Translations under genes and position numbers: made by a program
Notes under the pieces: generated by a model
Seen by the model: the letters and a program-made list of their open reading frames with translations, nothing else
Databases searched by the model: none
What the model was told of the DNA's origin: nothing
Shown: positions 1-64,000 of the stretch, piece after piece
How the letters are laid out: every line of letters begins with the position of its first letter
Numbering within the stretch: position 1 is the first letter of the stretch
From: an uncultured Candidatus Saccharibacteria bacterium
GTDB lineage: Bacteria > Patescibacteriota > Doudnabacteria > UBA920
DNA length: 64,000 nt
Assembly: GCA_964532425.1 (NCBI GenBank)
Contig: CAZHIA010000006.1
Coordinates: forward strand, 1,343 to 65,342
Reading direction: 5' to 3'

Positions 1-167
1 GGGTCTTTGAATTCAACCGGCCCGCTTTTGCCGCAATACGGACAGTATGAATACGGCGTAGTCCCGGCCGGAGAGTCGAAATGGTTCGCACACTGCTCAC
101 ATCGGTACGTCATTTTTGTTCCTCCTTTTCAGCATAGAATAATCCATGCTGGCATGTCTGTCAATTG

Positions 168-200
168 CAAAAACTCGGCGCCTGGTAGCGCCGAGTTTTT
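168..200. terminator. Intrinsic terminator hairpin downstream of clpC (bidirectional)
   Basis: AAAACTCGGCGCC-TGGTA-GCGCCGAGTTTT: 11-bp GC stem flanked by A-run and T-run, located 3' of the minus-strand clpC stop. Confidence 0.6.
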
Positions 201-297
201 GCGGTATGGAAGAAGTCAAATAGAAAGATAGAAAATAGAACGATTAAAAGATTGATTATGAATCTTTATATTTTTCTATTTTTTTATCTTTAATAGT

Positions 298-2844
298 CTA
301 GGCCGGTACCGGTTCTTGCTGCTGCTTTTCCGGCTTTTTGAGCGTAAACACGATCTTGTCTTTTTTGACGTCAGCATGGATTACGCTGCCTTCCTTAGCT
401 GCACCGGAAATAATTTTTTCGGCGAGCGGGTCTTCTATGTAGTCCTGGATATTCTTGCGGATAAACCGCGCGCCCTGCATTGGGTCAAAGCTTTTGTCGG
501 AAATGAACTTGACCACAGCCGGGGTGACCTTAAACTGCACATTCTGGGCTAGGAGGCGCTGTTGCAGGTACGAAATTTGGAGCTGGGTAATCTTCTGTAA
601 TTCCTCAACGCCGAGCGGTTTAAAGACAATGATTTTGTCGATACGGTTCAGGAATTCAGGACGGAACTCGTGCCGGAGCGTATCCATGACGCCATCTTTG
701 ATATGTTCGTATTCATGCTCCAACTTCTCTTGCTGTACTGCTTCTTCGTCGCGCTCGGCAAATCCGATCTTCGCAGCCTGTTGGGTCAGCTCCTGCATGC
801 CGAGGTTGGAGGTCATGATGATGACTGTGTTGCGGAAATTTACCTTTTTGCCAGCAGCATCGGTCAATTGGCCGTCCTCTAATATCTGGAGGAGGATGTT
901 GAACACGTCCGGGTTGGCTTTTTCGATCTCGTCGAAAAGGATGACCGAGTACGGCTTGCGGCGTACCGCTTCAGTGAGGCGGCCGCCTTCTTCGTAACCG
1001 ACATAACCAGCCGGGGCTCCGATCAAACGTGCCACATTGTGCCGTTCCATGAATTCTGACATGTCGACGCGGATCAAAGCTTCTTCGTCTTCAAAAATTT
1101 CGGTTGCGAGCACTTTGGCTGTTTCGGTTTTGCCCACCCCGGTCGGTCCGAGGAAGATGAAAGAGCCTAATGGGCGCTTGGGGTCCGTAATGCCAGCCCT
1201 GCTTCGGCGGATGGACTTGGCAACCTCCTCAACTGCTTCATCTTGGCCGATGATCTTGCCTTTGAGGATCTTGTCCAAGTTGGAAAGCCTCGTAACTTCC
1301 GTCTTGGCCAGCTTGTGCAACGGAATCTTGGTCATCATCGAGACGGTATGGGCGATGTCTTCGGCGGTAATAACATGAGATGGCGTCTGCTTCTCTGTTT
1401 GCATGTTGCGAGACAACTCTGCTTTCTGCTTGAGCAGTTTTTCTTCTTGGCTTCTGAGGTGTAATGCGGTAGTAAAGTCCTGGTTTAACACCGCTTTGGT
1501 TTTTTCTTCTTCCAGGGCTTGGAGATCCGCTTCAATCTTTTTGGTAGCGCGGAGCAGTTTGCTGTTGGAATTGATGCTGCGCAGGAATGCCGCAGTTTCG
1601 TCGATCAGGTCCACGGCCTTATCAGGCAGATAGCGGTCTTGAATATAACGCGCGGAAAGATCTACTGCCGACTTGATCGCTTCGTCGGTAATGGTCACGT
1701 TGTGGTGCTTTTCGTAGTTAGGCCGCAGGCCGCGTAGAATCTCCACCGCTTCTTCCTTGCTCGGTTCGTCAACCAAAATAGGCTGGAACCTGCGTTCCAA
1801 GGCGGCATCTGCTTCGATATATTTTTTATATTCGGCCAAAGTGGTGGCACCAATGGCGCGCAGCTCGCCGCGGGCCAATGCGGGCTTTAAAATGTTGGCT
1901 GCATCAAGGCTGCCAGTAGTAGCGCCTGCACCAACCATGGTGTGTAACTCGTCGATGAACAGAATGGTGTTCTTGTTATCTCGCACTTCCTCGATGATCT
2001 GCTTGAGGCGATTTTCGAACTCGCCGCGGAACATACTCCCGGCGACGATAAGTGCCAGGTCCAGGCTTAAGATCTTCTTGTCGAGCAGGGAATCGGGGAC
2101 TTCGCGCTTAGTGATGGCGAGGGCAAGTCCTTCGACAATGGCAGTCTTGCCTACACCCGCCTCACCGATGAGGATGGGGTTGTTTTTGGTGCGGCGGTTC
2201 AGAATAGAGATGAGGCGTTCGATTTCGTGCTTGCGGCCGACGACCGGATCAATCAACCCGTCTTTGGCTTTCTTGGTGATATCGGTCGTAAAATACTCCA
2301 GGAGGTTGCCTTTCTTCTGCTGGAAGTTCTGCGTCGGTTGGTTTTCCGGCATGGGAGTGGCTCCTTGTTGGTCAGGCATCTCCGGGAACTTGGAGATATT
2401 CTCAAAGACGCCGAGCAAATTCTGCTCGAGTTCGTAGATATCGATGCCCAGCTTCGACAGAATGACTTTGGCTTTGTTCTGTGATCCGGCAAGAAGCCCG
2501 TACAGGAAGTGCTCGGTGCCGATGAACTGGTAGCCGTATTGACTGGCGACGATTGCGGACTTCTCGATGACCGTCTTGAGGTTTTCGGACAACACCGGCT
2601 TCCAGCTGTTGATCTTATTATTGGTGTTGACCATCACGAGTTCCTGTTTGATGATCTCGGGGGTTAATTTGGTCTTGGTCAGGATCTCTGCTGCAAAAGA
2701 GCTTTTTTCTGAAATTACCCCAAACAACAAATGTTCGGTACCAATATGGTCATGTTTTAATTCTTCGGAGACAAGTTGAGCCATGATGAGCGCATTCTTA
2801 GCCCTGCTGGACAACCGTTCCAATATGTAGCTGAAGTTTGTCAT
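298..2844 (-). CDS. clpC: ATP-dependent Clp protease ATP-binding subunit, ClpC-type class I AAA+ chaperone
   Basis: 848 aa; two N-terminal Clp_N repeats; Walker A boxes GEAGVGKT and GPTGVGKTE; short middle coiled-coil (ClpC-like, not ClpB length); IGF-type ClpP docking loop KIGFAE in AAA2. Confidence 0.9.
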
Positions 2845-3123
2845 ACACGTCCTTTCAATTAAATAAAGATAGCAGCCAGGTTCATCTATTCAATTCCGTA
2901 TCTGCTACTACTTTGACTTCTAAAACTTTAGTTTCTTAAACCGGGAATGCACCTTTGATGATATAATTATATCACACGAGAATTCCGCACTAATAAAGCC
3001 GGAAGAATGAATGGTGCGGCCGACTGTTCGCCCGAGTGTGGCCAAAGCCGCTGCACAGCGAACCGCTCTTATGCAGGAGTATTAATAGTATACCATAATT
3101 AGCACTCGTGTCAACAGACTGCT

Positions 3124-3260
3124 AATAGTAATCTCTAATATAACGAATATAACGAATACAGCGCAAAATATGCGAATGCTATTGGCCGCTCAATAAACCA
3201 AGGGCGGAGTGCAGTATTTGTATATTTGTGCTTGATTCGTATATTAGAGATTACTATATT
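3124..3260. repeat. Copy 1 of a MITE-like element of about 140 bp with terminal inverted repeats AATAGTAATCTCTAATAT / ATATTAGAGATTACTATAT
   Basis: Aligns at about 75 percent identity to 57072-57198. Shared core ACGAATACAGCGCAAA-TAT-CGAAT...ATTGGCCGCTCAA. Element ends about 20 nt before the recX ATG. Confidence 0.6.
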
Positions 3261-3280
3261 AAGATTACGCTTTATCATAT

Positions 3281-3808
3281 ATGAGATCCCGTTGGAAACC
3301 CGCCCAAAAAACTAAGGAACCTGATAACGTAGAGAAGGCATATGATTATGCCGTGTTTTTGTTGTCGCTGCGATTAAGGACTATTGGCGAAGTGCTTTCG
3401 AAAATGCAGAAGCGTGGGTATACCGAATCGGTCATTGGGCAGGTAATAGAGCGCCTGAAGGACCAGCGATATCTGGATGACCGGAGGTATGCGGAAATTT
3501 TCTTGGAGAATCTGAAAGCGTACAAGAATTTCGGATATTATGGTATCAAAAAAAAATTCATGGAGAAGAAGCTTCCGCCTGCTTTAATCGAGACGGTACT
3601 GGAAGAAGGTCTGTCGTTTGAAGACGAAAGAAAAATTGCCGAACGTCTGTTGCGACGCGAAGGATACGCTGCTCCCAAGTCCGTGGATGATTCGGAAATA
3701 CACTACCGGACCTTTGACGAGAATGCCGGAAAGGAAAAACAAAAATTGGCCCAGCGGCTAAAAGCACGGGGCTTCCGGGGCGAGGTTATAAGCAGGTTAA
3801 TTTTTTAG
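3281..3808 (+). CDS. recX: RecX-like regulatory protein
   Basis: 175 aa, helical repeats, motif YLDDRRYAEIF typical of RecX. Assignment from motif resemblance only. Confidence 0.5.
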   Translation: MRSRWKPAQKTKEPDNVEKAYDYAVFLLSLRLRTIGEVLSKMQKRGYTESVIGQVIERLKDQRYLDDRRYAEIFLENLKAYKNFGYYGIKKKFMEKKLPPALIETVLEEGLSFEDERKIAERLLRREGYAAPKSVDDSEIHYRTFDENAGKEKQKLAQRLKARGFRGEVISRLIF

Positions 3809-3824
3809 TATACGATCGAAATGG

Positions 3825-3854
3825 AAGCCGCCCGCAGATTGCGAGCGGCTTTTC
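3825..3854. terminator. Hairpin plus T-tract between convergent recX and phosphatase genes
   Basis: AAGCCGC-CCGCAGATTGCGA-GCGGCTTTTC. Confidence 0.4.
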
Positions 3855-3859
3855 GTGAG

Positions 3860-4567
3860 CTACAAGTAAAGAATCTCGTTGTACCGAATCAGCTTCATTT
3901 GACCGAGTGACCGGTCAAACCGGTATTCGGCCACGGAACAATTGGCCGGATTGTTCGAACCCATGCAGTCGAGCATCTGCCGTTCGCCCCAGTTCTCGAG
4001 CTCGGCCAGAATGCTGATGCGCGAACCCCAATGGTCGATGGCTAGGACCTTTTTGTTACTCCAGTTAGTTCGGAGTTTTTGCAACCATTTCGCACATCGC
4101 TTGCGGACATCGAGCAAATTTTCTTTTCCTCTCGGGGCGATAAGGACTTCTCCCAGAATGGCGTACCCAGTCTCGAATTCGGGGTAGAGTAGTCCCACCT
4201 CATGGTCCAGCAGCAGGGGGAGCATGCCCCAATCGCGCTCGTCCAATAATTCCGTGGTGAGTACCGGAATCTTGCGACGCTGGTCTTCCGGGTACGTAGA
4301 GAGAATTACCTCGAGCGTCTTTCGGTTTCTGAGGCAGGTCGATTGATAAGCGCAGTCGAACGTCCCGTACTCGGTCCTGATCTTTTCCCCGGTTTTTTTG
4401 GCCTGCAGCCAGCCTTCATCGCAGAGAGGTATGTCGCGATCAGCCATGCCAGACAGCGGTGCGCGCTTTTTTTCATCCGAAAAGAATAAACCTTCCTTAT
4501 AGAGCTGGATCAGGGATTTTCCGTGGCGTACCAGTACCAAAAGCTCCGGCCAGCCTGTAGCGGTCAT
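3860..4567 (-). CDS. Histidine phosphatase superfamily protein (phosphoglycerate mutase-like)
   Basis: N-terminal LVLVRHGKS (RHG catalytic motif). Start chosen at internal ATG 4567 preceded by AGGAGG RBS; ORF track start 4585. Confidence 0.65.
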   Translation of the reverse strand: MTATGWPELLVLVRHGKSLIQLYKEGLFFSDEKKRAPLSGMADRDIPLCDEGWLQAKKTGEKIRTEYGTFDCAYQSTCLRNRKTLEVILSTYPEDQRRKIPVLTTELLDERDWGMLPLLLDHEVGLLYPEFETGYAILGEVLIAPRGKENLLDVRKRCAKWLQKLRTNWSNKKVLAIDHWGSRISILAELENWGERQMLDCMGSNNPANCSVAEYRFDRSLGQMKLIRYNEILYL

Positions 4568-4628
4568 ATATCCTCCTGTTCCCATGACCAGACCGCGGAG
4601 GAGACGAAGTCTTACAAAAAAACGGCTG

Positions 4629-4958
4629 TTACGCCGCTTTTTTCAAGGTATCTGTATTCTCTTGCTCATCGTTCAAAGGTGGAACTTCCGCCGGAGGCAT
4701 GGTTTTGAGTTTTCCAGGTATCTGCATGCCAAGTTTTTGGCGGTACACATCAGCCATTTTTTTGAGCGTTCCCAATTCACGGTCCACTTTTGCCAGTTCT
4801 TTCAAACTGTCGGGTGTGGCAGACTCGAGGAGATCCTTTCGCACGGTTTCGTAGTATTGGATATCTTTCAAGGTATCCTCGAGTTTGATTTTCGGATGGA
4901 TTTCCAGACCGGTTCCATACTCCGGCCTGCCGAATGCGGCAGGATTGGTTTCGTCCAT
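4629..4958 (-). CDS. Hypothetical protein
   Basis: 109-aa ORF filling gap between flanking minus-strand genes; no recognised motif. Confidence 0.35.
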   Translation of the reverse strand: MDETNPAAFGRPEYGTGLEIHPKIKLEDTLKDIQYYETVRKDLLESATPDSLKELAKVDRELGTLKKMADVYRQKLGMQIPGKLKTMPPAEVPPLNDEQENTDTLKKAA

Positions 4959-4968
4959 AATATTATTT

Positions 4969-5547
4969 TTATGAATTCAAGCGATTCTCCGACCAGAGAG
5001 CCAGCCAGATAATTGCGATCATGACTAGGAATCCGATGAACAGCATGAGTGCGAACCGCTGGCCGGAAAATTCTTTATATTTTTCCTGGGATGGATCTTG
5101 CGGTGCGGCCTCTGAAAATCGCGAGTTGAGTTTGCGGATGTTCGCGATGAACACTTCTTCATTCCTTACTGTAAAAGGGATCTCCAAAAGCTCGCCGTTC
5201 TTTTCGAGTACAATGACCCGTTCACCGTTTTGCAGCACCGTGTGGTGGTAGCCGGTCAGTTCCCGGGCATCAACTTCCCAGGAATGCGACTGTTGCTTAA
5301 AGCGCAAGCGGGTATCTTCCAGTACGAGGGTGGGGAGGGCGCCGCTGACGACCACTCTGGCCATGCGTACCAACAATGCCAGCACCGGCAGGGAGAGGAG
5401 CTTGGCCCACAAAAAGCGCGGATCCGTGATAGCCACGACAAAAAGCAAGGGCACGCCAATAACCGCAAAACCGGTAAACATGAGCTCTATAGCTCGGGGG
5501 ATAACGTTGAGTTTAAATTTTATGGTTTCTGTTTGAGCTGCCATCAT
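4969..5547 (-). CDS. Hypothetical membrane protein (two TM helices plus soluble domain)
   Basis: 192 aa; hydrophobic segments LMFTGFAVIGVPLLFVVAI and FALMLFIGFLVMIAIIWLALW. Confidence 0.45.
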   Translation of the reverse strand: MMAAQTETIKFKLNVIPRAIELMFTGFAVIGVPLLFVVAITDPRFLWAKLLSLPVLALLVRMARVVVSGALPTLVLEDTRLRFKQQSHSWEVDARELTGYHHTVLQNGERVIVLEKNGELLEIPFTVRNEEVFIANIRKLNSRFSEAAPQDPSQEKYKEFSGQRFALMLFIGFLVMIAIIWLALWSENRLNS

Positions 5548-5590
5548 TTGTATGGAGATACGGGTTTAAAACCTGCCCGTGCAATCATGA

Positions 5591-6541
5591 TTACAAATTC
5601 ATCTCCCGCAATTTTTTGATCCGGTCGGCAATGGGAGGATGGGTGTTGAATAGCGAGGAGAACCAACCTCCGCCGCTTTCAGCGGAGGTTGCCCCGGGCA
5701 CCGACCCGGGGCCCATGTTTCCGTCTTGATGAAATGGATTGACGATATAGAGGTGGGCGGTGGCGTTGTTAGCGGCCTCAAGGGGTTCGCGGTCACCTGA
5801 GATTTTTTCCAGAGCACGGGCTAAGCCTTCGGGGTAGCGGGTAAGAAGCGCACCGGAAGCGTCAGCAAGGTATTCGCGCTGCCGCGAGACAGCCAGCTTA
5901 ATGAGCGTGGCGATCAGCGGGGACAGGATAGCCAGGGCGATGCCGATGACTGCCAGGATCAAGCCGAGATTACCGCCTTCACGATCACTGTTCCTGCGCC
6001 GGCCGCCGAACATGGACGCGCGCAAAAACCAGTTACCGAGCAGGGTAATGATCCCGACCAACACCACAACGAGTGTCATAACGCGGATATCGTAGTTGCC
6101 GATATGCGAGAGTTCATGCGCGGTGACGCCTTCCAGTTCCGTTTTATCCAAACGGGCCAGGATGCCTGTTGTATAGCAGATGACCGCATGCTTGGGGTCG
6201 CGTCCAGTGGCAAAAGCATTCATGGCGGTGTCATCAATCACATATATTTTCGGTGTAGGGATGCCCGCGGTTATGCAAAGATTTTCCACTATATTATAGA
6301 GCGCGCGGTTACTCTCCCGATCCGCCTCCCGAGCGCCGGATATGGCCAGGGTGATAGAGTCGGAAAAATAGTATGAGAATAGGGAAGAGAATAGCGAAAA
6401 CCCCACTGCCAAATAAAGAATGGCGGAGTTGTTATACACGCGAGCGAAGATGTACCCAAGCAGGGCAATGATGACCAGAAAGCTGAATATCAAAATCCAG
6501 CTCTCGCGCTTATTTTTGGCAATGAGATCGTAGGTAAGCAT
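5591..6541 (-). CDS. htpX: HtpX-like M48 zinc metalloprotease
   Basis: HEXXH motif TAHELSHI, multiple TM segments. Start set at internal ATG 6541 (MLTYDLIAKNK) because upstream 26 codons of the ORF are encoded by the dispersed repeat element. Confidence 0.8.
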   Translation of the reverse strand: MLTYDLIAKNKRESWILIFSFLVIIALLGYIFARVYNNSAILYLAVGFSLFSSLFSYYFSDSITLAISGAREADRESNRALYNIVENLCITAGIPTPKIYVIDDTAMNAFATGRDPKHAVICYTTGILARLDKTELEGVTAHELSHIGNYDIRVMTLVVVLVGIITLLGNWFLRASMFGGRRRNSDREGGNLGLILAVIGIALAILSPLIATLIKLAVSRQREYLADASGALLTRYPEGLARALEKISGDREPLEAANNATAHLYIVNPFHQDGNMGPGSVPGATSAESGGGWFSSLFNTHPPIADRIKKLREMNL

Positions 6542-6547
6542 AAGCAG

Positions 6548-6641
6548 AACATTTGACCATTGACATGTGACATTTAACAGTAGGGCAGGCCCTTGGACTG
6601 CTTCCTTGTCAAATGTCAAAGGTTACATGTCAAATGTTAAA
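6548..6641. repeat. TGACATTTGACC-family hairpin element (copy R1)
   Basis: Arms AACATTTGACCATTGACATGTGACATTTAACAG and TGTCAAATGTCAAAGGTTACATGTCAAATGTTAAA are reverse complements; lies between lemA stop and htpX start. Confidence 0.65.
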
Positions 6642-7185
6642 ACTGGACTTTGACCGGTTGGCCTTCCGGACCCTTTTCGTCGATATCGAAGAACTCGCGT
6701 TTAGCGAAGCCGAAGATGGAGGCAAAAATATTTCCTGGGAATTTTTGGATGGCGGTATTGAAATCGCGGACTGTACCGTTGTAGAAGCGCCTCGAAGCCT
6801 GGATCTTGTCCTCGGTATCGGTAATGTCGCCCTGCAGTTGCATAAAGTTCTGGTTGGCCTTGAGTTCCGGATAGGCTTCGGCTACGGCAAACAAGCTCTT
6901 TAAGGCTCCGCTGAGCTGGTTCTCATCCTTAAGTTTTTCACCGAGAGAGCCGGCGCTCATGGCCGCGGCCCTGGCCTGCGTGACTTGCTCGAACACGCCG
7001 GATTCATGCTTGGCATAACCCTTGACCGTTTCGACGAGATTGGGGATGAGGTCATACCGGCGCTTTAATTGCACCTCGATATCGCTCCAAGCCTCGTCCA
7101 CGCGGTTGCGCTGCGTAATGAGCGAGTTGTAGAGCATAATCAGCACGGCTACGATCGCTAAAATAATGAGAATAGCTATCCACAT
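6637..7185 (-). CDS. lemA: LemA family protein
   Basis: 182 aa; N-terminal TM helix; conserved LemA block [35 protein letters not shown]. Confidence 0.8.
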
Positions 7186-7541
7186 AGGTGTTTGTGATTT
7201 CCCTTAATATTACAACAAACTGCCTTTATTATAACACTATTTAACCTGAATCAAATAACCTCGGTTCTTACCTCTGTGTAGTTTGCCCATTTATGGGTAT
7301 GGTAAGCCTTGGCCGATAAATCGGCGCACTGCACGGGAGCCAGAAATTGATTAATGAATTGGAGTTGTTTGATTCAGGTCTGTAAATTCGCAAAATGTGT
7401 TAAAATATGGTACAATTTTGTTGAAAAGTTTAAAGTTCTAACTGAGGAAACAAAAACATCCACGAATCACAAATGAACACAAATACTGCACATACCCGCA
7501 GCTAATTTGGGAGCATTTGCGCGATTCGTGATTTGTGGACA

Positions 7542-9899
7542 ATGTCATTCATCGACCAACTCAAGCAGGACGTAAACCGGTATTTGGACCGCGTGCAGGT
7601 AAAGAAACTTGCGCACACGGTGGCTTTAATAGCGCGCGAGCGGGAGGACTTGAAGACCTGGACCGATAAGGAATTACAGCTTTCCACGATTGCGCTCAAA
7701 GAAGATATCGGCAAAGGCAGGCCGCTCGATGAACTGATTATTCCGGCCTTTGCCGTGGTGAATGAGGCGGCGCGGCGGTTGCTGCATAAGTATCCGTATG
7801 ATGTGCAAATTTTGGCCGGACTAGTCATTCATTCGGGCAAGGTTGCGGAAATGAAGGCTGGTGAGGGAAAGACGTTGACCGAGACCATGCCGGTATATTT
7901 AAACGCGCTTGAGGGCCGCGGGGTGCATGTCATTACGACCAATGATTACCTGGCAGAACGCGATGCCAAAGAAATGGGGCAATTGTATAAATTCCTCGGC
8001 CTCTCCAGCGGGTATGTAACCTCGGAAATGAAAAATGATGAGCGCCGGAAGGCATATGCCGCAGACATCACCTATGTGACCAACCAGGAAGTTGGTTTTG
8101 ACTTTTTGCGCGACAATCTCGTTTACAGCCGCAAGGAACGGGTGCTGCGGCCAAAAGACCCGCTCTATTTTGGTATTGTCGACGAAATAGACAGCATACT
8201 AATTGATGAATCGCGTACGCCGCTCATTATTGCCGAACCGGTTGCGGAAGAACGGCAGTTCTACAATTTATTTACCAAGATCGCCAACAAGCTGGAAGAG
8301 GAGAAGGATTATACGGTCGACTACAAGAATAAGACTTTGGCCCTGACGAATGACGGTTTGGACGAGGTTGAACGCATGCTTGGGACGCCCATGTTCTCCA
8401 AAGAGAATCCAATGTATGTCTTTTATTTGGACGTCTGCCTGAAAGCCAGAGTGTTGTTTGAGAAGGATCGTGATTACATCGTAACCAAAGACGGTGTTGA
8501 GATTGTAGACGAGTTCACTGGCCGCGTGCTTCCCGGGCGGCGGTTTACAGATGGCGTGCACCAGGCTATTGAAGCCAAGGAAAAAGTCAAAGTTAAGGAG
8601 GCGGATCGCACGCAGGCTGCCATTACGTTCCAGAATTTTTTCCCCATGTATAAAAAATTGTCCGGCATGAGCGGGACGGTCATGGGTGCGCGCGATGAGT
8701 TCAGCCAGGTATACAAACTGGAAGTCGTACAAATTCCGACCAACCGGCCCATGGCTCGTAATGATCATAATGACCTGTTCTTTAAGACCAAGAAGGGTAA
8801 GTTTTTAGGCTTAATAAAAAAAGTTCGGCAAATTCAAGGCCGTGGCCAGCCATTGCTTATTGGCGCGCGCAACGTAGAGACTGCTCACGAAGTTGCCCGC
8901 CTGCTCGACGGACAGAATTTGCCATACCAATTGCTGACCGCCCAGGATAACCGCGCTGAAGCCCAAAAGATCATACAGGCCGGGCAGGAAAATATGATTA
9001 CCATCGCTACTAACATGGCCGGTCGCGGAACTGATATTGTCCTCGGGGAAGGCGTGCCGCAGCGCGGCGGCTTGTTTGTGTTCGGGACGGAACGCCACGA
9101 ATCGCGCCGTATCGATGACCAGCTGGTTGGCCGGGCAGGCAGGCAGGGGGATCCGGGTGAATCTCAATTCCTGATTTCCATGGAAGATGAGATTATGCAG
9201 CTGTTCGGCAGCGAGCGCATTATCGATACCATGGAGCAGTACGATATTCCCGAGGATGAGTATATCTCCGGTCCATCGCTTGACCGGGCGTTTCGCAAGG
9301 CGCAGGAATTCGTAGAGAGCAAAAATTACGATAGCCGGGTCTACCTTTATAAATACGACCGGGTGGTCAATTATCAGCGTTCCCAGCTCTATCATTTGCG
9401 CGAGCGGCTACTGGAAAACGAACCGGAGTTCACAGAGTTCACCAGGCAGGCGATCCGCAATTCGGTCGCTACAGCATTCATGCTGGGTGATCCGGAGGCG
9501 ATTTGCAAGGAGTTGCAGGACGTGTTCTATATCGACATTGATCCCAAGGAAATTAAGCAGGCCCTGCTTGGCGGTGATGCCAAAAGCCAGCAGCAGCTGG
9601 AAGAAAAATTCACTAATTTCCTGACCCAGGCGGCTGGAAAGCTTAAGGGTATACCCGAGGTTCACGCCGCGAGCCAGCAGCTTGTTTTGGAAGTTATTGA
9701 CTCGAACTGGAGCACGCATTTGGAACTTATGGATGTGCTCAAAGAAGAGGCAAACCTGTTTTCCTACGCTTCCGAGGATCCGCTGATAGATTTCATCAAG
9801 GACAGTACGACCCTCTATCAGCACATGTGTGATACGATCAGCAGGCAGTTCCTGAAATATCTTTTCCTGCACATTACGCAGGTGGGGCTGCTTAAATAG
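7542..9899 (+). CDS. secA: Preprotein translocase ATPase SecA (short form)
   Basis: GEGKTLTETMPVYLNALEGRGVHVITTNDYLAERDAKEMGQLYKFLGLS matches the SecA DEAD-motor signature. Start at ATG 7542 (ORF track TTG 7533). Confidence 0.9.
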   Translation: MSFIDQLKQDVNRYLDRVQVKKLAHTVALIAREREDLKTWTDKELQLSTIALKEDIGKGRPLDELIIPAFAVVNEAARRLLHKYPYDVQILAGLVIHSGKVAEMKAGEGKTLTETMPVYLNALEGRGVHVITTNDYLAERDAKEMGQLYKFLGLSSGYVTSEMKNDERRKAYAADITYVTNQEVGFDFLRDNLVYSRKERVLRPKDPLYFGIVDEIDSILIDESRTPLIIAEPVAEERQFYNLFTKIANKLEEEKDYTVDYKNKTLALTNDGLDEVERMLGTPMFSKENPMYVFYLDVCLKARVLFEKDRDYIVTKDGVEIVDEFTGRVLPGRRFTDGVHQAIEAKEKVKVKEADRTQAAITFQNFFPMYKKLSGMSGTVMGARDEFSQVYKLEVVQIPTNRPMARNDHNDLFFKTKKGKFLGLIKKVRQIQGRGQPLLIGARNVETAHEVARLLDGQNLPYQLLTAQDNRAEAQKIIQAGQENMITIATNMAGRGTDIVLGEGVPQRGGLFVFGTERHESRRIDDQLVGRAGRQGDPGESQFLISMEDEIMQLFGSERIIDTMEQYDIPEDEYISGPSLDRAFRKAQEFVESKNYDSRVYLYKYDRVVNYQRSQLYHLRERLLENEPEFTEFTRQAIRNSVATAFMLGDPEAICKELQDVFYIDIDPKEIKQALLGGDAKSQQQLEEKFTNFLTQAAGKLKGIPEVHAASQQLVLEVIDSNWSTHLELMDVLKEEANLFSYASEDPLIDFIKDSTTLYQHMCDTISRQFLKYLFLHITQVGLLK

Positions 9900-10023
9900 A
9901 AAATAGAAAAATTAGGTGATCAGAGGAGGTTCCCAAAATCTTTTTATTTTTCTATTTTTCTATATTTTTATTGTATTTGCCTTGGTCTTTGAAAGAATCC
10001 CGTAATTTGCTATACTATCCCAT

Positions 10024-10305
10024 ATGCTTACTATCGAAGAAGTCAAGAAAATAGCGGTGTTGGCCCGGATCCAGGTCACGGACGAAGAAACGGAGAAGTT
10101 TCAAAAGGAACTCTCTGCCATTTTGGATTATGTAGAGGAACTCAAAGCCGTGGATGTTGAAGGATTGGAAGAAGTCTCCCAGGTAACTGGCTTGGTCAAT
10201 GTCCAGCGCGAAGACCGTGTGGTCGAAGCAGAGAACAAGGAAGAGATTCTGTCCCAAGCTCCAGAGATCAAAGACGGGTTTTATAAAGTAAAGGCAATAC
10301 TTTAA
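10024..10305 (+). CDS. gatC: Asp-tRNA(Asn)/Glu-tRNA(Gln) amidotransferase subunit C
   Basis: 93 aa; MLTIEEVKKIAVLARIQVTDEE...LDYVEEL typical GatC; directly upstream of gatA. Confidence 0.85.
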   Translation: MLTIEEVKKIAVLARIQVTDEETEKFQKELSAILDYVEELKAVDVEGLEEVSQVTGLVNVQREDRVVEAENKEEILSQAPEIKDGFYKVKAIL

Positions 10306-10398
10306 AAGCTTTCAGCTGTCAGCTTACAGCGTATAGGTAAATCAGATTTATATTGTGAACTGGTATTCCTATAAGCTGACTGCTATAAGCTAGAAGCT
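10306..10398. repeat. AGCTTATAGGAATA-family palindromic element (copy between gatC and gatA)
   Basis: Contains GGTATTCCTATAAGCTGA identical to 55924-55940 plus AAGCTTTCAGCTGTCAGCTT local palindrome. Confidence 0.45.
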
Positions 10399-11898
10399 AT
10401 GAATAGTTATATGAATTTTGAATATCTTGAACTAACTGAATTGCGAAAGTTGCTAGATGAGAAAAAAGTTTCGTCCGTTGAGCTGACGAAATATTTTTTG
10501 GAACGCATCAAGGCCCATAATCCGGAAATGAATGCGTTCCTGACGGTGTCGGAAGAGCAGGCCCTCAAAGACGCACAGAAAGCGGATGAATTTATTGCCA
10601 GTCCGGGTGAAAACCCTGCTCTGTGCGGTATTCCGTACGCGGCCAAGGACTTGTTTTGCACCAAAGGCATCCGCACGACCGCGGCTTCCAAAATTCTGGA
10701 CAATTATATTCCGCCATACGACGCTACCTCGATCAAAAAAATCAAAGCGCAGCATGGTGTTTTGCTCGGCAAGACAAACCTGGACCAATTTGCACACGGC
10801 TCTTCAGGTGAGACCTCAGCCTATGGCCCTACCCAAAATGCCTGGGACAAGACACGCATGCCCGGCGGTTCTTCTTCCGGCTCAGCCACAGCAGTGGCTG
10901 CCGGTCTTGCTCCCTGGGCGACCGCGACGGAAACAGGCGGCAGCATCCGCCAGCCAGCCAGCTTATCTGGCATCTCCGGGTGGAAGCCGACGTATGGTCG
11001 CGTCTCCCGTTATGGCGTGATCGCCATGGGTTCATCGCTTGATTCAATCGGTGCTATGGCGTATTCGGTCAGGGACCTGGCGATGATCGCCGAGGTGATG
11101 GCCGGGCAGGATGAACGAGACGGCACGACCGGACCGGTGGAGGTACCGGAGTATTCCAAACTTTTGAATACCGACCTTTCGGGTATCCGCGTGGGTATAC
11201 CGAACGAATACTTTATTGAAGGCATGGAAGACGGGGTTAAGCAGCGCGTCGTCGAAGCAATCAAAGAACTCGAAAAACTCGGTGCTCAGCTGGTGGAAGT
11301 GAATCTGCCGAATACCAAGTACGGTTCACTCGTGTACGCGATTGTTTGTCCGAGCGAGGTGTCATCCAATTTAGCCCGTTATGACGGCATTCGTTACGGC
11401 CATGTCACCAGAGAGGCTCAGGACCTGTTGGAAGTCTATGAAAAGTCCCGCGCCGAAGGCTTCGGTAACGAAGCTAAGCGTCGCATTATGATTGGTACTT
11501 ATGTCTTGTCCGCCGGATACTATGATGCGTACTATAAGCGCGCCCAAAAAGTGCGCCGCCTGATTGTAAATGAATTTACGGAAGCTTTTAAGAATGTCGA
11601 TGTCCTGGCTTGTCCTTCCACGCCGAATGTGGCGCTGAAGCTTGGCAAGGCCGCGGAAGATCCGCTATTCGGCTACATAGCCGACCAGTTGAATATTCCT
11701 GGTTCCCTTGCCGGCCTGCCGTCGCTGTCCGTACCCTGCGGGTTTTCCCGTCCAGCCGATGGCGATACGCCGTCCATGGACGGCCTTCCGGTCGGACTGC
11801 AAATCATCGGCCCGCAATTCGGCGAACAGAAAATCTTCAACGTTGGTCATGCTTACCAGCAGGCCACCGAATGGCATAAGAAGCACCCTTCATCTTAG
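10399..11898 (+). CDS. gatA: Glutamyl-tRNA(Gln) amidotransferase subunit A (amidase)
   Basis: 499 aa; amidase signature GGSSSGSATAVA; Ser-cisSer-Lys context. Confidence 0.9.
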   Translation: MNSYMNFEYLELTELRKLLDEKKVSSVELTKYFLERIKAHNPEMNAFLTVSEEQALKDAQKADEFIASPGENPALCGIPYAAKDLFCTKGIRTTAASKILDNYIPPYDATSIKKIKAQHGVLLGKTNLDQFAHGSSGETSAYGPTQNAWDKTRMPGGSSSGSATAVAAGLAPWATATETGGSIRQPASLSGISGWKPTYGRVSRYGVIAMGSSLDSIGAMAYSVRDLAMIAEVMAGQDERDGTTGPVEVPEYSKLLNTDLSGIRVGIPNEYFIEGMEDGVKQRVVEAIKELEKLGAQLVEVNLPNTKYGSLVYAIVCPSEVSSNLARYDGIRYGHVTREAQDLLEVYEKSRAEGFGNEAKRRIMIGTYVLSAGYYDAYYKRAQKVRRLIVNEFTEAFKNVDVLACPSTPNVALKLGKAAEDPLFGYIADQLNIPGSLAGLPSLSVPCGFSRPADGDTPSMDGLPVGLQIIGPQFGEQKIFNVGHAYQQATEWHKKHPSS

Positions 11899-11922
11899 AA
11901 GTTAGAGTTGGGGTACACCAGT

Positions 11923-12192
11923 ATGAATGTAAAAATAAAGCATAGTTTAATCGGATTAGGAGTAGGCCTAATTGCGGACGTCGTGCTGACTTTTTTATTC
12001 GTTGTACTCGTTGGGATTTTTTGGGAGAGCGGCAAGGATGTGGTCAAACCCACAACGCATGTTATAGATCAGGTAATCAATTATATAGCCCTTGCTATCA
12101 TTTTTGGTACTCCAGTAATTGGAACAGTGTGGGGATATCTTAACGGAGTAAAAGCTAACAGACCACCTGCACCGCCAAAACCGCAGCGGTAG
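11923..12192 (+). CDS. Small hypothetical membrane protein inserted between gatA and gatB
   Basis: About 89 aa with two hydrophobic helices (LIGLGVGLIADVVLTFLFVVLVGIFW; IALAIIFGTPVIGTVWGYL); start ATG 11923 in frame with track ORF 11908. Confidence 0.4.
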   Translation: MNVKIKHSLIGLGVGLIADVVLTFLFVVLVGIFWESGKDVVKPTTHVIDQVINYIALAIIFGTPVIGTVWGYLNGVKANRPPAPPKPQR

Positions 12193-12243
12193 ATAGTTTT
12201 TTAACACGCATTATTGCAAGGTTAATTAATAAACTCTTTAAGC

Positions 12244-13743
12244 ATGAAAAAGTTCGAGTCTTCAACTGAATATCAGCCTGTTATCGGCTTTGAAATCCAT
12301 GTCGAGTTGGCGACTAAGTCTAAGATGTTTTCTCCGGCGCCGAACAATCCGGACGAAAAGACTCCGAACACGAATATCGACGAGATCGTAACAGCCCAGC
12401 CAGGGACACTACCGGTGGCCAACAAGGAAGCTATCCGTTTGTCCGCCATGGTTGGTCTGGCTTTGAATTGTCGAATAGACGAGTGGAGCAAGTTCGATCG
12501 CAAGCACTATTTCTACCCCGACCTGCCCAAAGGCTACCAAATTTCCCAGTATGACCAGCCTATTTCGAAAGAAGGGTTTCTGGATGTGATGATCGCGGGC
12601 AAGGTCAAGAGAATCGGGATTACCCGCGCACATTTGGAAGAAGATGCCGGCAAGAATGTGCATCCGGAAGGATTGCCGTACAGCCTGGTGGATTATAATC
12701 GCGCAGGCTGCGCGCTGCTCGAGATCGTGACCGAGCCTGACATAGAAAGCGGGGAAGAAGCCCGCGTGTTTTTGCAGGAGCTGCGCAATATTATCCGCTA
12801 CGTGGGAGCGTCGAGTGCGGATATGGAAAAAGGCACGATGCGCGTGGAGCCGAACATTTCCGTACGCAAGCCTGGTGAGACAACGCTGCCGAAATACAAA
12901 GTGGAAGTCAAGAACATCAACTCGTTCAAATTTGCCGAGGCTGCCATTAATTATGAAATTGCCAGGCAGACCGAGATTTTAAAGGAAGGCGGTACGCCCA
13001 AGCAGGTCACCATGGGGTGGAATGAACGTGAAAACTGCACGGTAGAGCAGCGCAGCAAGGAAGAAGCCAATGACTACCGTTATTTTCCGGAACCTGACTT
13101 GCCGGTGCTGCAATTCACCAAAGACTATCTGGATGACCTTCGCATGCGCTTGCCCGAGTTGCCTGCGCAAAAGCGCGCACGCTTTAAAGACGAGTATAAC
13201 CTGCCTGACGGTGATACCGAGAACCTGATCAATTGGAAGGAGTTAGCATATTACTTTGAGGATGTAGTTTCCGAATTGAACGAATGGCTCAAGGAAGAGC
13301 CGGGAACCGGACTGGACATTAATCAACTGATCAAACAGGCTGCCAACTGGTGCCTTCAGGATTTTTCTGCGCTGCTCAATGCTCAGGGTTTTAAGCCAGC
13401 TGATAGCCGGGTAACTGCGGAAAATATGGCTGAATTGATCAAGCTCATCCAGCAAGGGAAGATTTCCGGGTCTGCAGCCAAGCAGGTTTTTAAGGTCATG
13501 TTCGAAAAAGGTGGCGAACCGGATAATATCATGCAAGACCTGGGTCTTGAACAGACAAGCGATGAAGGCGCGATTGGCGAAGCAATCGACAAAGTCATTG
13601 CCGCGAACGAAAAAGCTGTTACCGACTTCAGGGCTGGACAGGAAAAATCATTTGGCTTTTTAGTTGGCCAAACAATGAAAGAGCTTAAAGGCAAAGGCAA
13701 TCCGCAGATTATCAATGAAGTGCTGCGTAAAAAGCTTGGTTGA
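12244..13743 (+). CDS. gatB: Asp-tRNA(Asn)/Glu-tRNA(Gln) amidotransferase subunit B
   Basis: 499 aa; N-terminal PVIGFEIHVELATKSKMF and C-terminal GatB/YqeY domain. Confidence 0.9.
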   Translation: MKKFESSTEYQPVIGFEIHVELATKSKMFSPAPNNPDEKTPNTNIDEIVTAQPGTLPVANKEAIRLSAMVGLALNCRIDEWSKFDRKHYFYPDLPKGYQISQYDQPISKEGFLDVMIAGKVKRIGITRAHLEEDAGKNVHPEGLPYSLVDYNRAGCALLEIVTEPDIESGEEARVFLQELRNIIRYVGASSADMEKGTMRVEPNISVRKPGETTLPKYKVEVKNINSFKFAEAAINYEIARQTEILKEGGTPKQVTMGWNERENCTVEQRSKEEANDYRYFPEPDLPVLQFTKDYLDDLRMRLPELPAQKRARFKDEYNLPDGDTENLINWKELAYYFEDVVSELNEWLKEEPGTGLDINQLIKQAANWCLQDFSALLNAQGFKPADSRVTAENMAELIKLIQQGKISGSAAKQVFKVMFEKGGEPDNIMQDLGLEQTSDEGAIGEAIDKVIAANEKAVTDFRAGQEKSFGFLVGQTMKELKGKGNPQIINEVLRKKLG

Positions 13744-13763
13744 AAGTGAATGATATCTTAAGA

Positions 13764-13808
13764 TACCCCGGGTGATCTCCGATGAACGGAGGCCTGGGGT
13801 GTTTTTAT
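13764..13808 (+). terminator. Intrinsic terminator after gatB
   Basis: ACCCCGGG...CCTGGGGT imperfect stem followed by GTTTTTATT. Confidence 0.45.
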
Positions 13809-13827
13809 TGTACGGAAACGTGTTTCG

Positions 13828-14061
13828 CTAAGTATGTATCTTATCCGGCGAATGCGGTGCTAATGCCTTCCTTCCGCTGCTGTATAAGGCCAGATCTTGT
13901 CGTAGCCTGCTTAGTCGCATCTTGATTCGCCGTAAGGCCTCCGCCACTTCGGTTGCCTCGCGAGCGGGGTGTTTTTTAAGCATCTGCATTTCCTCAATGA
14001 TCGCCTCGTATTCGGCTATAAAGTAATGCGGGTTCAATCCGCGTTTCCTATGGTTATGCAT
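13828..14061 (-). CDS. Hypothetical small protein
   Basis: ORF-track ORF 13828-14160, 110 aa; alternative internal start at 14061 with overlapping AGGAGG; helical, no motif. Confidence 0.3.
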   Translation of the reverse strand: MHNHRKRGLNPHYFIAEYEAIIEEMQMLKKHPAREATEVAEALRRIKMRLSRLRQDLALYSSGRKALAPHSPDKIHT

Positions 14062-14158
14062 GATCCTCCTGTACGAATGTTGGGATACAGTATACACGAC
14101 GGATGAAACCGTAATGATTAAAGCCGCGCAGGTACGTCTTATGCAAGTAAGGAGACTC

Positions 14159-15334
14159 ATGCCTATGGCAGAAAAGAATACCAGTTTACCAAAGGGTTTT
14201 TTGTTCGGAACTTCCTCTGCCGCCCATCAGGTTGAAGGTGAAAACATTTCGAGTGATTGGTGGCACTATGAAAGGATTGGCCGTCTTCCAAAATCCGGGA
14301 AATGTGCAGATCATTTTCACCGATTCCGTGAAGATTTCTCCCTGGCAGCCGGGTGCGGTATGGATGTCATGCGTATTTCCATTGAATGGAGCAGGATCGA
14401 GCCGGAAGCAGGGAGGTGGGACAGCTCCGCAATAGAACACTACCGGTCCGTCCTGGTTGCTATGAGGGCAATGGGATTGCTGCGCATCGTTACGCTGTTT
14501 CATTTTACTCTGCCACTTTGGTTTTATCGCCAGGGAGGTTTTTCGCGCAAAGCCAACATTGCATACTTTTCGAGATTCGCGAAGTTTATCGCGCATGAAC
14601 TGGGTGATGAGGTGGATATGTGGGTGACCGTGAACGAACCCGAGGTATATGCAGCAGCCGGTTTTCTCCAGGGTAGTCGGCCGCCGTTTGTGCGCAATCC
14701 ATTGCATTTTTGGTCTGTCTATCGCAATTTGCTAGACACGCACCGGGCTGCCTATGCTGCAATCAAAGAGGGTGGCAGTAATACACCGGTTGGGGTGGCT
14801 GTCAGTGCCGCATATTTTACCTCTTCACGGCGTAGTTTATCAGCCATGGCAGCTGCAGCAGGTAGACAGTGGATTTCCGGAATTGCTCGCACCTGCGATT
14901 TTATCGGTTTGAATTATTATTTTGCATATAACCTCGCATTCTCTTTGAGGCGGGGAATTCGGATCGTGAACCGGGATCAACCGTTTTCGGACATGGGATA
15001 CCGGGCCTATCCCGAAGGTCTGCTGCGAGTCCTCAGAGATTTTTCGCGCTTTGGGAAGCCGTTGTATATTACAGAGAATGGTATTGCGAATGCTGCTGAA
15101 GATATGCGCGTGCGGTTCATTGTTGAGCATATAGAAGCTGCTCTGAGCGCGCGTGAACAGGGGGTTGATGTGAGAGGGTACTTGTATTGGTCGCTTACTG
15201 ATACCTACGAATGGCAGCAGGGATTTGATTTAAAATTTGGACTGGTGGAGATCGACTACAGCACCTTGGAGCGTAAACCGCGAGCGAGTTATTATGAATT
15301 GAAAAGATTGATAGGATCGAAGAATATACACTAA
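14159..15334 (+). CDS. Glycoside hydrolase family 1 (beta-glucosidase/beta-galactosidase-like)
   Basis: LPKGFLFGTSSAAHQVEGE N-terminal signature, acid/base TVNEP, nucleophile ITENG. Start at ATG 14159 with AGGAG RBS 5 nt upstream (ORF track 14060). Confidence 0.8.
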   Translation: MPMAEKNTSLPKGFLFGTSSAAHQVEGENISSDWWHYERIGRLPKSGKCADHFHRFREDFSLAAGCGMDVMRISIEWSRIEPEAGRWDSSAIEHYRSVLVAMRAMGLLRIVTLFHFTLPLWFYRQGGFSRKANIAYFSRFAKFIAHELGDEVDMWVTVNEPEVYAAAGFLQGSRPPFVRNPLHFWSVYRNLLDTHRAAYAAIKEGGSNTPVGVAVSAAYFTSSRRSLSAMAAAAGRQWISGIARTCDFIGLNYYFAYNLAFSLRRGIRIVNRDQPFSDMGYRAYPEGLLRVLRDFSRFGKPLYITENGIANAAEDMRVRFIVEHIEAALSAREQGVDVRGYLYWSLTDTYEWQQGFDLKFGLVEIDYSTLERKPRASYYELKRLIGSKNIH

Positions 15335-15338
15335 TACC

Positions 15339-15376
15339 AACGATGATCATTCGCGGGCGCGAATGATCATCGTTTT
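15339..15376 (+). terminator. Intrinsic terminator after GH1 gene
   Basis: Perfect 16-bp stem AACGATGATCATTCGCG-GGC-GCGAATGATCATCGTT followed by TTTG. Confidence 0.7.
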
Positions 15377-15410
15377 GAAGATTAATGGGGGTTTGGTGGT
15401 GTCGAGAAAT

Positions 15411-15451
15411 AAAACACCCGCTCGGCGTCAGTACGAAGAGCGGGTGGTTTT
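15411..15451 (-). terminator. Bidirectional terminator serving minus-strand gene 15468-15857
   Basis: AAAA-CACCCGCTC-loop-GAGCGGGTG-GTTTT. Confidence 0.6.
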
Positions 15452-15467
15452 GTGTAATCCCCAGCGG

Positions 15468-15857
15468 CTAGCGCGATGGTTTTTTTAGGTACATGGTCGG
15501 TTCGGGTGCGTGCTGGACCCAGCGCATGACTTTGCGGCAAAACTCAAAGTGCAGCGGGCACTTGGGGCTTTGCAGCGTTTGCTTGAAGAACGTTTGGTTC
15601 AGTGTCCAATCGTCGATGCCTGAGAGTCTCCGCATCTTGCGCTCGATGGGGCGTTTGGCGTCCTTGTACACTTCGGAAAACAGCACGTAGTGATCGAGGC
15701 CAATGCCTTCGAACATGAGACAGACATGGTCTATGACCAAGTCGCGGGCCGCGCCCTTGTGCTGCTTGAGCAGCGCTTTTCGCGTGTTAATCAGCCGGAG
15801 CTCTTGGTATGCGCTCCGGTACTGCTTGTCTTTCCGCATGCTTGCTTGCTTATCCAT
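15468..15857 (-). CDS. Hypothetical protein
   Basis: 129-aa ORF; basic, no motif recognised. Confidence 0.4.
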   Translation of the reverse strand: MDKQASMRKDKQYRSAYQELRLINTRKALLKQHKGAARDLVIDHVCLMFEGIGLDHYVLFSEVYKDAKRPIERKMRRLSGIDDWTLNQTFFKQTLQSPKCPLHFEFCRKVMRWVQHAPEPTMYLKKPSR

Positions 15858-15877
15858 TATCCAGTGATTCTCCTATT

Positions 15878-16165
15878 TCAGTAGGTGGCTTTCATAGCGC
15901 GCAATCCGCGCGCCGTGCGGACGATTTTTGATAACCGAACCACTTCTCCGAGTTCCGGCCGTTTCTGCTGGTGCCAGACCGGTTTTGTGATGGTGAATGT
16001 GATTTTTTCAGATTCATCCTCAGGCTGGCAGACGGCATACGCGTGTTTATTGGGCTTGCGCGGCTGGACGATTTCCAAGATCACGGCAATTACTGGCGGG
16101 CTGCTTCCTGGTAGCTGTCCCGTGGGGGGGTCCGACATTCTTCCTCCTATTGACTCTGCGGACAA
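15878..16165 (-). CDS. Hypothetical protein
   Basis: 95-aa ORF immediately upstream of and co-directional with 15468-15857. Confidence 0.3.
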   Translation of the reverse strand: MSAESIGGRMSDPPTGQLPGSSPPVIAVILEIVQPRKPNKHAYAVCQPEDESEKITFTITKPVWHQQKRPELGEVVRLSKIVRTARGLRAMKATY

Positions 16166-16272
16166 AGGTGTAGAGTATCACAATTTACTACGGATGTCCA
16201 TTGCTAAAATGTCGGAGCAAAGTAAAAACCGGCCAACCTAAGGTTGGCCGGTTCAATGTCCGACGAGGCGGA

Positions 16273-17052
16273 CTAGCGCTTTACAAACCTGCGGCTACAC
16301 AACGCGGCGCCGGCCAGTCCTAGACCGGTCAACGCCATTGTGGCCGGTTCAGGAACTTCGCCACCCTTCGGCGGCGGCATGATGATCATCGTGGCAGATG
16401 TGGACGGCCCAGCCGTGCTCCAGCCAGAAATGTCGGTGTAAGGACCCCAAGAGTATGCCCCTTTGGCGCGTCCTTGGTCGAAGATCTGGTCAGTGCGAAG
16501 GTTCATCGACATCCACCAGTTGTCGTAGTTACTAAAGCCACTCCGTGTCTGGGTGGTGGTGCCGGATCCCGGACAAGCACCATTCTCGATGCCGGTGCAG
16601 TCCCAGTTCGAGACAGTACTTGCGAGCAATATCTCTAGGGAGTTGCCCTTGCCACCGCTCATGTACAACTCGCCAGTGAGCGGGTAAAAGGTAAATCCGA
16701 AATAGTTGCTCAGGGTGTTTGTGAGTGTGGCCGTCTGATTATAGTTGGTCCCTGCAGCGCCACTGAGCAGATCGGTGTTATTCCAGAACGTCCTGGTGTC
16801 CTGCACCGAACTGCTGAAGCCGCCGCTTACCCACGGATTGCTGGGGTCGCCCGACAGATTACTCCATGTGTCGAGTGTGAGATCAATGTAGTGACCCTGA
16901 CCCTGACTGGTGCAAAGGGCCAATCCGGCGCCGAGAGGCGTGCATGAGCCGGAGCCTGTGCCTTCCGAGAGTAAATTTGTCGTTATCGGGGCTGCGGTCG
17001 CTGAAACGACGACGGCCAGCATGATCAGAATCGCACAGATCGTATTGCGCAT
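16273..17052 (-). CDS. Secreted protein with C-terminal PEP-CTERM sorting signal
   Basis: N-terminal signal peptide MRNTICAILIMLAVVVSATAAP; C-terminus EVPEPATMALTGLGLAGAALCSRRFVKR (PEP motif, hydrophobic helix, basic tail); Gly/Ser/Thr/Asn-rich body. Confidence 0.7.
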   Translation of the reverse strand: MRNTICAILIMLAVVVSATAAPITTNLLSEGTGSGSCTPLGAGLALCTSQGQGHYIDLTLDTWSNLSGDPSNPWVSGGFSSSVQDTRTFWNNTDLLSGAAGTNYNQTATLTNTLSNYFGFTFYPLTGELYMSGGKGNSLEILLASTVSNWDCTGIENGACPGSGTTTQTRSGFSNYDNWWMSMNLRTDQIFDQGRAKGAYSWGPYTDISGWSTAGPSTSATMIIMPPPKGGEVPEPATMALTGLGLAGAALCSRRFVKR

Positions 17053-17100
17053 CTAAAATCCTCCTTGGGGACTGTTTTGATGTGCTGCCTGGTTGTGACG

Positions 17101-17243
17101 TGCTGCAATGAGCTTATAAAAGGCCTCATTGCAGCAGAACGTTTGAGTATGCGTCACCAGGTACGGTGACCGGATAATATAGCATAATTACGCGAAATTG
17201 TCAAGACCTCTACTTTGACAATTACTCGGGAGTTTTATACACT
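17101..17243 (+). promoter_or_regulatory. Divergent control region: three palindromes plus candidate sigma70 promoter of island gene A
   Basis: 12-bp perfect IR TGCTGCAATGAG/CTCATTGCAGCA (17101-17136); palindrome GTCACCAGGTACGGTGAC (17153-17170); AATTGTCAA-N10-TTGACAATT (17196-17223) overlapping -35 TTGACA 17215-17220, 17-nt spacer, -10 TACACT 17238-17243. Confidence 0.45.
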
Positions 17244-17287
17244 AGTACGATTGTTTGTTTTCAAACGAGAAATACAAAGGAGGGGAT

Positions 17288-18169
17288 ATGAACATTCCCG
17301 CAATTATCAAAGCGGTGGAAGCGGATGATTTTTCCTTTATGGAAGGCATCCGTTTAGGAAAGAAGGCTTATACACTCACTGTGGAAGGGCTGAAAAAGTC
17401 AGTGAAGGATGGGACATTCCCCAAAATTCACGGATACGCGGCGCTTGCCCGAGTGACCGTGAGTAATGATGCGCATGTGACCCATCTTGCCCATCATGGA
17501 CTCATCGACAAATCCGGCGAAAAGGGTGTTTGGGTTTTTCTGCCAGCTTTGTTTGTCGGACTCAAAGCCGAGCAATCGGACAATGGGCAGCCTTCGGCAG
17601 GAAATCATTCGCAAGACGCCAAATCCAAACAGATCTTCTACGCGGTTAAGTCCCGCGCAGTCGAAAACATGGTGGTCTTCACCAAGGATTTGCGACAGCA
17701 GGTGGCGGACGAAGTCGGCTGTCGAGCCAGTTACGTGGGGCAGGTCATGCTCGGCGCGGAGGAGCGCGGTTTGGTCAGGCTCCAGGATCGCAAGATGCGC
17801 GGTTTTGGCTACCAGATCGTTTTTCTGGAAGAAGCCCAGCCGCCTGCGGCCGATCCGCGTATCGTGGATACGGATCAGGAAGAGCCTGGAGAAGTTCCGG
17901 TGCCGGAAGATCCCCCGAACAATCAACCTCAACCGGCCCAGGCTGCGGCTTCTGTCGGTGATGCGCCCGCGGATGTTTCCGCGCAATCGATCATCCGACT
18001 GTATGATGACGAGATCGCCGAATGCGACCGGCAGATCGAAGCGGAAACCGCGCGGATGAAACATGCTCTGGAAACCCTGCAGGCCAAGAAGGATGGCCTT
18101 TCGCGGATGCGCGACGAGGTCCGGCATAAGGCCGAGCAGGTCCGCGAGTCCATCGTGAATAAGCAGTAA
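17288..18169 (+). CDS. Hypothetical protein with winged-helix-like segment and C-terminal coiled coil (island gene A)
   Basis: RBS AAGGAGGGG then ATG 17288; segment KDLRQQVADEVGCRASYVGQVMLGAEERGLVRL resembles an HTH; acidic Pro-rich linker; C-terminal heptad-rich tail. Confidence 0.55.
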   Translation: MNIPAIIKAVEADDFSFMEGIRLGKKAYTLTVEGLKKSVKDGTFPKIHGYAALARVTVSNDAHVTHLAHHGLIDKSGEKGVWVFLPALFVGLKAEQSDNGQPSAGNHSQDAKSKQIFYAVKSRAVENMVVFTKDLRQQVADEVGCRASYVGQVMLGAEERGLVRLQDRKMRGFGYQIVFLEEAQPPAADPRIVDTDQEEPGEVPVPEDPPNNQPQPAQAAASVGDAPADVSAQSIIRLYDDEIAECDRQIEAETARMKHALETLQAKKDGLSRMRDEVRHKAEQVRESIVNKQ

Positions 18170-18176
18170 GCCACAA

Positions 18177-18208
18177 GCCCGAAGCTAAAAGCTTCGGGCC
18201 TCTTTTTT
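18177..18208 (+). terminator. Intrinsic terminator after island gene A
   Basis: GCCCGAAGC-TAAAA-GCTTCGGGC followed by CTCTTTTTT. Confidence 0.7.
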
Positions 18209-18212
18209 ACTC

Positions 18213-18241
18213 TTGATAATTAACAGCTTATAGCCTATGAT
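18213..18241 (+). promoter_or_regulatory. Candidate sigma70 promoter of island gene B
   Basis: TTGATA (18213-18218), 17-nt spacer, TATGAT (18236-18241). Confidence 0.5.
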
Positions 18242-18266
18242 AGGAGGAAATCTTCCAGGAGGAATT

Positions 18267-19481
18267 ATGCGAGAATCGCAGGGGAAAGCCGTAGCGAGGG
18301 CGTACTTTTACCAGAGTTTTCTGCCTTCGTGCCTGACCGCTTCGCAGCTGCAACACGGCAATTTTCTCCTGCTCTTGGGAGAACAACCGCGCGAGCTGCC
18401 GTATCTGCAGGAACTGCGCGTGCCGATGAATCAGATCTGGTCGGTGGAAAACCAGCACGCGATATTCTTGAAGCAGCTTCAATTCCGTGAACAGGGGCAT
18501 TTGCCGATCTCTCTCTACTACGGGGACATGGCTGAGTATGTGCAGTACCTTCTCCACGAAAATAAAGAGTTCCTAGTTCTCGGCTTGGATGTTGAAGGCA
18601 GTTTCTTAAACCAGCTTGATCCGGCCATGACTTCGGTCATGCTCTTCTGCTGGAGGGCTCCGCAGTCCGTGGTGGCCACCTATTCCAGCGTGGGTCGTGA
18701 CCGCTTCATGGTTTGGGAAGGGTTGAAATCCCTGGCGCTGTTTCTGGCCATTGCGCCAAAACAGACAGCCGAATTTTTGGCGGTCTTAAGCCTGCGGTAC
18801 GAGCGGGCTGGCTTCACCGAGCCGGTGAGTATGGTCTTAAGAGACTTGTTTTGGATCAGAAGCCACTTGGAGCATACGCTTATGGCTTCCGTCGTGGTTG
18901 GTGCCGTACCGGGCAGCTTTTACCGTGAGTGCGCGCAATTACAGGAGAGTCTGTGGCAAGCGGTGAAGAAACAGCGCCGCTTTCCGCTGTCCATGGGTTT
19001 TCTCCAGGCGTGCGTCAAATCATGGCTGAAAGATAATCGTATCGCATTCGGCAACCACTTTAACAAAAACCGCAGCTTAGGGCTCTCTTGGGATACGCTG
19101 GCCCACGTGGTATACAATGCCGAGCATCCCTGGTCGCAGCTTTGCTACTTTGCCAAGTTCCGTAATGACGGCAATTTGATCTCCTGCAAGGTATGGCTGC
19201 TCCAAGTGCTCGAATTGTTTATGCGTCAGCCGCTTCTCTACATTGCCCGTTCCGGCAAAACCTACGAGCTGGACGGTCGCGTGCGCGACCTCTCGGAGCT
19301 GGCATCAGTAGCCTTGCTGAAAGGCAATAATCGAACCGATCGCAAAGGCGACCGGGAGATATACCGGCTGTTCAAACCGCGCCAGCTGGAAGCACGAACG
19401 TTGGTGCCGCATGTGCGCGGCATCACGCAGACCATTCTTGCTATTCGCAAGAGCAACGGGTATCATGGCAATAGCATGTAG
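18267..19481 (+). CDS. Hypothetical protein (island gene B)
   Basis: About 404 aa from ATG 18267 preceded by CAGGAGGAAT RBS (track ORF starts 18237); no recognised domain. Confidence 0.5.
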   Translation: MRESQGKAVARAYFYQSFLPSCLTASQLQHGNFLLLLGEQPRELPYLQELRVPMNQIWSVENQHAIFLKQLQFREQGHLPISLYYGDMAEYVQYLLHENKEFLVLGLDVEGSFLNQLDPAMTSVMLFCWRAPQSVVATYSSVGRDRFMVWEGLKSLALFLAIAPKQTAEFLAVLSLRYERAGFTEPVSMVLRDLFWIRSHLEHTLMASVVVGAVPGSFYRECAQLQESLWQAVKKQRRFPLSMGFLQACVKSWLKDNRIAFGNHFNKNRSLGLSWDTLAHVVYNAEHPWSQLCYFAKFRNDGNLISCKVWLLQVLELFMRQPLLYIARSGKTYELDGRVRDLSELASVALLKGNNRTDRKGDREIYRLFKPRQLEARTLVPHVRGITQTILAIRKSNGYHGNSM

Positions 19482-19509
19482 TGCGCCAACACCAGGAGGC
19501 AACAATATC

Positions 19510-19752
19510 ATGGCTCATACCAAACTACGCAAGAACCATGCAGATAATGCTCCAGTTGCACCGAAAGGGACTCCGTACCTGGACGGTACCGGGAACCTGA
19601 CGCAGTGGGGTAAAAAGCGAATCAAGTTTGTCGGCGCGAAATGCGTCAACGTCAACCAGCTCATAGCCAAACTGCCGCCGTACGTGGCAGAACTGGTAGA
19701 CCGCCAGACGCTGATCGCCTTGCTGGCCATCTCGCACCGGCCGTCATCGTAA
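19510..19752 (+). CDS. Small hypothetical protein (island gene C)
   Basis: 80 aa from ATG 19510 with AGGAGG RBS 10 nt upstream; MAHTKLRKNHADNAPVAPKGTPYLDGTGNLTQWGKKRIKFVGAKCVNV. Confidence 0.4.
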   Translation: MAHTKLRKNHADNAPVAPKGTPYLDGTGNLTQWGKKRIKFVGAKCVNVNQLIAKLPPYVAELVDRQTLIALLAISHRPSS

Positions 19753-19799
19753 GTGGCTGTCACAGCCATTCTTAGCTCACCTTCGGGTGGGCTTTTTTT
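19752..19799 (+). terminator. Tandem hairpins plus T7 tract after gene C
   Basis: TGGCTGTCACAGCCA and AGCTCACCTTCGGGTGGGCT followed by TTTTTTT. Confidence 0.55.
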
Positions 19800-19800
19800 C

Positions 19801-19867
19801 TTGACAATTGCCCGCTGATTTATTATGATTTACCGATATCTTATAAGGCATTTCGCTGTCATAAGAT
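19801..19867 (+). promoter_or_regulatory. Near-consensus sigma70 promoter plus operator-like palindrome for the gene D-E pair
   Basis: TTGACA (19801-19806), 17-nt spacer, TATGAT (19824-19829); downstream IR ATCTTAT-N16-ATAAGAT (19838-19867) before RBS GAAGGAGGGG. Confidence 0.6.
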
Positions 19868-19897
19868 AGGCATCTTAACAGTTTAGAAGGAGGGGAA

Positions 19898-21100
19898 ATG
19901 ACTGACTTACCCAAAAAACGGTCAGCGGCGCTGGAGGCTTCCCGCCTGCTCAATCAATTGACCGACACCGCAATAAAATTCGCTTGTGAGCAAGGAGCTC
20001 GCAAAAATTCGACCATGGAAATTGGGACTGTGCTGGCTCAGCATCTCAACGAACGGGAGAAAATCCAGGTGCGGCCCCATACGCTTGTCGAATTGCTCGA
20101 AGGCGCAAGGTTCCGGGGAGGGTCAAGTTTCATTATCCCATTTGGGAAAATGCTTGGCTGCCAGGACATTGCTGCCCGGCTGAGCGCGCTCTCGGAGCTG
20201 CTCGGTGACAGAATGGCAGGCGTCGCCACGTTCGGCGAAACGGAGATTGATTTTTTATTCGATCTTCTGGATGAGCGGCAGAAGCTTTCTTCGCAGATGG
20301 ACACCGCGGCGTTTGCCGGGTATTTTCATCCCTACCAACAAACCGTTGTCAACCTGTGCAATTATTCCAGGAGCGCCCTGACAAAGATGGGCGAGCATGG
20401 TTCAGAAGCGCGGCATATACGGAAGGTAATGGAAGAAAAACCATGGGACAAGGGCCAGCAACCGGATGCGCTGAATCAACCGAATGCGGCAGATCCGGAG
20501 TTGGTAGAACTACTGAATGACCTGCAAGGCAAAATGGGCAGGACTCAACTCAGTGCTGCGCTTGGAATCCACCGGGAAACCCTGGTCGCCCGCCTGGAAG
20601 GGAAGCGGGGAACCAAGATTAGCGACGAAGAGCTTATGAGAAAAGTCAAGGCTGTCTCAGCTGGGCTTGAAGGTGGTGAGAGACCGTCGCCGGCAGCAAC
20701 GCCGGTCCCGGTTTTCAGAACCCGCCAGGAAGACGTACAGGCACGAGTCGTTTTGCCTGCGGAAATTTCCGCAGCGAACGACAGTGGTCCCCGGTTCGTC
20801 CTTACCCCGCAAAATTTCCAGGAGCACCAGCGGAATCTGTGCATTGAATTCATCGGGCTTGCCAAGCGCCAGATGGAACTGGCGCGGCGCGCGCTCGACG
20901 AAGTTACCCAGCACCAGGATCCGGCCGTGCGCGCGTACATCCGCAGTCAAATGATGGGCGAGGTGCATGAAATGCATTTTGCCTTAGAACGTTTCAGCGC
21001 CGAACACCCGAACATTCTGCTCGAAACGCTCGAGGCGGAGCGCCAAGGATTCGAGTTGCATCGCAAACAGCAGGAACCAGCAGGAACCAGGAGAAAATAA
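19898..21100 (+). CDS. Hypothetical protein with internal helix-turn-helix (island gene D), translationally coupled to the GHKL gene
   Basis: 400 aa; strong RBS; HTH-like segment MGRTQLSAALGIHRETLVARLEG; stop TAA overlaps next ATG (TAATG); 10-bp tandem duplication CAGGAACCAG at 3' end. Confidence 0.6.
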   Translation: MTDLPKKRSAALEASRLLNQLTDTAIKFACEQGARKNSTMEIGTVLAQHLNEREKIQVRPHTLVELLEGARFRGGSSFIIPFGKMLGCQDIAARLSALSELLGDRMAGVATFGETEIDFLFDLLDERQKLSSQMDTAAFAGYFHPYQQTVVNLCNYSRSALTKMGEHGSEARHIRKVMEEKPWDKGQQPDALNQPNAADPELVELLNDLQGKMGRTQLSAALGIHRETLVARLEGKRGTKISDEELMRKVKAVSAGLEGGERPSPAATPVPVFRTRQEDVQARVVLPAEISAANDSGPRFVLTPQNFQEHQRNLCIEFIGLAKRQMELARRALDEVTQHQDPAVRAYIRSQMMGEVHEMHFALERFSAEHPNILLETLEAERQGFELHRKQQEPAGTRRK

Positions 21101-23151
21101 TGAAAAAGGTATTGAAAGTGATGAAAAGCGCGGCAGAGTACGTGACCATCAAGTGCGGACGCGGTTTTTTGAGCCGTCAGTTCGCTGGCACTACGTATTT
21201 GGCCGCTGCCACGGAATTGATCAAGAATCCCCGCGACTGGGGCGCAACCGCCATTTGGATCTGGGACAATATCCGTCCCAATCTGGTGCGGTTTGCGGAT
21301 AATGGCGTAGGAATGAACCCGGAAAACCAAACCGCGTTCTGCTCACTCAACGTTACCACGGCGACCAAGGTTTGGCAGGCTGGTCTCTACGATACGGGCA
21401 GCAAGAAGTTCCTGTTCGGTTTCTCCGAACGGGTCGATGTGCGCACCGTGTTCCAGGACGATCCGGATTACGTGAGCCAGTTCGCGCTAGTGACGGCGGA
21501 TTACGAAAACCAGGTCATGGGAAGCGCTCCGAATCAGATCCCGGTCACTCGCGTTCTAAAGACGCCGGAGACCTGGCCGTTCGATTTCCCGACCGGTACC
21601 GTCCTCGACTATACGTTGCGGGATCCCAAAAGCCGCGCCATTTTGCGCGGCAAGTCCCTGGCCGAAGCCATGAGCGCCCGATATCCGGATAAGTTCAAGG
21701 ACATTATCCAGATCAACGGCACGTTCATTCCAGGCAAGGGCGAGAACGCTAAGCTGTTCCATGTTGTGGAACAGCATCCGCAACTGGGACAGGTCTCCAT
21801 CGAGATCTACCAGGTTGCCAAAAAGCGGATTCGCGAAGAGATGCTCTTGCTGTCTGCCGGCGAGATTGGCGAAGTTCCGTTCTCGTCGTTCCTTTCCGGG
21901 CTCGGCGAACTGCAAGCTGACATCGATGACGTCTACGGCCTCGCTACCACAGCCGGCGTGATCCAGGTCCCGTATCTGAAGGAGTATATTAACGAGGACC
22001 GCAAGTCGCTCAACCCGCGCTTCATTGATGACAAGCGTACAATGCAGCTGTTGTTTCTGCTCAAGCGCTTTGCTCCGATCATTGAAAGCCGCTTGGGACT
22101 CCATCTCAAGCAGGATGAAGAACAGGCCGGCGGCCACCGCGTGGTCGACGAACTGATCACGCGGTGCAACAAGAAGTACAATCCCAAAGGCGACATTCCG
22201 CGGGATTTCCGCAAGCCTGATGATGTCGTACCTCCTCCTCCCGTCCGAGGCCCTGAAGAGGACGATGTCTTTGGCGGCACGGATGAGGACGAGCGCAAGG
22301 AAGGGGTGAAGATCGGCTGCCAGCGCGAGTATGAGGTTGGTGAACCGATCCAAATCCGTTTAGCGGTCTCCAAGAACCTGACGTTAGATCCGGCTAAGCT
22401 GAAGTGGCAAACGGACCATTCCCTGGCTAAGGATATTCGCAGTACCGACAAGGGGCTGGAAATGGTGGCAGCTCGCGAGGGCTACGCCAGGGTCAGCTTG
22501 GATGTGGTAGGCACGCCGTACAGCGCCAACTGCCACTATGTCGTGGTAGGGAAACGCAAGTTCAAACTGAGCTCGTCGCAGTCGGTTCTCAAAGTCGGCC
22601 AGTTCTTGAACATCATGACCATCAACTCTGACAAGCTGAAAGGCGAAGTTAAGTGGGAGATGGCCAAGGACAGCGTCGGCAAGCTGGAAGCTAATGGCAA
22701 GCGAGCCGTCTACTTTGCGACCCGCTGGGGCAAAGCCACGGTCTGGGCGTATGACAGCCTGAACCCAAAGGGTACCCGGGTGGCATGCGAGATCGACGTC
22801 ATCCGTCCTGATGACGAATATCTGACCATTCGGAATCACCATTTCCGCGTTCGGTTCACCGTGACCGAACAGGGAATGATGTACGAGCGCAAGCCGGTGG
22901 TCATTAAAGGGAGCTCGGCGGGGAAGGTGCATGACATCTTCTTCAATACCAAGCACCCGGCCTATGTGAAGGCCGATCAAACCGGTTCCTTGCAGGAATT
23001 TCTGCTCATGGAATTGGCGATCGAGTATGTCAGGTTCTGCAAGTTCGATCTGGAGCAGATCCATGTCGAAATGGCGAGCTTTGACGTCCCGGAAGCGTTC
23101 AGTGCAATCCAGAAGGAGGCTGATGTAATTTATCTCGAATTGAAAGAGTAA
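21100..23151 (+). CDS. GHKL/Bergerat-fold ATPase (MORC/Hsp90/MutL-like motifs) fused to two Big_2-like Ig domains (island gene E)
   Basis: 683 aa; N-box ELIKNPRDWGAT, G1 box FADNGVGMNPE, G2-like GLYDTGSKKFLFGF; two repeats of about 80 aa each matching the Big_2 pattern, ending ...GKATVWAYDSLNPKGTRVACEIDVI; no signal peptide. Confidence 0.65.
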   Translation: MKKVLKVMKSAAEYVTIKCGRGFLSRQFAGTTYLAAATELIKNPRDWGATAIWIWDNIRPNLVRFADNGVGMNPENQTAFCSLNVTTATKVWQAGLYDTGSKKFLFGFSERVDVRTVFQDDPDYVSQFALVTADYENQVMGSAPNQIPVTRVLKTPETWPFDFPTGTVLDYTLRDPKSRAILRGKSLAEAMSARYPDKFKDIIQINGTFIPGKGENAKLFHVVEQHPQLGQVSIEIYQVAKKRIREEMLLLSAGEIGEVPFSSFLSGLGELQADIDDVYGLATTAGVIQVPYLKEYINEDRKSLNPRFIDDKRTMQLLFLLKRFAPIIESRLGLHLKQDEEQAGGHRVVDELITRCNKKYNPKGDIPRDFRKPDDVVPPPPVRGPEEDDVFGGTDEDERKEGVKIGCQREYEVGEPIQIRLAVSKNLTLDPAKLKWQTDHSLAKDIRSTDKGLEMVAAREGYARVSLDVVGTPYSANCHYVVVGKRKFKLSSSQSVLKVGQFLNIMTINSDKLKGEVKWEMAKDSVGKLEANGKRAVYFATRWGKATVWAYDSLNPKGTRVACEIDVIRPDDEYLTIRNHHFRVRFTVTEQGMMYERKPVVIKGSSAGKVHDIFFNTKHPAYVKADQTGSLQEFLLMELAIEYVRFCKFDLEQIHVEMASFDVPEAFSAIQKEADVIYLELKE

Positions 23152-23163
23152 GTCGCAGTATGC

Positions 23164-23197
23164 CGCCTGGCTCCGCAAACGGAGCCAGGCGTTTTTT
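23164..23197 (+). terminator. Intrinsic terminator after gene E
   Basis: CGCCTGGCTCCG-CAAA-CGGAGCCAGGCG followed by TTTTTT. Confidence 0.75.
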
Positions 23198-23280
23198 ATT
23201 TTAGTGAGCTTACTGGCCGAATATCATGTTGATTGTAATTGCGGATTTTTTCCTATTCGGCAACAGACCTTAAACGCAAT

Positions 23281-23317
23281 AAAAAAGCCGCCCGCACAGA
23301 AAACGTGCGGGCGGCTG
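23281..23317 (-). terminator. Intrinsic terminator of convergent gene F (minus strand)
   Basis: AAAAAA-GCCGCCCGCAC-AGAAAA-CGTGCGGGCGGC; T-run on minus strand. Confidence 0.7.
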
Positions 23318-23322
23318 AATGA

Positions 23323-25170
23323 TTATACCTGAGCAGAAGCCTGACGGACCTTCCAACGCTGCTCCGTGAGCACGCGTTTTGATTCGTATGCCCTGCGGAT
23401 ATTGTCGATGGTCAGATCATGCTTGACCATGAGGTTGTACGCGTGCTGGAATTGGCCGGAGGTGAGCTTGATGGTGTTTCTTCTGGCTGACCGTTGATTG
23501 ACATCGTAGATCAGCCAGGTTTTTGTACTGAGTTCCCACCGCTTCTTGATCACCGGCGCCTTTTCGCCTTTGAGGTTCTCGGACTGCGTCGGGTCAGCCA
23601 CCATAGTTCGTAATACGGGAGCGAACGTACCGGCTTCATCCTTCGAACACTTTTTCAGGAGCTGTACCGTTTCGAGCAGCGAGTTGACACTGCTGCTGGC
23701 AATGAACTTGTCATTGCACGTGATGACGTATCCCGCACAGATGATCAGCTCGTAGAGTTCTTGCGCCCGTGCCTCGTCATACGACTCAGGAACGGGCAGG
23801 GGAATTTCGCTGCTTTCGTCCTCCAAATCCGCAAGCGGCGGTTGTGCTGATTGCGGACCGGAAGGCTCGGCAGCAAGAGGTGGCGTGAGCGGTTCCGGTT
23901 CCCGGAAGGTTTCAGATTCTCCGGGTTCCGATTGCGGTGCTGGTTCGGCCGGTTCGTGGGTCGGTTCGGGCTGGGGTTCTGCTTCCAAAATTTCTGGCAG
24001 CATTCCCAAATAGCGTTCCGTTGCCTGCACGACATCCGCCACATGCTCGGTCAATTGAGGTGGCGTGTAGAATAAGCGTTCGATGCTCGCGACGAGCAGT
24101 TCCAGTTCGTTGCCCAGGCGCTGGGGGCGCCAGTCTTCCGAAGCTGCGACAAGTTCGGCAAATTCATACTCATTCGTATCGATGTACTTGCCGGGCAGGA
24201 ACAGGTGAGGCGGCTTTAACACGCCGTTCTTGGCAAATTGCTGGTACCAGTCGAAGGTGCCGATCTGGGTGTGCCAATGCACCATAACCTGCTTCAGAAC
24301 GGTTGCATGCTGGTCGAGATCGTCGCGGATGTCGGTTTGGCTTTGGGTAAACAGCTGCTGAGCGTCTTTCTGCGCTTGCGCGATGGCACCCAAATGCCGC
24401 CGTGCCTCTTCCACTTGCTGTTTGAATCCCGGATCGGGCGGTGCGCCACCCAGTACGCAATACAACTCCTCGAGGAAACAGTTGTCTTTGAGTTTGAGGA
24501 ATTGGATGGCGTCGGCTACGCATTGGTTTTCCATGGTCAACATGGATTCCCAGTTCGCTTTAGCCGCTTCCGCGCGCTCTTTAAGCTCGGTGAGCTGCTG
24601 GCGCAGGGAAACGATCTCGTCGTGGGTAATGGCGATCCACTTGGCACAGTCGGCCCATGGTTTATAGATGACCAGCGCGATGCTGTCGGAATTCTCCAGC
24701 GCCTGCGTGGCGTTGTCATAGGCTACGGTCATGCCAGATGCGACTTGGTCGGTTTTGCAGAGCTTGTCGGCAATGGTGCTGATGCCACTCATGAAGCTGT
24801 ACAGTTTTTCCTTTAGCAAGGAAATTGCTTCCAGCTCATCGCTGTTCGCGATGGCCTGCAGGACCTGCTGAAGATTCAGAATGCCCATGAGCTCGGCTTT
24901 GACTAACTGGCCCGCTTCTCCGCACGTGTCGAGGATACCGTTGCACTGCTGCTCAAAATCATACAGCAGGTCAGTGAGTCCGTGAGTATCCATCGGGCGT
25001 TCGAAAAAGGTTTCTTGCCCGTTCACCCGCATGTATTTAAAGCTTTGTCCGCGGGCCGCTACGCGCTGAAACAACTGGAGCGTGCCGCGATCTAGGCGGC
25101 TGGCATCTACCTGCACATAATCGTACCCCTTCCCGTCGGGCGTGGGATACCTCAGGTAATAATTTTCCAT
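23323..25170 (-). CDS. Large hypothetical protein with acidic Pro/Glu-rich linker (island gene F)
   Basis: 615 aa; strong RBS AGGAGGGGG; low-complexity segment EPQPEPTHEPAEPAPQSEPGESETFREPEPLTPPLAAEP; no recognised domain. Confidence 0.55.
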   Translation of the reverse strand: MENYYLRYPTPDGKGYDYVQVDASRLDRGTLQLFQRVAARGQSFKYMRVNGQETFFERPMDTHGLTDLLYDFEQQCNGILDTCGEAGQLVKAELMGILNLQQVLQAIANSDELEAISLLKEKLYSFMSGISTIADKLCKTDQVASGMTVAYDNATQALENSDSIALVIYKPWADCAKWIAITHDEIVSLRQQLTELKERAEAAKANWESMLTMENQCVADAIQFLKLKDNCFLEELYCVLGGAPPDPGFKQQVEEARRHLGAIAQAQKDAQQLFTQSQTDIRDDLDQHATVLKQVMVHWHTQIGTFDWYQQFAKNGVLKPPHLFLPGKYIDTNEYEFAELVAASEDWRPQRLGNELELLVASIERLFYTPPQLTEHVADVVQATERYLGMLPEILEAEPQPEPTHEPAEPAPQSEPGESETFREPEPLTPPLAAEPSGPQSAQPPLADLEDESSEIPLPVPESYDEARAQELYELIICAGYVITCNDKFIASSSVNSLLETVQLLKKCSKDEAGTFAPVLRTMVADPTQSENLKGEKAPVIKKRWELSTKTWLIYDVNQRSARRNTIKLTSGQFQHAYNLMVKHDLTIDNIRRAYESKRVLTEQRWKVRQASAQV

Positions 25171-25214
25171 ACCCCCTCCTGTAAAGTTGTATAAGTGCCT
25201 CAGTTAAAATCTCT

Positions 25215-25269
25215 ATTCCCTAGAGCGGGAATATCAATAGACTATATGAGATTTTTGGCTGTTTGTCAA
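25215..25269 (-). promoter_or_regulatory. Candidate sigma70 promoter plus operator-like palindrome for gene F
   Basis: On minus strand TTGACA (25264-25269), 17-nt spacer, TATAGT (25241-25246); palindrome ATTCCC-TAGAGC-GGGAAT (25215-25232) in the 5' UTR; -35 overlaps miaA stop codon. Confidence 0.5.
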
Positions 25270-26258
25270 CACTCTTTGAGGAAGCGAAGGGCCAGCTTTT
25301 GAGCTTCGATTTTGGAGCCGACCCAGTGGATGTTTTTGTTTCGCTTAAACCAGGTCATCTGACGCTTGGCATAGTGGCAGATGGCGAGGAGGAGCTGGTC
25401 GAACATTTCATCGTACGAAAGTTTTCTTTGCAGATGCAAAGAAACGTATTTATATTCCAAGCCAAAATTTTCCAAACGCTTCCAGGAGATTCCGTGATCG
25501 TGAAGCTGTTTGATTTCTTTGACCATGCCCTGGTCAAGTCGCTCGATCAATCTTTTTTTGATGCGGGCATAGAGTTTGTCCTGGGGCCAGGTGATACCCA
25601 AATAAAGAACATTTGATCCGCCTGAGGCGGAGCTATTAACCTTCGACAGCTGAGGAACAGGTTTGCCGGTAGTGATGACAATTTCGAGAGCGCGGATGAG
25701 ACGGCGCGGGTTGTGCTGGTCGATTTCAGAAGCGCGGACCGGATCAAGCTTTTTCAGCCGATCGAATAATTGCACCGTCGTAAGGGATTCTAATTTTTTT
25801 CTTAATTTCGGATTTGGCGGAACTTCGGGAAGGATCTGTCCCATTGCCACGGCATCGACCCAGTGGCCGGTGCCGCCGCAGAGAATAGGGAGACGGCCAC
25901 GCGCAGTGATATCCTGAATGGCTTTCTCCGCGTCTTCCTTGAACAACGAAGCGGAATATTGCTTTTTGGGACTGACATAATCAATGCAGTAGTGGGGAAT
26001 ATGCTTATACACAAACATTTGACCTTTGACCTGTAACCTTTGACCCTTGCCTTTTTGCGGTATAGATCCTTCACTTCGCTCAGGATGGATGGCCGTCCAA
26101 CGGCCGTCCACTTTGCCGGTGCCGATGTCCATGCCTTTGTAAATTTGCCGGCTGTCGCAGGAAATTATTTCTCCGCAAAGTTTTTTCGCGAGAATAACCG
26201 CAAGTTCGGATTTCCCCGAAGCAGTCGGGCCAACAACGCAAATGAGAGGAATGTTCAT
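25266..26258 (-). CDS. miaA: tRNA dimethylallyltransferase MiaA with internal insertion of about 35 aa encoded by a dispersed repeat
   Basis: P-loop GPTASGKSELAVILA, DSRQIYKGMDIGTGK, IPHYCIDYV; segment QKGKGQRLQVKGQM is the in-frame translation of the repeat at 26016-26051. Confidence 0.85.
   Translation of the reverse strand: MNIPLICVVGPTASGKSELAVILAKKLCGEIISCDSRQIYKGMDIGTGKVDGRWTAIHPERSEGSIPQKGKGQRLQVKGQMFVYKHIPHYCIDYVSPKKQYSASLFKEDAEKAIQDITARGRLPILCGGTGHWVDAVAMGQILPEVPPNPKLRKKLESLTTVQLFDRLKKLDPVRASEIDQHNPRRLIRALEIVITTGKPVPQLSKVNSSASGGSNVLYLGITWPQDKLYARIKKRLIERLDQGMVKEIKQLHDHGISWKRLENFGLEYKYVSLHLQRKLSYDEMFDQLLLAICHYAKRQMTWFKRNKNIHWVGSKIEAQKLALRFLKEC
26016..26051. repeat. TGACATTTGACC-family repeat copy R2 inside the miaA coding sequence, in frame
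   Basis: CATTTGACCTTTGACCTGTAACCTTTGACCCTTGCC; reverse complement translates to GKGQRLQVKGQM within MiaA. Confidence 0.6.
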
Positions 26259-26298
26259 ACGTCAATACTTATAAGTTTTCAGCTTTATAGGAGGGTTA

Positions 26299-26988
26299 AT
26301 GCAAATTGCCTCGCTGGAAATTATTGAGACTCTGCACGACCAGGTGGTGCATGCATTATCGCTTGCCCGTACATTCCATTGCATAGTAGAGTTCCATGCT
26401 TTTGCAGCTGCTGATGGAAGCCTGGTGATTCCTTCCATAGTCAAGCCCCAGTCGCATGCGGCCTTGCAGACCCTTCAGGATCTGGTCGGGGAGCGGGAGC
26501 GGCTCGAAGCAGTATGCGGCAAGCGGCTCGTGAATCTGGTGCTGCACTTCCATACGCATCGCGGCGATGTCCGGCCTTCCTTGGGCGACTTTCTGTCCGG
26601 AGTGAATGTAAGCATGTTGCTGCATCAGTATGGGCCTGAACTTGGATTCGGCGAATCTTTCATTCCGCCGCGCTTTTGTATCGCCAACCAGCAAGGGCAG
26701 CTGTGTAACTACCATTTTACCCAGAGGGTGAAAGAGTTGCAACAGGTCAGGGAGCTTGTCCAGCAGCGCATGGAACGCCTGGCCGAGGAAGCCGGCTTGT
26801 CCAGTTTGCTGAGTGCGGAAGCGAACGATCTTTTTGAGGAAGACTTCCTGAGGAACCAACAGTGGTATATGCAGCATGCGAAGTATACATCCTGGATGCG
26901 CTGGCATTGGAATGTCGGAGTTTCGGTCTTAAGCTTCGGGTATGCGCTGTTACCGTTCAGTTTGCTCGGAGAAGCTATCGTGCTGTGA
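26299..26988 (+). CDS. Hypothetical protein
   Basis: 229 aa; RBS AGGAGGG 5 nt upstream; C-terminal hydrophobic helix; no motif. Confidence 0.45.
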   Translation: MQIASLEIIETLHDQVVHALSLARTFHCIVEFHAFAAADGSLVIPSIVKPQSHAALQTLQDLVGERERLEAVCGKRLVNLVLHFHTHRGDVRPSLGDFLSGVNVSMLLHQYGPELGFGESFIPPRFCIANQQGQLCNYHFTQRVKELQQVRELVQQRMERLAEEAGLSSLLSAEANDLFEEDFLRNQQWYMQHAKYTSWMRWHWNVGVSVLSFGYALLPFSLLGEAIVL

Positions 26989-27135
26989 GTTTTCTTCCGG
27001 CGTGCGGCGAATTCCGCCGAACACCCGCACCGTGCATGTTCATGCGCGGGCGTTTTTTTATTTCGCGTTTTTTTGCCCGGGTCATGGTTTCATCATACAA
27101 TTTCTTTCTCATGGTGTGATATACTAAATTATGCC

Positions 27136-27221
27136 AATCCGCCAGCTGGCGGAACAGATAGTAACAAATTTACAGATAACTACAGATTAACGTATTGGGA
27201 ATCCGTAGTTATCTGTAAATT
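27136..27221. repeat. Palindromic element containing shared 24-bp core (reverse orientation) and TTTACAGATAACTAC/GTAGTTATCTGTAAA inverted repeat
   Basis: AATCCGCCAGCTGGCGGAACAGAT is the reverse complement of ATCTGTTCCGCCAGCTGGCGGATT at 43090-43113. Confidence 0.45.
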
Positions 27222-27276
27222 GGTATACATCTGTATATCTGTTAACTAAATTATACCATTAACAAAACAAACTTCC

Positions 27277-27837
27277 ATGCGCAGAAAAAGAGGCAGAAAA
27301 ATACTGATTTTTGTGCTGCTCCTGATAGTAGCGGGAGTATTTGTCTATACGTACTATAAGCATGAGGCTAAAGCCCCGGTCGTGGAGCAAGCCCGAGACA
27401 AGAACCAGCAGCTTCCCGCACAGCAGCCGGATAATCGAAATGCAACCACAACCGCCCCTGCCACCGCAACGGGAACCGCACCTTCGGCAACGACAAAGTC
27501 CAAAGAACCTGCTCCTCAGCGTGGCTATGTCTCCGGAAGTTATAGTAATGGAGAAGAGGGGTCCGACGGATCAGGCATCCAAGTTCTTGGGATGAATTTT
27601 AACGGATCGGAGTTCGCTCCCACGTCACTCAATATCAGCGTGAATGATTATATCTTTTTCAAGAACACCGGCGCGACCGGTTTTTGGCCTATCTCGCCTG
27701 ACCATCCGGGCTTCGGTCCTTCCAAAGCGGTTTCCCCTGGCAGCACGTACCGGTTCCAGTTCTCCGAAGCGGGCACCTGGAAGATTACCGAGAAAAATCA
27801 CCCGAACGCGGCGGCAACTGTAATTGTCGTCAAATAA
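27277..27837 (+). CDS. Hypothetical membrane-anchored protein with beta-rich C-terminal domain
   Basis: N-terminal TM helix ILIFVLLLIVAGVFVY; Thr/Ala/Pro-rich linker; C-terminal domain, family not recognised. Confidence 0.4.
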   Translation: MRRKRGRKILIFVLLLIVAGVFVYTYYKHEAKAPVVEQARDKNQQLPAQQPDNRNATTTAPATATGTAPSATTKSKEPAPQRGYVSGSYSNGEEGSDGSGIQVLGMNFNGSEFAPTSLNISVNDYIFFKNTGATGFWPISPDHPGFGPSKAVSPGSTYRFQFSEAGTWKITEKNHPNAAATVIVVK

Positions 27838-28041
27838 TCATCTTTCTAGAATCACAAGGCCATCTCTTCATTAATGGAGGGGTGGTTTTGTAATTACCAA
27901 TAATGAAATACAATAGAAATAAGGTGGAAATACAGTAGTAATACAATAGCATTACTACTGTATTTGCATGTATTTCTATCGTATTTCTCGCTCGTTTAAA
28001 CGTGCAGTTCCATCAAAATAATTTTAGCTTTGCTTAAAAAA

Positions 28042-28050
28042 TGGTATAAT
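28042..28050 (+). promoter_or_regulatory. Extended -10 promoter element (TGGTATAAT) immediately upstream of holB; near-leaderless
   Basis: TGnTATAAT match 7 nt before ATG 28057. Confidence 0.4.
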
Positions 28051-28056
28051 TTATGC

Positions 28057-28902
28057 ATGGAAAATGAGTTTTGGAAAACCTACGGCCACGAGGCGCAAAA
28101 GCGCCTGTTGGAGCGGCAGTTAATAGCCAGACAGCTGCCTCATGCCTACCTGTTTACCGGGCCGTCCGGTATCGGAAAGAAAGCGCTTGCCGTGGAATTT
28201 GCAGGGAAAATTTTACAGACCAAAAATCCAGCAAGCCACCCTGACTTTTTTTTATTTGAATCGCAGGGCGATATCTTGCTCGAGCAGATGAAGGAATTCC
28301 AATCCCGACTATCGCTGAAGCCATTTGCGGGAAAGCATTCGGTTGCCATTCTGGATGGGGCAGAGCGCATGAACCTGCAGAGTGCTAATGCGCTCCTGAA
28401 AAGCCTGGAGGAACCGGCCGCAAATACCATAGCCATTCTCATTGCATCCAATAACCGGGTACTGCCGACGATCATCTCCCGCTGCCAGCAGCTGTCCTTC
28501 CACTCATTCAGCCTGGCACAGCTTCGTGAATTCTGTGCAGCTAGAGGATTGCAATGCACGCCGGAGGCGCTTGAAGTATGCTCCGGCTCCGTTGGCACGC
28601 TGACAAGCATGTTGGCTGGCGGAACGGCGGATGGGAATTTTCGGTTGATTGAACGTTTTGAGTCACTGCTTCGGGCCCCGCTTTCGGAACGACTGCTCGC
28701 CGCAACGGAGTTTGCCGAAAAAGAGCCGGAAGAATTGGAACGGATTTTCATCCTTTGGCTGAACGGGGCCAGGCGCCGTCTTGCACAGGATCCTGCCTGT
28801 TACCGGACGGCATGGCGCCTGCTCGACGCCTTGCAATCTATACGCACCAATAAAAATAAAAAATTAATTCTCCAAGGGTTGCTGCTCAACCCATCGCTAT
28901 GA
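28057..28902 (+). CDS. holB: DNA polymerase III delta-prime subunit (clamp-loader AAA+)
   Basis: YLFTGPSGIGKKALAVEFAGKIL Walker A context, SRC-like region; start ATG 28057 (track TTG 28030). Confidence 0.7.
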   Translation: MENEFWKTYGHEAQKRLLERQLIARQLPHAYLFTGPSGIGKKALAVEFAGKILQTKNPASHPDFFLFESQGDILLEQMKEFQSRLSLKPFAGKHSVAILDGAERMNLQSANALLKSLEEPAANTIAILIASNNRVLPTIISRCQQLSFHSFSLAQLREFCAARGLQCTPEALEVCSGSVGTLTSMLAGGTADGNFRLIERFESLLRAPLSERLLAATEFAEKEPEELERIFILWLNGARRRLAQDPACYRTAWRLLDALQSIRTNKNKKLILQGLLLNPSL

Positions 28903-29960
28903 AACCATATACATATGCTCTGACAATTGCGGCCGTTATGTTCTTGGCCGCTTCCTGCAATCCGTTCTCAAAGCCTGCAGGCGGCGGTGTCATTAAAACC
29001 GTGAACGGCGGAGCTGATTGGCAGTTTTCGAACGCCATGAAGAACGTTAAAAATGGGTCGCTCGCAACGCTGAATGTCTCCCGGATCATGCTGGACCCTG
29101 GTAATAGAGAAACCGTGTATGTCGGGGGTTATAACGGCGGATTATACAAGTCGGAAGATTCAGGGACGACGTGGACCCGGATTCTCTCTAAGATTTTCGT
29201 CTACGACTTTGCCATCCATCCGTCCGACAGCAAGACTATCTATGCTGCGGGATTCTATGATGGGCATGGCCGCGTGCTGTATACCAAAGACGGGGGAGCA
29301 ACCTGGCAAGAAGTCTACAATGAAGCCAGCGCGGATAATCCGGTGTGGGCCCTGGCTTTGAACCCTTCTAATCCCAGCCAATTGGCCATCGGTACCGGTA
29401 CCGGCGCGATCATTACGAGTTCGGATGCTGGATTGTCATGGCGGCTATGGAAAAATTTGGAAGATCGCGTATCCCGGATCGCTTGGCAAGGACAATCAGT
29501 GTACGTGCTCGCCAAAACAAAAGGCTTGTATCAGGCCGCTGCCTTAGGAGGCGACCTGACAACCTTGACCAAGCAACTCACCGGATCACCAACGGACATT
29601 TTGTCAGATCAGTATGCCAAGTCGTTCAATCAGATGTATATTGACCCGGTGACCACCTCGCTGATGTATGTAACCACCGATCGGGGGCTTTATAAAAGCA
29701 CGGACGGCGGCAAAAACTGGAATTACCTGAAGCTGCCGGTACAGGGCGGGCAGGCGAACGCCCGCGCTATTGCCGTGTCGAAAAGCAGCAGTAACGTCGT
29801 CTTTACCAGTGTCGGCGCTACGGTATATAAATCGGTTGACGGAGGCCAGAATTTCCAGACTCAGAGCGTTGCCACGAACGGATTTATCAACTATATTTTA
29901 ATAGACCCCCAGTTGCCGCAGATCGCGTACGGCGGGATCTATGTGCAGGGACAGCAATAG
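28899..29960 (+). CDS. Lipoprotein with BNR/Asp-box repeats (Ycf48-like beta-propeller)
   Basis: Lipobox LAASC; repeated S-x-D-x-G-x-T/N-W motifs (SEDSGTTW, TKDGGATW, SSDAGLSW, STDGGKNW, SVDGGQNF); start overlaps holB stop (ATGA). Confidence 0.65.
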   Translation: MKPYTYALTIAAVMFLAASCNPFSKPAGGGVIKTVNGGADWQFSNAMKNVKNGSLATLNVSRIMLDPGNRETVYVGGYNGGLYKSEDSGTTWTRILSKIFVYDFAIHPSDSKTIYAAGFYDGHGRVLYTKDGGATWQEVYNEASADNPVWALALNPSNPSQLAIGTGTGAIITSSDAGLSWRLWKNLEDRVSRIAWQGQSVYVLAKTKGLYQAAALGGDLTTLTKQLTGSPTDILSDQYAKSFNQMYIDPVTTSLMYVTTDRGLYKSTDGGKNWNYLKLPVQGGQANARAIAVSKSSSNVVFTSVGATVYKSVDGGQNFQTQSVATNGFINYILIDPQLPQIAYGGIYVQGQQ

Positions 29961-30021
29961 TTCAAAATTCAAAGTGCAAAATTCAAAATTTTGAACTTTT
30001 CATTTTTAACTTTTAATTCTC

Positions 30022-30579
30022 ATGATTGATAGTATAATCAACACTCATAAGCCCGATTTTGACAAGGTTATCGAGCATTATAAATTTGAACTCGGCAGCG
30101 TCCGCACCGGACGGGCAAACCCGGCGCTGCTGTCGACGGTTCAGGTGGAAAGCTATGGGGCCAAGATGCCGCTCGAACATGTTGCTTCCGTTACGGTTTC
30201 GGACGCACGGACTTTGACCATCAGTCCATGGGACAAAGGGCAGATCCAGGCAATCGAGAAAGGCATTCAGATGGCTAATTTGGGATTCAATCCGTCCAAT
30301 GACGGCGTGGTCATCCGCATTACGCTGCCTCCGCTCAATGAGGAGCGCCGCAAGGAAATGGTTAAGCTCATTGGCCAGCTGGCGGAGAAAGCGCGGATTG
30401 GCATCCGGAATGCGCGGGAAGATATTTTGAAGGAAGTCAAACGCAATGAAAGCGACGGCAAGATCAGCAAGGACGATTTGGCTCATGCACAAAAGAAAGT
30501 ACAGGATATTGTCGACAAGCTCAATGACGAGGTCAAGCAGCTAGCAGAAGCGAAAGAGAAAGATGTGATGACGGTGTAA
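30022..30579 (+). CDS. frr: Ribosome recycling factor
   Basis: 185 aa; canonical RRF sequence HYKFELGSVRTGRANPALLSTVQVESYG... Confidence 0.9.
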   Translation: MIDSIINTHKPDFDKVIEHYKFELGSVRTGRANPALLSTVQVESYGAKMPLEHVASVTVSDARTLTISPWDKGQIQAIEKGIQMANLGFNPSNDGVVIRITLPPLNEERRKEMVKLIGQLAEKARIGIRNAREDILKEVKRNESDGKISKDDLAHAQKKVQDIVDKLNDEVKQLAEAKEKDVMTV

Positions 30580-30589
30580 CTTTACAGTT

Positions 30590-30666
30590 GAACATTTGAC
30601 ACTTGACATGTGACATTTGACCAACTGCAGCCGGTTACATGTCAATGGTCAAAGGTTAATGTTGAA
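30590..30666. repeat. TGACATTTGACC-family hairpin element (copy R3)
   Basis: Arms GAACATTTGACACTTGACATGTGACATTTGACC / GTTACATGTCAATGGTCAAAGGTTAATGTTGAA; loop AACTGCAGCCG. Confidence 0.65.
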
Positions 30667-30725
30667 TAGAGCTTTAGTCCATTGATATATATTAGCTATT
30701 AGTTTAATCAAAAAAATAGGAATAG

Positions 30726-31862
30726 ATGTTGTTGACTACAATTACTTTTATCATCGTGTTCGGCGTCCTCGTCTTCGTTCACGAATTCGGGCATTTTTGG
30801 GTGGCCAAAAAAAGCGGAATGAAGGTGGACGAATTCGGGTTCGGTTTTCCGCCGCGCCTTGCAGGAATACAGCGGACGAACGGCAGGTGGTCATTTGTCT
30901 GGGGGCATAAACCGCCTCAGGATCCCGAGCAGACCGTTTATTCAATCAACTGGATCCCGCTCGGCGGTTTCGTCAAGATCGTTGGGGAAAACAATGACCA
31001 TGAAGAAGATCCCCGCAGCTTCGTCAACCGCCCGTTCTGGGGCCGCTTTTTTACCCTGGTAGCCGGAGTCTTTATGAATGTGGTGCTAGCCTGGGTGCTT
31101 ATCTCCATCGGTTTCATGATCAATTTGCCGGCGGAGATTAGCGGACCTTCGACGCCGCCCGCCCACGCCATCATTTCCAAGCCGCAGGTTATGATCCGCG
31201 ACTTGGTTGCTGGCTCTCCCGCGCAAAAGGCCGGCGCACAAGCCGGGGATATTATCCTTTCAGTCGATGGGAACCGTTTTATCGATTATGACCAGGTCCG
31301 TTCGTATATTCAGGGTAAGCCCGAACAGAATATCCAGTTCATACTTCAGCGTACGGATAAATCCGTTTCCCTGACTGTCCATGCCGACCGTTCCCAGGAG
31401 AGCGGCAAGGGCATGGTTGGGATTGAGATGGCGAATATTGCCAATGTCCGCTATCCGTGGTATTTGGCCTTCACTGAAGGGGCTAAGGGCGTGTTCTACC
31501 AGGCGTACAATATCGTGTCCGGGCTCGGACAGCTGGTGAGCGGCCATGTGGGTCTTAAGAGCCTCGGCGGTCCCGTCAAGATTGCCCAGCTGACCGGCCA
31601 GGCCCAGCGTCTGGGATTCATTTATTTGATGCAATTCGCTGCCTTCTTGAGCCTGAATCTGGCGATTTTAAATATTCTGCCGTTCCCGGCTCTCGATGGC
31701 GGGCGGGTATTGTTCCTGTTCATCGGCTGGTTCGTTGAAAAAATTACCGGAAAGAAGAATATCAACTTGCGGAACATCGAGCAGTGGGTCAACACCGTGG
31801 GGTTTGTGCTTCTTGTTTTGCTCATGCTGGCAGTGACGGTGAAGGATGTTATACAAAGGTAG
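30726..31862 (+). CDS. rseP: RseP-like site-2 protease (M50 zinc metalloprotease with PDZ domain)
   Basis: HEFGHFWVAKKSG HEXXH in first TM; PDZ-like segment; LDGG motif in C-terminal TM. Confidence 0.85.
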   Translation: MLLTTITFIIVFGVLVFVHEFGHFWVAKKSGMKVDEFGFGFPPRLAGIQRTNGRWSFVWGHKPPQDPEQTVYSINWIPLGGFVKIVGENNDHEEDPRSFVNRPFWGRFFTLVAGVFMNVVLAWVLISIGFMINLPAEISGPSTPPAHAIISKPQVMIRDLVAGSPAQKAGAQAGDIILSVDGNRFIDYDQVRSYIQGKPEQNIQFILQRTDKSVSLTVHADRSQESGKGMVGIEMANIANVRYPWYLAFTEGAKGVFYQAYNIVSGLGQLVSGHVGLKSLGGPVKIAQLTGQAQRLGFIYLMQFAAFLSLNLAILNILPFPALDGGRVLFLFIGWFVEKITGKKNINLRNIEQWVNTVGFVLLVLLMLAVTVKDVIQR

Positions 31863-31868
31863 AAATTT

Positions 31869-32327
31869 GTTCCCCCTCTTCTCCTTAAGGAGAAGATGCC
31901 CGAAGGGCAGATGAGGTGATGTATGGCACTCGATCCAAAACTCATCGAGAGGTCCCGGCGACTTCGCAGAAACCAAACTCCCTGGGAAAAGAAAATGTGG
32001 GCACGGCTCAAAAATCGGGGCCTTGGTGGATACAAGTTCCGAAGGCAATTTGTGTTTGGAAATTATGTATTTGATTTTTGTTGCCAAGAACGGCTATTAT
32101 TAATAGAACTCGACGGTTCTCAGCATGTAATGGCGGAGAATATCTTAAGGGATGAGGAGAAAAAGGCTTCTGCCAGAAAAGCCGGGTACAAGGTATTGCG
32201 ATTCAACAATTCTGATATCGACAAAAATTTCGAAGGGGTATTGCAAGCTATTCTATCAGTTATTAAACTATGACCTCATTTGTCCGCCGAAGGCGGACAT
32301 CTTCTCCTAGAAGGAGAAGAGGGGAAC
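31869..32327. mobile_element. DUF559 endonuclease cassette bounded by 15-bp perfect inverted repeats
   Basis: Left GTTCCCCCTCTTCTCC-TTAA-GGAGAAG (31869-31895); right CTTCTCC-TAGAA-GGAGAAGAGGGGAAC (32301-32327); outer 15 bp are exact reverse complements; extra palindrome TGTCCGCCGAAGGCGGACA 32281-32299. Confidence 0.45.
31923..32273 (+). CDS. DUF559 domain protein (Vsr-like restriction-endonuclease fold)
   Basis: 116 aa; TPWEKKMW...FRRQFVFGNYVFDFCC...LLIELDGSQH pattern; about 50 percent identical to 50179-50526. Confidence 0.75.
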   Translation: MALDPKLIERSRRLRRNQTPWEKKMWARLKNRGLGGYKFRRQFVFGNYVFDFCCQERLLLIELDGSQHVMAENILRDEEKKASARKAGYKVLRFNNSDIDKNFEGVLQAILSVIKL

Positions 32328-32337
32328 AGGGAACATT

Positions 32338-34038
32338 ATGCGTCAATCGAAATATTTTTTAAAAACTAGCAAGACCGTTTCGGAAGAGGACAAGACCGCT
32401 TCGGCGCGGCTGCTGAAGCAGGCCGGGTTCATCCGCGAATCGGTAGCGGGTCGTTATTATTTTCTGCCTGCCGGCCAGCGGGTCCAGCAGAAGATCATGG
32501 ATATCATTCGGGAAGAGATGAATGCCGCCAGTGCCCAGGAAATGCTGGCCCCGACTTTGCACCCGCTCGAACTGTGGAAGGAGACGAACCGGACGAGCAC
32601 GACGGGGTTTGAACTCATGAAAGTCAAGGATCGCCGGGAGAGTGAGTTCGCCCTGGGTGGTACGGCAGAAGAAATGTTCGTTGACCTGGTACGGAAATTC
32701 GAGATCAGTTATAAGGATTTGCCGTTCAACCTCTATCAATTTTCCAACAAGTTCCGCGACGAGCTGCGTGCCCGCGGCGGACTCTTGCGCGTGCGGGAAT
32801 TCATTATGAAGGATGCCTACTCGTTCCATCGCGATGAGGCGGATTTCCGCACGGAATACGAAAAGATGAAAACGGTCTACCATCGGATTTTCGAGCGGAT
32901 GGGTCTGGAAACTGCTATTGTCGAATCTGATAACGGTTATATCGGCGGTGAGTACTGTCATGAGTTTATTGTCGAATCAGAGGTGGGGGAGAGTCGATTT
33001 TTTGCGACTGAAGACGGCAGCTATGCAGCCCATGAAGATGTAGCTAAATTCGTCCGTTACAGCGAGGAAGCGGCTGAGGAGTTGAAATCTCGGGAGGACG
33101 TGGAGGGGGTTGGGATTATCGGCGTAGAGGAATTGGCCAAATTTTTGAAAATTCCAGCAGAGAAGACTACGAAGACTATTTTGTTCGAAACGGAAAAAGG
33201 TGAAGTTATTGCCGCTGCGGTCAATGGCATCTATGACGTTAATGAGGTTAAACTCCAGCATGCGGTCGGCTGCAGCCAGCTGACACTGGCCAGTCAGGAA
33301 ACGGTTAAGAAGGTCACCGGAGCGGAGATTGGCTATGCCGGCATACTGAACCTGCCGCCTGAGGTCAAGGTATTTATGGATGAATCACTCCAGGGGCGCA
33401 GTAACTTCGAATGCGGTGCTAACAAGACAAACTTCCATTCCGTCAACATCAACTTCGGGCGTGACCTGCCGCTGCCGGAACGGTTTTATGATATCGCTTT
33501 GGCCAAAGAAGGGTGCCTGGCTCCTGATGGCAAGCAGAAACTGGTAGAAAAACGCGGCATAGAAGTCGGTAATATTTTCCAACTCGGCTATCACTATTCC
33601 AAGCTTATGCAAGGGGCAACATTCACCGACACGGACGGTTTGCAACAGCCCTACTATATGGGATGTTACGGTATCGGTCTGGGTCGATCCATGGCCGCAG
33701 TCGTGGAAAAACATCATGACGATAAAGGGATGATGTGGCCGGACCAGGTTGCGCCGTTTGCTGTCCATTTGATTGCACTGAATGTCGACAAGCCGGAGGT
33801 TAAGGCGGCGGCGGATGATTTGTATGGAAAACTGCTTGCCGCTGGCGTGGAAGTATTGTATGATGACAGGGAAGCGAGTGCGGGAGTCAAATTCGCCGAT
33901 AGTGATCTTGTCGGTATTCCGGCTCGCATCGTTATCTCGACAAAAACCCTGGCTTCGCAATCAGCAGAGTTGAAAAAAAGAACCGAAGAAAAAGCGGAAT
34001 TGGTGCCCATCGAGAGCCTTATCGCCTCATATAAATAA
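32338..34038 (+). CDS. proS: Prolyl-tRNA synthetase (bacterial type with editing insertion)
   Basis: 566 aa; class II motifs, LKQAGFIRESVAGRYYFLPAG N-terminus. Confidence 0.9.
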   Translation: MRQSKYFLKTSKTVSEEDKTASARLLKQAGFIRESVAGRYYFLPAGQRVQQKIMDIIREEMNAASAQEMLAPTLHPLELWKETNRTSTTGFELMKVKDRRESEFALGGTAEEMFVDLVRKFEISYKDLPFNLYQFSNKFRDELRARGGLLRVREFIMKDAYSFHRDEADFRTEYEKMKTVYHRIFERMGLETAIVESDNGYIGGEYCHEFIVESEVGESRFFATEDGSYAAHEDVAKFVRYSEEAAEELKSREDVEGVGIIGVEELAKFLKIPAEKTTKTILFETEKGEVIAAAVNGIYDVNEVKLQHAVGCSQLTLASQETVKKVTGAEIGYAGILNLPPEVKVFMDESLQGRSNFECGANKTNFHSVNINFGRDLPLPERFYDIALAKEGCLAPDGKQKLVEKRGIEVGNIFQLGYHYSKLMQGATFTDTDGLQQPYYMGCYGIGLGRSMAAVVEKHHDDKGMMWPDQVAPFAVHLIALNVDKPEVKAAADDLYGKLLAAGVEVLYDDREASAGVKFADSDLVGIPARIVISTKTLASQSAELKKRTEEKAELVPIESLIASYK

Positions 34039-34064
34039 CCGATAGGTGGTCTGAAAACCAAAAT

Positions 34065-34102
34065 AAAACTAAAAATGCAATGTTATATGCATTTTTAGTT
34101 TT
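34065..34102 (+). terminator. AT-rich perfect 15-bp hairpin after proS
   Basis: AAAACTAAAAATGCA-ATGTTAT-TGCATTTTTAGTTTT. Confidence 0.5.
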
Positions 34103-34135
34103 ATATTGTCTTGGTGAAAGTTGTCACGTTTTGTA

Positions 34136-34300
34136 GAGGCAGGTATGAGGCAGGCAGGCTGGATAAAATTTGTTTTGCCTTCCGCCTTGCTTGCCTACCG
34201 GTAGGCAAGCCCACCCAGTACTTGCGTTTTAACACCCTTCAGTGATGGCAAGGCGTGGGGCAAAAAATTTTACCAACCTGCCTGCCTCACCGGGACACGA
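34136..34300 (+). ncRNA. Candidate structured RNA region between proS and mreB (unclassified)
   Basis: 12-nt long-range complement GAGGCAGGCAGG (34147-34158) / CCTGCCTGCCTC (34277-34288) enclosing inner palindrome CTTGCCTACCGGTAGGCAAG (34190-34209) and GC-rich segments; no ORF. Confidence 0.3.
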
Positions 34301-34362
34301 AAAATTAACTAGTCGCCCGTCTTTCATACAAATACTTAAAATTTTAATAACCAAATTATCAA

Positions 34363-35415
34363 GTGCTAGAAAAAGTCTACCAAAAATTCAGCAAAGACAT
34401 TGGCATTGATCTGGGTACGGCCAACACGCTGGTCTATGTCAAAGGCAAGGGGATCGTGATCAACGAGCCGTCCGTGGTCGCGGTTAATCAGCGTACCAAA
34501 CAGATCCTGGCCATCGGCAACGAAGCCAAGCGCATGGTCGGCCGTACGCCTCCCCACATTGTCGCTACCCGCCCGCTCGTGGACGGGGTGATTTCCGATT
34601 TCGAAGTGACCGAGCAGATGCTGCGGTATTTTATCGACAAAGTGCACGCGCAGACATATTCGTTCCTTCGCCGGCCGCGCGTAGTCATTGGCATTCCTTC
34701 GGGCGTGACCGAAGTGGAAAAGCGCGCGGTACAGGATGCCTCCATTAATGCCGGGGCGAGCCAGGCCTTTTTGATAGAAGAACCGATGGCCGCGGCTATT
34801 GGCAGTCGTTTGCCGGTCCAAGATCCGCAAGGCTCCATGATTGTCGACATTGGCGGCGGTACGGCTGAGATTGCGGTTATTTCGCTAGGCGGCATTGTCA
34901 TTTCCCGGAGCATTCGGGTGGCCGGTGACGAAATGAACGAGAATATCATCCAATATGCCCGCGAAAATTTCAATCTGCTGCTTGGCGAGCGGTCAGCCGA
35001 GGAAGTCAAGATTAAAATCGGCAGCGCCTATCCGCAGGAAGAACCGCTGTTTGCCCAGATGCGCGGGCGCGATTTAGTCTCCGGCCTGCCGAAAGAAGTG
35101 ACGATCAATGATACCCAGGTGCGCGAAGCGCTCCTGCCCTCGTTGCGGGTCATTGTCAATAATATTAAGAATGTTATTGAAGAAATTCCTCCGGAAATTA
35201 TTTCCGACATTATGCACCGCGGTATTGTCCTAGCCGGAGGGGGTGCTCTCTTGCGCGGTTTGGACCGTCTGGTCAACGAGACGACTTCCATGCCGATCAC
35301 CGTAGCTGAAGATCCGCTGACCTGCGTAGCCCGCGGTGCCGGCGTGGTCGTGGAAGACCTGGAGACTTTGAAAGACGTCCTGGTGGCGACGGAGTTTAGC
35401 AGCCTGCCGAGATAG
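34363..35415 (+). CDS. mreB: Rod shape-determining actin homologue MreB
   Basis: 350 aa; DIGIDLGTANTLVYVKGKGIVINEPSVVAV; GTG start at 34363. Confidence 0.9.
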   Translation: MLEKVYQKFSKDIGIDLGTANTLVYVKGKGIVINEPSVVAVNQRTKQILAIGNEAKRMVGRTPPHIVATRPLVDGVISDFEVTEQMLRYFIDKVHAQTYSFLRRPRVVIGIPSGVTEVEKRAVQDASINAGASQAFLIEEPMAAAIGSRLPVQDPQGSMIVDIGGGTAEIAVISLGGIVISRSIRVAGDEMNENIIQYARENFNLLLGERSAEEVKIKIGSAYPQEEPLFAQMRGRDLVSGLPKEVTINDTQVREALLPSLRVIVNNIKNVIEEIPPEIISDIMHRGIVLAGGGALLRGLDRLVNETTSMPITVAEDPLTCVARGAGVVVEDLETLKDVLVATEFSSLPR

Positions 35416-35418
35416 CAA

Positions 35419-35492
35419 AACATTTAACATGTGACATTTGACCTTTGACATGTATCTCAGTTAAATGTCAATTGTCAAATGTCAAAGGTTGT
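35419..35492. repeat. TGACATTTGACC-family hairpin element (copy R4) inside the mreB-mreC operon
   Basis: Arms AACATTTAACATGTGACATTTGACCTTTGACATGT / TAAATGTCAATTGTCAAATGTCAAAGGTTGTT; ends 7 nt before mreC ATG. Confidence 0.65.
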
Positions 35493-35498
35493 TCTTAC

Positions 35499-36302
35499 AT
35501 GCGTTTCATTTATAGCCGTGTCTTTGGAATCTTCTTTGCCTGTCTCGTGGCCCTCGCAATATTGGTTTTTGCCGAAACCAAAGGCTGGCTGTTTCCAGTC
35601 CGCGAGGTGCTGCTGTCAGCTCCGCGCCCAGTTGCTGCTGCGGTCCGCGGCGTGGCCCGGCCGGTGAGCAATTTTTTCGCCACTATTTACCAGCTCAGGA
35701 ATATCACCCGCGAGAATGTTCAGCTTACTTCGCGCGTATCCGCGCTTGAGCAGGACCTTGTCCAGTTGGACCAGTATAAACGGGAAAACGACGCGCTCAA
35801 AGCCGAGCTTGGCTTTGCAGCCGCAGCCCGCCAATCATACCAAAGCTGCACAGTGCTGGCCTACAATCCTTTGAATCTGACCGATACGCTCCAATTAAAT
35901 TGCGGGAGCGAAGCGGGTATCCAGCAGGGGGCCGCGGTGGTCAGCCAGGGGTATCTTGTCGGGAAAGTCATGTATGTCACGCGCGGCTCCAGTACGGTGC
36001 TTTTGATCACCAGTTCCAAATTCCAGGCGGATGCGCGCGTCAGCAAGACCAATGCAGCGGGCATTATCGGCGGCTCCTTTAGTACCGGTATCATTCTGGA
36101 CCGGCTGTCGCAGAATGACGACCTGCAAAAAGGCTGGGTAGTTGTCACGGCGGGTATTAATTCCAACATTCCGAAAAACATTTTGGTAGGGCAGGTTGGG
36201 GATGTTATTTCCCACCCGAACGACCTGTTCAAAAAAGCCACCGTCTTGAGTCCTATTGACTACGAAAATATCAAGTTCGTGTTTGTGGCGAAAGGCCAAT
36301 AA
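35499..36302 (+). CDS. mreC: Rod shape-determining protein MreC
   Basis: N-terminal TM helix, coiled-coil then beta-rich domain; position after mreB; start ATG 35499 (track 35445). Confidence 0.7.
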   Translation: MRFIYSRVFGIFFACLVALAILVFAETKGWLFPVREVLLSAPRPVAAAVRGVARPVSNFFATIYQLRNITRENVQLTSRVSALEQDLVQLDQYKRENDALKAELGFAAAARQSYQSCTVLAYNPLNLTDTLQLNCGSEAGIQQGAAVVSQGYLVGKVMYVTRGSSTVLLITSSKFQADARVSKTNAAGIIGGSFSTGIILDRLSQNDDLQKGWVVVTAGINSNIPKNILVGQVGDVISHPNDLFKKATVLSPIDYENIKFVFVAKGQ

Positions 36303-36410
36303 TATAATTGACAAAATTTAAAAAATTGACATAATTGACAAAAATAAAATGCAGTCTGGTTTCCTAATTTTGTCAATTTTGTCAATTATGTCAATTTTGT
36401 CAATTAGTCT
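36303..36410. repeat. AT-rich palindromic TTGACAAAA/TTTTGTCAA element, left copy flanking mreD
   Basis: AAATTTAAAAAATTGACATAATTGACAAAA - ATAAAATGCAGTCTGGTTTCCTAATTTT - GTCAATTTTGTCAATTATGTCAATTTTGTCAATT. Confidence 0.55.
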
Positions 36411-36944
36411 ATGAAATACCTTCTCTACGCCCTCACCATCATCGTCCTCGCCGGTCTCAACATCGGTCTGTTCCCATTTATTCGTATTATGGGGGCCGCA
36501 CCGAGTTTGTTATTGGTTTTTTTGACTATCTCAGCGCTCGAGAAGGACTCCCTGGACTTTATTTTTATCGCGTTTTGTGGGGGGCTTATTGCGGATGCTT
36601 ATAGTGGTGCATACTTCGGTGCGTATACGCTGGCCTTTCTGTTGCTTTCCCTTCTGCTGTACCTGACCGTGCAGCGCTTGTTCGCCGTAAACATGAACTG
36701 GAAATACTTGGTAGTAACCATGGCCATTGTGACTATATTTGTCAATTGTGCAGTCTGGTTATACTCCGTGTTGGTCTATAAGGCAGGCTTGGCCCCGCTA
36801 GCCATAGAATGGCATCTGGTTCGCAAGCTGATACTTCCTGAATCGGCCTATAACATTTTGATGCTCTACCCCATCTACATTCTTTCCGTATTTTTGCGCA
36901 ACACCATTGCCGATCTGGCCATGAAGAAACACTACCTTAGGTAA
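36411..36944 (+). CDS. mreD: Putative rod shape-determining protein MreD (polytopic membrane protein)
   Basis: 177 aa, 5-6 TM helices, located between mreC and PBP2 gene; assignment by position and topology. Confidence 0.5.
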   Translation: MKYLLYALTIIVLAGLNIGLFPFIRIMGAAPSLLLVFLTISALEKDSLDFIFIAFCGGLIADAYSGAYFGAYTLAFLLLSLLLYLTVQRLFAVNMNWKYLVVTMAIVTIFVNCAVWLYSVLVYKAGLAPLAIEWHLVRKLILPESAYNILMLYPIYILSVFLRNTIADLAMKKHYLR

Positions 36945-36948
36945 TTGA

Positions 36949-37048
36949 GCAAAATTTAAAAAATTGACAAAATTGACAAAATTAGGAAACCAGACTGCAT
37001 TTTATTTTTGTCAATTATGTCAATTATGTCATTTTTGTCAATTCTTCT
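36949..37048. repeat. Same AT-rich palindromic element, right copy flanking mreD with inverted core
   Basis: Core AGGAAACCAGACTGCATTTTAT is the reverse complement of the core in 36303-36410 while the TTGACAAAA arms are in the same orientation. Confidence 0.55.
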
Positions 37049-38992
37049 ATGCGTAATCCCTTTGAGGTCTACACATCCGTCACCCGCGGTAAGAATCCGC
37101 GGCCGCTCGACTGGGAGGAGTCAGCCTTGGATAGCCAGAGCTATGTCGAAGGGTTTTTCGACGATGACCGCACTCCGCCAGGCCTGGCATGGCTCTGGGC
37201 AATTTTAATCGTCACGTTTCTGATTGTCGGGGGCAAGGTCTTTTACCTCCAGGTCATTAAAGGGCCTGGCTTTCGTGTGCTTTCCGATAATAACCGCATC
37301 CGCAGCCAGACGATCCTGGCGCCGCGCGGACTCATTAAGGATCGCTACGGAGATGTGTTGGCGCAAAATACCGCCAGCTTCAATCTGGTAGCTATCCCAA
37401 CCGATTTACCGAAGACCGGCTGGGAGGATGAACTGAGGACGCTGGGACAGACCTTCGGTTTTGACCCGGCTGACGCGATTAGCCGGCTCTCAAACATCGG
37501 ACGCGGTTCTTTCGAACCGGTGATCATAAAGCAAGACCTAAGCGGGGAACAGAGCATCCTATTTGAAACCAATGCTTCAAAATTTATCGGTTTTTCCGTC
37601 CAGAAGATTCCTATTCGGGAATATTTGGAGCCGCAAGTCTTTTCGCATGCGCTCGGTTATCCTGGATTGATTTCGGCCAGCGAATTGCAGCAGGTTGACC
37701 GGAAGCAGTACGATACCGCCGACTTTATCGGCAAGACCGGAATCGAAGCACAGTATGAAAAATTCCTCCATGGCACGAATGGAGAGAATTTGATCGAGGT
37801 TGATGCTACCGGCAAGCTGCTTGATGTCATTGGGGAAAATTCTCCAAAGCCCGGTAATACGCTTATTCTGAATATCGACAAAGGCTTGCAGGAGACCCTC
37901 TACAAAGGTTTTAAAGAGGGGACTAAAGGTGCGGCTGTTGCTATTGATCCGCGCAACGGGGAAGTGCTGGCATTGGTCAGCGTACCGGGATTTGATAACA
38001 ACCAGTTTGCTCATGGGATCAAACAGGACGAATATCAGTCGCTTCTTTCCGACAAATCACTGCCGCTTTTCAACCGCTCGATTTCTGGCACGTATCCTCC
38101 CGGGTCGACCGTGAAGCCGGTGGTGGCGACTGCGGCCCTGCAGGAAGGCGTGATTACTGAAAAGACGGTTGTCAATGATCGTGGCGTGCTTGTTGTGCCT
38201 AACCAGTACAATCCTTCCATTAGTTACGATTTTCATGGCTGGAAACCCGGCGGGCTCGGACCGGTCACTGTCCGTTCGGCGATCGCTTTGAGCAGTGATA
38301 TTTTCTTTTATGCAACAGCCGGCGGAGCTCCGAACACGCAGATTAAGGACGGTCTTGGCGCCCAGCGCTTGGCTGACTGGTACAAAAAGTTCAATCTTGG
38401 ACAAGCTACCGGCATTGATCTCCAGGGGGAGAAGCCGGGGGTGGTGCCTGACCCGGCATGGAAAGCAAAGGCCTTTGCCTCGGATCCCATTATGAGCAAA
38501 TGGTATTTGGGCGATACGTACCATATTGGCATCGGGCAGGGAGACTTGCTCGTGACGCCGCTGCAGGTAGCGGAATGGACCGCAGCTATTGCCAACGGCG
38601 GTACGAACTTCAAGCCGCAACTGGCCAATAAAGTCATTGATAGCAATGGTAACACCATTTGGGAGAACAAGCCCCAGGTGCTGGTGAACCGGGTAGCGGA
38701 CGATTCTGTGGTTAAGATTGTTCGGGAAGGCATGCGCGAAACGGTGTTGTCCGGTACTGCGCGTCCTTTGAATACCTTGCCTATCTCTTCAGCAGGAAAA
38801 ACCGGCACTTCCCAGTTCGACGGGGCTGATCCGAGCCGGACCCATGCTTGGTTTACCTCTTTTGCCCCGTACGAACAGCCGCACATCGTCATTACGGTGC
38901 TGGTGGAGGCCGGAGGTGAAGGCAATGAAGCAGCCGAGCCAATCGTTAAAGAAGCGCTACAGTGGTGGGCTGAGAACAGGTATGGGAAATAA
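37049..38992 (+). CDS. mrdA: Penicillin-binding protein 2 (elongasome transpeptidase)
   Basis: 647 aa; N-terminal TM; SxxK PPGSTVKP, SxD, KTG(T) SAGKTGTSQ. Confidence 0.85.
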   Translation: MRNPFEVYTSVTRGKNPRPLDWEESALDSQSYVEGFFDDDRTPPGLAWLWAILIVTFLIVGGKVFYLQVIKGPGFRVLSDNNRIRSQTILAPRGLIKDRYGDVLAQNTASFNLVAIPTDLPKTGWEDELRTLGQTFGFDPADAISRLSNIGRGSFEPVIIKQDLSGEQSILFETNASKFIGFSVQKIPIREYLEPQVFSHALGYPGLISASELQQVDRKQYDTADFIGKTGIEAQYEKFLHGTNGENLIEVDATGKLLDVIGENSPKPGNTLILNIDKGLQETLYKGFKEGTKGAAVAIDPRNGEVLALVSVPGFDNNQFAHGIKQDEYQSLLSDKSLPLFNRSISGTYPPGSTVKPVVATAALQEGVITEKTVVNDRGVLVVPNQYNPSISYDFHGWKPGGLGPVTVRSAIALSSDIFFYATAGGAPNTQIKDGLGAQRLADWYKKFNLGQATGIDLQGEKPGVVPDPAWKAKAFASDPIMSKWYLGDTYHIGIGQGDLLVTPLQVAEWTAAIANGGTNFKPQLANKVIDSNGNTIWENKPQVLVNRVADDSVVKIVREGMRETVLSGTARPLNTLPISSAGKTGTSQFDGADPSRTHAWFTSFAPYEQPHIVITVLVEAGGEGNEAAEPIVKEALQWWAENRYGK

Positions 38993-39032
38993 ATTGATGA
39001 AATACCGAAGAAATGGTATTTTAAATGCAGAC

Positions 39033-39100
39033 AGTTGACATGTGACATTTAACCTTTGACATATATGGTCACATGTTACGTGTTAAAGGTTAAATGTTTT
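39033..39100. repeat. TGACATTTGACC-family hairpin element (copy R5)
   Basis: AGTTGACATGTGACATTTAACCTTTGACAT-ATATG-GTCACATGTTACGTGTTAAAGGTTAAATGTTTT; ends 4 nt before folD ATG. Confidence 0.65.
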
Positions 39101-39104
39101 TAAT

Positions 39105-39932
39105 ATGGTTTTACTTGACGGCCGCCAGATTGCACAACATATCCTGCAAGAAATCAAACGAGAGGTTGCCCATCTGCCGTTCCAGCCGGTGTTCTGCGAT
39201 GTTTTGGTTGGCGACGATCCTGTCTCATATTCTTATGTCAAAATAAAAGGCAAACGGGCCGAAGAGGCGGGTATTGAATTTCGCTTAGAGCATTTGCCGG
39301 CAGAGGTGGGCCAGGGCGCGCTTATAGAACGGATTCATCAGCTCAATCATGAACCGGGCATGTGTGGTATTATTGTGCAACTGCCGCTGCCGCCAGGCTT
39401 TGACCGGCAAGCGGTTCTTGATGCCATTGATCCTGCACTGGATGTCGATTGTTTAGGAGCCCCGGCAACAAAGCGATTCTTTCATGGAGACCCGGTGTTA
39501 ATGCCGCCCACTGCAGCTGCGGTTGCTGCAATTTTTCAGCAGCTGCCTGAGCAATTACGGAAGGGTCGTGTTGTTATTGTCGGTAAGGGGGTGCTTGTCG
39601 GTCGTCCGACTCAGCGGCTGCTGCAGTTGCAGGGTGTGCCTGTTCAACTAACTGATAATACCGATCCGGAGATGTTGGCAAAAGTGCGGGAGGCAGACGT
39701 GCTCATTACCGGAACCGGCCAGCCGAAATTGATCACGGGATCCATGATTAAGCCTGGCGCGGCGGTTATTGATGCTGGGACAGCGGAATCGGAAGGTGTC
39801 ATAGCCGGTGATGTCGATCGGGAGACAGTGGGTTCAGTTGCGGGATTTCTCACCCCAGTACCCGGCGGTGTTGGTCCGGTGACTGTCGCCGAGCTGCTCA
39901 AGAATATTCTACAAGTAGCACAAAACAAATAA
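39105..39932 (+). CDS. folD: Bifunctional methylenetetrahydrofolate dehydrogenase/cyclohydrolase
   Basis: 275 aa; PGGVGPVTV motif and NAD(P) Rossmann GKGVLVGRP. Confidence 0.85.
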   Translation: MVLLDGRQIAQHILQEIKREVAHLPFQPVFCDVLVGDDPVSYSYVKIKGKRAEEAGIEFRLEHLPAEVGQGALIERIHQLNHEPGMCGIIVQLPLPPGFDRQAVLDAIDPALDVDCLGAPATKRFFHGDPVLMPPTAAAVAAIFQQLPEQLRKGRVVIVGKGVLVGRPTQRLLQLQGVPVQLTDNTDPEMLAKVREADVLITGTGQPKLITGSMIKPGAAVIDAGTAESEGVIAGDVDRETVGSVAGFLTPVPGGVGPVTVAELLKNILQVAQNK

Positions 39933-39942
39933 CCAAATATTT

Positions 39943-40836
39943 ATGCCAGCCCCCTTTAAGCCGCATTCGTTCCGGATTGCATACTTTTCTAAAGTTTTTT
40001 GGTTTTGTGTCCGAACTATAAATAGCATTCTTGTTTTGTTGACTTTGCGCAGCAAGCGGAAGTTCTGGGGTATTGTCTATGACAGCGTGACCAAACAGCC
40101 GCTTGACCCGGCAATTGTCAAACTGGCGTACTTGGGCAGCAACGAAGTGGAAACTTGCGTAACGGATATGGAAGGCCATTACGGATTTTTGGCTCATCCA
40201 GGAAAATTTAAGTTGCTGGCTAAAAAAACCAATTATCTGTTCCCTTCACAGACCCTGAGCGGTGACAGCGATGGTATCTTTGACCACCTGTACCACGGAG
40301 AGTTCTTTGAGCTTAGGGGTGATTCTGAAGTTGTCGCACCGAACATCCCCATGGACCCGGTGGGGACTGACTGGAACCAGCAGGCAAAGATCAGTGTGGT
40401 GAATACTCACCCGTATCTGCACTCGTTGATTCGCCGTCTTATTGGCACCTTGTTTTGGTTTGGTTTCATTTTTGTCATGGTATTCTTTGTGGCTTATTTC
40501 CGCCTTCATGTGCTCTATTTGTGGGCTGCACTCGTGGTGTATATTATGCTGTTTCTGCTTGCATGGCTGTTGCCAGATGTGCGGCTGTGGGGAATAGTCT
40601 CGAATATCCCTGAAGGGGAGCGGGTTATTCTGGAGTTGCTCAGCCCCAGCATTCAAGGAATCACGCTCGGGAAAGCCGAGGTGCTGCCGGATGGAAAATA
40701 CCTCCTCAGGGCCAAGCCCGGGAGTTATTTGCTCAAGATTACTGGAATCCGGGGGGAGGATGTTACCGTGTATGGCCAACTGCCGGTCAAAATCCATGCG
40801 GAAGGCGTGGTGAACCAGGCAATTAAACTACAGTAG
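39943..40836 (+). CDS. Hypothetical membrane protein
   Basis: 297 aa; N-terminal TM, beta-rich domain, two C-proximal TM helices. Confidence 0.4.
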   Translation: MPAPFKPHSFRIAYFSKVFWFCVRTINSILVLLTLRSKRKFWGIVYDSVTKQPLDPAIVKLAYLGSNEVETCVTDMEGHYGFLAHPGKFKLLAKKTNYLFPSQTLSGDSDGIFDHLYHGEFFELRGDSEVVAPNIPMDPVGTDWNQQAKISVVNTHPYLHSLIRRLIGTLFWFGFIFVMVFFVAYFRLHVLYLWAALVVYIMLFLLAWLLPDVRLWGIVSNIPEGERVILELLSPSIQGITLGKAEVLPDGKYLLRAKPGSYLLKITGIRGEDVTVYGQLPVKIHAEGVVNQAIKLQ

Positions 40837-40878
40837 TTTTCGTGGTATACTTAGGAAAATCGTATAATTAGTATCTAT

Positions 40879-41289
40879 ATGCAACAAGAACAAAAAACCG
40901 TGCTGATCGTTGAGGACGACAATGACCTGCGCAATGTGCTCGTTGACCGCCTTTCCGGGTGGAATTATCAGGTTGTGCAGGCGGAAGACGGCGAAAAAGC
41001 GGTAGATGCGGTATTAAACCACAAGCCGCATTTGGTCCTCCTTGACCTGCTGCTGCCCAAATTGGACGGTTTTCAGGTCTTGGAAGCGGTCAGAAAGAAT
41101 CCTTCCAAGGAAATTGCTGATACGCGCATACTCGTCCTGAGTAATCTGTGGAGCGATAAGGATATTCTCCAGGCTAAGGCGCTCAAAGTGGACGAGTACT
41201 TTGTGAAGGCGAACACTAACCTGGAAGATGTCTTTGAGAAGATCCGCACGCTGTTGGCTGCCCCGAAGCCGGATACTGCCCAGGCGTAG
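40879..41289 (+). CDS. Orphan response-regulator receiver domain protein (CheY-like, no output domain)
   Basis: 136 aa; acidic pocket VEDD, phospho-acceptor Asp in LVLLDLLLP, conserved S (LVLSNL) and K; paralogue of 45987-46385. Confidence 0.75.
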   Translation: MQQEQKTVLIVEDDNDLRNVLVDRLSGWNYQVVQAEDGEKAVDAVLNHKPHLVLLDLLLPKLDGFQVLEAVRKNPSKEIADTRILVLSNLWSDKDILQAKALKVDEYFVKANTNLEDVFEKIRTLLAAPKPDTAQA

Positions 41290-41400
41290 ACTGTCCGGGC
41301 TAGGGGAAGGTATGGGTTTTGCTAAGTTTCCGTTAGGTTTTGGGACGGCATGTATATCCACTTGACTGTTTTTGCAAAACATCCTATAATCAGGAAGGTA

Positions 41401-41418
41401 AAGGCCTTCGGGCCTTTT
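41401..41418 (+). terminator. Short hairpin plus T-tract upstream of secE
   Basis: AAGGCC-TTCG-GGCCTTTT. Confidence 0.35.
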
Positions 41419-41517
41419 AAAAAAGCTTAATAGAGATCGCTGATACGCTGATGGCCGCAGATAATGCTGTTTGTTAAACAGTAATTTGTGATTATCTGCG
41501 CATCTGTGGAGAATTTT

Positions 41518-41700
41518 ATGAATATGTTTGGTTTTTTGAAGGAAGTCAGGACCGAACTGGTCAAAGTCGTATGGCCAAGCCGGCAGGATACCATCAGGTA
41601 CACTGCCACTGTGGTGTTGTTTAGCATCGGCGTAGCCGTGATTTTGGGCGCGGTCGATTACGGCTTGCTTAGGCTTTTTGAAAGAATTGTTGCCCGGTAA
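41518..41700 (+). CDS. secE: Preprotein translocase subunit SecE
   Basis: 60 aa; FLKEVRTELVKVVWPSRQDT then single TM; start ATG 41518 with GGAGA RBS; immediately upstream of nusG-rplK. Confidence 0.75.
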   Translation: MNMFGFLKEVRTELVKVVWPSRQDTIRYTATVVLFSIGVAVILGAVDYGLLRLFERIVAR

Positions 41701-41702
41701 GC

Positions 41703-42245
41703 ATGTTGCCACCAGGACATATCGCCGCAGGTTTTTTGACGGCAAAGGCTCTTTTGCATTTTTCTCATGCCAGTCTCACCGCAGCGCAACAAAATAATCT
41801 GCTCTGGTGGGGGATGTTCTTTGGATTCATACCTGACTGGGATACGTTCGTGACTTTCGCTCGCGAGAAAGCGTTCGTAGTGCGGAATCCGGAGAAGAAT
41901 GACCACAGGAATTATATAAGTCATGCGCCTGTTCTGTGGATGATAGCCGGACTGCTCGTGTATATACTCGCCAGTTCCGAATATTGGAAAATGTGGGGTC
42001 TGTTGTTGTGGCTTGGGAGTTGGAGTCATTTTCTGCTCGACAGTATCGAATATGGGATTATGTGGCTCTGGCCTTTTACCAAGAAGCGTTTTGCATTACG
42101 GGAGTCCGTGTCTATCAAGGTGAATATAAGTACGACAGGATTCTTTGGTTACTGGTTAGAATTTCTGAAAGCATATTCCAAGGTTGTCACATTTTATATT
42201 GAGTTTTTCGTCATTATTTTAGCAATCGTCATTTTTTTAAAATAA
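41703..42245 (+). CDS. Hypothetical polytopic membrane protein (possibly metal-dependent membrane hydrolase-like)
   Basis: 180 aa; His-rich N-terminus MLPPGHIAAGF and multiple TM helices; assignment weak. Confidence 0.4.
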   Translation: MLPPGHIAAGFLTAKALLHFSHASLTAAQQNNLLWWGMFFGFIPDWDTFVTFAREKAFVVRNPEKNDHRNYISHAPVLWMIAGLLVYILASSEYWKMWGLLLWLGSWSHFLLDSIEYGIMWLWPFTKKRFALRESVSIKVNISTTGFFGYWLEFLKAYSKVVTFYIEFFVIILAIVIFLK

Positions 42246-42341
42246 TATAATCCGAATGACCCAAATGCTCGCAATCCGAATGACCCGAATCGAACGGGCC
42301 CATTCGGGGTATTTGGATGCTTATTCGGAGGATTAGGATTA
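42246..42341. repeat. ATTCGG/CCGAAT-word imperfect palindrome (family P copy)
   Basis: ATAATCCGAATGACCCAAATGCTCGCAATCCGAATGACCCGAATCGAACGGG|CCCATTCGGGGTATTTGGATGCTTATTCGGAGGATTAGGATTAT. Confidence 0.5.
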
Positions 42342-42346
42342 TATCG

Positions 42347-42892
42347 ATGGCCCGACAACAAGTCACCGGAGAACGTCACTGGTACGTACTCCACACCTAT
42401 TCCGGATACGAAGATAGCGTTGCTTGGAACCTCAAGCAGCGTATTGAAAGCATGGGCATGCAGGATAAGATCTTCGACGCAATGGTTCCCAAGGAGAAGA
42501 AGATTAAGATCAATAATGGCAAGCGCGTAACCGTAGAAGAGAAGATATTCCCTGGTTATGTGCTCGTGGATATGATCGTAACCGACGATTCCTGGTATGT
42601 GGTGCGCAATACTCCCAACGTGACTGGGTTCGTGGGCAGCGGGACCATTCCGACCCCGATCTCAGACGAAGAGTGGAACTATATGCAAAAGCGCATGGGC
42701 ACCGAAGAGCCGAAGTTCAAAGTTGACCTGCAGATGGGCGAGCTGGTGCGCATTACGGATGGACCGTTTAAGGACTACGAAGGCAAGGTTGGCGAAGTTG
42801 ATGAAGCTCATGGCAAGGTTAAAGTTATGGTCACCATCTTCGGCCGCGAGACTCCGGTGGAGCTGGACTTCCTGCAGGTCAAGAAGATATAG
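42347..42892 (+). CDS. nusG: Transcription termination/antitermination factor NusG
   Basis: NGN domain WYVLHTYSGYE and C-terminal KOW GELVRITDGPFKDYEGKV. Confidence 0.85.
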   Translation: MARQQVTGERHWYVLHTYSGYEDSVAWNLKQRIESMGMQDKIFDAMVPKEKKIKINNGKRVTVEEKIFPGYVLVDMIVTDDSWYVVRNTPNVTGFVGSGTIPTPISDEEWNYMQKRMGTEEPKFKVDLQMGELVRITDGPFKDYEGKVGEVDEAHGKVKVMVTIFGRETPVELDFLQVKKI

Positions 42893-42938
42893 ATCGCTGA
42901 TACGCAGATTGAAAACAGATTCGCAGATGGGCAATGTA

Positions 42939-42958
42939 GGGGCGGCCATTGGCCGCCC
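42939..42958. repeat. GC-rich palindrome GGGGCGGCCATTGGCCGCCC (copy 1)
   Basis: Near-identical copy at 47470-47489. Confidence 0.4.
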
Positions 42959-43089
42959 GAGAGTTGCCGTCTTGTTTACACAACAAACGGTTTGAGATTT
43001 TATGTGATTTATCTTTGATTCATACCTCGCGCTTCTCGAGATATGAATTTTGGATAAAATATTAATCGGTTTAATTCGAATTTGTAGGT

Positions 43090-43113
43090 ATCTGTTCCGC
43101 CAGCTGGCGGATT
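43090..43113. repeat. 24-bp core ATCTGTTCCGCCAGCTGGCGGATT shared exactly with 27136-27159 (opposite orientation)
   Basis: Contains perfect palindrome CCGCCAGCTGGCGG; embedded in a rplK leader region rich in GTAGGTATCTGT/ATTCGGATTC words. Confidence 0.45.
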
Positions 43114-43140
43114 CGGATTCATCCGTAGATTTGTAAATTT

Positions 43141-43563
43141 ATGGCCAAGAAGATCAAGACAGTACTCAAACTCCAGCTTCCGGCCGGAAAGGCCACCCCG
43201 GCACCGCCGGTCGGTACGGCCCTCGGGCCCCACGGCGTCAACATCGCCGCATTCGTCAAGGAATTCAATGACAGGACTGCAGGCGGCGATATGACCATCC
43301 CGGTCGAAATGACCATCTTTGAAGATCGCTCCTTCAGCTTCATCTTAAAGACCCCGCCGGCTTCGAACCTGATTATGAAAGCCATCGGCTTGCAAAAAGG
43401 TTCAGCCAACCCGCTGATGAACAAGGTCGGCAAAATTACCGCCGCCCAGATCAAAGAGATTGCGGAGAAAAAGATGGTAGACCTCAATGCCAATGACCTG
43501 GCTGCTGCGGAAAAGATTATCCGCGGCACCTGCCGGAGCATGGGCGTAGAAGTAGTGGATTAA
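43141..43563 (+). CDS. rplK: 50S ribosomal protein L11
   Basis: [35 protein letters not shown] canonical L11. Confidence 0.9.
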
Positions 43564-43567
43564 TCGA

Positions 43568-43602
43568 CAAAACCAGCTGAGCTGAGGCTTAGCTGGTTTT
43601 TT
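43568..43602 (+). terminator. Intrinsic terminator after rplK
   Basis: AAAACCAGCT-GAGCTGAGGCTT-AGCTGGTTTTTT. Confidence 0.7.
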
Positions 43603-43627
43603 GTTGGAAACATGGTAAAATTAACTA

Positions 43628-43720
43628 AATGACAAAAATTAAAAAAATGACAAAAACGACGAAAATGAACTGTAGCTATTTTTGTTCACTCTTGTCAATT
43701 TTGTTCATTTTTGCTCATTA
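43628..43720. repeat. AT-rich imperfect palindrome (ATGACAAAAAT / ATTTTTGCTCAT arms)
   Basis: AAATGACAAAAATTAAAAAAATGACAAAAACGACGAAAATGAAC...TTTTTGTTCACTCTTGTCAATTTTGTTCATTTTTGCTCATT. Confidence 0.35.
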
Positions 43721-43725
43721 ATCAT

Positions 43726-44487
43726 ATGCCCGGACTTATAGTGTTTATCGTGTTCGTCTTTTTCTTCATTATCCTGCCCGGTTTTCGCGTGGTGCAGCAG
43801 TATGAAAAGGGGGCGGTGTTCTTCCTAGGTAAAATTACTGGGATTAAGGATCCCGGCCTGACCTGGATCTTCCCGTATTTTTCCTGGATGCGCAAAGTCG
43901 ATCTGCGCACGATTACGCTGCCGATTCCGGCACAGCGGATAATTACGAAAGATAACGTTTCCGTGGATGTCTCTGCCGTGGCCTATTACAAAGTAGTAGA
44001 TGTCACCAAGTCGATCGTCGCCATCGAGAACATTATGGCCGCGATCAATCAGCTGTCCCAGACCACTATGCGCAACATCGTAGGCAAGTTCCAGCTGGAT
44101 GAAATCCTCTCGGAGCGCGATGCGATCAATGTAGAGATTCGCACTACACTCGACCAGCGGACAGAGGAGTGGGGAGTGGTGGTCTCGGCAGTGGAGATTA
44201 AGGATATCGAACTGCCGGAGAACATGCAGCGCGCCATGGCCCGCCAAGCCGAAGCCGAGCGCGAAAAGCGTGCCAAGATCATTGCGGCTGAAGGCGAGCT
44301 GATTGCCAGCCAAAAATTGGGAGAGGCTGCCGATGTCATCGCTGCCCACCCGATCGCACTGCAGTTGAGGAACTTGCAGACAATGTCCGAGATTGCTATT
44401 GAAAAGAATTCGACTATCATCTTCCCGGCCCAGTTCATGAGCACGGTGAAGGACATACAGAGCTTCTTAGCGGCAGAAAAGAAATAA
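43726..44487 (+). CDS. SPFH/Band-7 (stomatin/HflK-like) membrane protein inserted between rplK and rplA
   Basis: N-terminal TM LIVFIVFVFFFIIL then SPFH block FRVVQQYEKGAVFFLGKITGIKDPGLTWIFPYF...; coiled-coil C-terminus. Confidence 0.75.
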   Translation: MPGLIVFIVFVFFFIILPGFRVVQQYEKGAVFFLGKITGIKDPGLTWIFPYFSWMRKVDLRTITLPIPAQRIITKDNVSVDVSAVAYYKVVDVTKSIVAIENIMAAINQLSQTTMRNIVGKFQLDEILSERDAINVEIRTTLDQRTEEWGVVVSAVEIKDIELPENMQRAMARQAEAEREKRAKIIAAEGELIASQKLGEAADVIAAHPIALQLRNLQTMSEIAIEKNSTIIFPAQFMSTVKDIQSFLAAEKK

Positions 44488-44519
44488 AAGCGGATGAGAT
44501 TACTTTTGTGAACAGCCAA

Positions 44520-44634
44520 TAATATTAATTCCTAATTCCCAATTCCTAATTTCCAATCAAAAACCCAAATGCAAAAATGACTTAATTTGGGCATTGGAAA
44601 TTTTATTGGGAATTAGATATTGGATATTGGAAAT
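44520..44634. repeat. TTCCAAT/ATTGGAA-word imperfect palindrome (family C)
   Basis: AATTCCTAATTCCCAATTCCTAATTTCCAAT ... CCCAAATGC-loop-GCATTTGGG ... GGAAATTTTATTGGGAATTAGATATTGGATATTGGAAATT. Confidence 0.5.
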
Positions 44635-44636
44635 TT

Positions 44637-44975
44637 ATGTCTTTAAAAAAAGCTTATCTCTACCTTGTCTCCGTCATCTCCCTCGTCATTATGGTGGTCG
44701 GCGCTATTCAGTTGCTCGATATGGCCCTTAAGACCTGGGTCTTCACCAAAGCGGATCAGGATTATTATTCCGCACCGTGCATGTCTGCCAAACCGGTTTC
44801 AGCCACCGGCACGCCGGTTGAATGCACTCCGGAAGAACGAGCTGCTCAAAAGCAACAGCAGGCTGACATGCGTACTGCCCAAAAACAGCGTCAGGCTTCC
44901 ACAGCCATTGCTATGATCATTGTGGCTACCCCAGTCTGGTTCTTCCACTGGAGGCTGGCCCGAAGGGAAGCGTAA
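44637..44975 (+). CDS. Small hypothetical membrane protein
   Basis: 112 aa; TM helices at both ends (LYLVSVISLVIMVVGAI; AIAMIIVATPVWFFHW). Confidence 0.4.
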   Translation: MSLKKAYLYLVSVISLVIMVVGAIQLLDMALKTWVFTKADQDYYSAPCMSAKPVSATGTPVECTPEERAAQKQQQADMRTAQKQRQASTAIAMIIVATPVWFFHWRLARREA

Positions 44976-45234
44976 AGTCAGTTTGTAGGTTGTGGTTTAT
45001 GGTTTGTAGTGAACATTCCCGTTGCTTGCGCAACGGGAATTTTACATGCATAGCTCCGTATCTATTCAGGCTACTAATTTCGCTGGGTGGTTCGGCCTGT
45101 CCTATGAAGTCTTTTTTGGGCCGCCTTGAGCCGTATTTGCCAAAATTGGCGGTTTTTGCTATAATCATTCCAACATTATTTTTTGTGGGACCTTGAGCTA
45201 AATGCAGGGGTTTGTACCACGAAAGGACAACTTT

Positions 45235-45918
45235 ATGCCGAAACTCGCCAAGCGGGTCAAAGCCAATAGTGAATTAGTGGAAAAAGATAAGCTCTATACG
45301 CCGGAAGAAGCCTTAGAGCTCGCCAAAAAGACCGCCAACACCAAGTTTGTCGGGTCTGTTGAAGTACATGTTCGCACCAATATTGATGCCAAAAAAACCG
45401 ACCAGGCTGTTCGCGGCACGGTTAATCTGCCCTTTGGAACCGGCAAGACTAAGAAAGTCGCGGCTTTTGTTACCGAGGCTAAAGAGAAAGAAGCGAGAGA
45501 TGCGGGAGCTATCGTGGTTGGTGGCGAAGAGCTGATTAAGCAGATCAAGGAGACCGAGAAGACCGATTTTGACGTAGCTGTTGCTGAACCGGCTATGATG
45601 CCCAAGCTGGCCCAGATCGCCAAGATTCTTGGTACGAGAGGCTTAATGCCGAACCCGAAGACTGGCACGGTCGGAGCGGATATCGGCCAGATCGTCAAGG
45701 AGATTGCCGGCGGTAAAGTCAGCTTTAAGAACGACGACTCCGGTAATGTCCACCAGATTATCGGCAAGAGCAGTTTTGAACCGGCCCAGTTGTTGGAGAA
45801 TCTGAAAGCTTTCTACCAGGCGGTCTTACAGAGCAAGCCTGCTACTGTCAAAGGCCAGTACATTTCCGGAATTACGCTCAATGCCACTATGGGCCCTGGT
45901 ATTAAGGTGAGAATGTAG
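45235..45918 (+). CDS. rplA: 50S ribosomal protein L1
   Basis: Start ATG 45235 (MPKLAKRVK...); canonical L1 sequence. Confidence 0.9.
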   Translation: MPKLAKRVKANSELVEKDKLYTPEEALELAKKTANTKFVGSVEVHVRTNIDAKKTDQAVRGTVNLPFGTGKTKKVAAFVTEAKEKEARDAGAIVVGGEELIKQIKETEKTDFDVAVAEPAMMPKLAQIAKILGTRGLMPNPKTGTVGADIGQIVKEIAGGKVSFKNDDSGNVHQIIGKSSFEPAQLLENLKAFYQAVLQSKPATVKGQYISGITLNATMGPGIKVRM

Positions 45919-45986
45919 CCCTCAATACCGAATATTCAGCCTGCTTAACTCTAAATCAAAAATATCAAAAATTCATTTGCAAAGAC

Positions 45987-46385
45987 ATGGCTGATTTTAC
46001 GAAAAAAGTTTTAGTAGTTGAGGATGACGCTACTCTACAGAGCGTCTTCATTGACCAGATCTCGAAAGATTTTTCCACCTTGGATGCCGCTGATGGTGAA
46101 ATCGCATGGCAGAAAATTTTAGACCATACGCCTGATCTGATCGTGCTGGACCTCATGATCCCCATGGTCAATGGGTTTGAACTTTTGGAACGAATCCGTA
46201 ATCACGATAACCCAAAAGTGGCCAATGTCCCGATCCTGGTCGTCAGTAACCTGGCCAGTACCGAAAGCATTCAGCGTGCCCAGAAATTTCACCTCGTAGA
46301 CTACATTATTAAGTCGACCATGAGCGTGGAAGGCGTGGTTAAAAAGGTCTTGTCCGTGCTCGAGCCTGAAAAAGAAGTCAAATAG
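45987..46385 (+). CDS. Orphan response-regulator receiver domain protein (paralogue of 40879-41289)
   Basis: 132 aa; VVEDD, phospho-acceptor Asp in LIVLDLMIP, ILVVSNL, K in YIIKS. Confidence 0.75.
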   Translation: MADFTKKVLVVEDDATLQSVFIDQISKDFSTLDAADGEIAWQKILDHTPDLIVLDLMIPMVNGFELLERIRNHDNPKVANVPILVVSNLASTESIQRAQKFHLVDYIIKSTMSVEGVVKKVLSVLEPEKEVK

Positions 46386-46389
46386 CAAT

Positions 46390-46429
46390 AAAACGTCCCA
46401 GCTCCCCGAATAGGGGCTGGGACGTTTTT
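46390..46429. terminator. Bidirectional intrinsic terminator between convergent genes
   Basis: AAAACGTCCCAGC-TCCCCGAATAGGGG-GCTGGGACGTTTTT. Confidence 0.7.
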
Positions 46430-46431
46430 GA

Positions 46432-46785
46432 TTATGGGTGTGCACACTCCACCTTTGGCCGCTGGTCCAAGAGCTCGAACAGTTTCAGCCGCAGCTGCAT
46501 ACAATCCGGATCAAAGGGCTCGCTTTTGGCGAGACCTACGCCGGTCCATTGGCCGTTGACACGGGCGCAGTGAGCCTTGATAACCGAATTCCGATGTATG
46601 CCATTGGTTACGAGAAAACGCAAATGGATGGAGGGGTGCTCCTTGTCGGCCGGGGTTTCACCTGTGGCCACTGCAAGCGCGAGGATCTTTCCCGAAGCAT
46701 TCTGGCCGTCGAGGGTCAGCGGGTAGGTGTTGCCGAGCGCCAGGTCGAGGGGCAAGTCACTGATGTGCAATAATTCCTGCTGCAT
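46432..46785 (-). CDS. Hypothetical protein
   Basis: 117 aa; strong RBS TAAGGAGGTTGA before ATG at 46785; preferred over the equal-length plus-strand ORF 46438-46773, which lacks an RBS. Confidence 0.45.
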   Translation of the reverse strand: MQQELLHISDLPLDLALGNTYPLTLDGQNASGKILALAVATGETPADKEHPSIHLRFLVTNGIHRNSVIKAHCARVNGQWTGVGLAKSEPFDPDCMQLRLKLFELLDQRPKVECAHP

Positions 46786-46867
46786 TCAACCTCCTTAGAA
46801 CGGTGTTCTGCCCAGGAATCATATCAAAAACAGCTTTTTTGTAAAGCAGGGGGTTATAGTGTAAAAT

Positions 46868-47422
46868 ATGAGTAATTCGACAGGGCCGTATCCCGGCATT
46901 ATGTTTGAGACATTAACAGAAAACAATATGCAAAAACCTCGAGATAACGCCATTTCGTGGGATGAGTGTATGATGCGAATGGCTCATGTCATCGCGGCTC
47001 GCTCCAAGGATCCGTCCACCCAAGCTGGGGCCGTCGTGGCGGATTATGACAATGTCATATACGGACTTGGGTATAATGGTTTTCCCCGCGGGATCTCGGC
47101 TGACCAGTTGCCGTGGGAGCGGGATGGAAAGTTTTTGGAAACCAAGTATGCGTATGTCTGTCATGCCGAGGAAAATGCGGTCTATAACGCCAATGGCCCA
47201 GTCAAGGGGTGTAAAATTTATTGTACGCTGTTTCCTTGCAATGAATGCGCCAAGACCATTATCCAGCGCGGCATTAAGGAAGTAGTCTTCGAAAGCGACA
47301 AATATCATGATGTGGATCCGTATATTGCCTCACGTAAGCTTCTTGATCTTGCCGGGGTCACCTGCCGCCGGTATGTGTCAGCCTGGGTTACCGAACCGGC
47401 AAAAGAAGGAGCGGTAGAATGA
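46868..47422 (+). CDS. dCMP deaminase (cytidine/deoxycytidylate deaminase zinc-binding family)
   Basis: VCHAEENAV and CTLFPCNECAK zinc-ligand motifs. Confidence 0.8.
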   Translation: MSNSTGPYPGIMFETLTENNMQKPRDNAISWDECMMRMAHVIAARSKDPSTQAGAVVADYDNVIYGLGYNGFPRGISADQLPWERDGKFLETKYAYVCHAEENAVYNANGPVKGCKIYCTLFPCNECAKTIIQRGIKEVVFESDKYHDVDPYIASRKLLDLAGVTCRRYVSAWVTEPAKEGAVE

Positions 47423-47469
47423 CAAATAGAAAAATAAAAATATAGAAAGATAAAAAATTGTTTTTTGGA

Positions 47470-47489
47470 GGGGCGGCCACTGGCCGCCC
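47470..47489. repeat. GC-rich palindrome GGGGCGGCCACTGGCCGCCC (copy 2)
   Basis: Differs by one base from 42939-42958. Confidence 0.4.
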
Positions 47490-47550
47490 GCAATAGTGGT
47501 TGCAGAACAGCCATCTAAACTATCAGTAAAGTATTTTTTAACGATCATTC

Positions 47551-48102
47551 ATGAATAACCATATTCTCGCCGTTGTTGGCTTGCCGGGTGCAGGCAAGAC
47601 TGAAGCAACTAATTATATAATTGAAAAAACCGGTTGGTCAAAGGTGTATTTTGCCCAGCCGACATTTGACGTATTGGCGGAACGAGGCAAGGAAATCAAT
47701 GAAGCTAATGAGCGGGCTGTACGGGAGGAATTGCGAGCCACACATGGCATGGGTGCCATGGCCATTTTGAGCATTCCCAAAGTCAAGGAGCTGTTTCAAA
47801 ATTCTAGCGTGATCATTGAAAGCTTATATAGTTGGGAGGAATATCTGGCAGTCAAACAGGAGTTCGGCGACGCATTCAAGGTGCTGGCAATCTTCGCTTC
47901 ACCTCAGATTCGGACAGAACGCATGGGAAAGCGCCCGGTCAGACCGCTCACGCCTGAGCAGCTTATCTCCCGGGATTATTCCCAAATCGAAAATCTCCAT
48001 CAGGCTGGACCAATCGCCCGTGCCGATTGGACGGTTATCAACGAAGGGACAGTAGGGGAGATGAAAGGGAAGATTGATGAAATATTGGCGCAACTTAAAT
48101 AA
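47551..48102 (+). CDS. P-loop nucleoside/nucleotide monophosphate kinase-like protein
   Basis: Walker A VVGLPGAGKTE (adenylate/cytidylate kinase-like); shares C-terminal block N-GTV-E-GKIDEIL with 48733-49272; substrate unknown. Confidence 0.5.
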   Translation: MNNHILAVVGLPGAGKTEATNYIIEKTGWSKVYFAQPTFDVLAERGKEINEANERAVREELRATHGMGAMAILSIPKVKELFQNSSVIIESLYSWEEYLAVKQEFGDAFKVLAIFASPQIRTERMGKRPVRPLTPEQLISRDYSQIENLHQAGPIARADWTVINEGTVGEMKGKIDEILAQLK

Positions 48103-48215
48103 TTTCAAATTACAAATATCAAATTTCAAATCAAACTTTAATGCTTTAATAATAAATTATTATTTTAGTCATTGGTCATTGATTTGACATTTGAAATTAG
48201 AAATTGGAAATTTAA
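48103..48215. repeat. AT-rich palindrome of TTTCAAAT/ATTTGAAA words (divergent family C)
   Basis: TTTCAAATTACAAATATCAAATTTCAAATCAAA ... TGACATTTGAAATTAGAAATTGGAAATTT. Confidence 0.35.
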
Positions 48216-48264
48216 AGACTAAATATCTAGTTCAAATTAACCTCGATTAGCCTTAAGATCGCTT

Positions 48265-48705
48265 ATGAAAGTAAAGATCAAACGTTTAGATCCTTCTATT
48301 CCTCTCCCTGAATATCACACCACCGAATCCGCCGGTTTTGATATTGGTTCGGCGATTGATGTTGTTATCCAGCCGGGACAGGTGTTCAAGATCCCAACCG
48401 GACTAGTTTTTGCTTCGCCTAAAGGTTACTTTTTAATGATCTCCTCCCGCAGTAGTCTCGCGCTCAAGAAAGGCCTTGTCATGGCCAACGGCATTGGCGT
48501 CGTAGACCCCGACTATGCGGGCCCGAATGACCAAGTGCACATTATTGTTCATAACATTACCACAGAACCGGTTGAGGTAAAAAAAGGCGAGCGTTTAGCT
48601 CAAGGTATCTTTTTGCCTATCGAGCAGGCTGAGTGGGAAGAGACGGACCAAATGCGGGAGACTGATAGGGGAGGGATAGGGTCGACGGGGGGATATAATA
48701 ATTAA
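48265..48705 (+). CDS. dut: dUTP diphosphatase
   Basis: 146 aa; dUTPase motifs GFDIGS, SSRSSLALKKG, GVVDPDYAGP. Confidence 0.85.
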   Translation: MKVKIKRLDPSIPLPEYHTTESAGFDIGSAIDVVIQPGQVFKIPTGLVFASPKGYFLMISSRSSLALKKGLVMANGIGVVDPDYAGPNDQVHIIVHNITTEPVEVKKGERLAQGIFLPIEQAEWEETDQMRETDRGGIGSTGGYNN

Positions 48706-48735
48706 TTCCCAATTCCTAATTTCCAATTTCCAATG
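48704..48735. repeat. Half-copy of family C element
   Basis: TTAATTCCCAATTCCTAATTTCCAATTTCCAATG matches left arm of 44520-44634. Confidence 0.4.
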
Positions 48736-49272
48736 ATTATAGGATTAGTGGGGGAAAAATTAGCAGGGAAGGATGTGGTGGCGGAGTACTTGGAAAAAAA
48801 GTATGGGGCTTTTTATATTAAGTACAGCACAATCTTGGATGAGATTTTAAATATTCTCGATCTTCCCGTGAGCCGCCGCAATGAAATAGATTTGGGTGCG
48901 GGTCTGCGCGAGGCGTTTAAACGCAGTGTGCTCTGGGGAGCGGTGAAAAAGAAGGTACTTGAGTCGTCCGCTGATTTGAAAGTTATCGGTAGCATAAGGC
49001 TTGAGGACGAGTTCGAAAGCGCGCGAAGCCTGGGGGCGAAGGTTTTGTATGTGACCGCGCCGATCGATTTGCGCTATCAGCGCGCCTTGGTACGCCGCGA
49101 AAAAACCGATGACGGCCAACAGACGTTTGAACAGTTTATTGCCCAGGAACAGGAATGGACCGAAGCTGGAATTCCTGAGCTCGGCAAAAAGGCGGACTTT
49201 CGGATAGAGAATGTTGGGACGGTGGAGGAGTTGTATGGGAAGATTGATGAGATACTATCAACCGTAGCCTAA
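48733..49272 (+). CDS. P-loop kinase-like protein, paralogue of 47551-48102 with degenerate Walker A
   Basis: GLVGEKLAGKD; shared C-terminal NVGTVEELYGKIDEIL block. Confidence 0.45.
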   Translation: MIIGLVGEKLAGKDVVAEYLEKKYGAFYIKYSTILDEILNILDLPVSRRNEIDLGAGLREAFKRSVLWGAVKKKVLESSADLKVIGSIRLEDEFESARSLGAKVLYVTAPIDLRYQRALVRREKTDDGQQTFEQFIAQEQEWTEAGIPELGKKADFRIENVGTVEELYGKIDEILSTVA

Positions 49273-49354
49273 GTGACAGACATTTGACCTGTGACATTTG
49301 ACATTTGACCAATTGCAGACGGTCAAAGGTCAAATGTTAAATGTTAAATGTTTT
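49273..49354. repeat. TGACATTTGACC-family hairpin element (copy R6)
   Basis: GTGACAGACATTTGACCTGTGACATTTGACATTTGACC-AATTGCAGAC-GGTCAAAGGTCAAATGTTAAATGTTAAATGTTTT; loop resembles R3 loop. Confidence 0.65.
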
Positions 49355-49357
49355 CCT

Positions 49358-50128
49358 ATGAAGCTCTCATTCGGTAAATCAAAAAAACAGGAACCCCGCC
49401 AGAAAGGCAAGTTTATTGTCATCGATGGTACGGACGGCAGTGGCAAAGGAACGCAGACTCAGCTGCTTATTGAAGAATTGAAGGTCAACGGTTTTGAAGT
49501 TGAAATGGCGGACTTTCCCCAGTATGGCCAGAAGTCTGCGGGTATGGTGGAAGAATACTTAAACGGCAAGTTTGGCCAGGTTGGTCCGCAGGCGGCTTCC
49601 ATTTTTTATGCGGTCGACCGTTTTGACGCATCGTTTAAAATCCGCCAGTGGCTCGAAGAGGGTAAAGTGGTGGTTTCTAACCGCTATGTGACCGCTAATG
49701 CCGGCCATCAGGGTGGCAAGATTGCGGACGATATTGAACGGCATAAATTTTTCCGCTGGCTGAATAATTTGGAGTACGACATTTTTGGCATTCCGAAACC
49801 GGATTTGAATGTGATTTTATACATGCCAGCCGAGATCGCCCAGAAGCTTGTTGATCAGAAGGCTGCGGAGCAGCGAGCGTATGCGGAAGGCAAGAAGCGT
49901 GATCTGCATGAGGCGGATCTTGATCATCTTAAGAATGCCGAGCGGGTCTATTTGGAGATTGCCCGGCTGTTCCCGAATACCAAGCTGGTGGAGTGCGTGA
50001 CGAAAAGCGAACAGGCCAAGTACGACGTTCCGTGTGTCCTGAGTCCGCAAGAGGTCCATAATAAAGTTTGGGAATTGGTGAGGAGGATAGCGCTGAAGGA
50101 TTTAAAGCCTAACATATCGACGAAGTGA
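49358..50128 (+). CDS. tmk: Thymidylate kinase with C-terminal extension
   Basis: KFIVIDGTDGSGKGTQ P-loop, DRF motif VDRFDASF; about 256 aa from ATG 49358 (track ORF starts 49298 inside the repeat). Confidence 0.85.
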   Translation: MKLSFGKSKKQEPRQKGKFIVIDGTDGSGKGTQTQLLIEELKVNGFEVEMADFPQYGQKSAGMVEEYLNGKFGQVGPQAASIFYAVDRFDASFKIRQWLEEGKVVVSNRYVTANAGHQGGKIADDIERHKFFRWLNNLEYDIFGIPKPDLNVILYMPAEIAQKLVDQKAAEQRAYAEGKKRDLHEADLDHLKNAERVYLEIARLFPNTKLVECVTKSEQAKYDVPCVLSPQEVHNKVWELVRRIALKDLKPNISTK

Positions 50129-50137
50129 TGCAAAATG

Positions 50138-50564
50138 TTTCCCTCCCCATGAGTGGGGAGGGAACAAGGGAGAGGTAGATGAAAGTTGATGGATATAAAA
50201 TTGGCCTGTCTAAAAGACTTCGGAAGACTTCCACGCCTTGGGAAAGAAAACTTTGGTACTATCTGCGAGGTGGCCGATTTTCAGGTTTGAAATTTAAGCG
50301 ACAAGTGCCGATTGGGAATTATATAGTAGACTTTTGTTGCCATGAGAAAAGATTGGTAATAGAATTGGATGGTGGTGGACATTCGGAGCAGCAACAGCAC
50401 GTTCATGATCTGGAAAAGGATAACTATTTGGAACAAGAAGGGTATCAGATTTTAAGATTTTGGAATATAGACGTAGATAAAAATATTGAAGGTATTTTGC
50501 ATACTATTAAAGGAGTTGTTACATAGGCAACCTCTCTCTGTCTCTCCCCACACATGGGGAGAGG
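50138..50564. mobile_element. Second DUF559 endonuclease cassette bounded by related GC-rich hairpins
   Basis: Left TTTCCCTCCCCA-TGAG-TGGGGAGGGAA (50138-50164) plus AAGGGAGAGG; right CCTCTCTCTG TCTCTCCCCA-CACA-TGGGGAGAGG (50531-50564); inserted between tmk and thyX-like gene. Confidence 0.45.
50179..50526 (+). CDS. DUF559 domain protein (Vsr-like endonuclease fold), paralogue of 31923-32273
   Basis: TPWERKLW...FKRQVPIGNYIVDFCC...LVIELDGGGH. Confidence 0.75.
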   Translation: MKVDGYKIGLSKRLRKTSTPWERKLWYYLRGGRFSGLKFKRQVPIGNYIVDFCCHEKRLVIELDGGGHSEQQQHVHDLEKDNYLEQEGYQILRFWNIDVDKNIEGILHTIKGVVT

Positions 50565-50594
50565 ACGTGCTAAGAAAATAATTACCTGAAAAAT

Positions 50595-52289
50595 ATGTTC
50601 ACCGACGAAGAAAAATCCATTCTCAAAAAATACGTGTCTTCTCCCGATGCCAATATTTTTTCCGTGAAAGGAATGGAAGGCATGGTAGGTGCGGCCTATG
50701 CCCGGTACAGCCGGGCCAAGGGCGGCTTCCGCGAAGTCCTTTTAAAGGAGTTTATTGAAGAAGGGAATATCGATCCCAAGCATGCTGATGAACTAATCGC
50801 GCGCGTGCTGGTTGCCTACGGAGATGATTCCGTGGGGGAATTGGAAGGCGCGCATGTTAGCTTTGAAAAAATTACGATGTTGGCGGCCAAGGAGATCGAA
50901 GATCGTCGCATCGGCGGCAGTCCCATTGAACAGTCAACGAGGTATGTGCTCTATGACCAGAAGACCGAGGACGGCCGCTGGCTGTATTACCGCGGTCCGG
51001 AAGTTATTGAAGCCTCCTTTGGCAAGCTCTATGAAGAGACTATGGATTTTATCTTCCAGACGTACGCGGACCTGGTAGAACCCATGAAAAGCTATTTGGA
51101 ATCGCAGAAGCCGCTCCACGATGCCGAGTATGATATCAACGGCGACGGAGTGAAGGAGAAGCTGGCGGATGTCGTAGATGAGAAGCAGATCAAGGCATTC
51201 AAGCAAACCTACACATTCGAGCTGCGCGCCAAGGCGTGCGATATTCTCAGGGCACTGCTTCCGGTCGCCACGCTGACCAATGTCGGCATGTTCGGCAACG
51301 GCAGGTTTTACCAGAATCTTATCAGCCACTTGCTGACAACTGAGCTGCCCGAGGCTCATACCATCGCAGCCGGCACCCAGGAAGCGCTCAAAGAAGTGAT
51401 TCCACAATATATCCGCCGGGCCCGGCGCAATGAGTACAATGCGGAAATTCATAAGAACATGTTCTCGCTGGCCCGCGAGGTGCTGAAGGATATTAAGCAT
51501 GAGCATCCTGACCGGCTGCCGCACTTTTTGCTCTTGGACAGGGGAGAGGAACTGTTAGAAAAACGCATCCGCCACGAAGGGGTGCCGGCGCGCGAGGCCT
51601 TGCAAGAGGTAAGCGACATCAATATGATCGCGGCCATGCTCTATCCGTATTCGCATCTGCCTTTGCATCAAATTCGTAAAGAGGTAGACCGTATGGATGC
51701 GGAAACCAGAAAGCGCGTGGTAAATACCTATATCAGCGATCGGAAGACCCGCCGCGACCGGCCTGGCCGGGCTTTGGAAGACGGGTACCCGTACACCTTT
51801 GACCTGGTCACAAATTTTGGGGTGTATAAAGATCTCCAGCGCCATCGCATGAATACCCAGACCCGCCAACTGTTCACCACTCGCCTGGGCTTTTACTATG
51901 CCCCGGAACTTGAGTTGATCGGCGCTACCAAAAAGGTCCAGGAATGCGTGGAGAAGGCGGATAGACTCTGTGAGGCTATGGCCGCGGAAAACCCGCTTAT
52001 AGCCCAATATAGCGCGCTTCACGGCCATTATATCCGCTGGTCCATTGGTTTTAACGACCGGGAAGCTATGCATCTGCTGGAATTACGGTCTACTCCCCAA
52101 GGCCACCCTAACTATCGGCTGGCGGCCCAGGAGATGCATAAACTCATTGCCGAGCGCAGTCCGATGCGGGCAGACATGATGAAGTTTGTCGATCACAACG
52201 ACTATTACTGGTCGCGAGCGGAGAGTGAAGCCAAACAGCGCGTAAAGGAAGCTGAACTGGACAAGAAATTCCACAATACAAACAGTTGA
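50595..52289 (+). CDS. thyX: Thy1/ThyX-like FAD-dependent thymidylate synthase, unusually long form
   Basis: 564 aa; ThyX-like blocks DLQRHRM and LELRSTPQ..A.QE; context next to tmk, dut and dCMP deaminase; canonical RHR-x7-S serine not obvious. Confidence 0.55.
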   Translation: MFTDEEKSILKKYVSSPDANIFSVKGMEGMVGAAYARYSRAKGGFREVLLKEFIEEGNIDPKHADELIARVLVAYGDDSVGELEGAHVSFEKITMLAAKEIEDRRIGGSPIEQSTRYVLYDQKTEDGRWLYYRGPEVIEASFGKLYEETMDFIFQTYADLVEPMKSYLESQKPLHDAEYDINGDGVKEKLADVVDEKQIKAFKQTYTFELRAKACDILRALLPVATLTNVGMFGNGRFYQNLISHLLTTELPEAHTIAAGTQEALKEVIPQYIRRARRNEYNAEIHKNMFSLAREVLKDIKHEHPDRLPHFLLLDRGEELLEKRIRHEGVPAREALQEVSDINMIAAMLYPYSHLPLHQIRKEVDRMDAETRKRVVNTYISDRKTRRDRPGRALEDGYPYTFDLVTNFGVYKDLQRHRMNTQTRQLFTTRLGFYYAPELELIGATKKVQECVEKADRLCEAMAAENPLIAQYSALHGHYIRWSIGFNDREAMHLLELRSTPQGHPNYRLAAQEMHKLIAERSPMRADMMKFVDHNDYYWSRAESEAKQRVKEAELDKKFHNTNS

Positions 52290-52378
52290 TGTTCTTTGTA
52301 AGAAATTCTATCCAAAGAGGTCTTTGGTAGTAAGGTAGTTAGTGGTTGTCTATTCTGAGTATTGCTCAGGGGGGCGTT

Positions 52379-52783
52379 ATGAGTATCGTGATTGCCGTGA
52401 AGTTGGGAGATGACCTGCACAACAAGCTCAAATTGATCGGAACGAGAGAGTCGCGATTGTTGGGTGCGCAAGCTTTGTTTTTCCTGGAGACCTGCGCCAT
52501 AGCAGCTCAACGCGAACCGGCCCTCCGGTATAAGCTGGAGATGGTGCCTGAACAGCCGTTCATGAAAAATTGCAGCAAGTTCGTCCTTGAAGACGGATTG
52601 TTCGATTACTATTCTGAGTGGGCGTGCTGTTACGGCATCAGGGTCGCTCCGTTTGTCCGAATGGTGCTTCATACTGCCATTCGGTGCTATGAACGGCTTG
52701 CGCCCACACGGGTGCTGGGAAAGGAGGAATTTATCGGCGTACTGGTAGACCAGGTGCGCAGTATGCCGTCTCACGCCGACTAA
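52379..52783 (+). CDS. Hypothetical protein
   Basis: About 134 aa from ATG 52379 (track TTG 52346); Cys-containing, no motif. Confidence 0.4.
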   Translation: MSIVIAVKLGDDLHNKLKLIGTRESRLLGAQALFFLETCAIAAQREPALRYKLEMVPEQPFMKNCSKFVLEDGLFDYYSEWACCYGIRVAPFVRMVLHTAIRCYERLAPTRVLGKEEFIGVLVDQVRSMPSHAD

Positions 52784-52790
52784 ACCCTCG

Positions 52791-52816
52791 GCCGGAGTAT
52801 CTCCGGCTTTTTTGTT
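52791..52816 (+). terminator. Intrinsic terminator
   Basis: GCCGGAG-TAT-CTCCGGC followed by TTTTTTG. Confidence 0.7.
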
Positions 52817-52820
52817 TTTC

Positions 52821-52829
52821 TGCTATAAT
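52821..52829 (+). promoter_or_regulatory. Extended -10 element TGCTATAAT 9 nt before prfB ATG (near-leaderless)
   Basis: TGnTATAAT consensus match; no SD between it and ATG 52839. Confidence 0.45.
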
Positions 52830-52838
52830 GTCAAAGCT

Positions 52839-53927
52839 ATGAATGAACTCATCAAACGGCTGGAAAACCTCCTGGCTGAGGTAAAAAACTTGACCGCTAA
52901 CTTGCAGCTGCCGCAAAAGGAACAGCGTATTTTGGAATTGGAAGACCAAATGAACCAGCCGGATTTTTGGAATGATAACGAGCGGGCTCAGAGAGTGAGC
53001 AAGGAGTATAACCAGCTGAAAACTTTTTATGATTTTTGGACGGGGTTGGAAAAAGATGTTGCGGAGACGCTGGAGCTTGCCCAGGCTGACGCTGGCAACG
53101 GCTTGGACCGTTCCCTACAAGAGCACGCCGATAATCTTGAGGCTCAATACAAAAAGAACCGTTTCGTAGCCCTGCTTTCCAAAAAATACGATGACCATAA
53201 CGCCATCTTTTCCCTCCATTCGGGAGCGGGCGGCGTAGATGCCCAGGACTGGGCGGAAATGCTTCTGCGCATGTTTTTGCGCTACTGCGAACGCAAAGGA
53301 TTTGCCACCGAGGTTTTGGAATTGTCCCGCGGCGAACAGGGAGGGGTGAAGACTGCCGTGGTGGAAGTTAAAGGTCCGTACGCATACGGATTATTGAAGA
53401 GCGAGGCCGGTGTGCACCGGCTGGTGAGATTGTCGCCGTTCAATCCGGCCCATACTCGCGAAACTTCCTTTGCGCTTTTGGAGTTGCTTCCAGAGCTTGA
53501 GCAACAGGAAGAATTTAAGGTAGACGAGAAAGAGCTGAAGATCGAAGCGAATACTTCTTCCGGTCACGGCGGCCAGTCCGTTAACACCACGTATTCCGCC
53601 ATCCGCATTACGCACATTCCGACCGGCATCCGAGTCTCCATCCAGAACGAGCGCAGCCAGCACCAGAACCGGGAAATGGCCATGAAGATTTTGATGTCAA
53701 AGTTGAAAGCTTTGGAAGAAGAGAAGCTACAAAAAGAAAAACAGGAACTGCGCGGCGAGTTCAAATCCGCGGAATGGGGAAACCAAATCCGGTCATATGT
53801 GCTCCATCCGTACAAAATGGTCAAAGACCACCGGACCAGCATGGAGACTTCGGATCCCGAATCTGTCTTGAACGGCGAATTGGATGAGTTTGTTGAGGCT
53901 TACCTCGAACAGACCAGTGCGCGATAA
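52839..53927 (+). CDS. prfB: Peptide chain release factor 2, encoded without programmed frameshift
   Basis: SPF tripeptide (RLSPFNPAH), GGQ (SSGHGGQSVNTT); single uninterrupted ORF. Confidence 0.9.
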   Translation: MNELIKRLENLLAEVKNLTANLQLPQKEQRILELEDQMNQPDFWNDNERAQRVSKEYNQLKTFYDFWTGLEKDVAETLELAQADAGNGLDRSLQEHADNLEAQYKKNRFVALLSKKYDDHNAIFSLHSGAGGVDAQDWAEMLLRMFLRYCERKGFATEVLELSRGEQGGVKTAVVEVKGPYAYGLLKSEAGVHRLVRLSPFNPAHTRETSFALLELLPELEQQEEFKVDEKELKIEANTSSGHGGQSVNTTYSAIRITHIPTGIRVSIQNERSQHQNREMAMKILMSKLKALEEEKLQKEKQELRGEFKSAEWGNQIRSYVLHPYKMVKDHRTSMETSDPESVLNGELDEFVEAYLEQTSAR

Positions 53928-54041
53928 TACATACGTATGCTCCTTTGTTACACTATGATACTTCCTTGTATCATAGTGTCTTTACAAGAGGAAGATTTAT
54001 GCGTATAATTGAGCCAGTTTTAGGAACGGAGGAGGGAAGAA

Positions 54042-54746
54042 ATGTATCAAACAGTAGCTGAATCGTGGCTTGGCAAGGCGCGGGAGGAGACCGAACAAGG
54101 CAATTTTTCCCAAGCGATCGTTGCCTGTCAAAATGCTTTCCATTCAGCTGTCAGCGGCAACGAATGGGAATTGGTTATTCACAGCCTGGTGGACGAGGTG
54201 AATGCCTGGCAGCACCTGTTCAAGACTAAAGGGAAGCCGGAGTATGTAATCAGAGCCCTTTCGGTAGCCACCCTGATGGTGCAGCAACAAGGCATCTATC
54301 AACTGAAAGACAAATGGGCTGTCGTCTATTATCGCCTCGGCACCGCACATCAATTGAACGAGGATTATCCGCACGCTATTGAATCGTTCAGGCAAGCCTT
54401 GGATTGGTTCGACAAGTCGGGGCATTGGCCGGCCGAAAAAGAAGACTGGCGCGTCCATTATGGCGAAGCATTTGTCCTGATGGGCGAGAAACGGATCGGC
54501 CTGGATATTATGTATCAGGCGCTCGATGAATTGAACCGTTGGAGTACCGAGGAAACCGTCGATGAGCGATCTTCGTTTCTCCTAAACGTCTGGATCACCG
54601 GAGCTCATCATAAGCTGGCGCGTCTGCTGCGGCATGATGACCCGGAAAAGGCTCAATGGCATCTAAAGCAAGCCCGGGCAATCATCGATCAGGACAACCG
54701 CCTCGTGGTTCGCAAGCGCGAGCAAGAGGAATTGGAAGGAAATTGA
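54042..54746 (+). CDS. Hypothetical helical-repeat (TPR-like) protein
   Basis: 234 aa; strong RBS GGAGGAGGGAAG; repeated W/Y-x-A-L helical hairpins. Confidence 0.45.
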   Translation: MYQTVAESWLGKAREETEQGNFSQAIVACQNAFHSAVSGNEWELVIHSLVDEVNAWQHLFKTKGKPEYVIRALSVATLMVQQQGIYQLKDKWAVVYYRLGTAHQLNEDYPHAIESFRQALDWFDKSGHWPAEKEDWRVHYGEAFVLMGEKRIGLDIMYQALDELNRWSTEETVDERSSFLLNVWITGAHHKLARLLRHDDPEKAQWHLKQARAIIDQDNRLVVRKREQEELEGN

Positions 54747-54770
54747 AAAAGTTGGAATTAAGGAGGTGAC

Positions 54771-54914
54771 ATGTCTGTTGTTGAACTGGAACTCGGGCCG
54801 CTCCTGAACAAGCTGCAGCAGCGGGCGTTCGAACTTGGTAAAGAAGCCCAAGCTCAGAGACTGAACAAACGCCAAGCAGAAAAAAGTTGGCGGATGACAA
54901 TTTGTTGCGTCTGA
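54771..54914 (+). CDS. Possible small protein (47 aa)
   Basis: Strong RBS AAGGAGGTGAC directly before ATG 54771; MSVVELELGPLLNKLQQRAFELGKEAQAQRLNKRQAEKSWRMTICCV; not in ORF track because shorter than 60 aa. Confidence 0.3.
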   Translation: MSVVELELGPLLNKLQQRAFELGKEAQAQRLNKRQAEKSWRMTICCV

Positions 54915-55092
54915 CGGTTCGTCAGATTATCAACAAGGTCAGACCGCCTGCCATATAAGGACCGCAAGGTCCTTATTTAAATTGACAAAGTTGAACAAAA
55001 TTTAATCCTCCTCCGCTAAAGCTTCGGCGGACCTTCGGAAAATTGACCGAATTTGAGGACAGATGGAAAAAATTTTCATAAACTGACAAAAG

Positions 55093-55101
55093 TGGTATAA
55101 T
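55093..55101 (+). promoter_or_regulatory. Extended -10 element TGGTATAAT upstream of ftsE
   Basis: TGnTATAAT match about 80 nt before ftsE ATG. Confidence 0.4.
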
Positions 55102-55182
55102 ATATTCACTGTGATTGATACTGATATAAACATTTATCGGAATTTGTAGGTATCCGTAGATTTGTAGGAAAATTTTGTAGCT

Positions 55183-55860
55183 ATGATCAAGTTCGAAAAC
55201 GTCATCAAGCACTACGGTTCGCATAAAGCGCTCAACAATGTCAATTTGGACATTCACCACGGGGAATTCATTTCCCTCGTGGGTCTTTCCGGTGCGGGAA
55301 AATCCACGCTCATGAAGCTGATCATCGGCGAGGAGCGTATTGACGGCGGCCGGATCCTGATCGACGATATCGATATTGCCTCAGTGCGGAAGGATGACCT
55401 GCCATATTTGCGCCGCAAAATCGGCGTGGTCTTCCAGGATATGAAGCTTTTGCCCAAACGGACCGCATTCGAGAACGTGGCATTCGCCATGGAGGTCTGT
55501 GGCCACCGCAAGGACAAGATCGACAAGGATGTACCAAAGATTCTGGACTTAGTTGGCCTGCTGCACAAGAAAGACGCTTTCCCACACCAGATGTCCGGCG
55601 GGGAAAAGCAGCGCGTAGCCATTGCCCGGGCTTTGTCCCACCGGCCGGTATTACTGCTTGCCGACGAGCCGACCGGTAACCTAGACGAGGTGAATGCTGG
55701 AGAGGTTATTGATTTGCTGCTCAAGATCAACCAGCTCGGCACGACCGTTATTTTGGCCACTCATGCGGCAGACATCGTGAACCGCCTCAAAAAGCGCGTT
55801 ATTACTTTGGAAGGCGGTCAGGTGGTTATGGAACAGGAGAAGGGAAAGTATAAACTTTAG
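55183..55860 (+). CDS. ftsE: Cell division ATP-binding protein FtsE
   Basis: GLSGAGKST Walker [16 protein letters not shown] signature, Walker [12 protein letters not shown]. Confidence 0.9.
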
Positions 55861-55866
55861 TAAAAA

Positions 55867-55955
55867 CTAGCTTATAGCTGTCAGCTGATAGCTTATAGGA
55901 ATATTGAGTATTAGAAATTCATGGTATTCCTATAAGCTGAAAGCTATAACCTGAA
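55867..55955. repeat. AGCTTATAGGAATA / TATTCCTATAAGCT palindromic element (family D) between ftsE and ftsX
   Basis: AGCTTATAGGAATAT (55890-55904) and TATTCCTATAAGCT (55925-55938) are reverse complements; flanking AGCTGTCAGCTGATAGCT and AAGCTGAAAGCT words. Confidence 0.5.
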
Positions 55956-55965
55956 AGCTGAAAAC

Positions 55966-56883
55966 ATGTTCGAAACCATTTCATTTTTCAGAATCATCCG
56001 CACCGGTGTCATAAATTTTTGGCGTAATATCTGGCTGTCGCTGGCTGCCAGCATGGTCATGACCGTCACGCTGGTTATTTTTGCCGTGCTTTTTTTAATG
56101 TTTGCCCTCACTAGCTTTTCTATTAAGACCATTCAGAACACGGTCGACATTAGCGTATATTTCAAAACCGGATTGGTGGAAGATCAGATTAACAACATCA
56201 AGACTGCCATTCAGGCAGATCCCAAGGTCAGAGAGACTGCGTACACCTCTTCCCAACAAGCATTTGACGAATTCAAGGAAAAGCACAAGAATGACGTGCT
56301 TATTAGCCAGTCATTGAACGAGCTGACTGAGAATCCCTTGCCGGCCACGCTGCACATTAAAGCTTACAATTTGGAGGATTATCCGACTATCGCCAGCAAT
56401 TTGCAATCGGACAAGTACAAAGACTTCATTTCCAAAGTCAATTTCGAGGACAATCGCGTTATAATCGAACGGTTAAGCAAGATTCTCCATTTGATAATCA
56501 CGTTCGGGATAGGGTTGATAGCAGTCTTTTGCGTGATTGCTATTTTAGTCATCTTTAATACCATCACCCTTACCATTTACAATCGGCGCGAGGAGGTAGA
56601 AATTATGCGCCTTGTGGGGGCGACAAACTGGTATATCCGCGGGCCATTCATTATCGAAGCCATGCTGTACAGTTTTTTGGCGACTGCGCTTTCTGCGGTG
56701 TTATTCATGCCGGTTTTTTCCAAAGTGTTGCCCAAAATTGCCCTGTATGTAAATCCACAAGTGACCGTCTTTTCTAAAAATATCTTCGACTATTGGTACC
56801 TGGTGACAATTTTGCTCGTGTTATCGGTCATCCTGTCCGTGGCTACGACATTGTTCGCAATCAGGAAGTATTTAAAAATCTAG
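55966..56883 (+). CDS. ftsX: Cell division permease FtsX
   Basis: 305 aa; N-terminal TM, periplasmic domain, three C-terminal TM helices; follows ftsE. Confidence 0.8.
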   Translation: MFETISFFRIIRTGVINFWRNIWLSLAASMVMTVTLVIFAVLFLMFALTSFSIKTIQNTVDISVYFKTGLVEDQINNIKTAIQADPKVRETAYTSSQQAFDEFKEKHKNDVLISQSLNELTENPLPATLHIKAYNLEDYPTIASNLQSDKYKDFISKVNFEDNRVIIERLSKILHLIITFGIGLIAVFCVIAILVIFNTITLTIYNRREEVEIMRLVGATNWYIRGPFIIEAMLYSFLATALSAVLFMPVFSKVLPKIALYVNPQVTVFSKNIFDYWYLVTILLVLSVILSVATTLFAIRKYLKI

Positions 56884-56968
56884 CTAGTTGCCAGCTTATA
56901 GGAACACCAGTTTTGAGTTCCAACACGGCTTCTCCTGTAAGCTAAAAGCTGACAGCTACAAGCTTTTT
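56884..56968. repeat. Family D-like element after ftsX
   Basis: CCAGCTTATAGGAACACC ... CTCCTGTAAGCTAAAAGCTGACAGCTACAAGCTTTTT. Confidence 0.4.
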
Positions 56969-57071
56969 ATCTCTTGCGTGATTTTTAAAATCGTATATAC
57001 TGAAAAAGAGCCACTTTGAGGCAATCCTGAAAGCGGCAGCCAAGGACTCTCGCAGGGGAGTTTTTTTGTTG

Positions 57072-57198
57072 AATAGTAATCTCGAATGGCACGAATACAG
57101 CGCAAATATACGAATATACATTGGCCGCTCAAATTCTGAAGAATGGTGTGTAGTATTCGCATATTTGCGCTTTATTAGTATATTAGAGATTACTCTAT
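57072..57198. repeat. Copy 2 of the MITE-like TIR element, forming the entire 5' leader of rplI
   Basis: AATAGTAATCTCGAAT...ACGAATACAGCGCAAATATACGAAT...ATTGGCCGCTCAA...ATATTTGCGC...TATATTAGAGATTACTCTAT; ends 1 nt before rplI ATG. Confidence 0.6.
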
Positions 57199-57648
57199 AT
57201 GAAGGTAATATTTCTCAAGGACCAGCCCGGCGGGGGGAGACGCGGGGAGATCAAGGAAGTGAACGAAGGGTATGCCAAGAATTTTTTGATTCCCAAGGGG
57301 TTTGCCCAGGTTGCGACAACGGACATTCAGGCTAAGGTGGCCAAGGAACAGAAGGAAGCTGAAGCCAAGCGCACAAAGGAAGTATCTCGCGCTCAAGAGT
57401 TGAAGGCAGAGCTGGAACGTCGGACCTTTACCGTTTCCATGAAGGTTGGGGACAAGGGGCAGGTATTTTCCGGGGTGCATGACCGCGATATTGCCGAAGC
57501 GATCAATAGGAAGCTACCGGCTACGGTTGAGCGACATCAGATCGAATTAAGCCGTCCTATTAAGGATCTTGGTCTCCATAAAGTGAGTATCAAGCTTATG
57601 CCCGGCATTAAGGCAGTTGTTGCCGTCACTGTCGAGCCTCAAACATAA
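57199..57648 (+). CDS. rplI: 50S ribosomal protein L9
   Basis: [36 protein letters not shown] canonical L9. Confidence 0.85.
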
Positions 57649-57652
57649 ACAT

Positions 57653-58399
57653 ATGAATTTACAGCCGCGTGAAAAACAAATGATCAGTTTTCTCGGGATT
57701 GTGGTCGTGGGGTTTGTAGCCACGGTCTGGGTTCTGCGTGAAGTGGATGAGTATCACACCGAGCTTAATAATGCCCGCATGGATCAGTTGTCCAGTCATA
57801 TCAGTCTCGAAGAGGTCAAAAAGAAAGTCAGGCACCCTTCGGATAGCTCCATGCAGATCTATATCTCTAAACAAGGTTTTTCTTTCGAATATCCCGATGA
57901 ACTAACCGTGCGGCTGGAGGATGGCTGGGTAGATTTGAATCATGCAGTGGCATATAAAAATACCGATGCGTGTGATTTCCGGGGGAGCGGAAAGGAGCTG
58001 GATGCACTGCAGGATTTTCATGCCAGATTGAAGGTATATCCGGGTACGATTGCCGAGGCGGCAACAGCGCATAACCCGCAGTTTGCGAAAGGCAATCTCA
58101 ATGGTGATGGGTTGGCAATTAAACCCGGATTTGTCGATCCGTATGCCGCCGGTCCGTATAAGGGATTTGCGGTCACCGAAAGCGTTGAGGGGTGCGGCAC
58201 AGTGACATACTATTTGACCCTGCCGGACGGTCGGACGCTTGTTGCTACGCGCGATCTGGTTGGCTGGCTTGCTGACGTGGTCAATCCGGAGGTGCGCGCA
58301 AAGGTGTTGCAGGTACCGGGGATTATTAATACCTCGGAAAATACGAAGATATTTGACGCACTTTTGAAATCTGTACAATTGTCCGGAGCTGTCAACTAA
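57653..58399 (+). CDS. Hypothetical membrane-anchored/secreted protein
   Basis: About 248 aa from ATG 57653; N-terminal TM FLGIVVVGFVATVWVL; no motif. Confidence 0.45.
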   Translation: MNLQPREKQMISFLGIVVVGFVATVWVLREVDEYHTELNNARMDQLSSHISLEEVKKKVRHPSDSSMQIYISKQGFSFEYPDELTVRLEDGWVDLNHAVAYKNTDACDFRGSGKELDALQDFHARLKVYPGTIAEAATAHNPQFAKGNLNGDGLAIKPGFVDPYAAGPYKGFAVTESVEGCGTVTYYLTLPDGRTLVATRDLVGWLADVVNPEVRAKVLQVPGIINTSENTKIFDALLKSVQLSGAVN

Positions 58400-58437
58400 A
58401 CTTATTTATACAAATATTTAATCATTCAAGAATATTC

Positions 58438-60159
58438 ATGTCCCAGAAATCAACCAGGAGGCCAATAAAAAACCGCACACCGCAAAAAAAACTCAATACA
58501 AAATTTATTTTCGTGTCCGGGGGTGTCATTTCCGGCATCGGGAAGGGGATTACTTCAGCTTCCCTGGCAGCCATTTTGAAATCGAAGGGTTTTTCAGTTT
58601 CTCCAGTCAAGGTTGATATGTATTTGAACCAGGATGCGGGTACTATCCGCCCGCAGGAACACGGCGAAGTGTTTGTGACGCAAGATGGTATTGAGACTGA
58701 CCAGGATCTGGGACATTATGAGCGTTTTACCGACCAATCAATCAAAAAAACGAATTATATTACAACCGGCCAAATTTATGCCGAGGTGCTGCGCAAGGAG
58801 CGCGCGTTCGAGTACGGGGGAGAGGATGTAGAGGCTATCCCGCATGTCACTGACGAGATTATCCGCCGGTTCCAGCTTGCCGGAAAAGGGTACGACTTTT
58901 GCCTGATAGAACTCGGCGGTACCGTGGGAGAATACCAGAACGCTATCTTTTTCGAGGCGACGCGTATTATGAAATTACGGAATCCTCATGATATCTTGCA
59001 TGTGCACGTGGCATACTTGCCGATCCCTTCCTATCTTGGAGAAATGAAGTCCAAACCAGTGCAGCAGTCGGTCAGGATGTTGAACTCCATGGGCATCGAG
59101 CCAGACATTATCGTCGGCCGCAGCGAAGTGCCTATTGACGACCGCCGCAAAGAGCGGGTTGCCTTGTTCTGCAATGTCGACAAAAAGGCTGTTTTGTCCA
59201 ATCCCGATGTCTCGACAATTTATGAGGTACCGGTCATTTTAGACCAGCAGCGCGCCGGAGAGCTGGTATTAGAGAAGCTTGGCGTGCCGCCGCGCGGTCG
59301 CGATATGCACCAGTGGCGCAAGTTGATCGCTACCATTAAGCGTATTGAACGGACAGTAAACGTGGCTGTGGTCGGCAAATATTTCGGGACCGGGAATTTT
59401 ACCCTGTCCGATTCATATGTTTCGGTTATCGAGTCCGTCAAGCATGCTTCGTGGGCGAACAAGGTCAAGACCAAATTGACTTGGATCGACTCGCTGCAGA
59501 TAGAAGAACAAGGAGCGAAGAAGGTCCTTGCCGGTTTTGACGGGATCGTCGTCCCGGGAGGGTTTGGCAGCCGGGGCACTGAAGGCATGATCCAGGCTAT
59601 CCGCTACGCACGTGAAAACAACATACCATATCTCGGCTTGTGCTATGGGATGCAAATGGCTACCATAGAATTCGCACGGAACGTGGCAGGGCTTAAGAAA
59701 GCGAATACGACCGAAGTGGACCAGGCTGCAGCGCACCAAGTCATTCATATTATGCCGGACCAGGAAAAGAAGCTTTTAAACCGCGAGTACGGCGCTACCA
59801 TGCGGCTCGGTTCCTGGGATTGCGTTGTGGCGCGGGGAACCAAGACTGAGAAGTGTTATGCTGACGGCGGCTGGATAAAGAAAACGGGCAAGGCAAAGAT
59901 TTCCGAACGGCACCGCCATCGCTACGAGTTCAACAATGAATACCGGCAGCGGCTTGTGGAAGCGGGTCTGACCATAGCCGGTACAACGCCGGATGGTCAG
60001 CTGGTTGAAGTTGTTGAATTGAAAGATCATCCGTTCTTTGTGGGTAGCCAGTTCCATCCCGAATTTCAGTCCCGGCCACTGCGCCCGCATCCGCTCTTTG
60101 ACGGTTTTATGAAAGCGGTTTCTAAACTCGCACTCAGCAAAACCGCCCAGAAAAAGTAG
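58438..60159 (+). CDS. pyrG: CTP synthase
   Basis: KFIFVSGGVISGIGKGITSAS N-terminus; C-terminal glutamine amidotransferase (GLCYGMQ). Confidence 0.9.
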   Translation: MSQKSTRRPIKNRTPQKKLNTKFIFVSGGVISGIGKGITSASLAAILKSKGFSVSPVKVDMYLNQDAGTIRPQEHGEVFVTQDGIETDQDLGHYERFTDQSIKKTNYITTGQIYAEVLRKERAFEYGGEDVEAIPHVTDEIIRRFQLAGKGYDFCLIELGGTVGEYQNAIFFEATRIMKLRNPHDILHVHVAYLPIPSYLGEMKSKPVQQSVRMLNSMGIEPDIIVGRSEVPIDDRRKERVALFCNVDKKAVLSNPDVSTIYEVPVILDQQRAGELVLEKLGVPPRGRDMHQWRKLIATIKRIERTVNVAVVGKYFGTGNFTLSDSYVSVIESVKHASWANKVKTKLTWIDSLQIEEQGAKKVLAGFDGIVVPGGFGSRGTEGMIQAIRYARENNIPYLGLCYGMQMATIEFARNVAGLKKANTTEVDQAAAHQVIHIMPDQEKKLLNREYGATMRLGSWDCVVARGTKTEKCYADGGWIKKTGKAKISERHRHRYEFNNEYRQRLVEAGLTIAGTTPDGQLVEVVELKDHPFFVGSQFHPEFQSRPLRPHPLFDGFMKAVSKLALSKTAQKK

Positions 60160-60179
60160 GCGTTTAGTGATATAAAATT

Positions 60180-60222
60180 GCGCTTTTCACCCATTGATCT
60201 TGAGGTGGAAAGCGCTTTTTTG
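60180..60222 (+). terminator. Intrinsic terminator after pyrG
   Basis: GCGCTTTTCACC-loop-GGTGGAAAGCGC followed by TTTTTTG. Confidence 0.7.
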
Positions 60223-60275
60223 TTGGTAAGGTTTTTTGCAAGCGAGCGTCATTACAGGTGCTTTTTAGCCTTTTT

Positions 60276-60770
60276 ATGAAGGATATGAATCTGAACGACG
60301 CACTTATCGCCAGCCTGGCCAGAGTTTTGGCCAGCGAGCGGCAAGGATTAACCCAGCTGGGGGATTTTCTGGCTGCCATACAGACAAACCACAGTCTGAA
60401 TGAGCGATTACCCGAACTTCGGAACAAGCTGGTAGAGCATATGGATAAAACGCGCCAGCATGTGACGGAGATACGGCAATGCGTGAAGCGGTTGGACGGG
60501 CAAAGCTCTGAACCGCCGGTTCCAACTGGATCAGGAGCGGCTGCACCTCCGTTGGGTTTTTCGGTGCTCGATCATAGTGTTGCTGCTTATGCAGGAGAAC
60601 ATCGCCACATCGCTTTGTATACCCTCATGGCAGCGATCGCCCAAGAGCTGGGTGACGAGCAAACAATGCACTGTGCCGAGCAGATACTGTCAGACGAGCA
60701 GGAAATGGCCGGCTGGCTGACTGACGAGCTCCCCGGATTGGTACAGGAATATTTGCGGTTGCAGGAGTAA
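60276..60770 (+). CDS. Hypothetical helical protein (possibly ferritin-like fold)
   Basis: About 164 aa from ATG 60276 (track GTG 60258); no clear motif. Confidence 0.4.
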   Translation: MKDMNLNDALIASLARVLASERQGLTQLGDFLAAIQTNHSLNERLPELRNKLVEHMDKTRQHVTEIRQCVKRLDGQSSEPPVPTGSGAAAPPLGFSVLDHSVAAYAGEHRHIALYTLMAAIAQELGDEQTMHCAEQILSDEQEMAGWLTDELPGLVQEYLRLQE

Positions 60771-60839
60771 AATAGTGATTTGATTGCGGGTTCATAAAGT
60801 CAGTGCAGTGATTGGTAAGAGGTCAAAGGAGATGTGTAC

Positions 60840-61121
60840 ATGGATAACCACGATGAAATTCCGGGTACTCCCCAGGCGGATTATCCGGGACCAACAGAAG
60901 AAGCTGAAGTGACCGGCGGCGAGGCGGTGGCCTTTGATATTGCCCGTTTTCTGGAGAGCGTTGCTTATCCTGCAACTAAAGAAGATATCTTGGATTATGC
61001 GGAAGACCAGGGTGTGGAGGAGGTGGTGTATGAAATGCTCGACCAGCTTCCGGAAACCACATACAATACGTCCACTGACGTCAGCCAAGCGCTCGGGGAG
61101 AATGCGAACGAGGTGACATAA
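60840..61121 (+). CDS. DUF2795-like small acidic protein
   Basis: FDIARFLESVAYPATKEDILDYAEDQGVEEVVYEMLDQLPETTYNTSTDVSQALG matches the DUF2795 pattern as I recall it; RBS AAGGAG 7 nt before ATG 60840. Confidence 0.55.
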   Translation: MDNHDEIPGTPQADYPGPTEEAEVTGGEAVAFDIARFLESVAYPATKEDILDYAEDQGVEEVVYEMLDQLPETTYNTSTDVSQALGENANEVT

Positions 61122-61321
61122 ATATATCGAATCTACAAATAAGACGAATCTACGAAGGACTACGAATTGCGAATTCGTATTTTCGTTGAGGATTCGTTGA
61201 TTCGCCTGCCTGGCGGTAGGCAGGTTCCATTCGGAGATTCGATACATTAAAGTAGGATTGACGCATTATGTTGTCAGTCTTTTGGTTACCGTCCGTCCCA
61301 TAGTACTAAGGAAACCTCAAT

Positions 61322-61465
61322 ATGAAAAAAATAATCACTGGTCTGTTTTTTATTTTCTTTGCGTTATTCCTGTTTAATATAGCCATGCTGGAAGCTACCC
61401 GGCTGTTGCCGCAGGAGCAGGGGATTGTTCAGAGCACGCAAGCCGTCTCGTTCGTAAACAAATAA
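61322..61465 (+). CDS. Possible small membrane protein (47 aa)
   Basis: MKKIITGLFFIFFALFLFNIAMLEATRLLPQEQGIVQSTQAVSFVNK; RBS-like AAGGAAACC; followed by terminator 61497-61530. Confidence 0.3.
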   Translation: MKKIITGLFFIFFALFLFNIAMLEATRLLPQEQGIVQSTQAVSFVNK

Positions 61466-61496
61466 CCGCATACTCGCATGTGGTTGTATTCAATGA

Positions 61497-61530
61497 TAAA
61501 AAACACCCCGACTCATCGAGGTGTTTTTTG
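61497..61530. terminator. Bidirectional terminator (serves minus-strand rpmA)
   Basis: AAAAA-ACACC-CCGACTCATCGA-GGTGT-TTTTTG. Confidence 0.6.
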
Positions 61531-61537
61531 TGAGGTC

Positions 61538-61831
61538 TTATTTCTTGGCCGTGGTCTTCGGGCTAACGCTGACGATGCGCGTGCGCTTGAGATTGCCGTG
61601 GAATTTAGCGACTTTCTTGTTCTGGAATTTCACAACTCCGTCTGCTGCGGCATAGAGCGTGGAATCTCCCCCGACCCGTACGTTTTTGCCGGCAGCATAC
61701 TTGGTGCCGTGCTGGCGTACAATGACTTCGCCCTGTTTGACGGTCTGGTTGCCGAACACTTTGACCCCGAGGCGCTTACTGATGCTATCGCGGCCGTATT
61801 GTGTTGAGCCACCGGCTTTCTTATGTGCCAT
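61538..61831 (-). CDS. rpmA: 50S ribosomal protein L27
   Basis: [16 protein letters not shown] canonical L27. Confidence 0.9.
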
Positions 61832-61838
61832 ACAATTA

Positions 61839-61945
61839 TAATCCTAATAATCCGAATTAGTATCCGAATGCCCCGAATGATCCCGTTTTTGATTCGGGTA
61901 ATTCGGATTGCAAGTATTCGGATAATTCGGATTATGCTTACTGCT
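61839..61945. repeat. ATTCGG/CCGAAT-word imperfect palindrome (family P copy)
   Basis: ATAATCCTAATAATCCGAATTAGTATCCGAATGCCCCGAATGATCCCGTTTTTGATTCGGGTAATTCGGATTGCAAGTATTCGGATAATTCGGATTAT. Confidence 0.5.
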
Positions 61946-63260
61946 TTTCAAAAATCGCTATTTCCCGGGCCACGATCTGATCCTTGCGGTCGTAGATGGC
62001 GGTACCTCGCGCGGTAAGCTTCAGAAATGGCATGGACTTGCTGACGCCCGAGGGGACAATAGCTAATAAATTATAACCGAGAGTAGCGGCAAAGTCAAGG
62101 CTTTCCAAGGTCTCATAGGTATCCCGGGTCTTTTTATAAGCCGGGATGCACATAATAACTCTACCTTTTGGCGGCAGGAATTTGGCGAACTCCTGGAAGG
62201 CTTTTTCGTATAATTTAGACAGATTTCGGAAGTTGTCTTGAATTTCTGCGGGTTTTGGATACACGGAGTAGATGGGGCCCAGTGTGCTTTCCGTGACCAC
62301 CGATTGGACAGACTGTCCGGCCACGAGTTTGGCGACATCCGTGGCGTCTGAGACTTCCAAATGATACCTTCCTGGGGCGACTTTGTAGCGGTTGCGGAAC
62401 CATTCCAGGTTAGTTTCCGATCCCTTAATAGCCTGCTTATTAATGTCGGAGCCGAGCATTTTAAACCCGAGCAAAAGGCCTTCTTGCACCATAGTGCCAA
62501 TGCCACAAAAAGGATCGAGGATGGTCGCACCTTGCTTGCAGCCGGAAAGGTTCAGCATGATCTGGGCAACTTTCGGAGGAATCATGCCTTGTTTTTCATC
62601 ACGAACCGGGCGCTGATAATCGCGCCGGCCATAGTCCTCAAAATCCTGCACCGTGCAGGTTTTGGCTGTGTACACAATATCCTTGCCAGCTAGGATGCAG
62701 ATCTCGGCGCCTTTTTGCAGCAGCAGATTCTTAGTAACGACCACTGAGGCCAGGGCGAGCGCGTTGAATTCCGGTAAAACCAGGCGGGCGCTTGCGCCGC
62801 CTTCCGTGAGAACATTCTTGATCATCATGCCGACGCGTTTCGGTTCGCCGAAGACGGTAGGGGCTGGCCGCTTGTCTGCCGGCTGGGGTTTGGGCCGCTG
62901 GGCCAGGGCCATATCAAGCAGGTACACGCTGATCCCGAACTGAATCTTGCCCTTGTATTCTTTGAGGAAGCTTTTTTTGAGCGTGCTGGGTTTGAAATAA
63001 TACTTGAGCGCGAAGTTGATTGAGTCCTGCTCGCGCTTTTTGACGGCGTCGACGATCTGCAGGATCTTAACAACACCACCAAGCTGGCGCTGTAGTTTTT
63101 CCAGCGGGAGAGGGGAATCTGTTTCTATGACGATTGCTTCCGGTGAAGCATGGAGTACTGCGACTTCCGAGGCGATGCCTAAATCCTTTCTAGTGAGGAC
63201 GGCAAACAACTCCGCTATCGATAGGGTATAGACTCTCCCAAGCACGAACGCGTATTTCAT
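61938..63260 (-). CDS. Trm11-like class I SAM-dependent RNA methyltransferase (putative tRNA guanine-N2 methyltransferase)
   Basis: 440 aa; N-terminus MKYAFVLGRVYTLSIAELFAVL resembles Trm11 N-terminal domain; motif I DPFCGIGTMV. Confidence 0.55.
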   Translation of the reverse strand: MKYAFVLGRVYTLSIAELFAVLTRKDLGIASEVAVLHASPEAIVIETDSPLPLEKLQRQLGGVVKILQIVDAVKKREQDSINFALKYYFKPSTLKKSFLKEYKGKIQFGISVYLLDMALAQRPKPQPADKRPAPTVFGEPKRVGMMIKNVLTEGGASARLVLPEFNALALASVVVTKNLLLQKGAEICILAGKDIVYTAKTCTVQDFEDYGRRDYQRPVRDEKQGMIPPKVAQIMLNLSGCKQGATILDPFCGIGTMVQEGLLLGFKMLGSDINKQAIKGSETNLEWFRNRYKVAPGRYHLEVSDATDVAKLVAGQSVQSVVTESTLGPIYSVYPKPAEIQDNFRNLSKLYEKAFQEFAKFLPPKGRVIMCIPAYKKTRDTYETLESLDFAATLGYNLLAIVPSGVSKSMPFLKLTARGTAIYDRKDQIVAREIAIFEKQ

Positions 63261-63316
63261 ATGCCAAAATTACGTTAGACTATTTTTTTATAAATAAGTG
63301 GTATACTTAAAAGGCC

Positions 63317-63706
63317 ATGGACTATAAGGGATTGAAACAAAAATTCATTGCACATAAGCAGGAATTTGTCCTCGCTATCTGTTTTATGTTGGTGTTTTTA
63401 GTTGGTTTCGGTGCGGGTCGTTTTGAGCAGCAGCTGCGGCGCGATGCGGCTTTGCAATCACATTATACCACACCGGCACCCAAAAAAGCGAGTGCCCAAC
63501 CCGCTGCGCCCGCCCCGGCGGCAGGGGAGAAGGTGCTGGCCGCCAGTAGCAGTCAGCCATGCTTGATAAAAGGGAACATTTCATCGGGAGGGAAGAAAGT
63601 CTACCATGTTGCCGGAGGTGCTTTTTATAAGACTGTCAAACCCGAACAATGCTTTGATACGGAGGCGGCTGCCCAAACTGCCGGGTTCGTAAAGTCACAG
63701 AGGTGA
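63317..63706 (+). CDS. Hypothetical membrane-anchored protein with conserved C-terminal Cys-containing module
   Basis: TM helix FVLAICFMLVFLVGFGAG; Ala/Pro linker; C-terminal CLIKGNISSGGKKVYHVAGGAFYKTVKPEQCFDTEAAAQTAGF, resembling a small extracellular module in Gram-positive proteins. Confidence 0.45.
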   Translation: MDYKGLKQKFIAHKQEFVLAICFMLVFLVGFGAGRFEQQLRRDAALQSHYTTPAPKKASAQPAAPAPAAGEKVLAASSSQPCLIKGNISSGGKKVYHVAGGAFYKTVKPEQCFDTEAAAQTAGFVKSQR

Positions 63707-63707
63707 C

Positions 63708-63806
63708 AGTATAATCCGAATGATCCGAATACTGCAATCCAAATGCCCCAAATGAATTCATTCGATTCGGATCATTCGGGTTGCAGTATTCGGGGTATTC
63801 GTATTA
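63708..63806. repeat. ATTCGG/CCGAAT-word imperfect palindrome (family P copy) centred on GAATTC
   Basis: CCGAATGATCCGAATACTGCAA...GAATTC...TTGCAGTATTCGG; starts with GTATAAT. Confidence 0.5.
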
Positions 63807-63814
63807 TGTGATAT

Positions 63815-63846
63815 AAAAACCCGTGCGGAGGAAACCCCGCACGGGA
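63815..63846 (-). terminator. Hairpin with upstream A-run: likely terminator for a minus-strand transcript entering from beyond the window end
   Basis: AAAAA-CCCGTGCGG-AGGAAACC-CCGCACGGG. Confidence 0.4.
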
Positions 63847-64000
63847 AGGAAGGATACCATCGAACGTATATGGCCTTGTAAGGCCAGGGGCAAAGTTAGT
63901 ACGCACAGGAGGATGCGTACAGTAGCTTTGGCTTTTTATGAAAACTTGCATATGTGCTGCATCACAGCAAAAGTAGGATGCCCACAAGTTCCATTCCAAG

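Follow-up and report, generated by a model that had tools for sequence, protein, structure and literature searches.

An accessory gene cassette between gatB and miaA of a Patescibacteria genome encodes a predicted MORC/SMCHD1-like GHKL ATPase

Background

Why do six genes stand between a PEP-CTERM gene and miaA in this genome, and what might they do? The host is a Patescibacteria (CPR) bacterium, kin of Ca. Doudnabacteria. A first-pass annotation of the window, which is the whole stretch of 64,000 nucleotides that was analysed, had described the six genes A to F as an ORFan island with its own regulatory signals, and F as convergent. All six reading frames were recovered in that arrangement, and an independent gene call on an identical Logan contig yields the same six genes. 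They span positions 17288-25170 and are organised in four units (Table 1). Their products are cytoplasmic, with no membrane segments.

Table 1 Features of the locus, with positions counted from the first letter of the window
Feature	Position	Strand	Remarks
PEP-CTERM gene	16273-17052	-	left neighbour of the six-gene block
Inverted repeat, perfect, 12 nt	17101-17136		TGCTGCAATGAG-N12-CTCATTGCAGCA, in leader of divergent PEP-CTERM gene
Back-to-back divergent promoters, PEP-CTERM/A	17176-17243
Promoter of PEP-CTERM gene	17204->17176	-	TTGACA-17-TATATT, with TG
Promoter of A	17215-17243	+	TTGACA-17-TACACT
Gene A	17288-18169	+	293 aa; strong SD (AAGGAGG)
Terminator of A, intrinsic	18177-18199	+
Promoter of B-C unit	18213-18241	+	TTGATA-17-TATGAT
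Gene B	18267-19481	+	404 aa, basic (pI 9.4)
Gene C	19510-19752	+	80 aa, pI 10.2, own AGGAGG
Terminator of B-C unit, intrinsic	19774-19793	+
Promoter of D-E unit	19801-19829	+	TTGACA-17-TATGAT
Inverted repeat, D-E leader	19837-19868	+	TATCTTAT-N16-ATAAGATA
Gene D	19898-21100	+	400 aa; HTH protein
Gene E	21100-23151	+	683 aa; MORC/SMCHD1-like GHKL ATPase (predicted)
Terminator of D-E unit, intrinsic	23164-23191	+
Terminator of F, intrinsic	23286-23316	-
Gene F	23323-25170	-	615 aa; convergent with D-E
Promoter of F	25241-25269	-	TTGACA-17-TATAGT; -35 box overlaps miaA 3' end
miaA	25266-26258	-	right neighbour of the six-gene block

Insertion site and composition

In at least 14 Patescibacteria (CPR) relatives, gatB and miaA are convergent, with no gene between them. 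The spacer in genome L005 is 289 bp long, and in the window the gap is 11.5 kb. This difference points to insertion in a variable hot spot. The synteny comparison that had been suggested therefore identifies the block as accessory DNA: positions 17053-25265 are an accessory, lineage-restricted cassette that splits the ancestral convergent pair gatB|miaA. Across relatives, the gatB/miaA flanks hold differing cargo, namely GH1, a PEP-CTERM gene, five unrelated genes, or nothing. In the left portion of the spacer this cargo differs genome by genome.

The island has a GC content of 54.2%, against 49.4% in the remainder of the window. Windows of 8.2 kb elsewhere have a mean of 49.2 +/- 0.84% and none exceeds 50.9%, which places the island about 5.9 SD above them. 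Its tetranucleotide distance of 0.203 is roughly twice that of other windows (0.100 +/- 0.011, maximum 0.128). Both GC and tetranucleotide usage thus deviate strongly. Together with the interrupted synteny, and with presence/absence polymorphism in close relatives, this gives the locus all three marks of a genomic island. The opposite outcome, a gene order conserved in all relatives and no compositional deviation, had been named as evidence against an island, and is contradicted by the synteny break and by both composition measures.

Deviant composition need not mean recent arrival. Two other genomes, L002 and L094, have a cassette at the same site, and because the GC offset is present there as well, recent transfer is not required. 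In all three hosts the GC3 of the cassette exceeds that of housekeeping genes, and it has drifted host by host. The enrichment could stem from expression level or codon preference, and not from foreign origin.

Expression signals

The promoter scan, for sigma-70 sites, covered 13.7-27.3 kb. Its five best matches (10-11/12) lie directly upstream of the PEP, A, B, D and F units, correctly oriented and with near-consensus boxes. Canonical promoters are found elsewhere in the window too (29 matches). The five best terminator hairpins fall one after each unit, at the ends of PEP, A, C, E and F. An AGGAGG or GGAGG core precedes A, B, C, D and F; scored against the anti-SD, A, B, D and F reach -10 to -13 kcal/mol, and E -7.4. 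Among the 55 other ORFs just 5 score -8 or better (Fisher p = 2.4e-4; 3.7e-3 with alternative starts), and most other genes in the window have no SD. The first-pass annotation was therefore right about the canonical promoters, the strong ribosome binding sites, the single terminator per unit and the mostly weak or absent SDs of housekeeping genes. The extended -10 leaderless starts that it gave to the latter are not general, as a -10-like hexamer precedes the start codon by 6-15 nt in only about 5 of 55. L002 keeps the layout of promoters, SDs and terminators, as does L094 for most units.

Operator-like palindromes had also been reported. Palindromes are present at 17101-17136, 17191-17228 and 19837-19868, but the one containing TTGACAATT, at 17191-17228, is made up simply of two -35 boxes, one from each of the divergent promoters of PEP and A (AATTGTCAA-N10-TTGACAATT). 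The inverted repeat at 17101-17136 may act as an operator or form a hairpin in RNA. TTGACAATT is found 5 times where 0.82 would be expected; it is the -35 box, is used as well by the PEP-CTERM gene, which lies outside the conserved cassette, and is not conserved in L002 or L094. The motif said to be common to the divergent region next to A and the D-E promoter does exist: TTGACAATTnCnCG, a longer sequence picked after viewing three sites, has exactly 3 matches, at the PEP, A and D promoters. It was from such sharing that A had been put forward as a possible regulator of the island.

The GHKL protein E

A full HMMER scan finds 371 relatives of E, of which 101 are at E <= 1e-30. The family forms about 100 clusters, and appears to be confined to CPR bacteria. 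The term ORFan is therefore apt as far as curated libraries go, but not beyond them, given these relatives and the 35 homologues that make up the B family.

Domain spans in E are approximate, and were taken from the secondary structure of a predicted model. In order, these are a GHKL domain (20-210), a transducer (215-300), a helical hairpin (306-360), a disordered linker (361-400), two Ig-like domains of Big_2 type (401-570), and a beta plus helical C-terminal domain (575-683). The Ig region is basic by pI.

Residues E39, N43, D46, D67, G69, G71, G100 and R301 are invariant or nearly so across 93 family members. Motif I, ExxxNxxD, is present as E39-L-I-K-N43-P-R-D46, where E39, N43 and D46 are kept in at least 90% of the 93. 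Motif II, DxGxG, reads D67-N-G69-V-G71-M, with G69 invariant. The lid, Q93-A-G95...G100-S-K102, aligns to the MORC2 lid motif. E has the Bergerat fold of the GHKL superfamily; this fold and the intact catalytic motifs can be counted as established, along with the gene content, the synteny break, the patchy distribution and the D-E-F-B linkage.

The best sequence and fold matches of E are MORC proteins, with MORC2/3 and SMCHD1 the closest. Some 290-300 residues align with the GHKL+S5 modules of MORC3 and MORC2, and the nearly invariant R301 in the transducer corresponds to the basic finger of MORC. The S5 domain of MORC has a specific motif, GhXhhpXXRhl (PMC2292703). The E family consensus at 230-239, G-x-V-x-x-E-L-Y-R-P, resembles it in sequence. 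The fifth position is F or I in the four closest members, and in the E of the window the stretch is GQVSIEIYQV, where Q replaces R.

An Arg at the position equivalent to R301 is found in Hsp90 as well. E might then be a protein-remodelling chaperone like Hsp90/HtpG, with D and F as co-chaperones or clients in a proteostasis module that has no DNA role, and its Ig-like domains would fit, as such domains often make protein-protein contacts. We consider this highly improbable. The profile E-value for MORC2 (3e-12) is about five orders of magnitude better than that for HtpG (2.6e-7), there is no match to the Hsp90 C-terminal dimerisation domain, D homologues have HTH domains, several partner domains are strongly basic, and patchy distribution is atypical of chaperones.

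The partner genes

The N-terminal part of D is variable, with HTH-like segments. A homologue from locus L085 matches the XRE-type HTH_31, and the window's D has a weak HTH_30 match at residues 215-234. The C-terminal domain of about 110 aa is conserved, and is likely the part that binds E. D stands directly upstream of E in all the examined loci with room for it; its stop overlaps the start of E (ATGA), and the two are translationally coupled.

F begins with 400 acidic, mostly helical amino acids; a linker rich in Pro and Glu connects these to a C-terminal domain that is basic (pI 9.4) and conserved. No known homologue of F was found, nor a relative of known fold for B. The B family does have an enzyme-like set of invariant residues (K7, E43, E61, D108, G111, D145, E151, R192, W196, R198 and E202), and B is the candidate for the enzymatic component of the cassette. 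C matches the C-terminal domain of B-family proteins, which elsewhere are mostly single chains of 440-540 aa. Here C is separated from B by a +1 frame change, and a relative with 87% identity has the same split.

In A, the N-terminal half is basic (pI 8.6), and a linker rich in Pro and Gln leads to a coiled coil at the C terminus. A has no Pfam or PDB match, and the winged helix it had been credited with is unsupported by any database searched. Its homologues are limited to L002 and L094, which have the cassette in the same position between gatB and miaA; A may be a clade-specific DNA-binding regulator or adaptor.

Distribution and divergence

The same A-B-D-E-F order adjoins miaA in L002 and L094, which with the genome of the window make three hosts that range in GC from about 36% to 50%. 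Since they share one site, much of the pattern is accounted for by vertical descent and loss. The cassette is missing from L005, L006, L008 and L010, even though L005 is the sister of L002 by MiaA (70%).

Between the window and L002, identity is 83% for GatB and 60% for MiaA in the flanks, against 25% for A, 22% for D, 26% for F, 36% for E and 40% for B. L002 and L094 are the closest pair by MiaA (76%) and yet show the lowest identity in E (31%) and B (35%), a test of incongruence that is near saturation at 30-40% identity. The cassette proteins diverge fast, and out of step with GatB/MiaA distances.

D is found just upstream of full-length E in all 12 loci examined. A relative of F adjoins E in 11 of these, and B is present in 5. 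B is also encoded beside an E fragment in L087 and, in L095, next to a GHKL protein that is shorter and only distantly related. The core D-E(-F) recurs widely across CPR, among housekeeping genes that are unrelated from locus to locus, and the accessory genes around it vary between loci. What stands of the first reading is that the block is accessory, patchy and compositionally deviant; a recent or unique acquisition does not stand, given an ordered cassette at one site in three genomes.

Could the block have been carried in by, or be left over from, a mobile element that integrated here (prophage, ICE or plasmid), for example as an addiction or exclusion module? The insertion relative to ancestral gatB|miaA, the deviant composition, the self-contained promoters and terminators, and the other cargo carried per genome in the left spacer portion all suggest this. 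Yet there is no tRNA, integrase, transposase or flanking direct repeat at the island, an absence that had been noted before. A-F have nothing significant in Pfam, NCBIfam, PHROGs or PADLOC, and no match in PADLOC-DB v2 at E <= 0.01. Neither 50,697 phage records, queried by tblastn with E, B and F, nor 72,556 plasmids, queried with E, gave any match; a scan of IMG/VR gave as its sole match a GHKL domain from a giant virus, at 26% identity. The cassette is also stable at one site in three diverged genomes. A mobile-element origin is therefore quite unlikely, and the earlier label of defence, addiction or integrated-element cargo lacks known families, mobile hallmarks, and phage or plasmid homologues to back it.

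Another possibility, rather unlikely in our estimate, is a lineage-specific 'chromatin' module. Here E, D and F would compact or organise the nucleoid or silence host loci, with no defence role, and would descend vertically within CPR, often being lost or rearranged. The nearest kin of E are the chromatin ATPases MORC2/3 and SMCHD1, several components look DNA-binding, and the genes are always among housekeeping genes, without mobile-element or defence neighbours. Position and order are equal in three genomes, and GC follows the host. This is hard to square with sister genomes that differ in presence (L005 and L002), a site in a variable hot spot, a variable accessory composition, and proteins that diverge very fast relative to GatB/MiaA, with incongruent distances. 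In addition, about 100 E clusters look small against CPR diversity, going by the number of catalogued species.

Proposed function

The reading that we prefer, and to which we give about an even chance, is that the cassette is a novel GHKL-based, DNA-directed module for conflict, defence or silencing. Its core would be the operon of the HTH protein D and the MORC/SMCHD1-like E with its two Ig-like domains. F would be a separately transcribed, convergent partner, B (with C) a frequent accessory, and A a putative regulator specific to this clade. DNA would be bound by D, and probably also by the basic C-terminal domains of F and B/C. E would then be recruited through the conserved C-terminal domain of D. 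On binding ATP it may dimerise via its GHKL heads, like MORC, MutL and Hsp90, and the dimer would clamp or compact the bound DNA. B and/or F would act as effectors, and overall the system would restrict or silence foreign DNA. Its own promoters and SD-led translation would let the cassette be controlled apart from SD-less housekeeping genes.

That DNA is the target is suggested by the HTH matches in D homologues, and by the basic pI of B, C, the Ig region of E and the C-terminal domain of F. Against a clamp, Ig-like domains are atypical of one. Against defence, the module is flanked by ordinary housekeeping genes and by neither defence islands nor mobile elements, and no nuclease, methylase, helicase, TIR or other recognisable effector is found in the 12 E loci. 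Ten diverse E-family members gave only weak GHKL-domain matches in PADLOC, to MzaB (6.8e-5) and TmtA.

More tentatively, and with some doubt, D-E-F(-B) might be an unrecognised class of DNA-directed immune or silencing system, confined to the ultra-small CPR bacteria: a MORC/SMCHD1-like clamp loaded by an HTH protein, with B/F effectors and allele-like exchange at gatB-miaA. If so, prokaryotes would have in it a counterpart to the MORC silencing of eukaryotes, equipped with an Ig-domain sensor, B and F would be two wholly new families of effector proteins, and divergent 'alleles' of the system would be swapped at a fixed hot spot.

Comparison with known systems

Prokaryotic MORC and paraMORC GHKL ATPases belong to restriction-type conflict systems (Iyer, Abhiman & Aravind 2008, PMC2292703), a precedent for reading the cassette as a conflict system. 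Like E, they have a GHKL + S5-type transducer module with intact ATP-binding motifs, and like the cassette they occur in multi-gene operons with a sporadic distribution. Family-specific C-terminal extensions, such as E has, are typical of paraMORC. Their partners are an SFII helicase, a restriction-fold/HNH nuclease and a DNA methylase, all absent from 12 of 12 E loci; the partners of E are instead D (HTH), F and B, none with a known relative. The extension of E also differs, in being two Ig-like domains plus a helical domain, and its family is apparently CPR-restricted.

Eukaryotic MORC2, MORC3 and SMCHD1 have an architecture in common with E, which in those proteins forms an ATP-driven dimerising head. 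Identity to E is only 14-16%. E does not have the CW zinc finger, the SMC hinge or the long coiled coil of eukaryotic type, and is paired with a separately encoded HTH partner. MutL was considered and set aside: E has no C-terminal endonuclease/dimerisation domain, PDB sequence and fold matches cover the N-terminal module only, there is no MutS partner, and sequence similarity is weaker than to MORC. Hsp90/HtpG was likewise rejected, with a fold-level match to N+M only, no C-terminal domain and no Pfam HSP90 match.

In core-genome defence hot spots, as reported for instance in Pseudomonas (PMC10250203), variable cargo sits between conserved housekeeping flanks. The gatB-miaA site is similar, with conserved flanks, varying cargo and no integrase. 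It differs in that its cargo is only putatively defensive, and in that one cassette persists in three diverged genomes instead of being swapped for unrelated systems. As for E, judged by its sequence it is a previously undescribed relative of the MORC/MutL DNA-clamping ATPases.

An accessory insertion between gatB and miaA

The island at 17053-25265 is a real accessory insertion, and the first-pass annotation was largely right in observing it. Its six genes, A to F, lie between the PEP-CTERM gene and miaA. An independent gene call on the identical public contig (Logan SRR11567520) gives the same six genes as the ORF listing.

Genes of the island and its surroundings (positions in the window)
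Feature	Position	Strand	Length	Remark
gatA + gatB	10399-13743			upstream of island
PEP-CTERM gene	16273-17052	-		left border of island
A	17288-18169	+	293 aa	ORF listing and independent gene call
B	18267-19481	+	404 aa	ORF listing and independent gene call
C	19510-19752	+	80 aa	ORF listing and independent gene call
D	19898-21100	+	400 aa	ORF listing and independent gene call
E	21100-23151	+	683 aa	ORF listing and independent gene call
F	23323-25170	- (convergent)	615 aa	ORF listing and independent gene call
miaA	25266-26258	-		right border of island

None of A-F has a significant match in Pfam, NCBIfam, PHROGs or PADLOC. A sub-threshold match to HATPase_c_3 is seen for E alone, at its N-terminus. 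Membrane segments are predicted in none of the six. B and C are basic, as are the Ig region of E and the C-terminal domain of F. As had been noted from the sequence, no tRNA is found in the window and no integrase was seen; Rfam matches are absent across the whole window as well.

The best matches of MiaA in a scan of GTDB species genomes are Candidatus Doudnabacteria MAGs, at 60% identity, followed by other Patescibacteria; the window is therefore CPR DNA. In at least 14 CPR relatives gatB is convergent with miaA and directly beside it, according to tblastn of window proteins against the related loci (L005, L009, L010, L011, L014, L015, L016, L020, L021, L022, L026, L027, L039 and L051). At none of these 14 loci does tblastn find A-F encoded. 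This is the synteny comparison that had been proposed as a check, and it supports insertion into a variable hot spot.

The spacer between gatB and miaA varies widely in length, from 289 bp in L005 and 562 bp in L010 to 2.3 kb in L006, 5.8 kb in L008 and 11.5 kb in the window. Its cargo differs per relative, which suggests that the spacer is a hot spot for recombination or insertion. Next to the island the window has a GH1 glycosidase gene, two small ORFs and the PEP-CTERM gene (13744-17052). There are five unrelated genes in L002 (L002:1645-6155), three small ORFs in L006 (L006:2258-4552), and six ORFs in L008 (L008:10973-16805), including a GH1 orthologue of 46% identity. Directly after the stop of the GH1 gene in the window (15334) there is a perfect 17-nt inverted repeat, AACGATGATCATTCGCG / CGCGAATGATCATCGTT, at 15339-15374, with a 2-nt loop and no obvious T tract.

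The cassette in three genomes

The ordered cassette is common to three genomes at one site. In L002 (GCA_034680565.1) the order is gatA-gatB, the five unrelated genes, A, B with C fused to it, D, E, a convergent F, miaA and a cupredoxin gene. In L094, an 811 kb contig of the same assembly, it is gatC-gatA-gatB, a 52-aa ORF, A-B-D-E-F, miaA, cupredoxin and L25. This assembly has more than 36,000 contigs and behaves like a metagenome, or like a host assembly with symbionts. It holds two distinct CPR genomes (locus GC 43%, flank GC 36%), each with the cassette at gatB|miaA.

By MiaA, L002 is nearest to L005 (70%), a genome without the cassette at gatB|miaA; the window's MiaA is 61-63% identical to both. 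The cassette was therefore lost or gained within the clade.

The cassette proteins are far more diverged than their neighbours. Between the window and L002, GatB is 83% and MiaA 60% identical, against 25% for A, 40% for B, 22% for D, 36% for E and 26% for F. As a pair, L002 and L094 have the most similar MiaA (76%) and the least similar E (31%) and B (35%), and window and L094 stand at 60%, 34% and 43% for MiaA, E and B. Such incongruence suggests that divergent alleles may have been exchanged at a fixed site, or that very fast divergence has become saturated. A neighbour-joining tree of the E family is too star-like to separate these two readings or to show whether window E and L002 E are sisters.

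Composition

The compositional deviation that was to be checked is present. GC of the island is 54.2%, versus 49.4% in the remainder of the window and 49.2 +/- 0.84% (maximum 50.9%) in 158 non-overlapping control windows of equal length. The tetranucleotide L1 distance from the remainder is 0.203, versus 0.100 +/- 0.011 (maximum 0.128) for the controls.

Cassette GC also lies above that of the flanks in L002 (45.1 versus 42.7%) and L094 (41.7 versus 36.0%). The offset is mostly at third codon positions, with GC3 of cassette versus comparison genes at 0.665 versus 0.614 in the window, 0.459 versus 0.400 in L002 and 0.417 versus 0.312 in L094. The GC of the cassette has thus drifted along with each host, with the offset retained, which argues against a recent one-off acquisition. 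Recent horizontal transfer as the sole cause of the GC excess is rejected, since such an offset is found in all three hosts, which differ in GC. The island is not a mobile element that landed recently.

Promoters, terminators and ribosome sites

The island had also been credited with a regulatory grammar of its own. In terms of numbers there is no excess between 13.7 and 27.3 kb: a consensus scan finds 14 promoter-like sites versus 10 +/- 3 in shuffles, and there are 19 terminator-like sites versus 15.6 +/- 4.7. What stands is the placement. The top five promoter matches (10-11 of 12 positions, 17-nt spacers) stand shortly before PEP-CTERM, A, B, D and F, one per unit and in the correct orientation, and the top five hairpin terminators also fall one per unit, at the ends of PEP-CTERM, A, C, E and F. 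The whole window has 29 promoter matches of equal quality, so canonical promoters are not exclusive to the island; all five island ones are correctly placed. A promoter of the TTGACA-N17-TATAAT type precedes most cassette units in L002 and L094 too.

The word TTGACAATT is over-represented (5 observed versus 0.82 expected), and its post hoc extension TTGACAATTnCnCG has exact matches at the PEP-CTERM, A and D promoters. These matches coincide with the -35 boxes themselves. TTGACAATT is rejected as an island-specific operator because it represents -35 boxes, drives the PEP-CTERM gene, which is outside the conserved cassette, and lacks conservation in L002 and L094. Among the proposed operator palindromes, 17101-17136 and 19837-19868 are true inverted repeats with a putative regulatory role; 17191-17228 is simply two divergent -35 boxes.

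The difference in ribosome sites is confirmed. An AGGAGG or GGAGG core is found at the proper distance before A, B, C, D and F, the start of C being read from the sequence, and the anti-Shine-Dalgarno (anti-SD) scores of A, B, D and F are -10 to -13 kcal/mol. The start of E overlaps the stop codon of D (ATGA), and its site is weaker, at -7.4. Of the 55 other ORFs just 5 score -8 or better when the first start codon is used (Fisher p 2.4e-4, or 3.7e-3 once alternative starts are permitted for them), with housekeeping starts taken from the longest ORFs. The same dichotomy is seen in L002. The extended -10 leaderless starts ascribed to housekeeping genes are weakly supported: a -10-like hexamer occurs 6-15 nt before the start in about 5 of 55.

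It seems that this genome has two gene classes, SD-led and SD-less, and that non-housekeeping genes are enriched in the former. The clear split between SD-led accessory and SD-less housekeeping genes, which is kept in a relative, matters for CPR gene calling and for translation initiation. The enrichment is also true of the variable genes of L002. Outside the cassette, a strong AGGAGG with a canonical promoter nearby is found at the PEP-CTERM gene, at 54042-54746 (+) and at 26299-26988 (+), which encodes an unknown 229-aa protein divergent from miaA.

Many SD-less housekeeping genes have short degenerate tandem repeats of 8-10 nt abutting their start codons, for example TTTGTCAATTTTGTCAATTATGTCAATT, CCTATAAGCTGACTGCTATAAGCT, ACATTTGACATGTAACCT and TTGGAAATT/AATTTCCAA. 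They precede the starts at 36411, 37049, 43711, 10399, 55966, 5591(-), 35445, 49298, 39105, 44637, 48733, 30022 and 55183. Like repeats lie upstream of gatB in two relatives (L002:96-135 and L094:6907-7036). In this CPR lineage they may serve as an uncommon type of promoter or of translation-initiation signal.

E and its partners

E looks like an active ATPase of the GHKL plus transducer kind, MORC/SMCHD1 type, judging by motifs, profile and fold. In a 93-sequence alignment the near-invariant residues are E39, N43 and D46 (motif I), D67, G69 and G71 (motif II), G100 (lid) and R301. The best profile matches are MORC2 (3e-12), MORC3 and MORC4, then MutL (8e-8) and HtpG (2.6e-7). A chaperone role is the least probable of the three alternatives for the module. 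The AlphaFold2 model from the same 93 sequences has pLDDT 90 and pTM 0.80; it replaces an earlier, unusable model from 4 sequences (pLDDT 56). Its top Foldseek match is a MORC2-DNA complex, and fold matches in BFVD are generic GHKL only (RIIA, topo II, giant-virus proteins).

In the model the ATPase module of E is followed by a helical hairpin and a disordered linker, then by two Ig-like domains and, at the C-terminus, a beta/helical domain. The profile search matches residues 415-550 to an Ig-repeat surface protein of a phage tail. In the E-family search output, five giant proteins of 1300-3350 aa (P0117, P0132, P0139, P0142, P0150) carry 5-14 tandem copies of the Ig-like unit, corresponding to E residues of about 408-597. 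E, a cytoplasmic ATPase, thus has its Ig module in common with probable surface proteins.

D has a variable N-terminal region, for which homologues match XRE-type HTH_31 and a wHTH and the window's D weakly matches HTH_30, and a conserved C-terminal domain of about 110 aa. The B family has 35 homologues of 33-87% identity with about 20 invariant residues, and B is without a Pfam or PDB relative. In most genomes B and C are a single protein of 440-540 aa. In the window they are split by a +1 frame change (region 19411-19752), and C retains its own AGGAGG. The 87%-identical relative P0158 (405 aa) is split likewise and ends at the identical place; the split is thus probably genuine, a gene fission and not a sequencing error.

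In F, an acidic helical N-terminal region is joined by a Pro/Glu-rich linker to a C-terminal domain that is basic and conserved; F is without a known relative. A combines a coiled coil with two segments of putative DNA-binding type, without database support. PDB profile searches of A, B, D and F returned spurious helical-bundle matches only, and for the homologues of F and B Pfam gave only sub-threshold HTH-type matches, in a few B members.

The module elsewhere

Contrary to the first-pass annotation, these genes are no ORFan set: B has its homologues, the cassette is in three genomes, and HMMER, run in full on 1.84 billion cluster representatives with the E profile, finds 371 proteins of the E family at E <= 1e-3, 101 of them at E <= 1e-30. 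Roughly 90 relatives of E are full-length (650-700 aa). A word-index protein search badly understates the family, with three relatives of 31-36% identity; for F it gives no match other than F itself.

The contexts of twelve full-length E genes were scored with one profile each for A, B, D, E and F. D is immediately upstream of E in all twelve, mostly overlapping its start, and a convergent F relative is downstream in 11. B is present in five (window, L002, L094, L085, L098), and the short contig L087 has B upstream of D and a fragmentary E. A is confined to the three gatB-miaA genomes. The island is one instance of a module restricted to CPR bacteria, whose core D-E(-F) is conserved and in which B and A are optional. 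One E-family member is annotated as Ca. Uhrbacteria.

A variant is found on an ENA contig (L095:9173-14101). It has a divergent wHTH gene of the TrmB type, then a B homologue and two small ORFs of 155 and 165 aa, then a distant, shorter GHKL ATPase (531 aa) that matches only 28-378, the N-terminal part of the E profile. B is thereby tied to GHKL ATPases outside the E family proper. The genes after this module are split ribonucleotide reductase genes.

The flanks of the E loci vary and are all ordinary housekeeping genes: ftsB and a Mur ligase, trigger factor and H+-PPase, S1 and glycosyltransferases, PNPase and signal peptidase II, CysRS, ThrRS. No integrase, transposase or phage genes were seen in the E-gene contexts. 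Neither phage records (tblastn with E, B and F) nor plasmid records (tblastn with E) gave a match, and IMG/VR searched with a 4-sequence E alignment yielded just one giant-virus GHKL domain (26% identity). That the module is the remnant of a mobile element ranks second of the three alternatives.

Possible function and known systems

The genomes of CPR bacteria, or Patescibacteria, are tiny (about 1 Mb) and contain few defence systems that can be recognised; the hosts are mostly uncultured. For such bacteria, 6-8 kb given over to a conserved module of unknown proteins is a large investment.

All functional statements on the module are drawn from sequence, fold and context. Most likely it encodes an HTH-guided, ATP-driven DNA clamp or compaction complex, in which B and/or F would be effectors and the target would be foreign DNA. 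If it serves defence or silencing, a GHKL-clamp mechanism with new partner families would join the known ones, and MORC/SMCHD1-type ATPases would gain a bacterial model. The likeliest of the three alternatives is a role in host chromatin; as a nucleoid organiser the module would bear on DNA packaging in these episymbionts.

Literature searches on MORC or GHKL in Patescibacteria/CPR did not turn up the E family. Among described systems the prokaryotic MORC/paraMORC ATPases come closest; they belong to restriction-type conflict systems (PMC2292703). E has their fold and ATPase motifs, but none of their partners (helicase, nuclease, methylase) is beside it, and its match to the MORC-specific S5 motif is ambiguous. 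E is therefore called MORC-type-clamp-like, and not a member of the MORC family proper.

Follow-up and report, generated by a model that had tools for sequence, protein, structure and literature searches.

The tip of a clade-specific beta-hairpin in the tRNA-modification enzyme MiaA has probably taken up repeat-like DNA over and over, and in the genome studied here it appears to hold a copy of a short palindrome (HPERSEGS) together with one arm of a resident heptamer-array hairpin family, both carried as a tolerated surface extension. The DNA analyzed, referred to below as the window, is a single stretch of 64,000 nucleotides. The initial annotation had described a dispersed 36-nt repeat that entered miaA in frame as part of an insertion of about 35 residues. 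The feature is real and that interpretation was largely right, with corrections to the extent of the repeat, the structure of the insertion and the neighborhood into which it was placed.

The host gene is a miaA from a Patescibacteria (CPR) bacterium and, to judge by its sequence, looks functional (Table 1). Its product matches the Pfam family IPPT (PF01715) at 1.5e-62 and the MiaA structures 2qgn/3exa of the PDB at 5e-53 (phmmer), and Foldseek pairs it with 3exa, 3foz, and 2zm5 at a probability of 1.00. Both the P-loop GPTASGKS (pattern GPTxxGK(S/T)) and the segment CDSRQIY (pattern DSxQ(I/V)Y) are present, and all columns that are invariant in 44 orthologues are retained. Identity to the window MiaA is 52-62% among the 120 closest proteins, and those with a named source come from Patescibacteria or Doudnabacteria. 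Genome loci found with miaA are also mostly Patescibacteria and, among the matches listed, mostly from distant clades with no more than 49% identity. No relative above 62% identity was found in the databases searched, and hence neither an empty-site allele nor exact boundaries nor a target-site duplication could be obtained. Known RNA families and tRNAs were looked for across the window, and none were found. A further palindrome within miaA (site 2, 25617-25631) was considered as a length insertion and ruled out by alignment with the MiaA of Bacillus halodurans.

Table 1. Features of the miaA locus and of the intergenic hairpin family (window coordinates).
Feature	Coordinates	Strand	Basis
miaA (tRNA dimethylallyltransferase), intact ORF, 330 aa	25266..26258	-	ORF list, Pfam IPPT, PDB, Foldseek
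Loop 1, residues V50-H86, between MDIGTGK and IPHYCID; clade-specific beta-hairpin (VDGRW ... FVYKH) with hypervariable tip	26001..26111	-	120 orthologues, AlphaFold2
Variable tip T55-M81, 27 aa	26016..26096	-	Orthologue alignment, NJ tree order
Module 1, CATCCTGAGCGAAGTGAAGGATCT, encoding HPERSEGS (H58-S65); in-frame copy of a short palindrome with ATCCT..AGGAT stem	26064..26087	-	Window and metagenome matches
Spacer I66-K71 (ATACCGCAAAAAGGCAAG) between modules 1 and 2	26046..26063	-	Read from sequence
Module 2, single arm of the heptamer-array hairpin family, encoding G72-F82	26013..26045	-	In-register alignment with 10 arms
Complete hairpin element, intergenic, between two minus-strand genes	6548..6638		RNA fold -34 kcal/mol, z = -4.3
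Complete hairpin element, intergenic	30591..30663		z = -3.3
Complete hairpin element, intergenic	35419..35493		z = -4.6
Complete hairpin element, intergenic	39031..39098		z = -5.6
Complete hairpin element, intergenic	49280..49352		z = -7.0

Alignment with solved MiaA pairs query residues 4-51 with chain residues 4-51 and query residues 87-314 with chain residues 58-288, leaving 35 residues where B. halodurans MiaA has 6. The boundaries given for the insertion of about 35 residues are thus right with respect to canonical MiaA, but the segment is a composite and not a single insertion: about 14 residues make up a beta-hairpin found throughout the clade, HPERSEGS is a separate module, and only G72-F82 (about 11 residues) belongs to the heptamer family. 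The flanking blocks DIGTGK and IPHYCIDYV, which had been thought to be normally contiguous, are in fact separated by an 8-aa spacer (ITKKEMxG) in canonical Patescibacteria MiaA, the form seen in most other Patescibacteria loci among the matches listed, and by at least 14 aa in the clade of the window MiaA itself. All 120 of the closest orthologues have the arrangement GK-VxGxW...FxYK-(I/V)PHH, with a segment that ranges in length from 14 to 52 aa and has as an example of its minimal, 14-residue form VEGKWVKNKFVYKY. The variable part of the loop, its tip, comprises some 23-27 residues; in the window it exceeds the minimal hairpin by 23 aa and the nearest short-loop group (VEGAWKKIRGRKIYVYKG) by 19 aa. 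More than five extra residues are found in the loop of 84 of the 120 orthologues, and across the orthologues the loop proves dispensable as well as hypervariable.

Structure prediction agrees with the expectation that the insert would form a surface loop. In the AlphaFold2 model of the window MiaA (mean pLDDT 83.7, pTM 0.80), residues 52-56 and 80-84 are predicted as the two strands of a beta-hairpin, and residues 61-77 at its tip have pLDDT values below 50; the tip is probably disordered. Two further hypervariable sites accompany this one (reference residues 57-77) in the MiaA protein alignment, at residues 206-211 and at residue 254. There some orthologues carry peptides, seen at the protein level only, that include VILSASEGS...LGLRMT, PPFKGGVRGGY, and PLARGDVSSASERQRG. 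The first of these peptides is the expected translation of an inverted pair of the widespread palindrome described below.

The 36-mer CATTTGACCTTTGACCTGTAACCTTTGACCCTTGCC lies within miaA as annotated, at 26016-26051 on the + strand and inside the intact minus-strand ORF. The reading frame is kept, the coding strand of the 36-mer being GKGQRLQVKGQM (residues G70-M81). As an exact string it is not dispersed, having a single match in the window even with up to three mismatches allowed; as one arm of a hairpin family it is, the family being dispersed in this genome. Runs of this family, defined as at least four [TG]T[GA]AC motifs at 7-nt spacing, occur 11 times in the window and not at all in 200 Markov simulations. 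Ten of the 11 make up five intergenic hairpins, and the eleventh is the miaA segment. The five complete elements, each 68-91 nt long and flanked by co-directional ORFs, are composed of AT-rich units and have no terminal tag. Their arms comprise four to five tandem 7-nt units, TTGACNN in one arm and NNGTCAA in the other, and they fold with z values of -3.3 to -7.0 that none of 200 shuffles equaled. By-eye inspection of the flanks revealed no target-site duplications or flanking direct repeats, either at these five copies or at the miaA arm.

The miaA copy consists of one arm of four 7-nt units (coding strand GGTCAAA GGTTACA GGTCAAA GGTCAAA TGTTT), and the opposite arm is absent. It aligns in register with all ten intergenic arms, including the terminal, outermost first unit AACATTTGAC, at a mean identity of 0.71 (identities among family members run from 0.60 to 0.74). 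The best pair is formed with 6610-6641, to which module 2 is 84% complementary over 32 nt, and 19 of 20 positions are identical to another copy, a level at which shuffled sequences reach at most 17. Both AACATTTGAC and the irregular unit GGTTACA are common to the miaA arm and to particular intergenic arms. The spacer between the two modules may include one degenerate heptamer unit (GGCAAGG), and ATACCGCAAAAAGGCAAG has no match elsewhere in the window.

Truncation and orientation of the miaA copy are accounted for by the stop codons of the family. Read in the TTGAC orientation, none of the three frames is open in any of the 11 arms, owing to TGA or TAA stops. In the GTCAA orientation one to three frames are open per arm, and all three in the miaA arm. 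A full palindrome contains both orientations, and a complete hairpin can therefore never be translated through; only a single arm in the GTCAA sense can persist in an essential ORF. A copy that kept both arms within a gene would truncate the protein and would be selected against. In two orthologues, L081 and L005, the miaA loop has GTCAAAR arrays with the same orientation as the window arm.

Arrays with a period of seven are found immediately before FxYK in six of the 11 orthologue DNAs read, the window included. The units are GGTCAAA in the window, GTCAAAA/GTCAGGT in L081, GTCAAAA in L005, AATCCGN in L084, ATCYTAN in L085, and AATCTAA in L209. L005, from Candidatus Parcubacteria bacterium SURF_57, encodes a MiaA 47% identical to that of the window and is the clearest independent replicate of the match between repeat and loop. 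Over 49 nt, its miaA loop (10185-10233) matches one arm of a hairpin at 4069-4180 of the same contig with 86% identity; this intergenic element lies between two co-directional ORFs 6 kb from miaA. In L084 and L209 one heptamer family is present at two loops within a single miaA, and the loop of L082 contains a palindrome, TCCGCCAGCTGGCGGA, of which the window has two intergenic copies. For L081, L082, L085, L086, L087, L208, and L210, a search of the available DNA surrounding miaA (no more than 10 kb per side) gave no dispersed match to the loop that exceeded the level of shuffles. A stretch of the L081 gene for RF1 (6807-6832) that resembles the heptamers was examined as a possible insertion and rejected as ordinary helical sequence. 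Taken across the clade, the loop has the look of a recurrent acceptor, or insertion hot-spot.

Replication slippage offers a real, if rather unlikely, alternative origin for such arrays. Under this explanation the loop is of low complexity, its 7-nt units expand and contract in place, and the likeness to intergenic arrays comes from a mutational bias common to both rather than from copying. Heptameric simple repeats are indeed over-represented in bacteria, at about four units and sometimes as inverted stem-loops, and have been credited to polymerase slippage (Rehm et al., 2015, PMC4692102). The differing unit types of the orthologues at one place, the presence of a single arm, and the lack of a visible target-site duplication all fit such an origin. 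It explains poorly, however, why the matches are position-specific and extend to irregular units, with AACATTTGAC and GGTTACA recurring in particular intergenic arms, or why the match in L005 takes in non-periodic stretches. The window copy, in which only two adjacent units are identical, would also be a poor substrate for slippage. Copying from a dispersed repeat thus remains the preferred account of the heptamer arm.

The other piece of the tip, HPERSEGS, has a different distribution. The window contains one copy of CATCCTGAGCGAAGTGAAGGATCT, and a near-identical 21-mer, ATCCTGAGCGAAGNGAAGGAT, has matches in at least 120 metagenome contigs with GC contents from 0.38 to 0.73. The extended consensus of this widespread palindrome is GTCATCCTGAGCGAAGCGAAGGATCTC. 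The metagenome copies often form inverted pairs and once a 33-nt tandem array; mostly they are preceded by TGTC or CGTC, and the window copy by ATCC. The core of the palindrome, GCGAAGC (GCGAAGT in the window copy), is presumably the DNA mini-hairpin that has been reported as unusually stable. Rfam searches of 15 metagenome loci gave no family that includes the motif, and no description of GTCATCCTGAGCGAAGCGAAGGATC was found in Rfam or in the literature searched.

A module resembling HPER(x0-12)EGS is present at the same position in 28 of the 120 orthologues. The same nucleotides are found at the same site in L084, L085, L086, L208, L209, and L210, and the codons CAT CCT GAG ... GAA GGA TCT are nearly fixed in seven orthologue copies. 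Invariant fourfold-degenerate codons of the same genes have a third-position identity of only 0.30, so that conservation of HPERSEGS points to constraint or copying at the level of nucleotides and not to conservation of the protein. In 1.43 Mb of mostly Patescibacteria loci there are five copies of the HPER..EGS module, four of them inside miaA loops; in these genomes it would be described as a repeat-like module found mainly in miaA loops, rather than as an established dispersed repeat. The sister orthologue P0002 has HPERSEGS as well, as two tandem modules, followed by an array of AATCCGN units in the place taken by GGTCAAA units in the window. HPERSEGS is therefore probably older than the heptamer arm.

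The same observations bear on the proposal that the loop is ancestral and functional, HPER..EGS and the basic segments having been selected for binding of tRNA or of a partner and their likeness to repeats being incidental. MiaA is an RNA-binding enzyme, the tip of the hairpin is basic in nearly all orthologues, and modules of the HPER..EGS type do recur at one position. Selection of this kind is nevertheless improbable, given a loop that is hypervariable in both length and sequence, a tip that is modeled with low confidence, nucleotide conservation that includes synonymous sites, and a matching palindrome that occurs in unrelated organisms. The scatter of the module over the orthologues is also near random, with 22 Fitch changes on the (weakly resolved) NJ tree vs. 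25.5 with shuffled labels.

Slightly less probable still is an element that acts as nucleic acid, whether as an mRNA hairpin or attenuator, as a promoter (internal or antisense) composed of TTGAC boxes, or as a phase-variation switch with a 7-nt unit. Complete family members are strong hairpins, the antisense strand has repeated TTGACC hexamers that resemble -35 boxes, and a change in copy number of a 7-nt unit would shift the frame. The miaA region itself, however, folds no better than shuffled sequence (z = -0.02 and +0.37), and no partner arm was found near the segment; a structure in the mRNA of the insert was rejected on the folding result. The promoter was dismissed since the insert contains no sigma-70-like pair of hexamers at 16-18 nt spacing, and phase variation was set aside, only two adjacent units being perfect copies. 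A chimera or collapse induced by repeats in a metagenome-assembled genome is hardly credible, for while this genome is uncultivated and repeats often cause mis-joins, the gene reads as miaA on either side of the insert, in one frame and with none of the invariant residues missing, and comparable inserts are found in independent assemblies (NCBI, JGI, ENA, Logan).

The uptake of repeat-like DNA by a permissive loop can be pictured as follows. In the clade of the window MiaA, the short spacer from MDIGTGK to (I/V)PHHxID would have grown into a protruding beta-hairpin (VxGxW...FxYK). The tip of this hairpin would tolerate almost any sequence and would repeatedly have taken up DNA resembling resident short hairpin repeats. 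In the window it contains a 24-nt copy of the palindromic motif (HPERSEGS) and one 33-nt arm of the genome-specific palindrome family, the arm having been copied, we infer, from a genomic element into the loop. A whole element may have arrived by transposition or insertion and then lost its stop-bearing arm; alternatively, the arm may have been transferred through template switching or gene conversion between repeats. The resulting peptide is basic (IPQKGKGQRLQVKGQM). Most likely the insert is a tolerated surface extension of an RNA-binding enzyme, presumably neutral or mildly useful, and has no role at the level of nucleic acid. A more general proposal is offered tentatively, as the odds are somewhat against it: surface loops of core enzymes in a large clade of Patescibacteria (three such loops in MiaA) may be recurrent sinks for genome-specific palindromes built from 7-nt arrays and for a near-universal palindrome of 21-25 nt, GTCATCCTGAGCGAAGCGAAGGATC. 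Were this true, active copying at the level of DNA, by capture of single-stranded hairpins or by template switching, would be remodeling CPR proteins, and which half-elements persist inside genes would depend on the stop codons that each arm contains.

Rickettsia and a small number of other bacterial groups supply the best-known cases of selfish repeats colonizing genes in frame, and CPR genomes are streamlined, with spare DNA thought to be scarce. No papers on such repeats in Patescibacteria/CPR were found in the literature searched, which is an absence of matches and not a proof of novelty. The miaA insert would add the Candidate Phyla Radiation, with its streamlined genomes, to the groups affected and would suggest a simple rule of capture, by which only arms free of stop codons are admitted. 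It also identifies a probable natural permissive site in MiaA and draws attention to a very widespread short palindrome whose biology is apparently unexplored. For annotation, insertions of this kind may be one source of the varying lengths and unusual low-complexity peptides of CPR orthologues. Recurrence across the clade and the co-occurring widespread palindrome add to the interest of the case.

Several classes of bacterial repeats are known in frame inside genes. These include REP, RPE, and MITE sequences, whose hosts include tRNA-modification genes and which have been proposed to be neutral in loops (PMC3184786, PMC3733652). The Rickettsia palindromic elements (RPEs; Ogata et al., 2000, as cited in PMC3184786 and PMC3733652), of which RPE-1 interrupts the tRNA-modification gene truB (PMC3733652), were invoked at the outset for the resemblance, and as a functional analogy they are apt. 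Here too a dispersed hairpin family has intergenic copies and an in-frame copy in a housekeeping gene, with the ORF kept and the extra peptide predicted to lie on a surface loop. The family is likewise multi-copy, with five complete intergenic copies and the miaA arm in 64 kb where none would be expected by chance. Membership is another matter, as host, size, and architecture all set the window family apart: the host belongs to Patescibacteria and not to Rickettsia, the elements measure 68-91 nt vs. approximately 105-146 nt in RPEs, and AT-rich 7-nt units in tandem make up each arm. RPEs are translated through as a whole, whereas the miaA copy is one 33-nt arm (z = +0.37), single because no frame of the other arm is free of stops.

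The REPs tagged with GTAG or CGTC are short palindromes that also occur in frame in genes, including those of tRNA-related enzymes, where their placement in flexible loops has been suggested to make them neutral (Di Nocera et al., 2013, PMC3733652). Typical REPs are imperfect palindromes of 20-40 nt with a conserved terminal tetranucleotide, are numerous in their genome and, in the GTAG class, are associated with a RAYT transposase. The HPERSEGS module resembles them in being a 21-nt palindrome, the metagenome copies of which are usually preceded by (T/C)GTC. It differs in that the window copy lacks a GTC flank and is the only one in 64 kb, and in that the widespread motif spans contigs from 0.38 to 0.73 in GC, while classical REP families are genome-specific. 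MITEs such as Nezha, Correia, RUP, and BOX are known as fusions to ORFs (reviewed in PMC3184786). Like them, the window elements are small, non-autonomous repeats with long stem-loops that can become fused to or embedded in reading frames; unlike them, they are much shorter, and no target-site duplications, cognate transposase, or terminal inverted repeats separable from the rest of the element were identified.

Heptameric repeats provide a parallel in unit length. They are heterogeneous, mostly of about four units, enriched in intergenic DNA, and sometimes arranged as inverted stem-loops, with examples in Xanthomonas and Nostoc (Rehm et al., 2015, PMC4692102), and STRR arrays are found inside a functional gene, that of cyanobacterial RNase P RNA, at a tolerant position (Vioque, 1997, as cited in PMC2858038). 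The window family shares with these SSR and STRR arrays its tandem 7-nt units, four to five per arm, and the location of all complete copies between ORFs. Its units are TTGACNN, however, not GGGAATC, GGGGAYT, or STRR units, and the phyla are others. A further mark of such repeats would be near-perfect units whose copy number varies by slippage; in the window family the units are heterogeneous, and in miaA only two adjacent ones are identical. Its arrays are regular two-armed palindromes, one arm of which is translated in a protein. The miaA insert behaves like an RPE or an in-gene REP but is not a member of the former family and probably not of the latter. What distinguishes it is the combination of heptamer-array arms with a palindromic organization that survives inside a gene as half an element only.

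The heptamer-hairpin family, which comprises five intergenic hairpins of 7-nt units and a single arm inside miaA, is one among several repeat families of the window. Many more of its intergenic regions contain hairpins or inverted arrays whose short tandem units belong to different sequence families (see table). Unit types in these other arrays include AATCCGAAT-type units, TAAGCTG, and AATTCCN, and ACAGATA units are found surrounding a TCCGCCAGCTGGCGGA core. For one minus-strand ORF, that of the upstream gene, the stop codon is the first TAA within the terminus of a heptamer-hairpin element, this terminus reading TTTTAACATTTGAC on the minus strand, which is consistent with these elements halting translation in every frame in the TTGAC orientation. 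A separate direct repeat of 79 nt occurs twice in the window, with 78% identity between copies. The two copies have a CGAATA..ACGAATACAGCGCAAA stretch in common ahead of them, each has a plus-strand ORF beginning just downstream, and the repeat may represent a common promoter or leader region.

Features of the window, of MiaA orthologues, and of related loci
Feature	Location	Remarks
Hairpin terminus with stop codon	6629-6643	stop of ORF 6637..7185 (-)
79-nt direct repeat, copy 1	3181-3259	shared stretch 3135-3167; ORF 3281.. (+)
79-nt direct repeat, copy 2	57120-57198	shared stretch 57083-57106; ORF 57199.. (+)
AATTGACAA 9-mers	either side of ORF 36411-36944	
Hairpin/inverted-array regions	36299-36405, 36950-37050	intergenic
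Hairpin/inverted-array regions	42246-42343, 61837-61935, 63711-63807	intergenic
Hairpin/inverted-array regions	10281-10399, 55868-55959, 56913-56990	intergenic
Hairpin/inverted-array regions	44521-44637, 48100-48217, 48696-48741	intergenic
Hairpin/inverted-array region	29957-30020	intergenic
Hairpin/inverted-array regions	27131-27234, 43079-43118	intergenic
GC-rich palindrome TCCGCCTGAGGCGGA	25617-25631	second variable linker of miaA
TCCGCC-N3-4-GGCGGA, other 3 copies	27138, 32283, 43096	all intergenic
Divergent gene adjoining miaA	27277-27837 (+)	
Gene for ~600 aa protein	23323-25170 (-)	downstream of miaA
MiaA site 2	P0025, P0063, P0067, P0072, P0080, P0095	orthologues
MiaA site 3	P0010, P0060, P0083, P0088, P0094, others	orthologues
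Hot-spot loci, orthologue DNA	L081 10585-10625; L084 1069-1106; L085 2634-2674, 2789-2820	
Widespread motif GTCATCCTGAGCGAAGCGAAGGATCTC	26064-26087	miaA loop 1, module 1
GTCATCCTGAGCGAAGCGAAGGATCTC, metagenome examples	L089 3374-3444; L136 4047-4108; L091 419-472	
Inverted pair, Candidatus Wolfebacteria contig	L001 430-500	intergenic; miaA match at 747-1745

Variation in MiaA extends beyond loop 1. Two more insertion hot-spots are present among the orthologues, at reference residues 206-211 (site 2) and 254 (site 3), and these hold either heptamer arrays or peptides, the latter including VILSASEGS..LGLRMT, PPFKGGVRGGY, and PLARGDVSSASERQRG. The first of these peptides is the expected translation of the widespread palindrome motif, GTCATCCTGAGCGAAGCGAAGGATCTC, as an inverted pair. 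In the window, the second variable linker of miaA contains a GC-rich palindrome at residues about 209-214 (SSASGGS), a site with no length insertion relative to the MiaA of B. halodurans. The pattern TCCGCC-N3-4-GGCGGA occurs four times in the window, against an expectation of 0.02. Directly after the miaA palindrome on the coding strand comes TCAAATGTT, which resembles the terminus of the heptamer element.

The gene neighbourhood of miaA is kept in part within the clade (the window and the related loci L081, L082, L208, and L210). A gene of ~175-188 aa in divergent orientation adjoins miaA, with a Pfam Cupredoxin_1 match that is strong in L081 and weak or faint in L082, L208, and L210. The ~600 aa protein encoded downstream of miaA in both L081 and the window has no Pfam match.

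The widespread motif, which encodes HPERSEGS in the window's miaA, has matches in at least 120 metagenome contigs (L088-L207) with GC contents of 0.38-0.73. Copies on these contigs are frequently inverted pairs separated by ~10-60 nt, and in a single case form a tandem array with a period of 33 nt. An intergenic inverted pair, GTCATCCTGAACGCAGTGAAGGATC...GATTCTTCGCTATGCTCAGAATGAC, is likewise found on a Candidatus Wolfebacteria contig, ~250 nt upstream of a miaA match. Across 15 metagenome loci that carry the motif, no Rfam family matches it, and a literature search found its string in no paper. It may be a REP-like element, but it could also act as a terminator or form a hairpin in single-stranded DNA.
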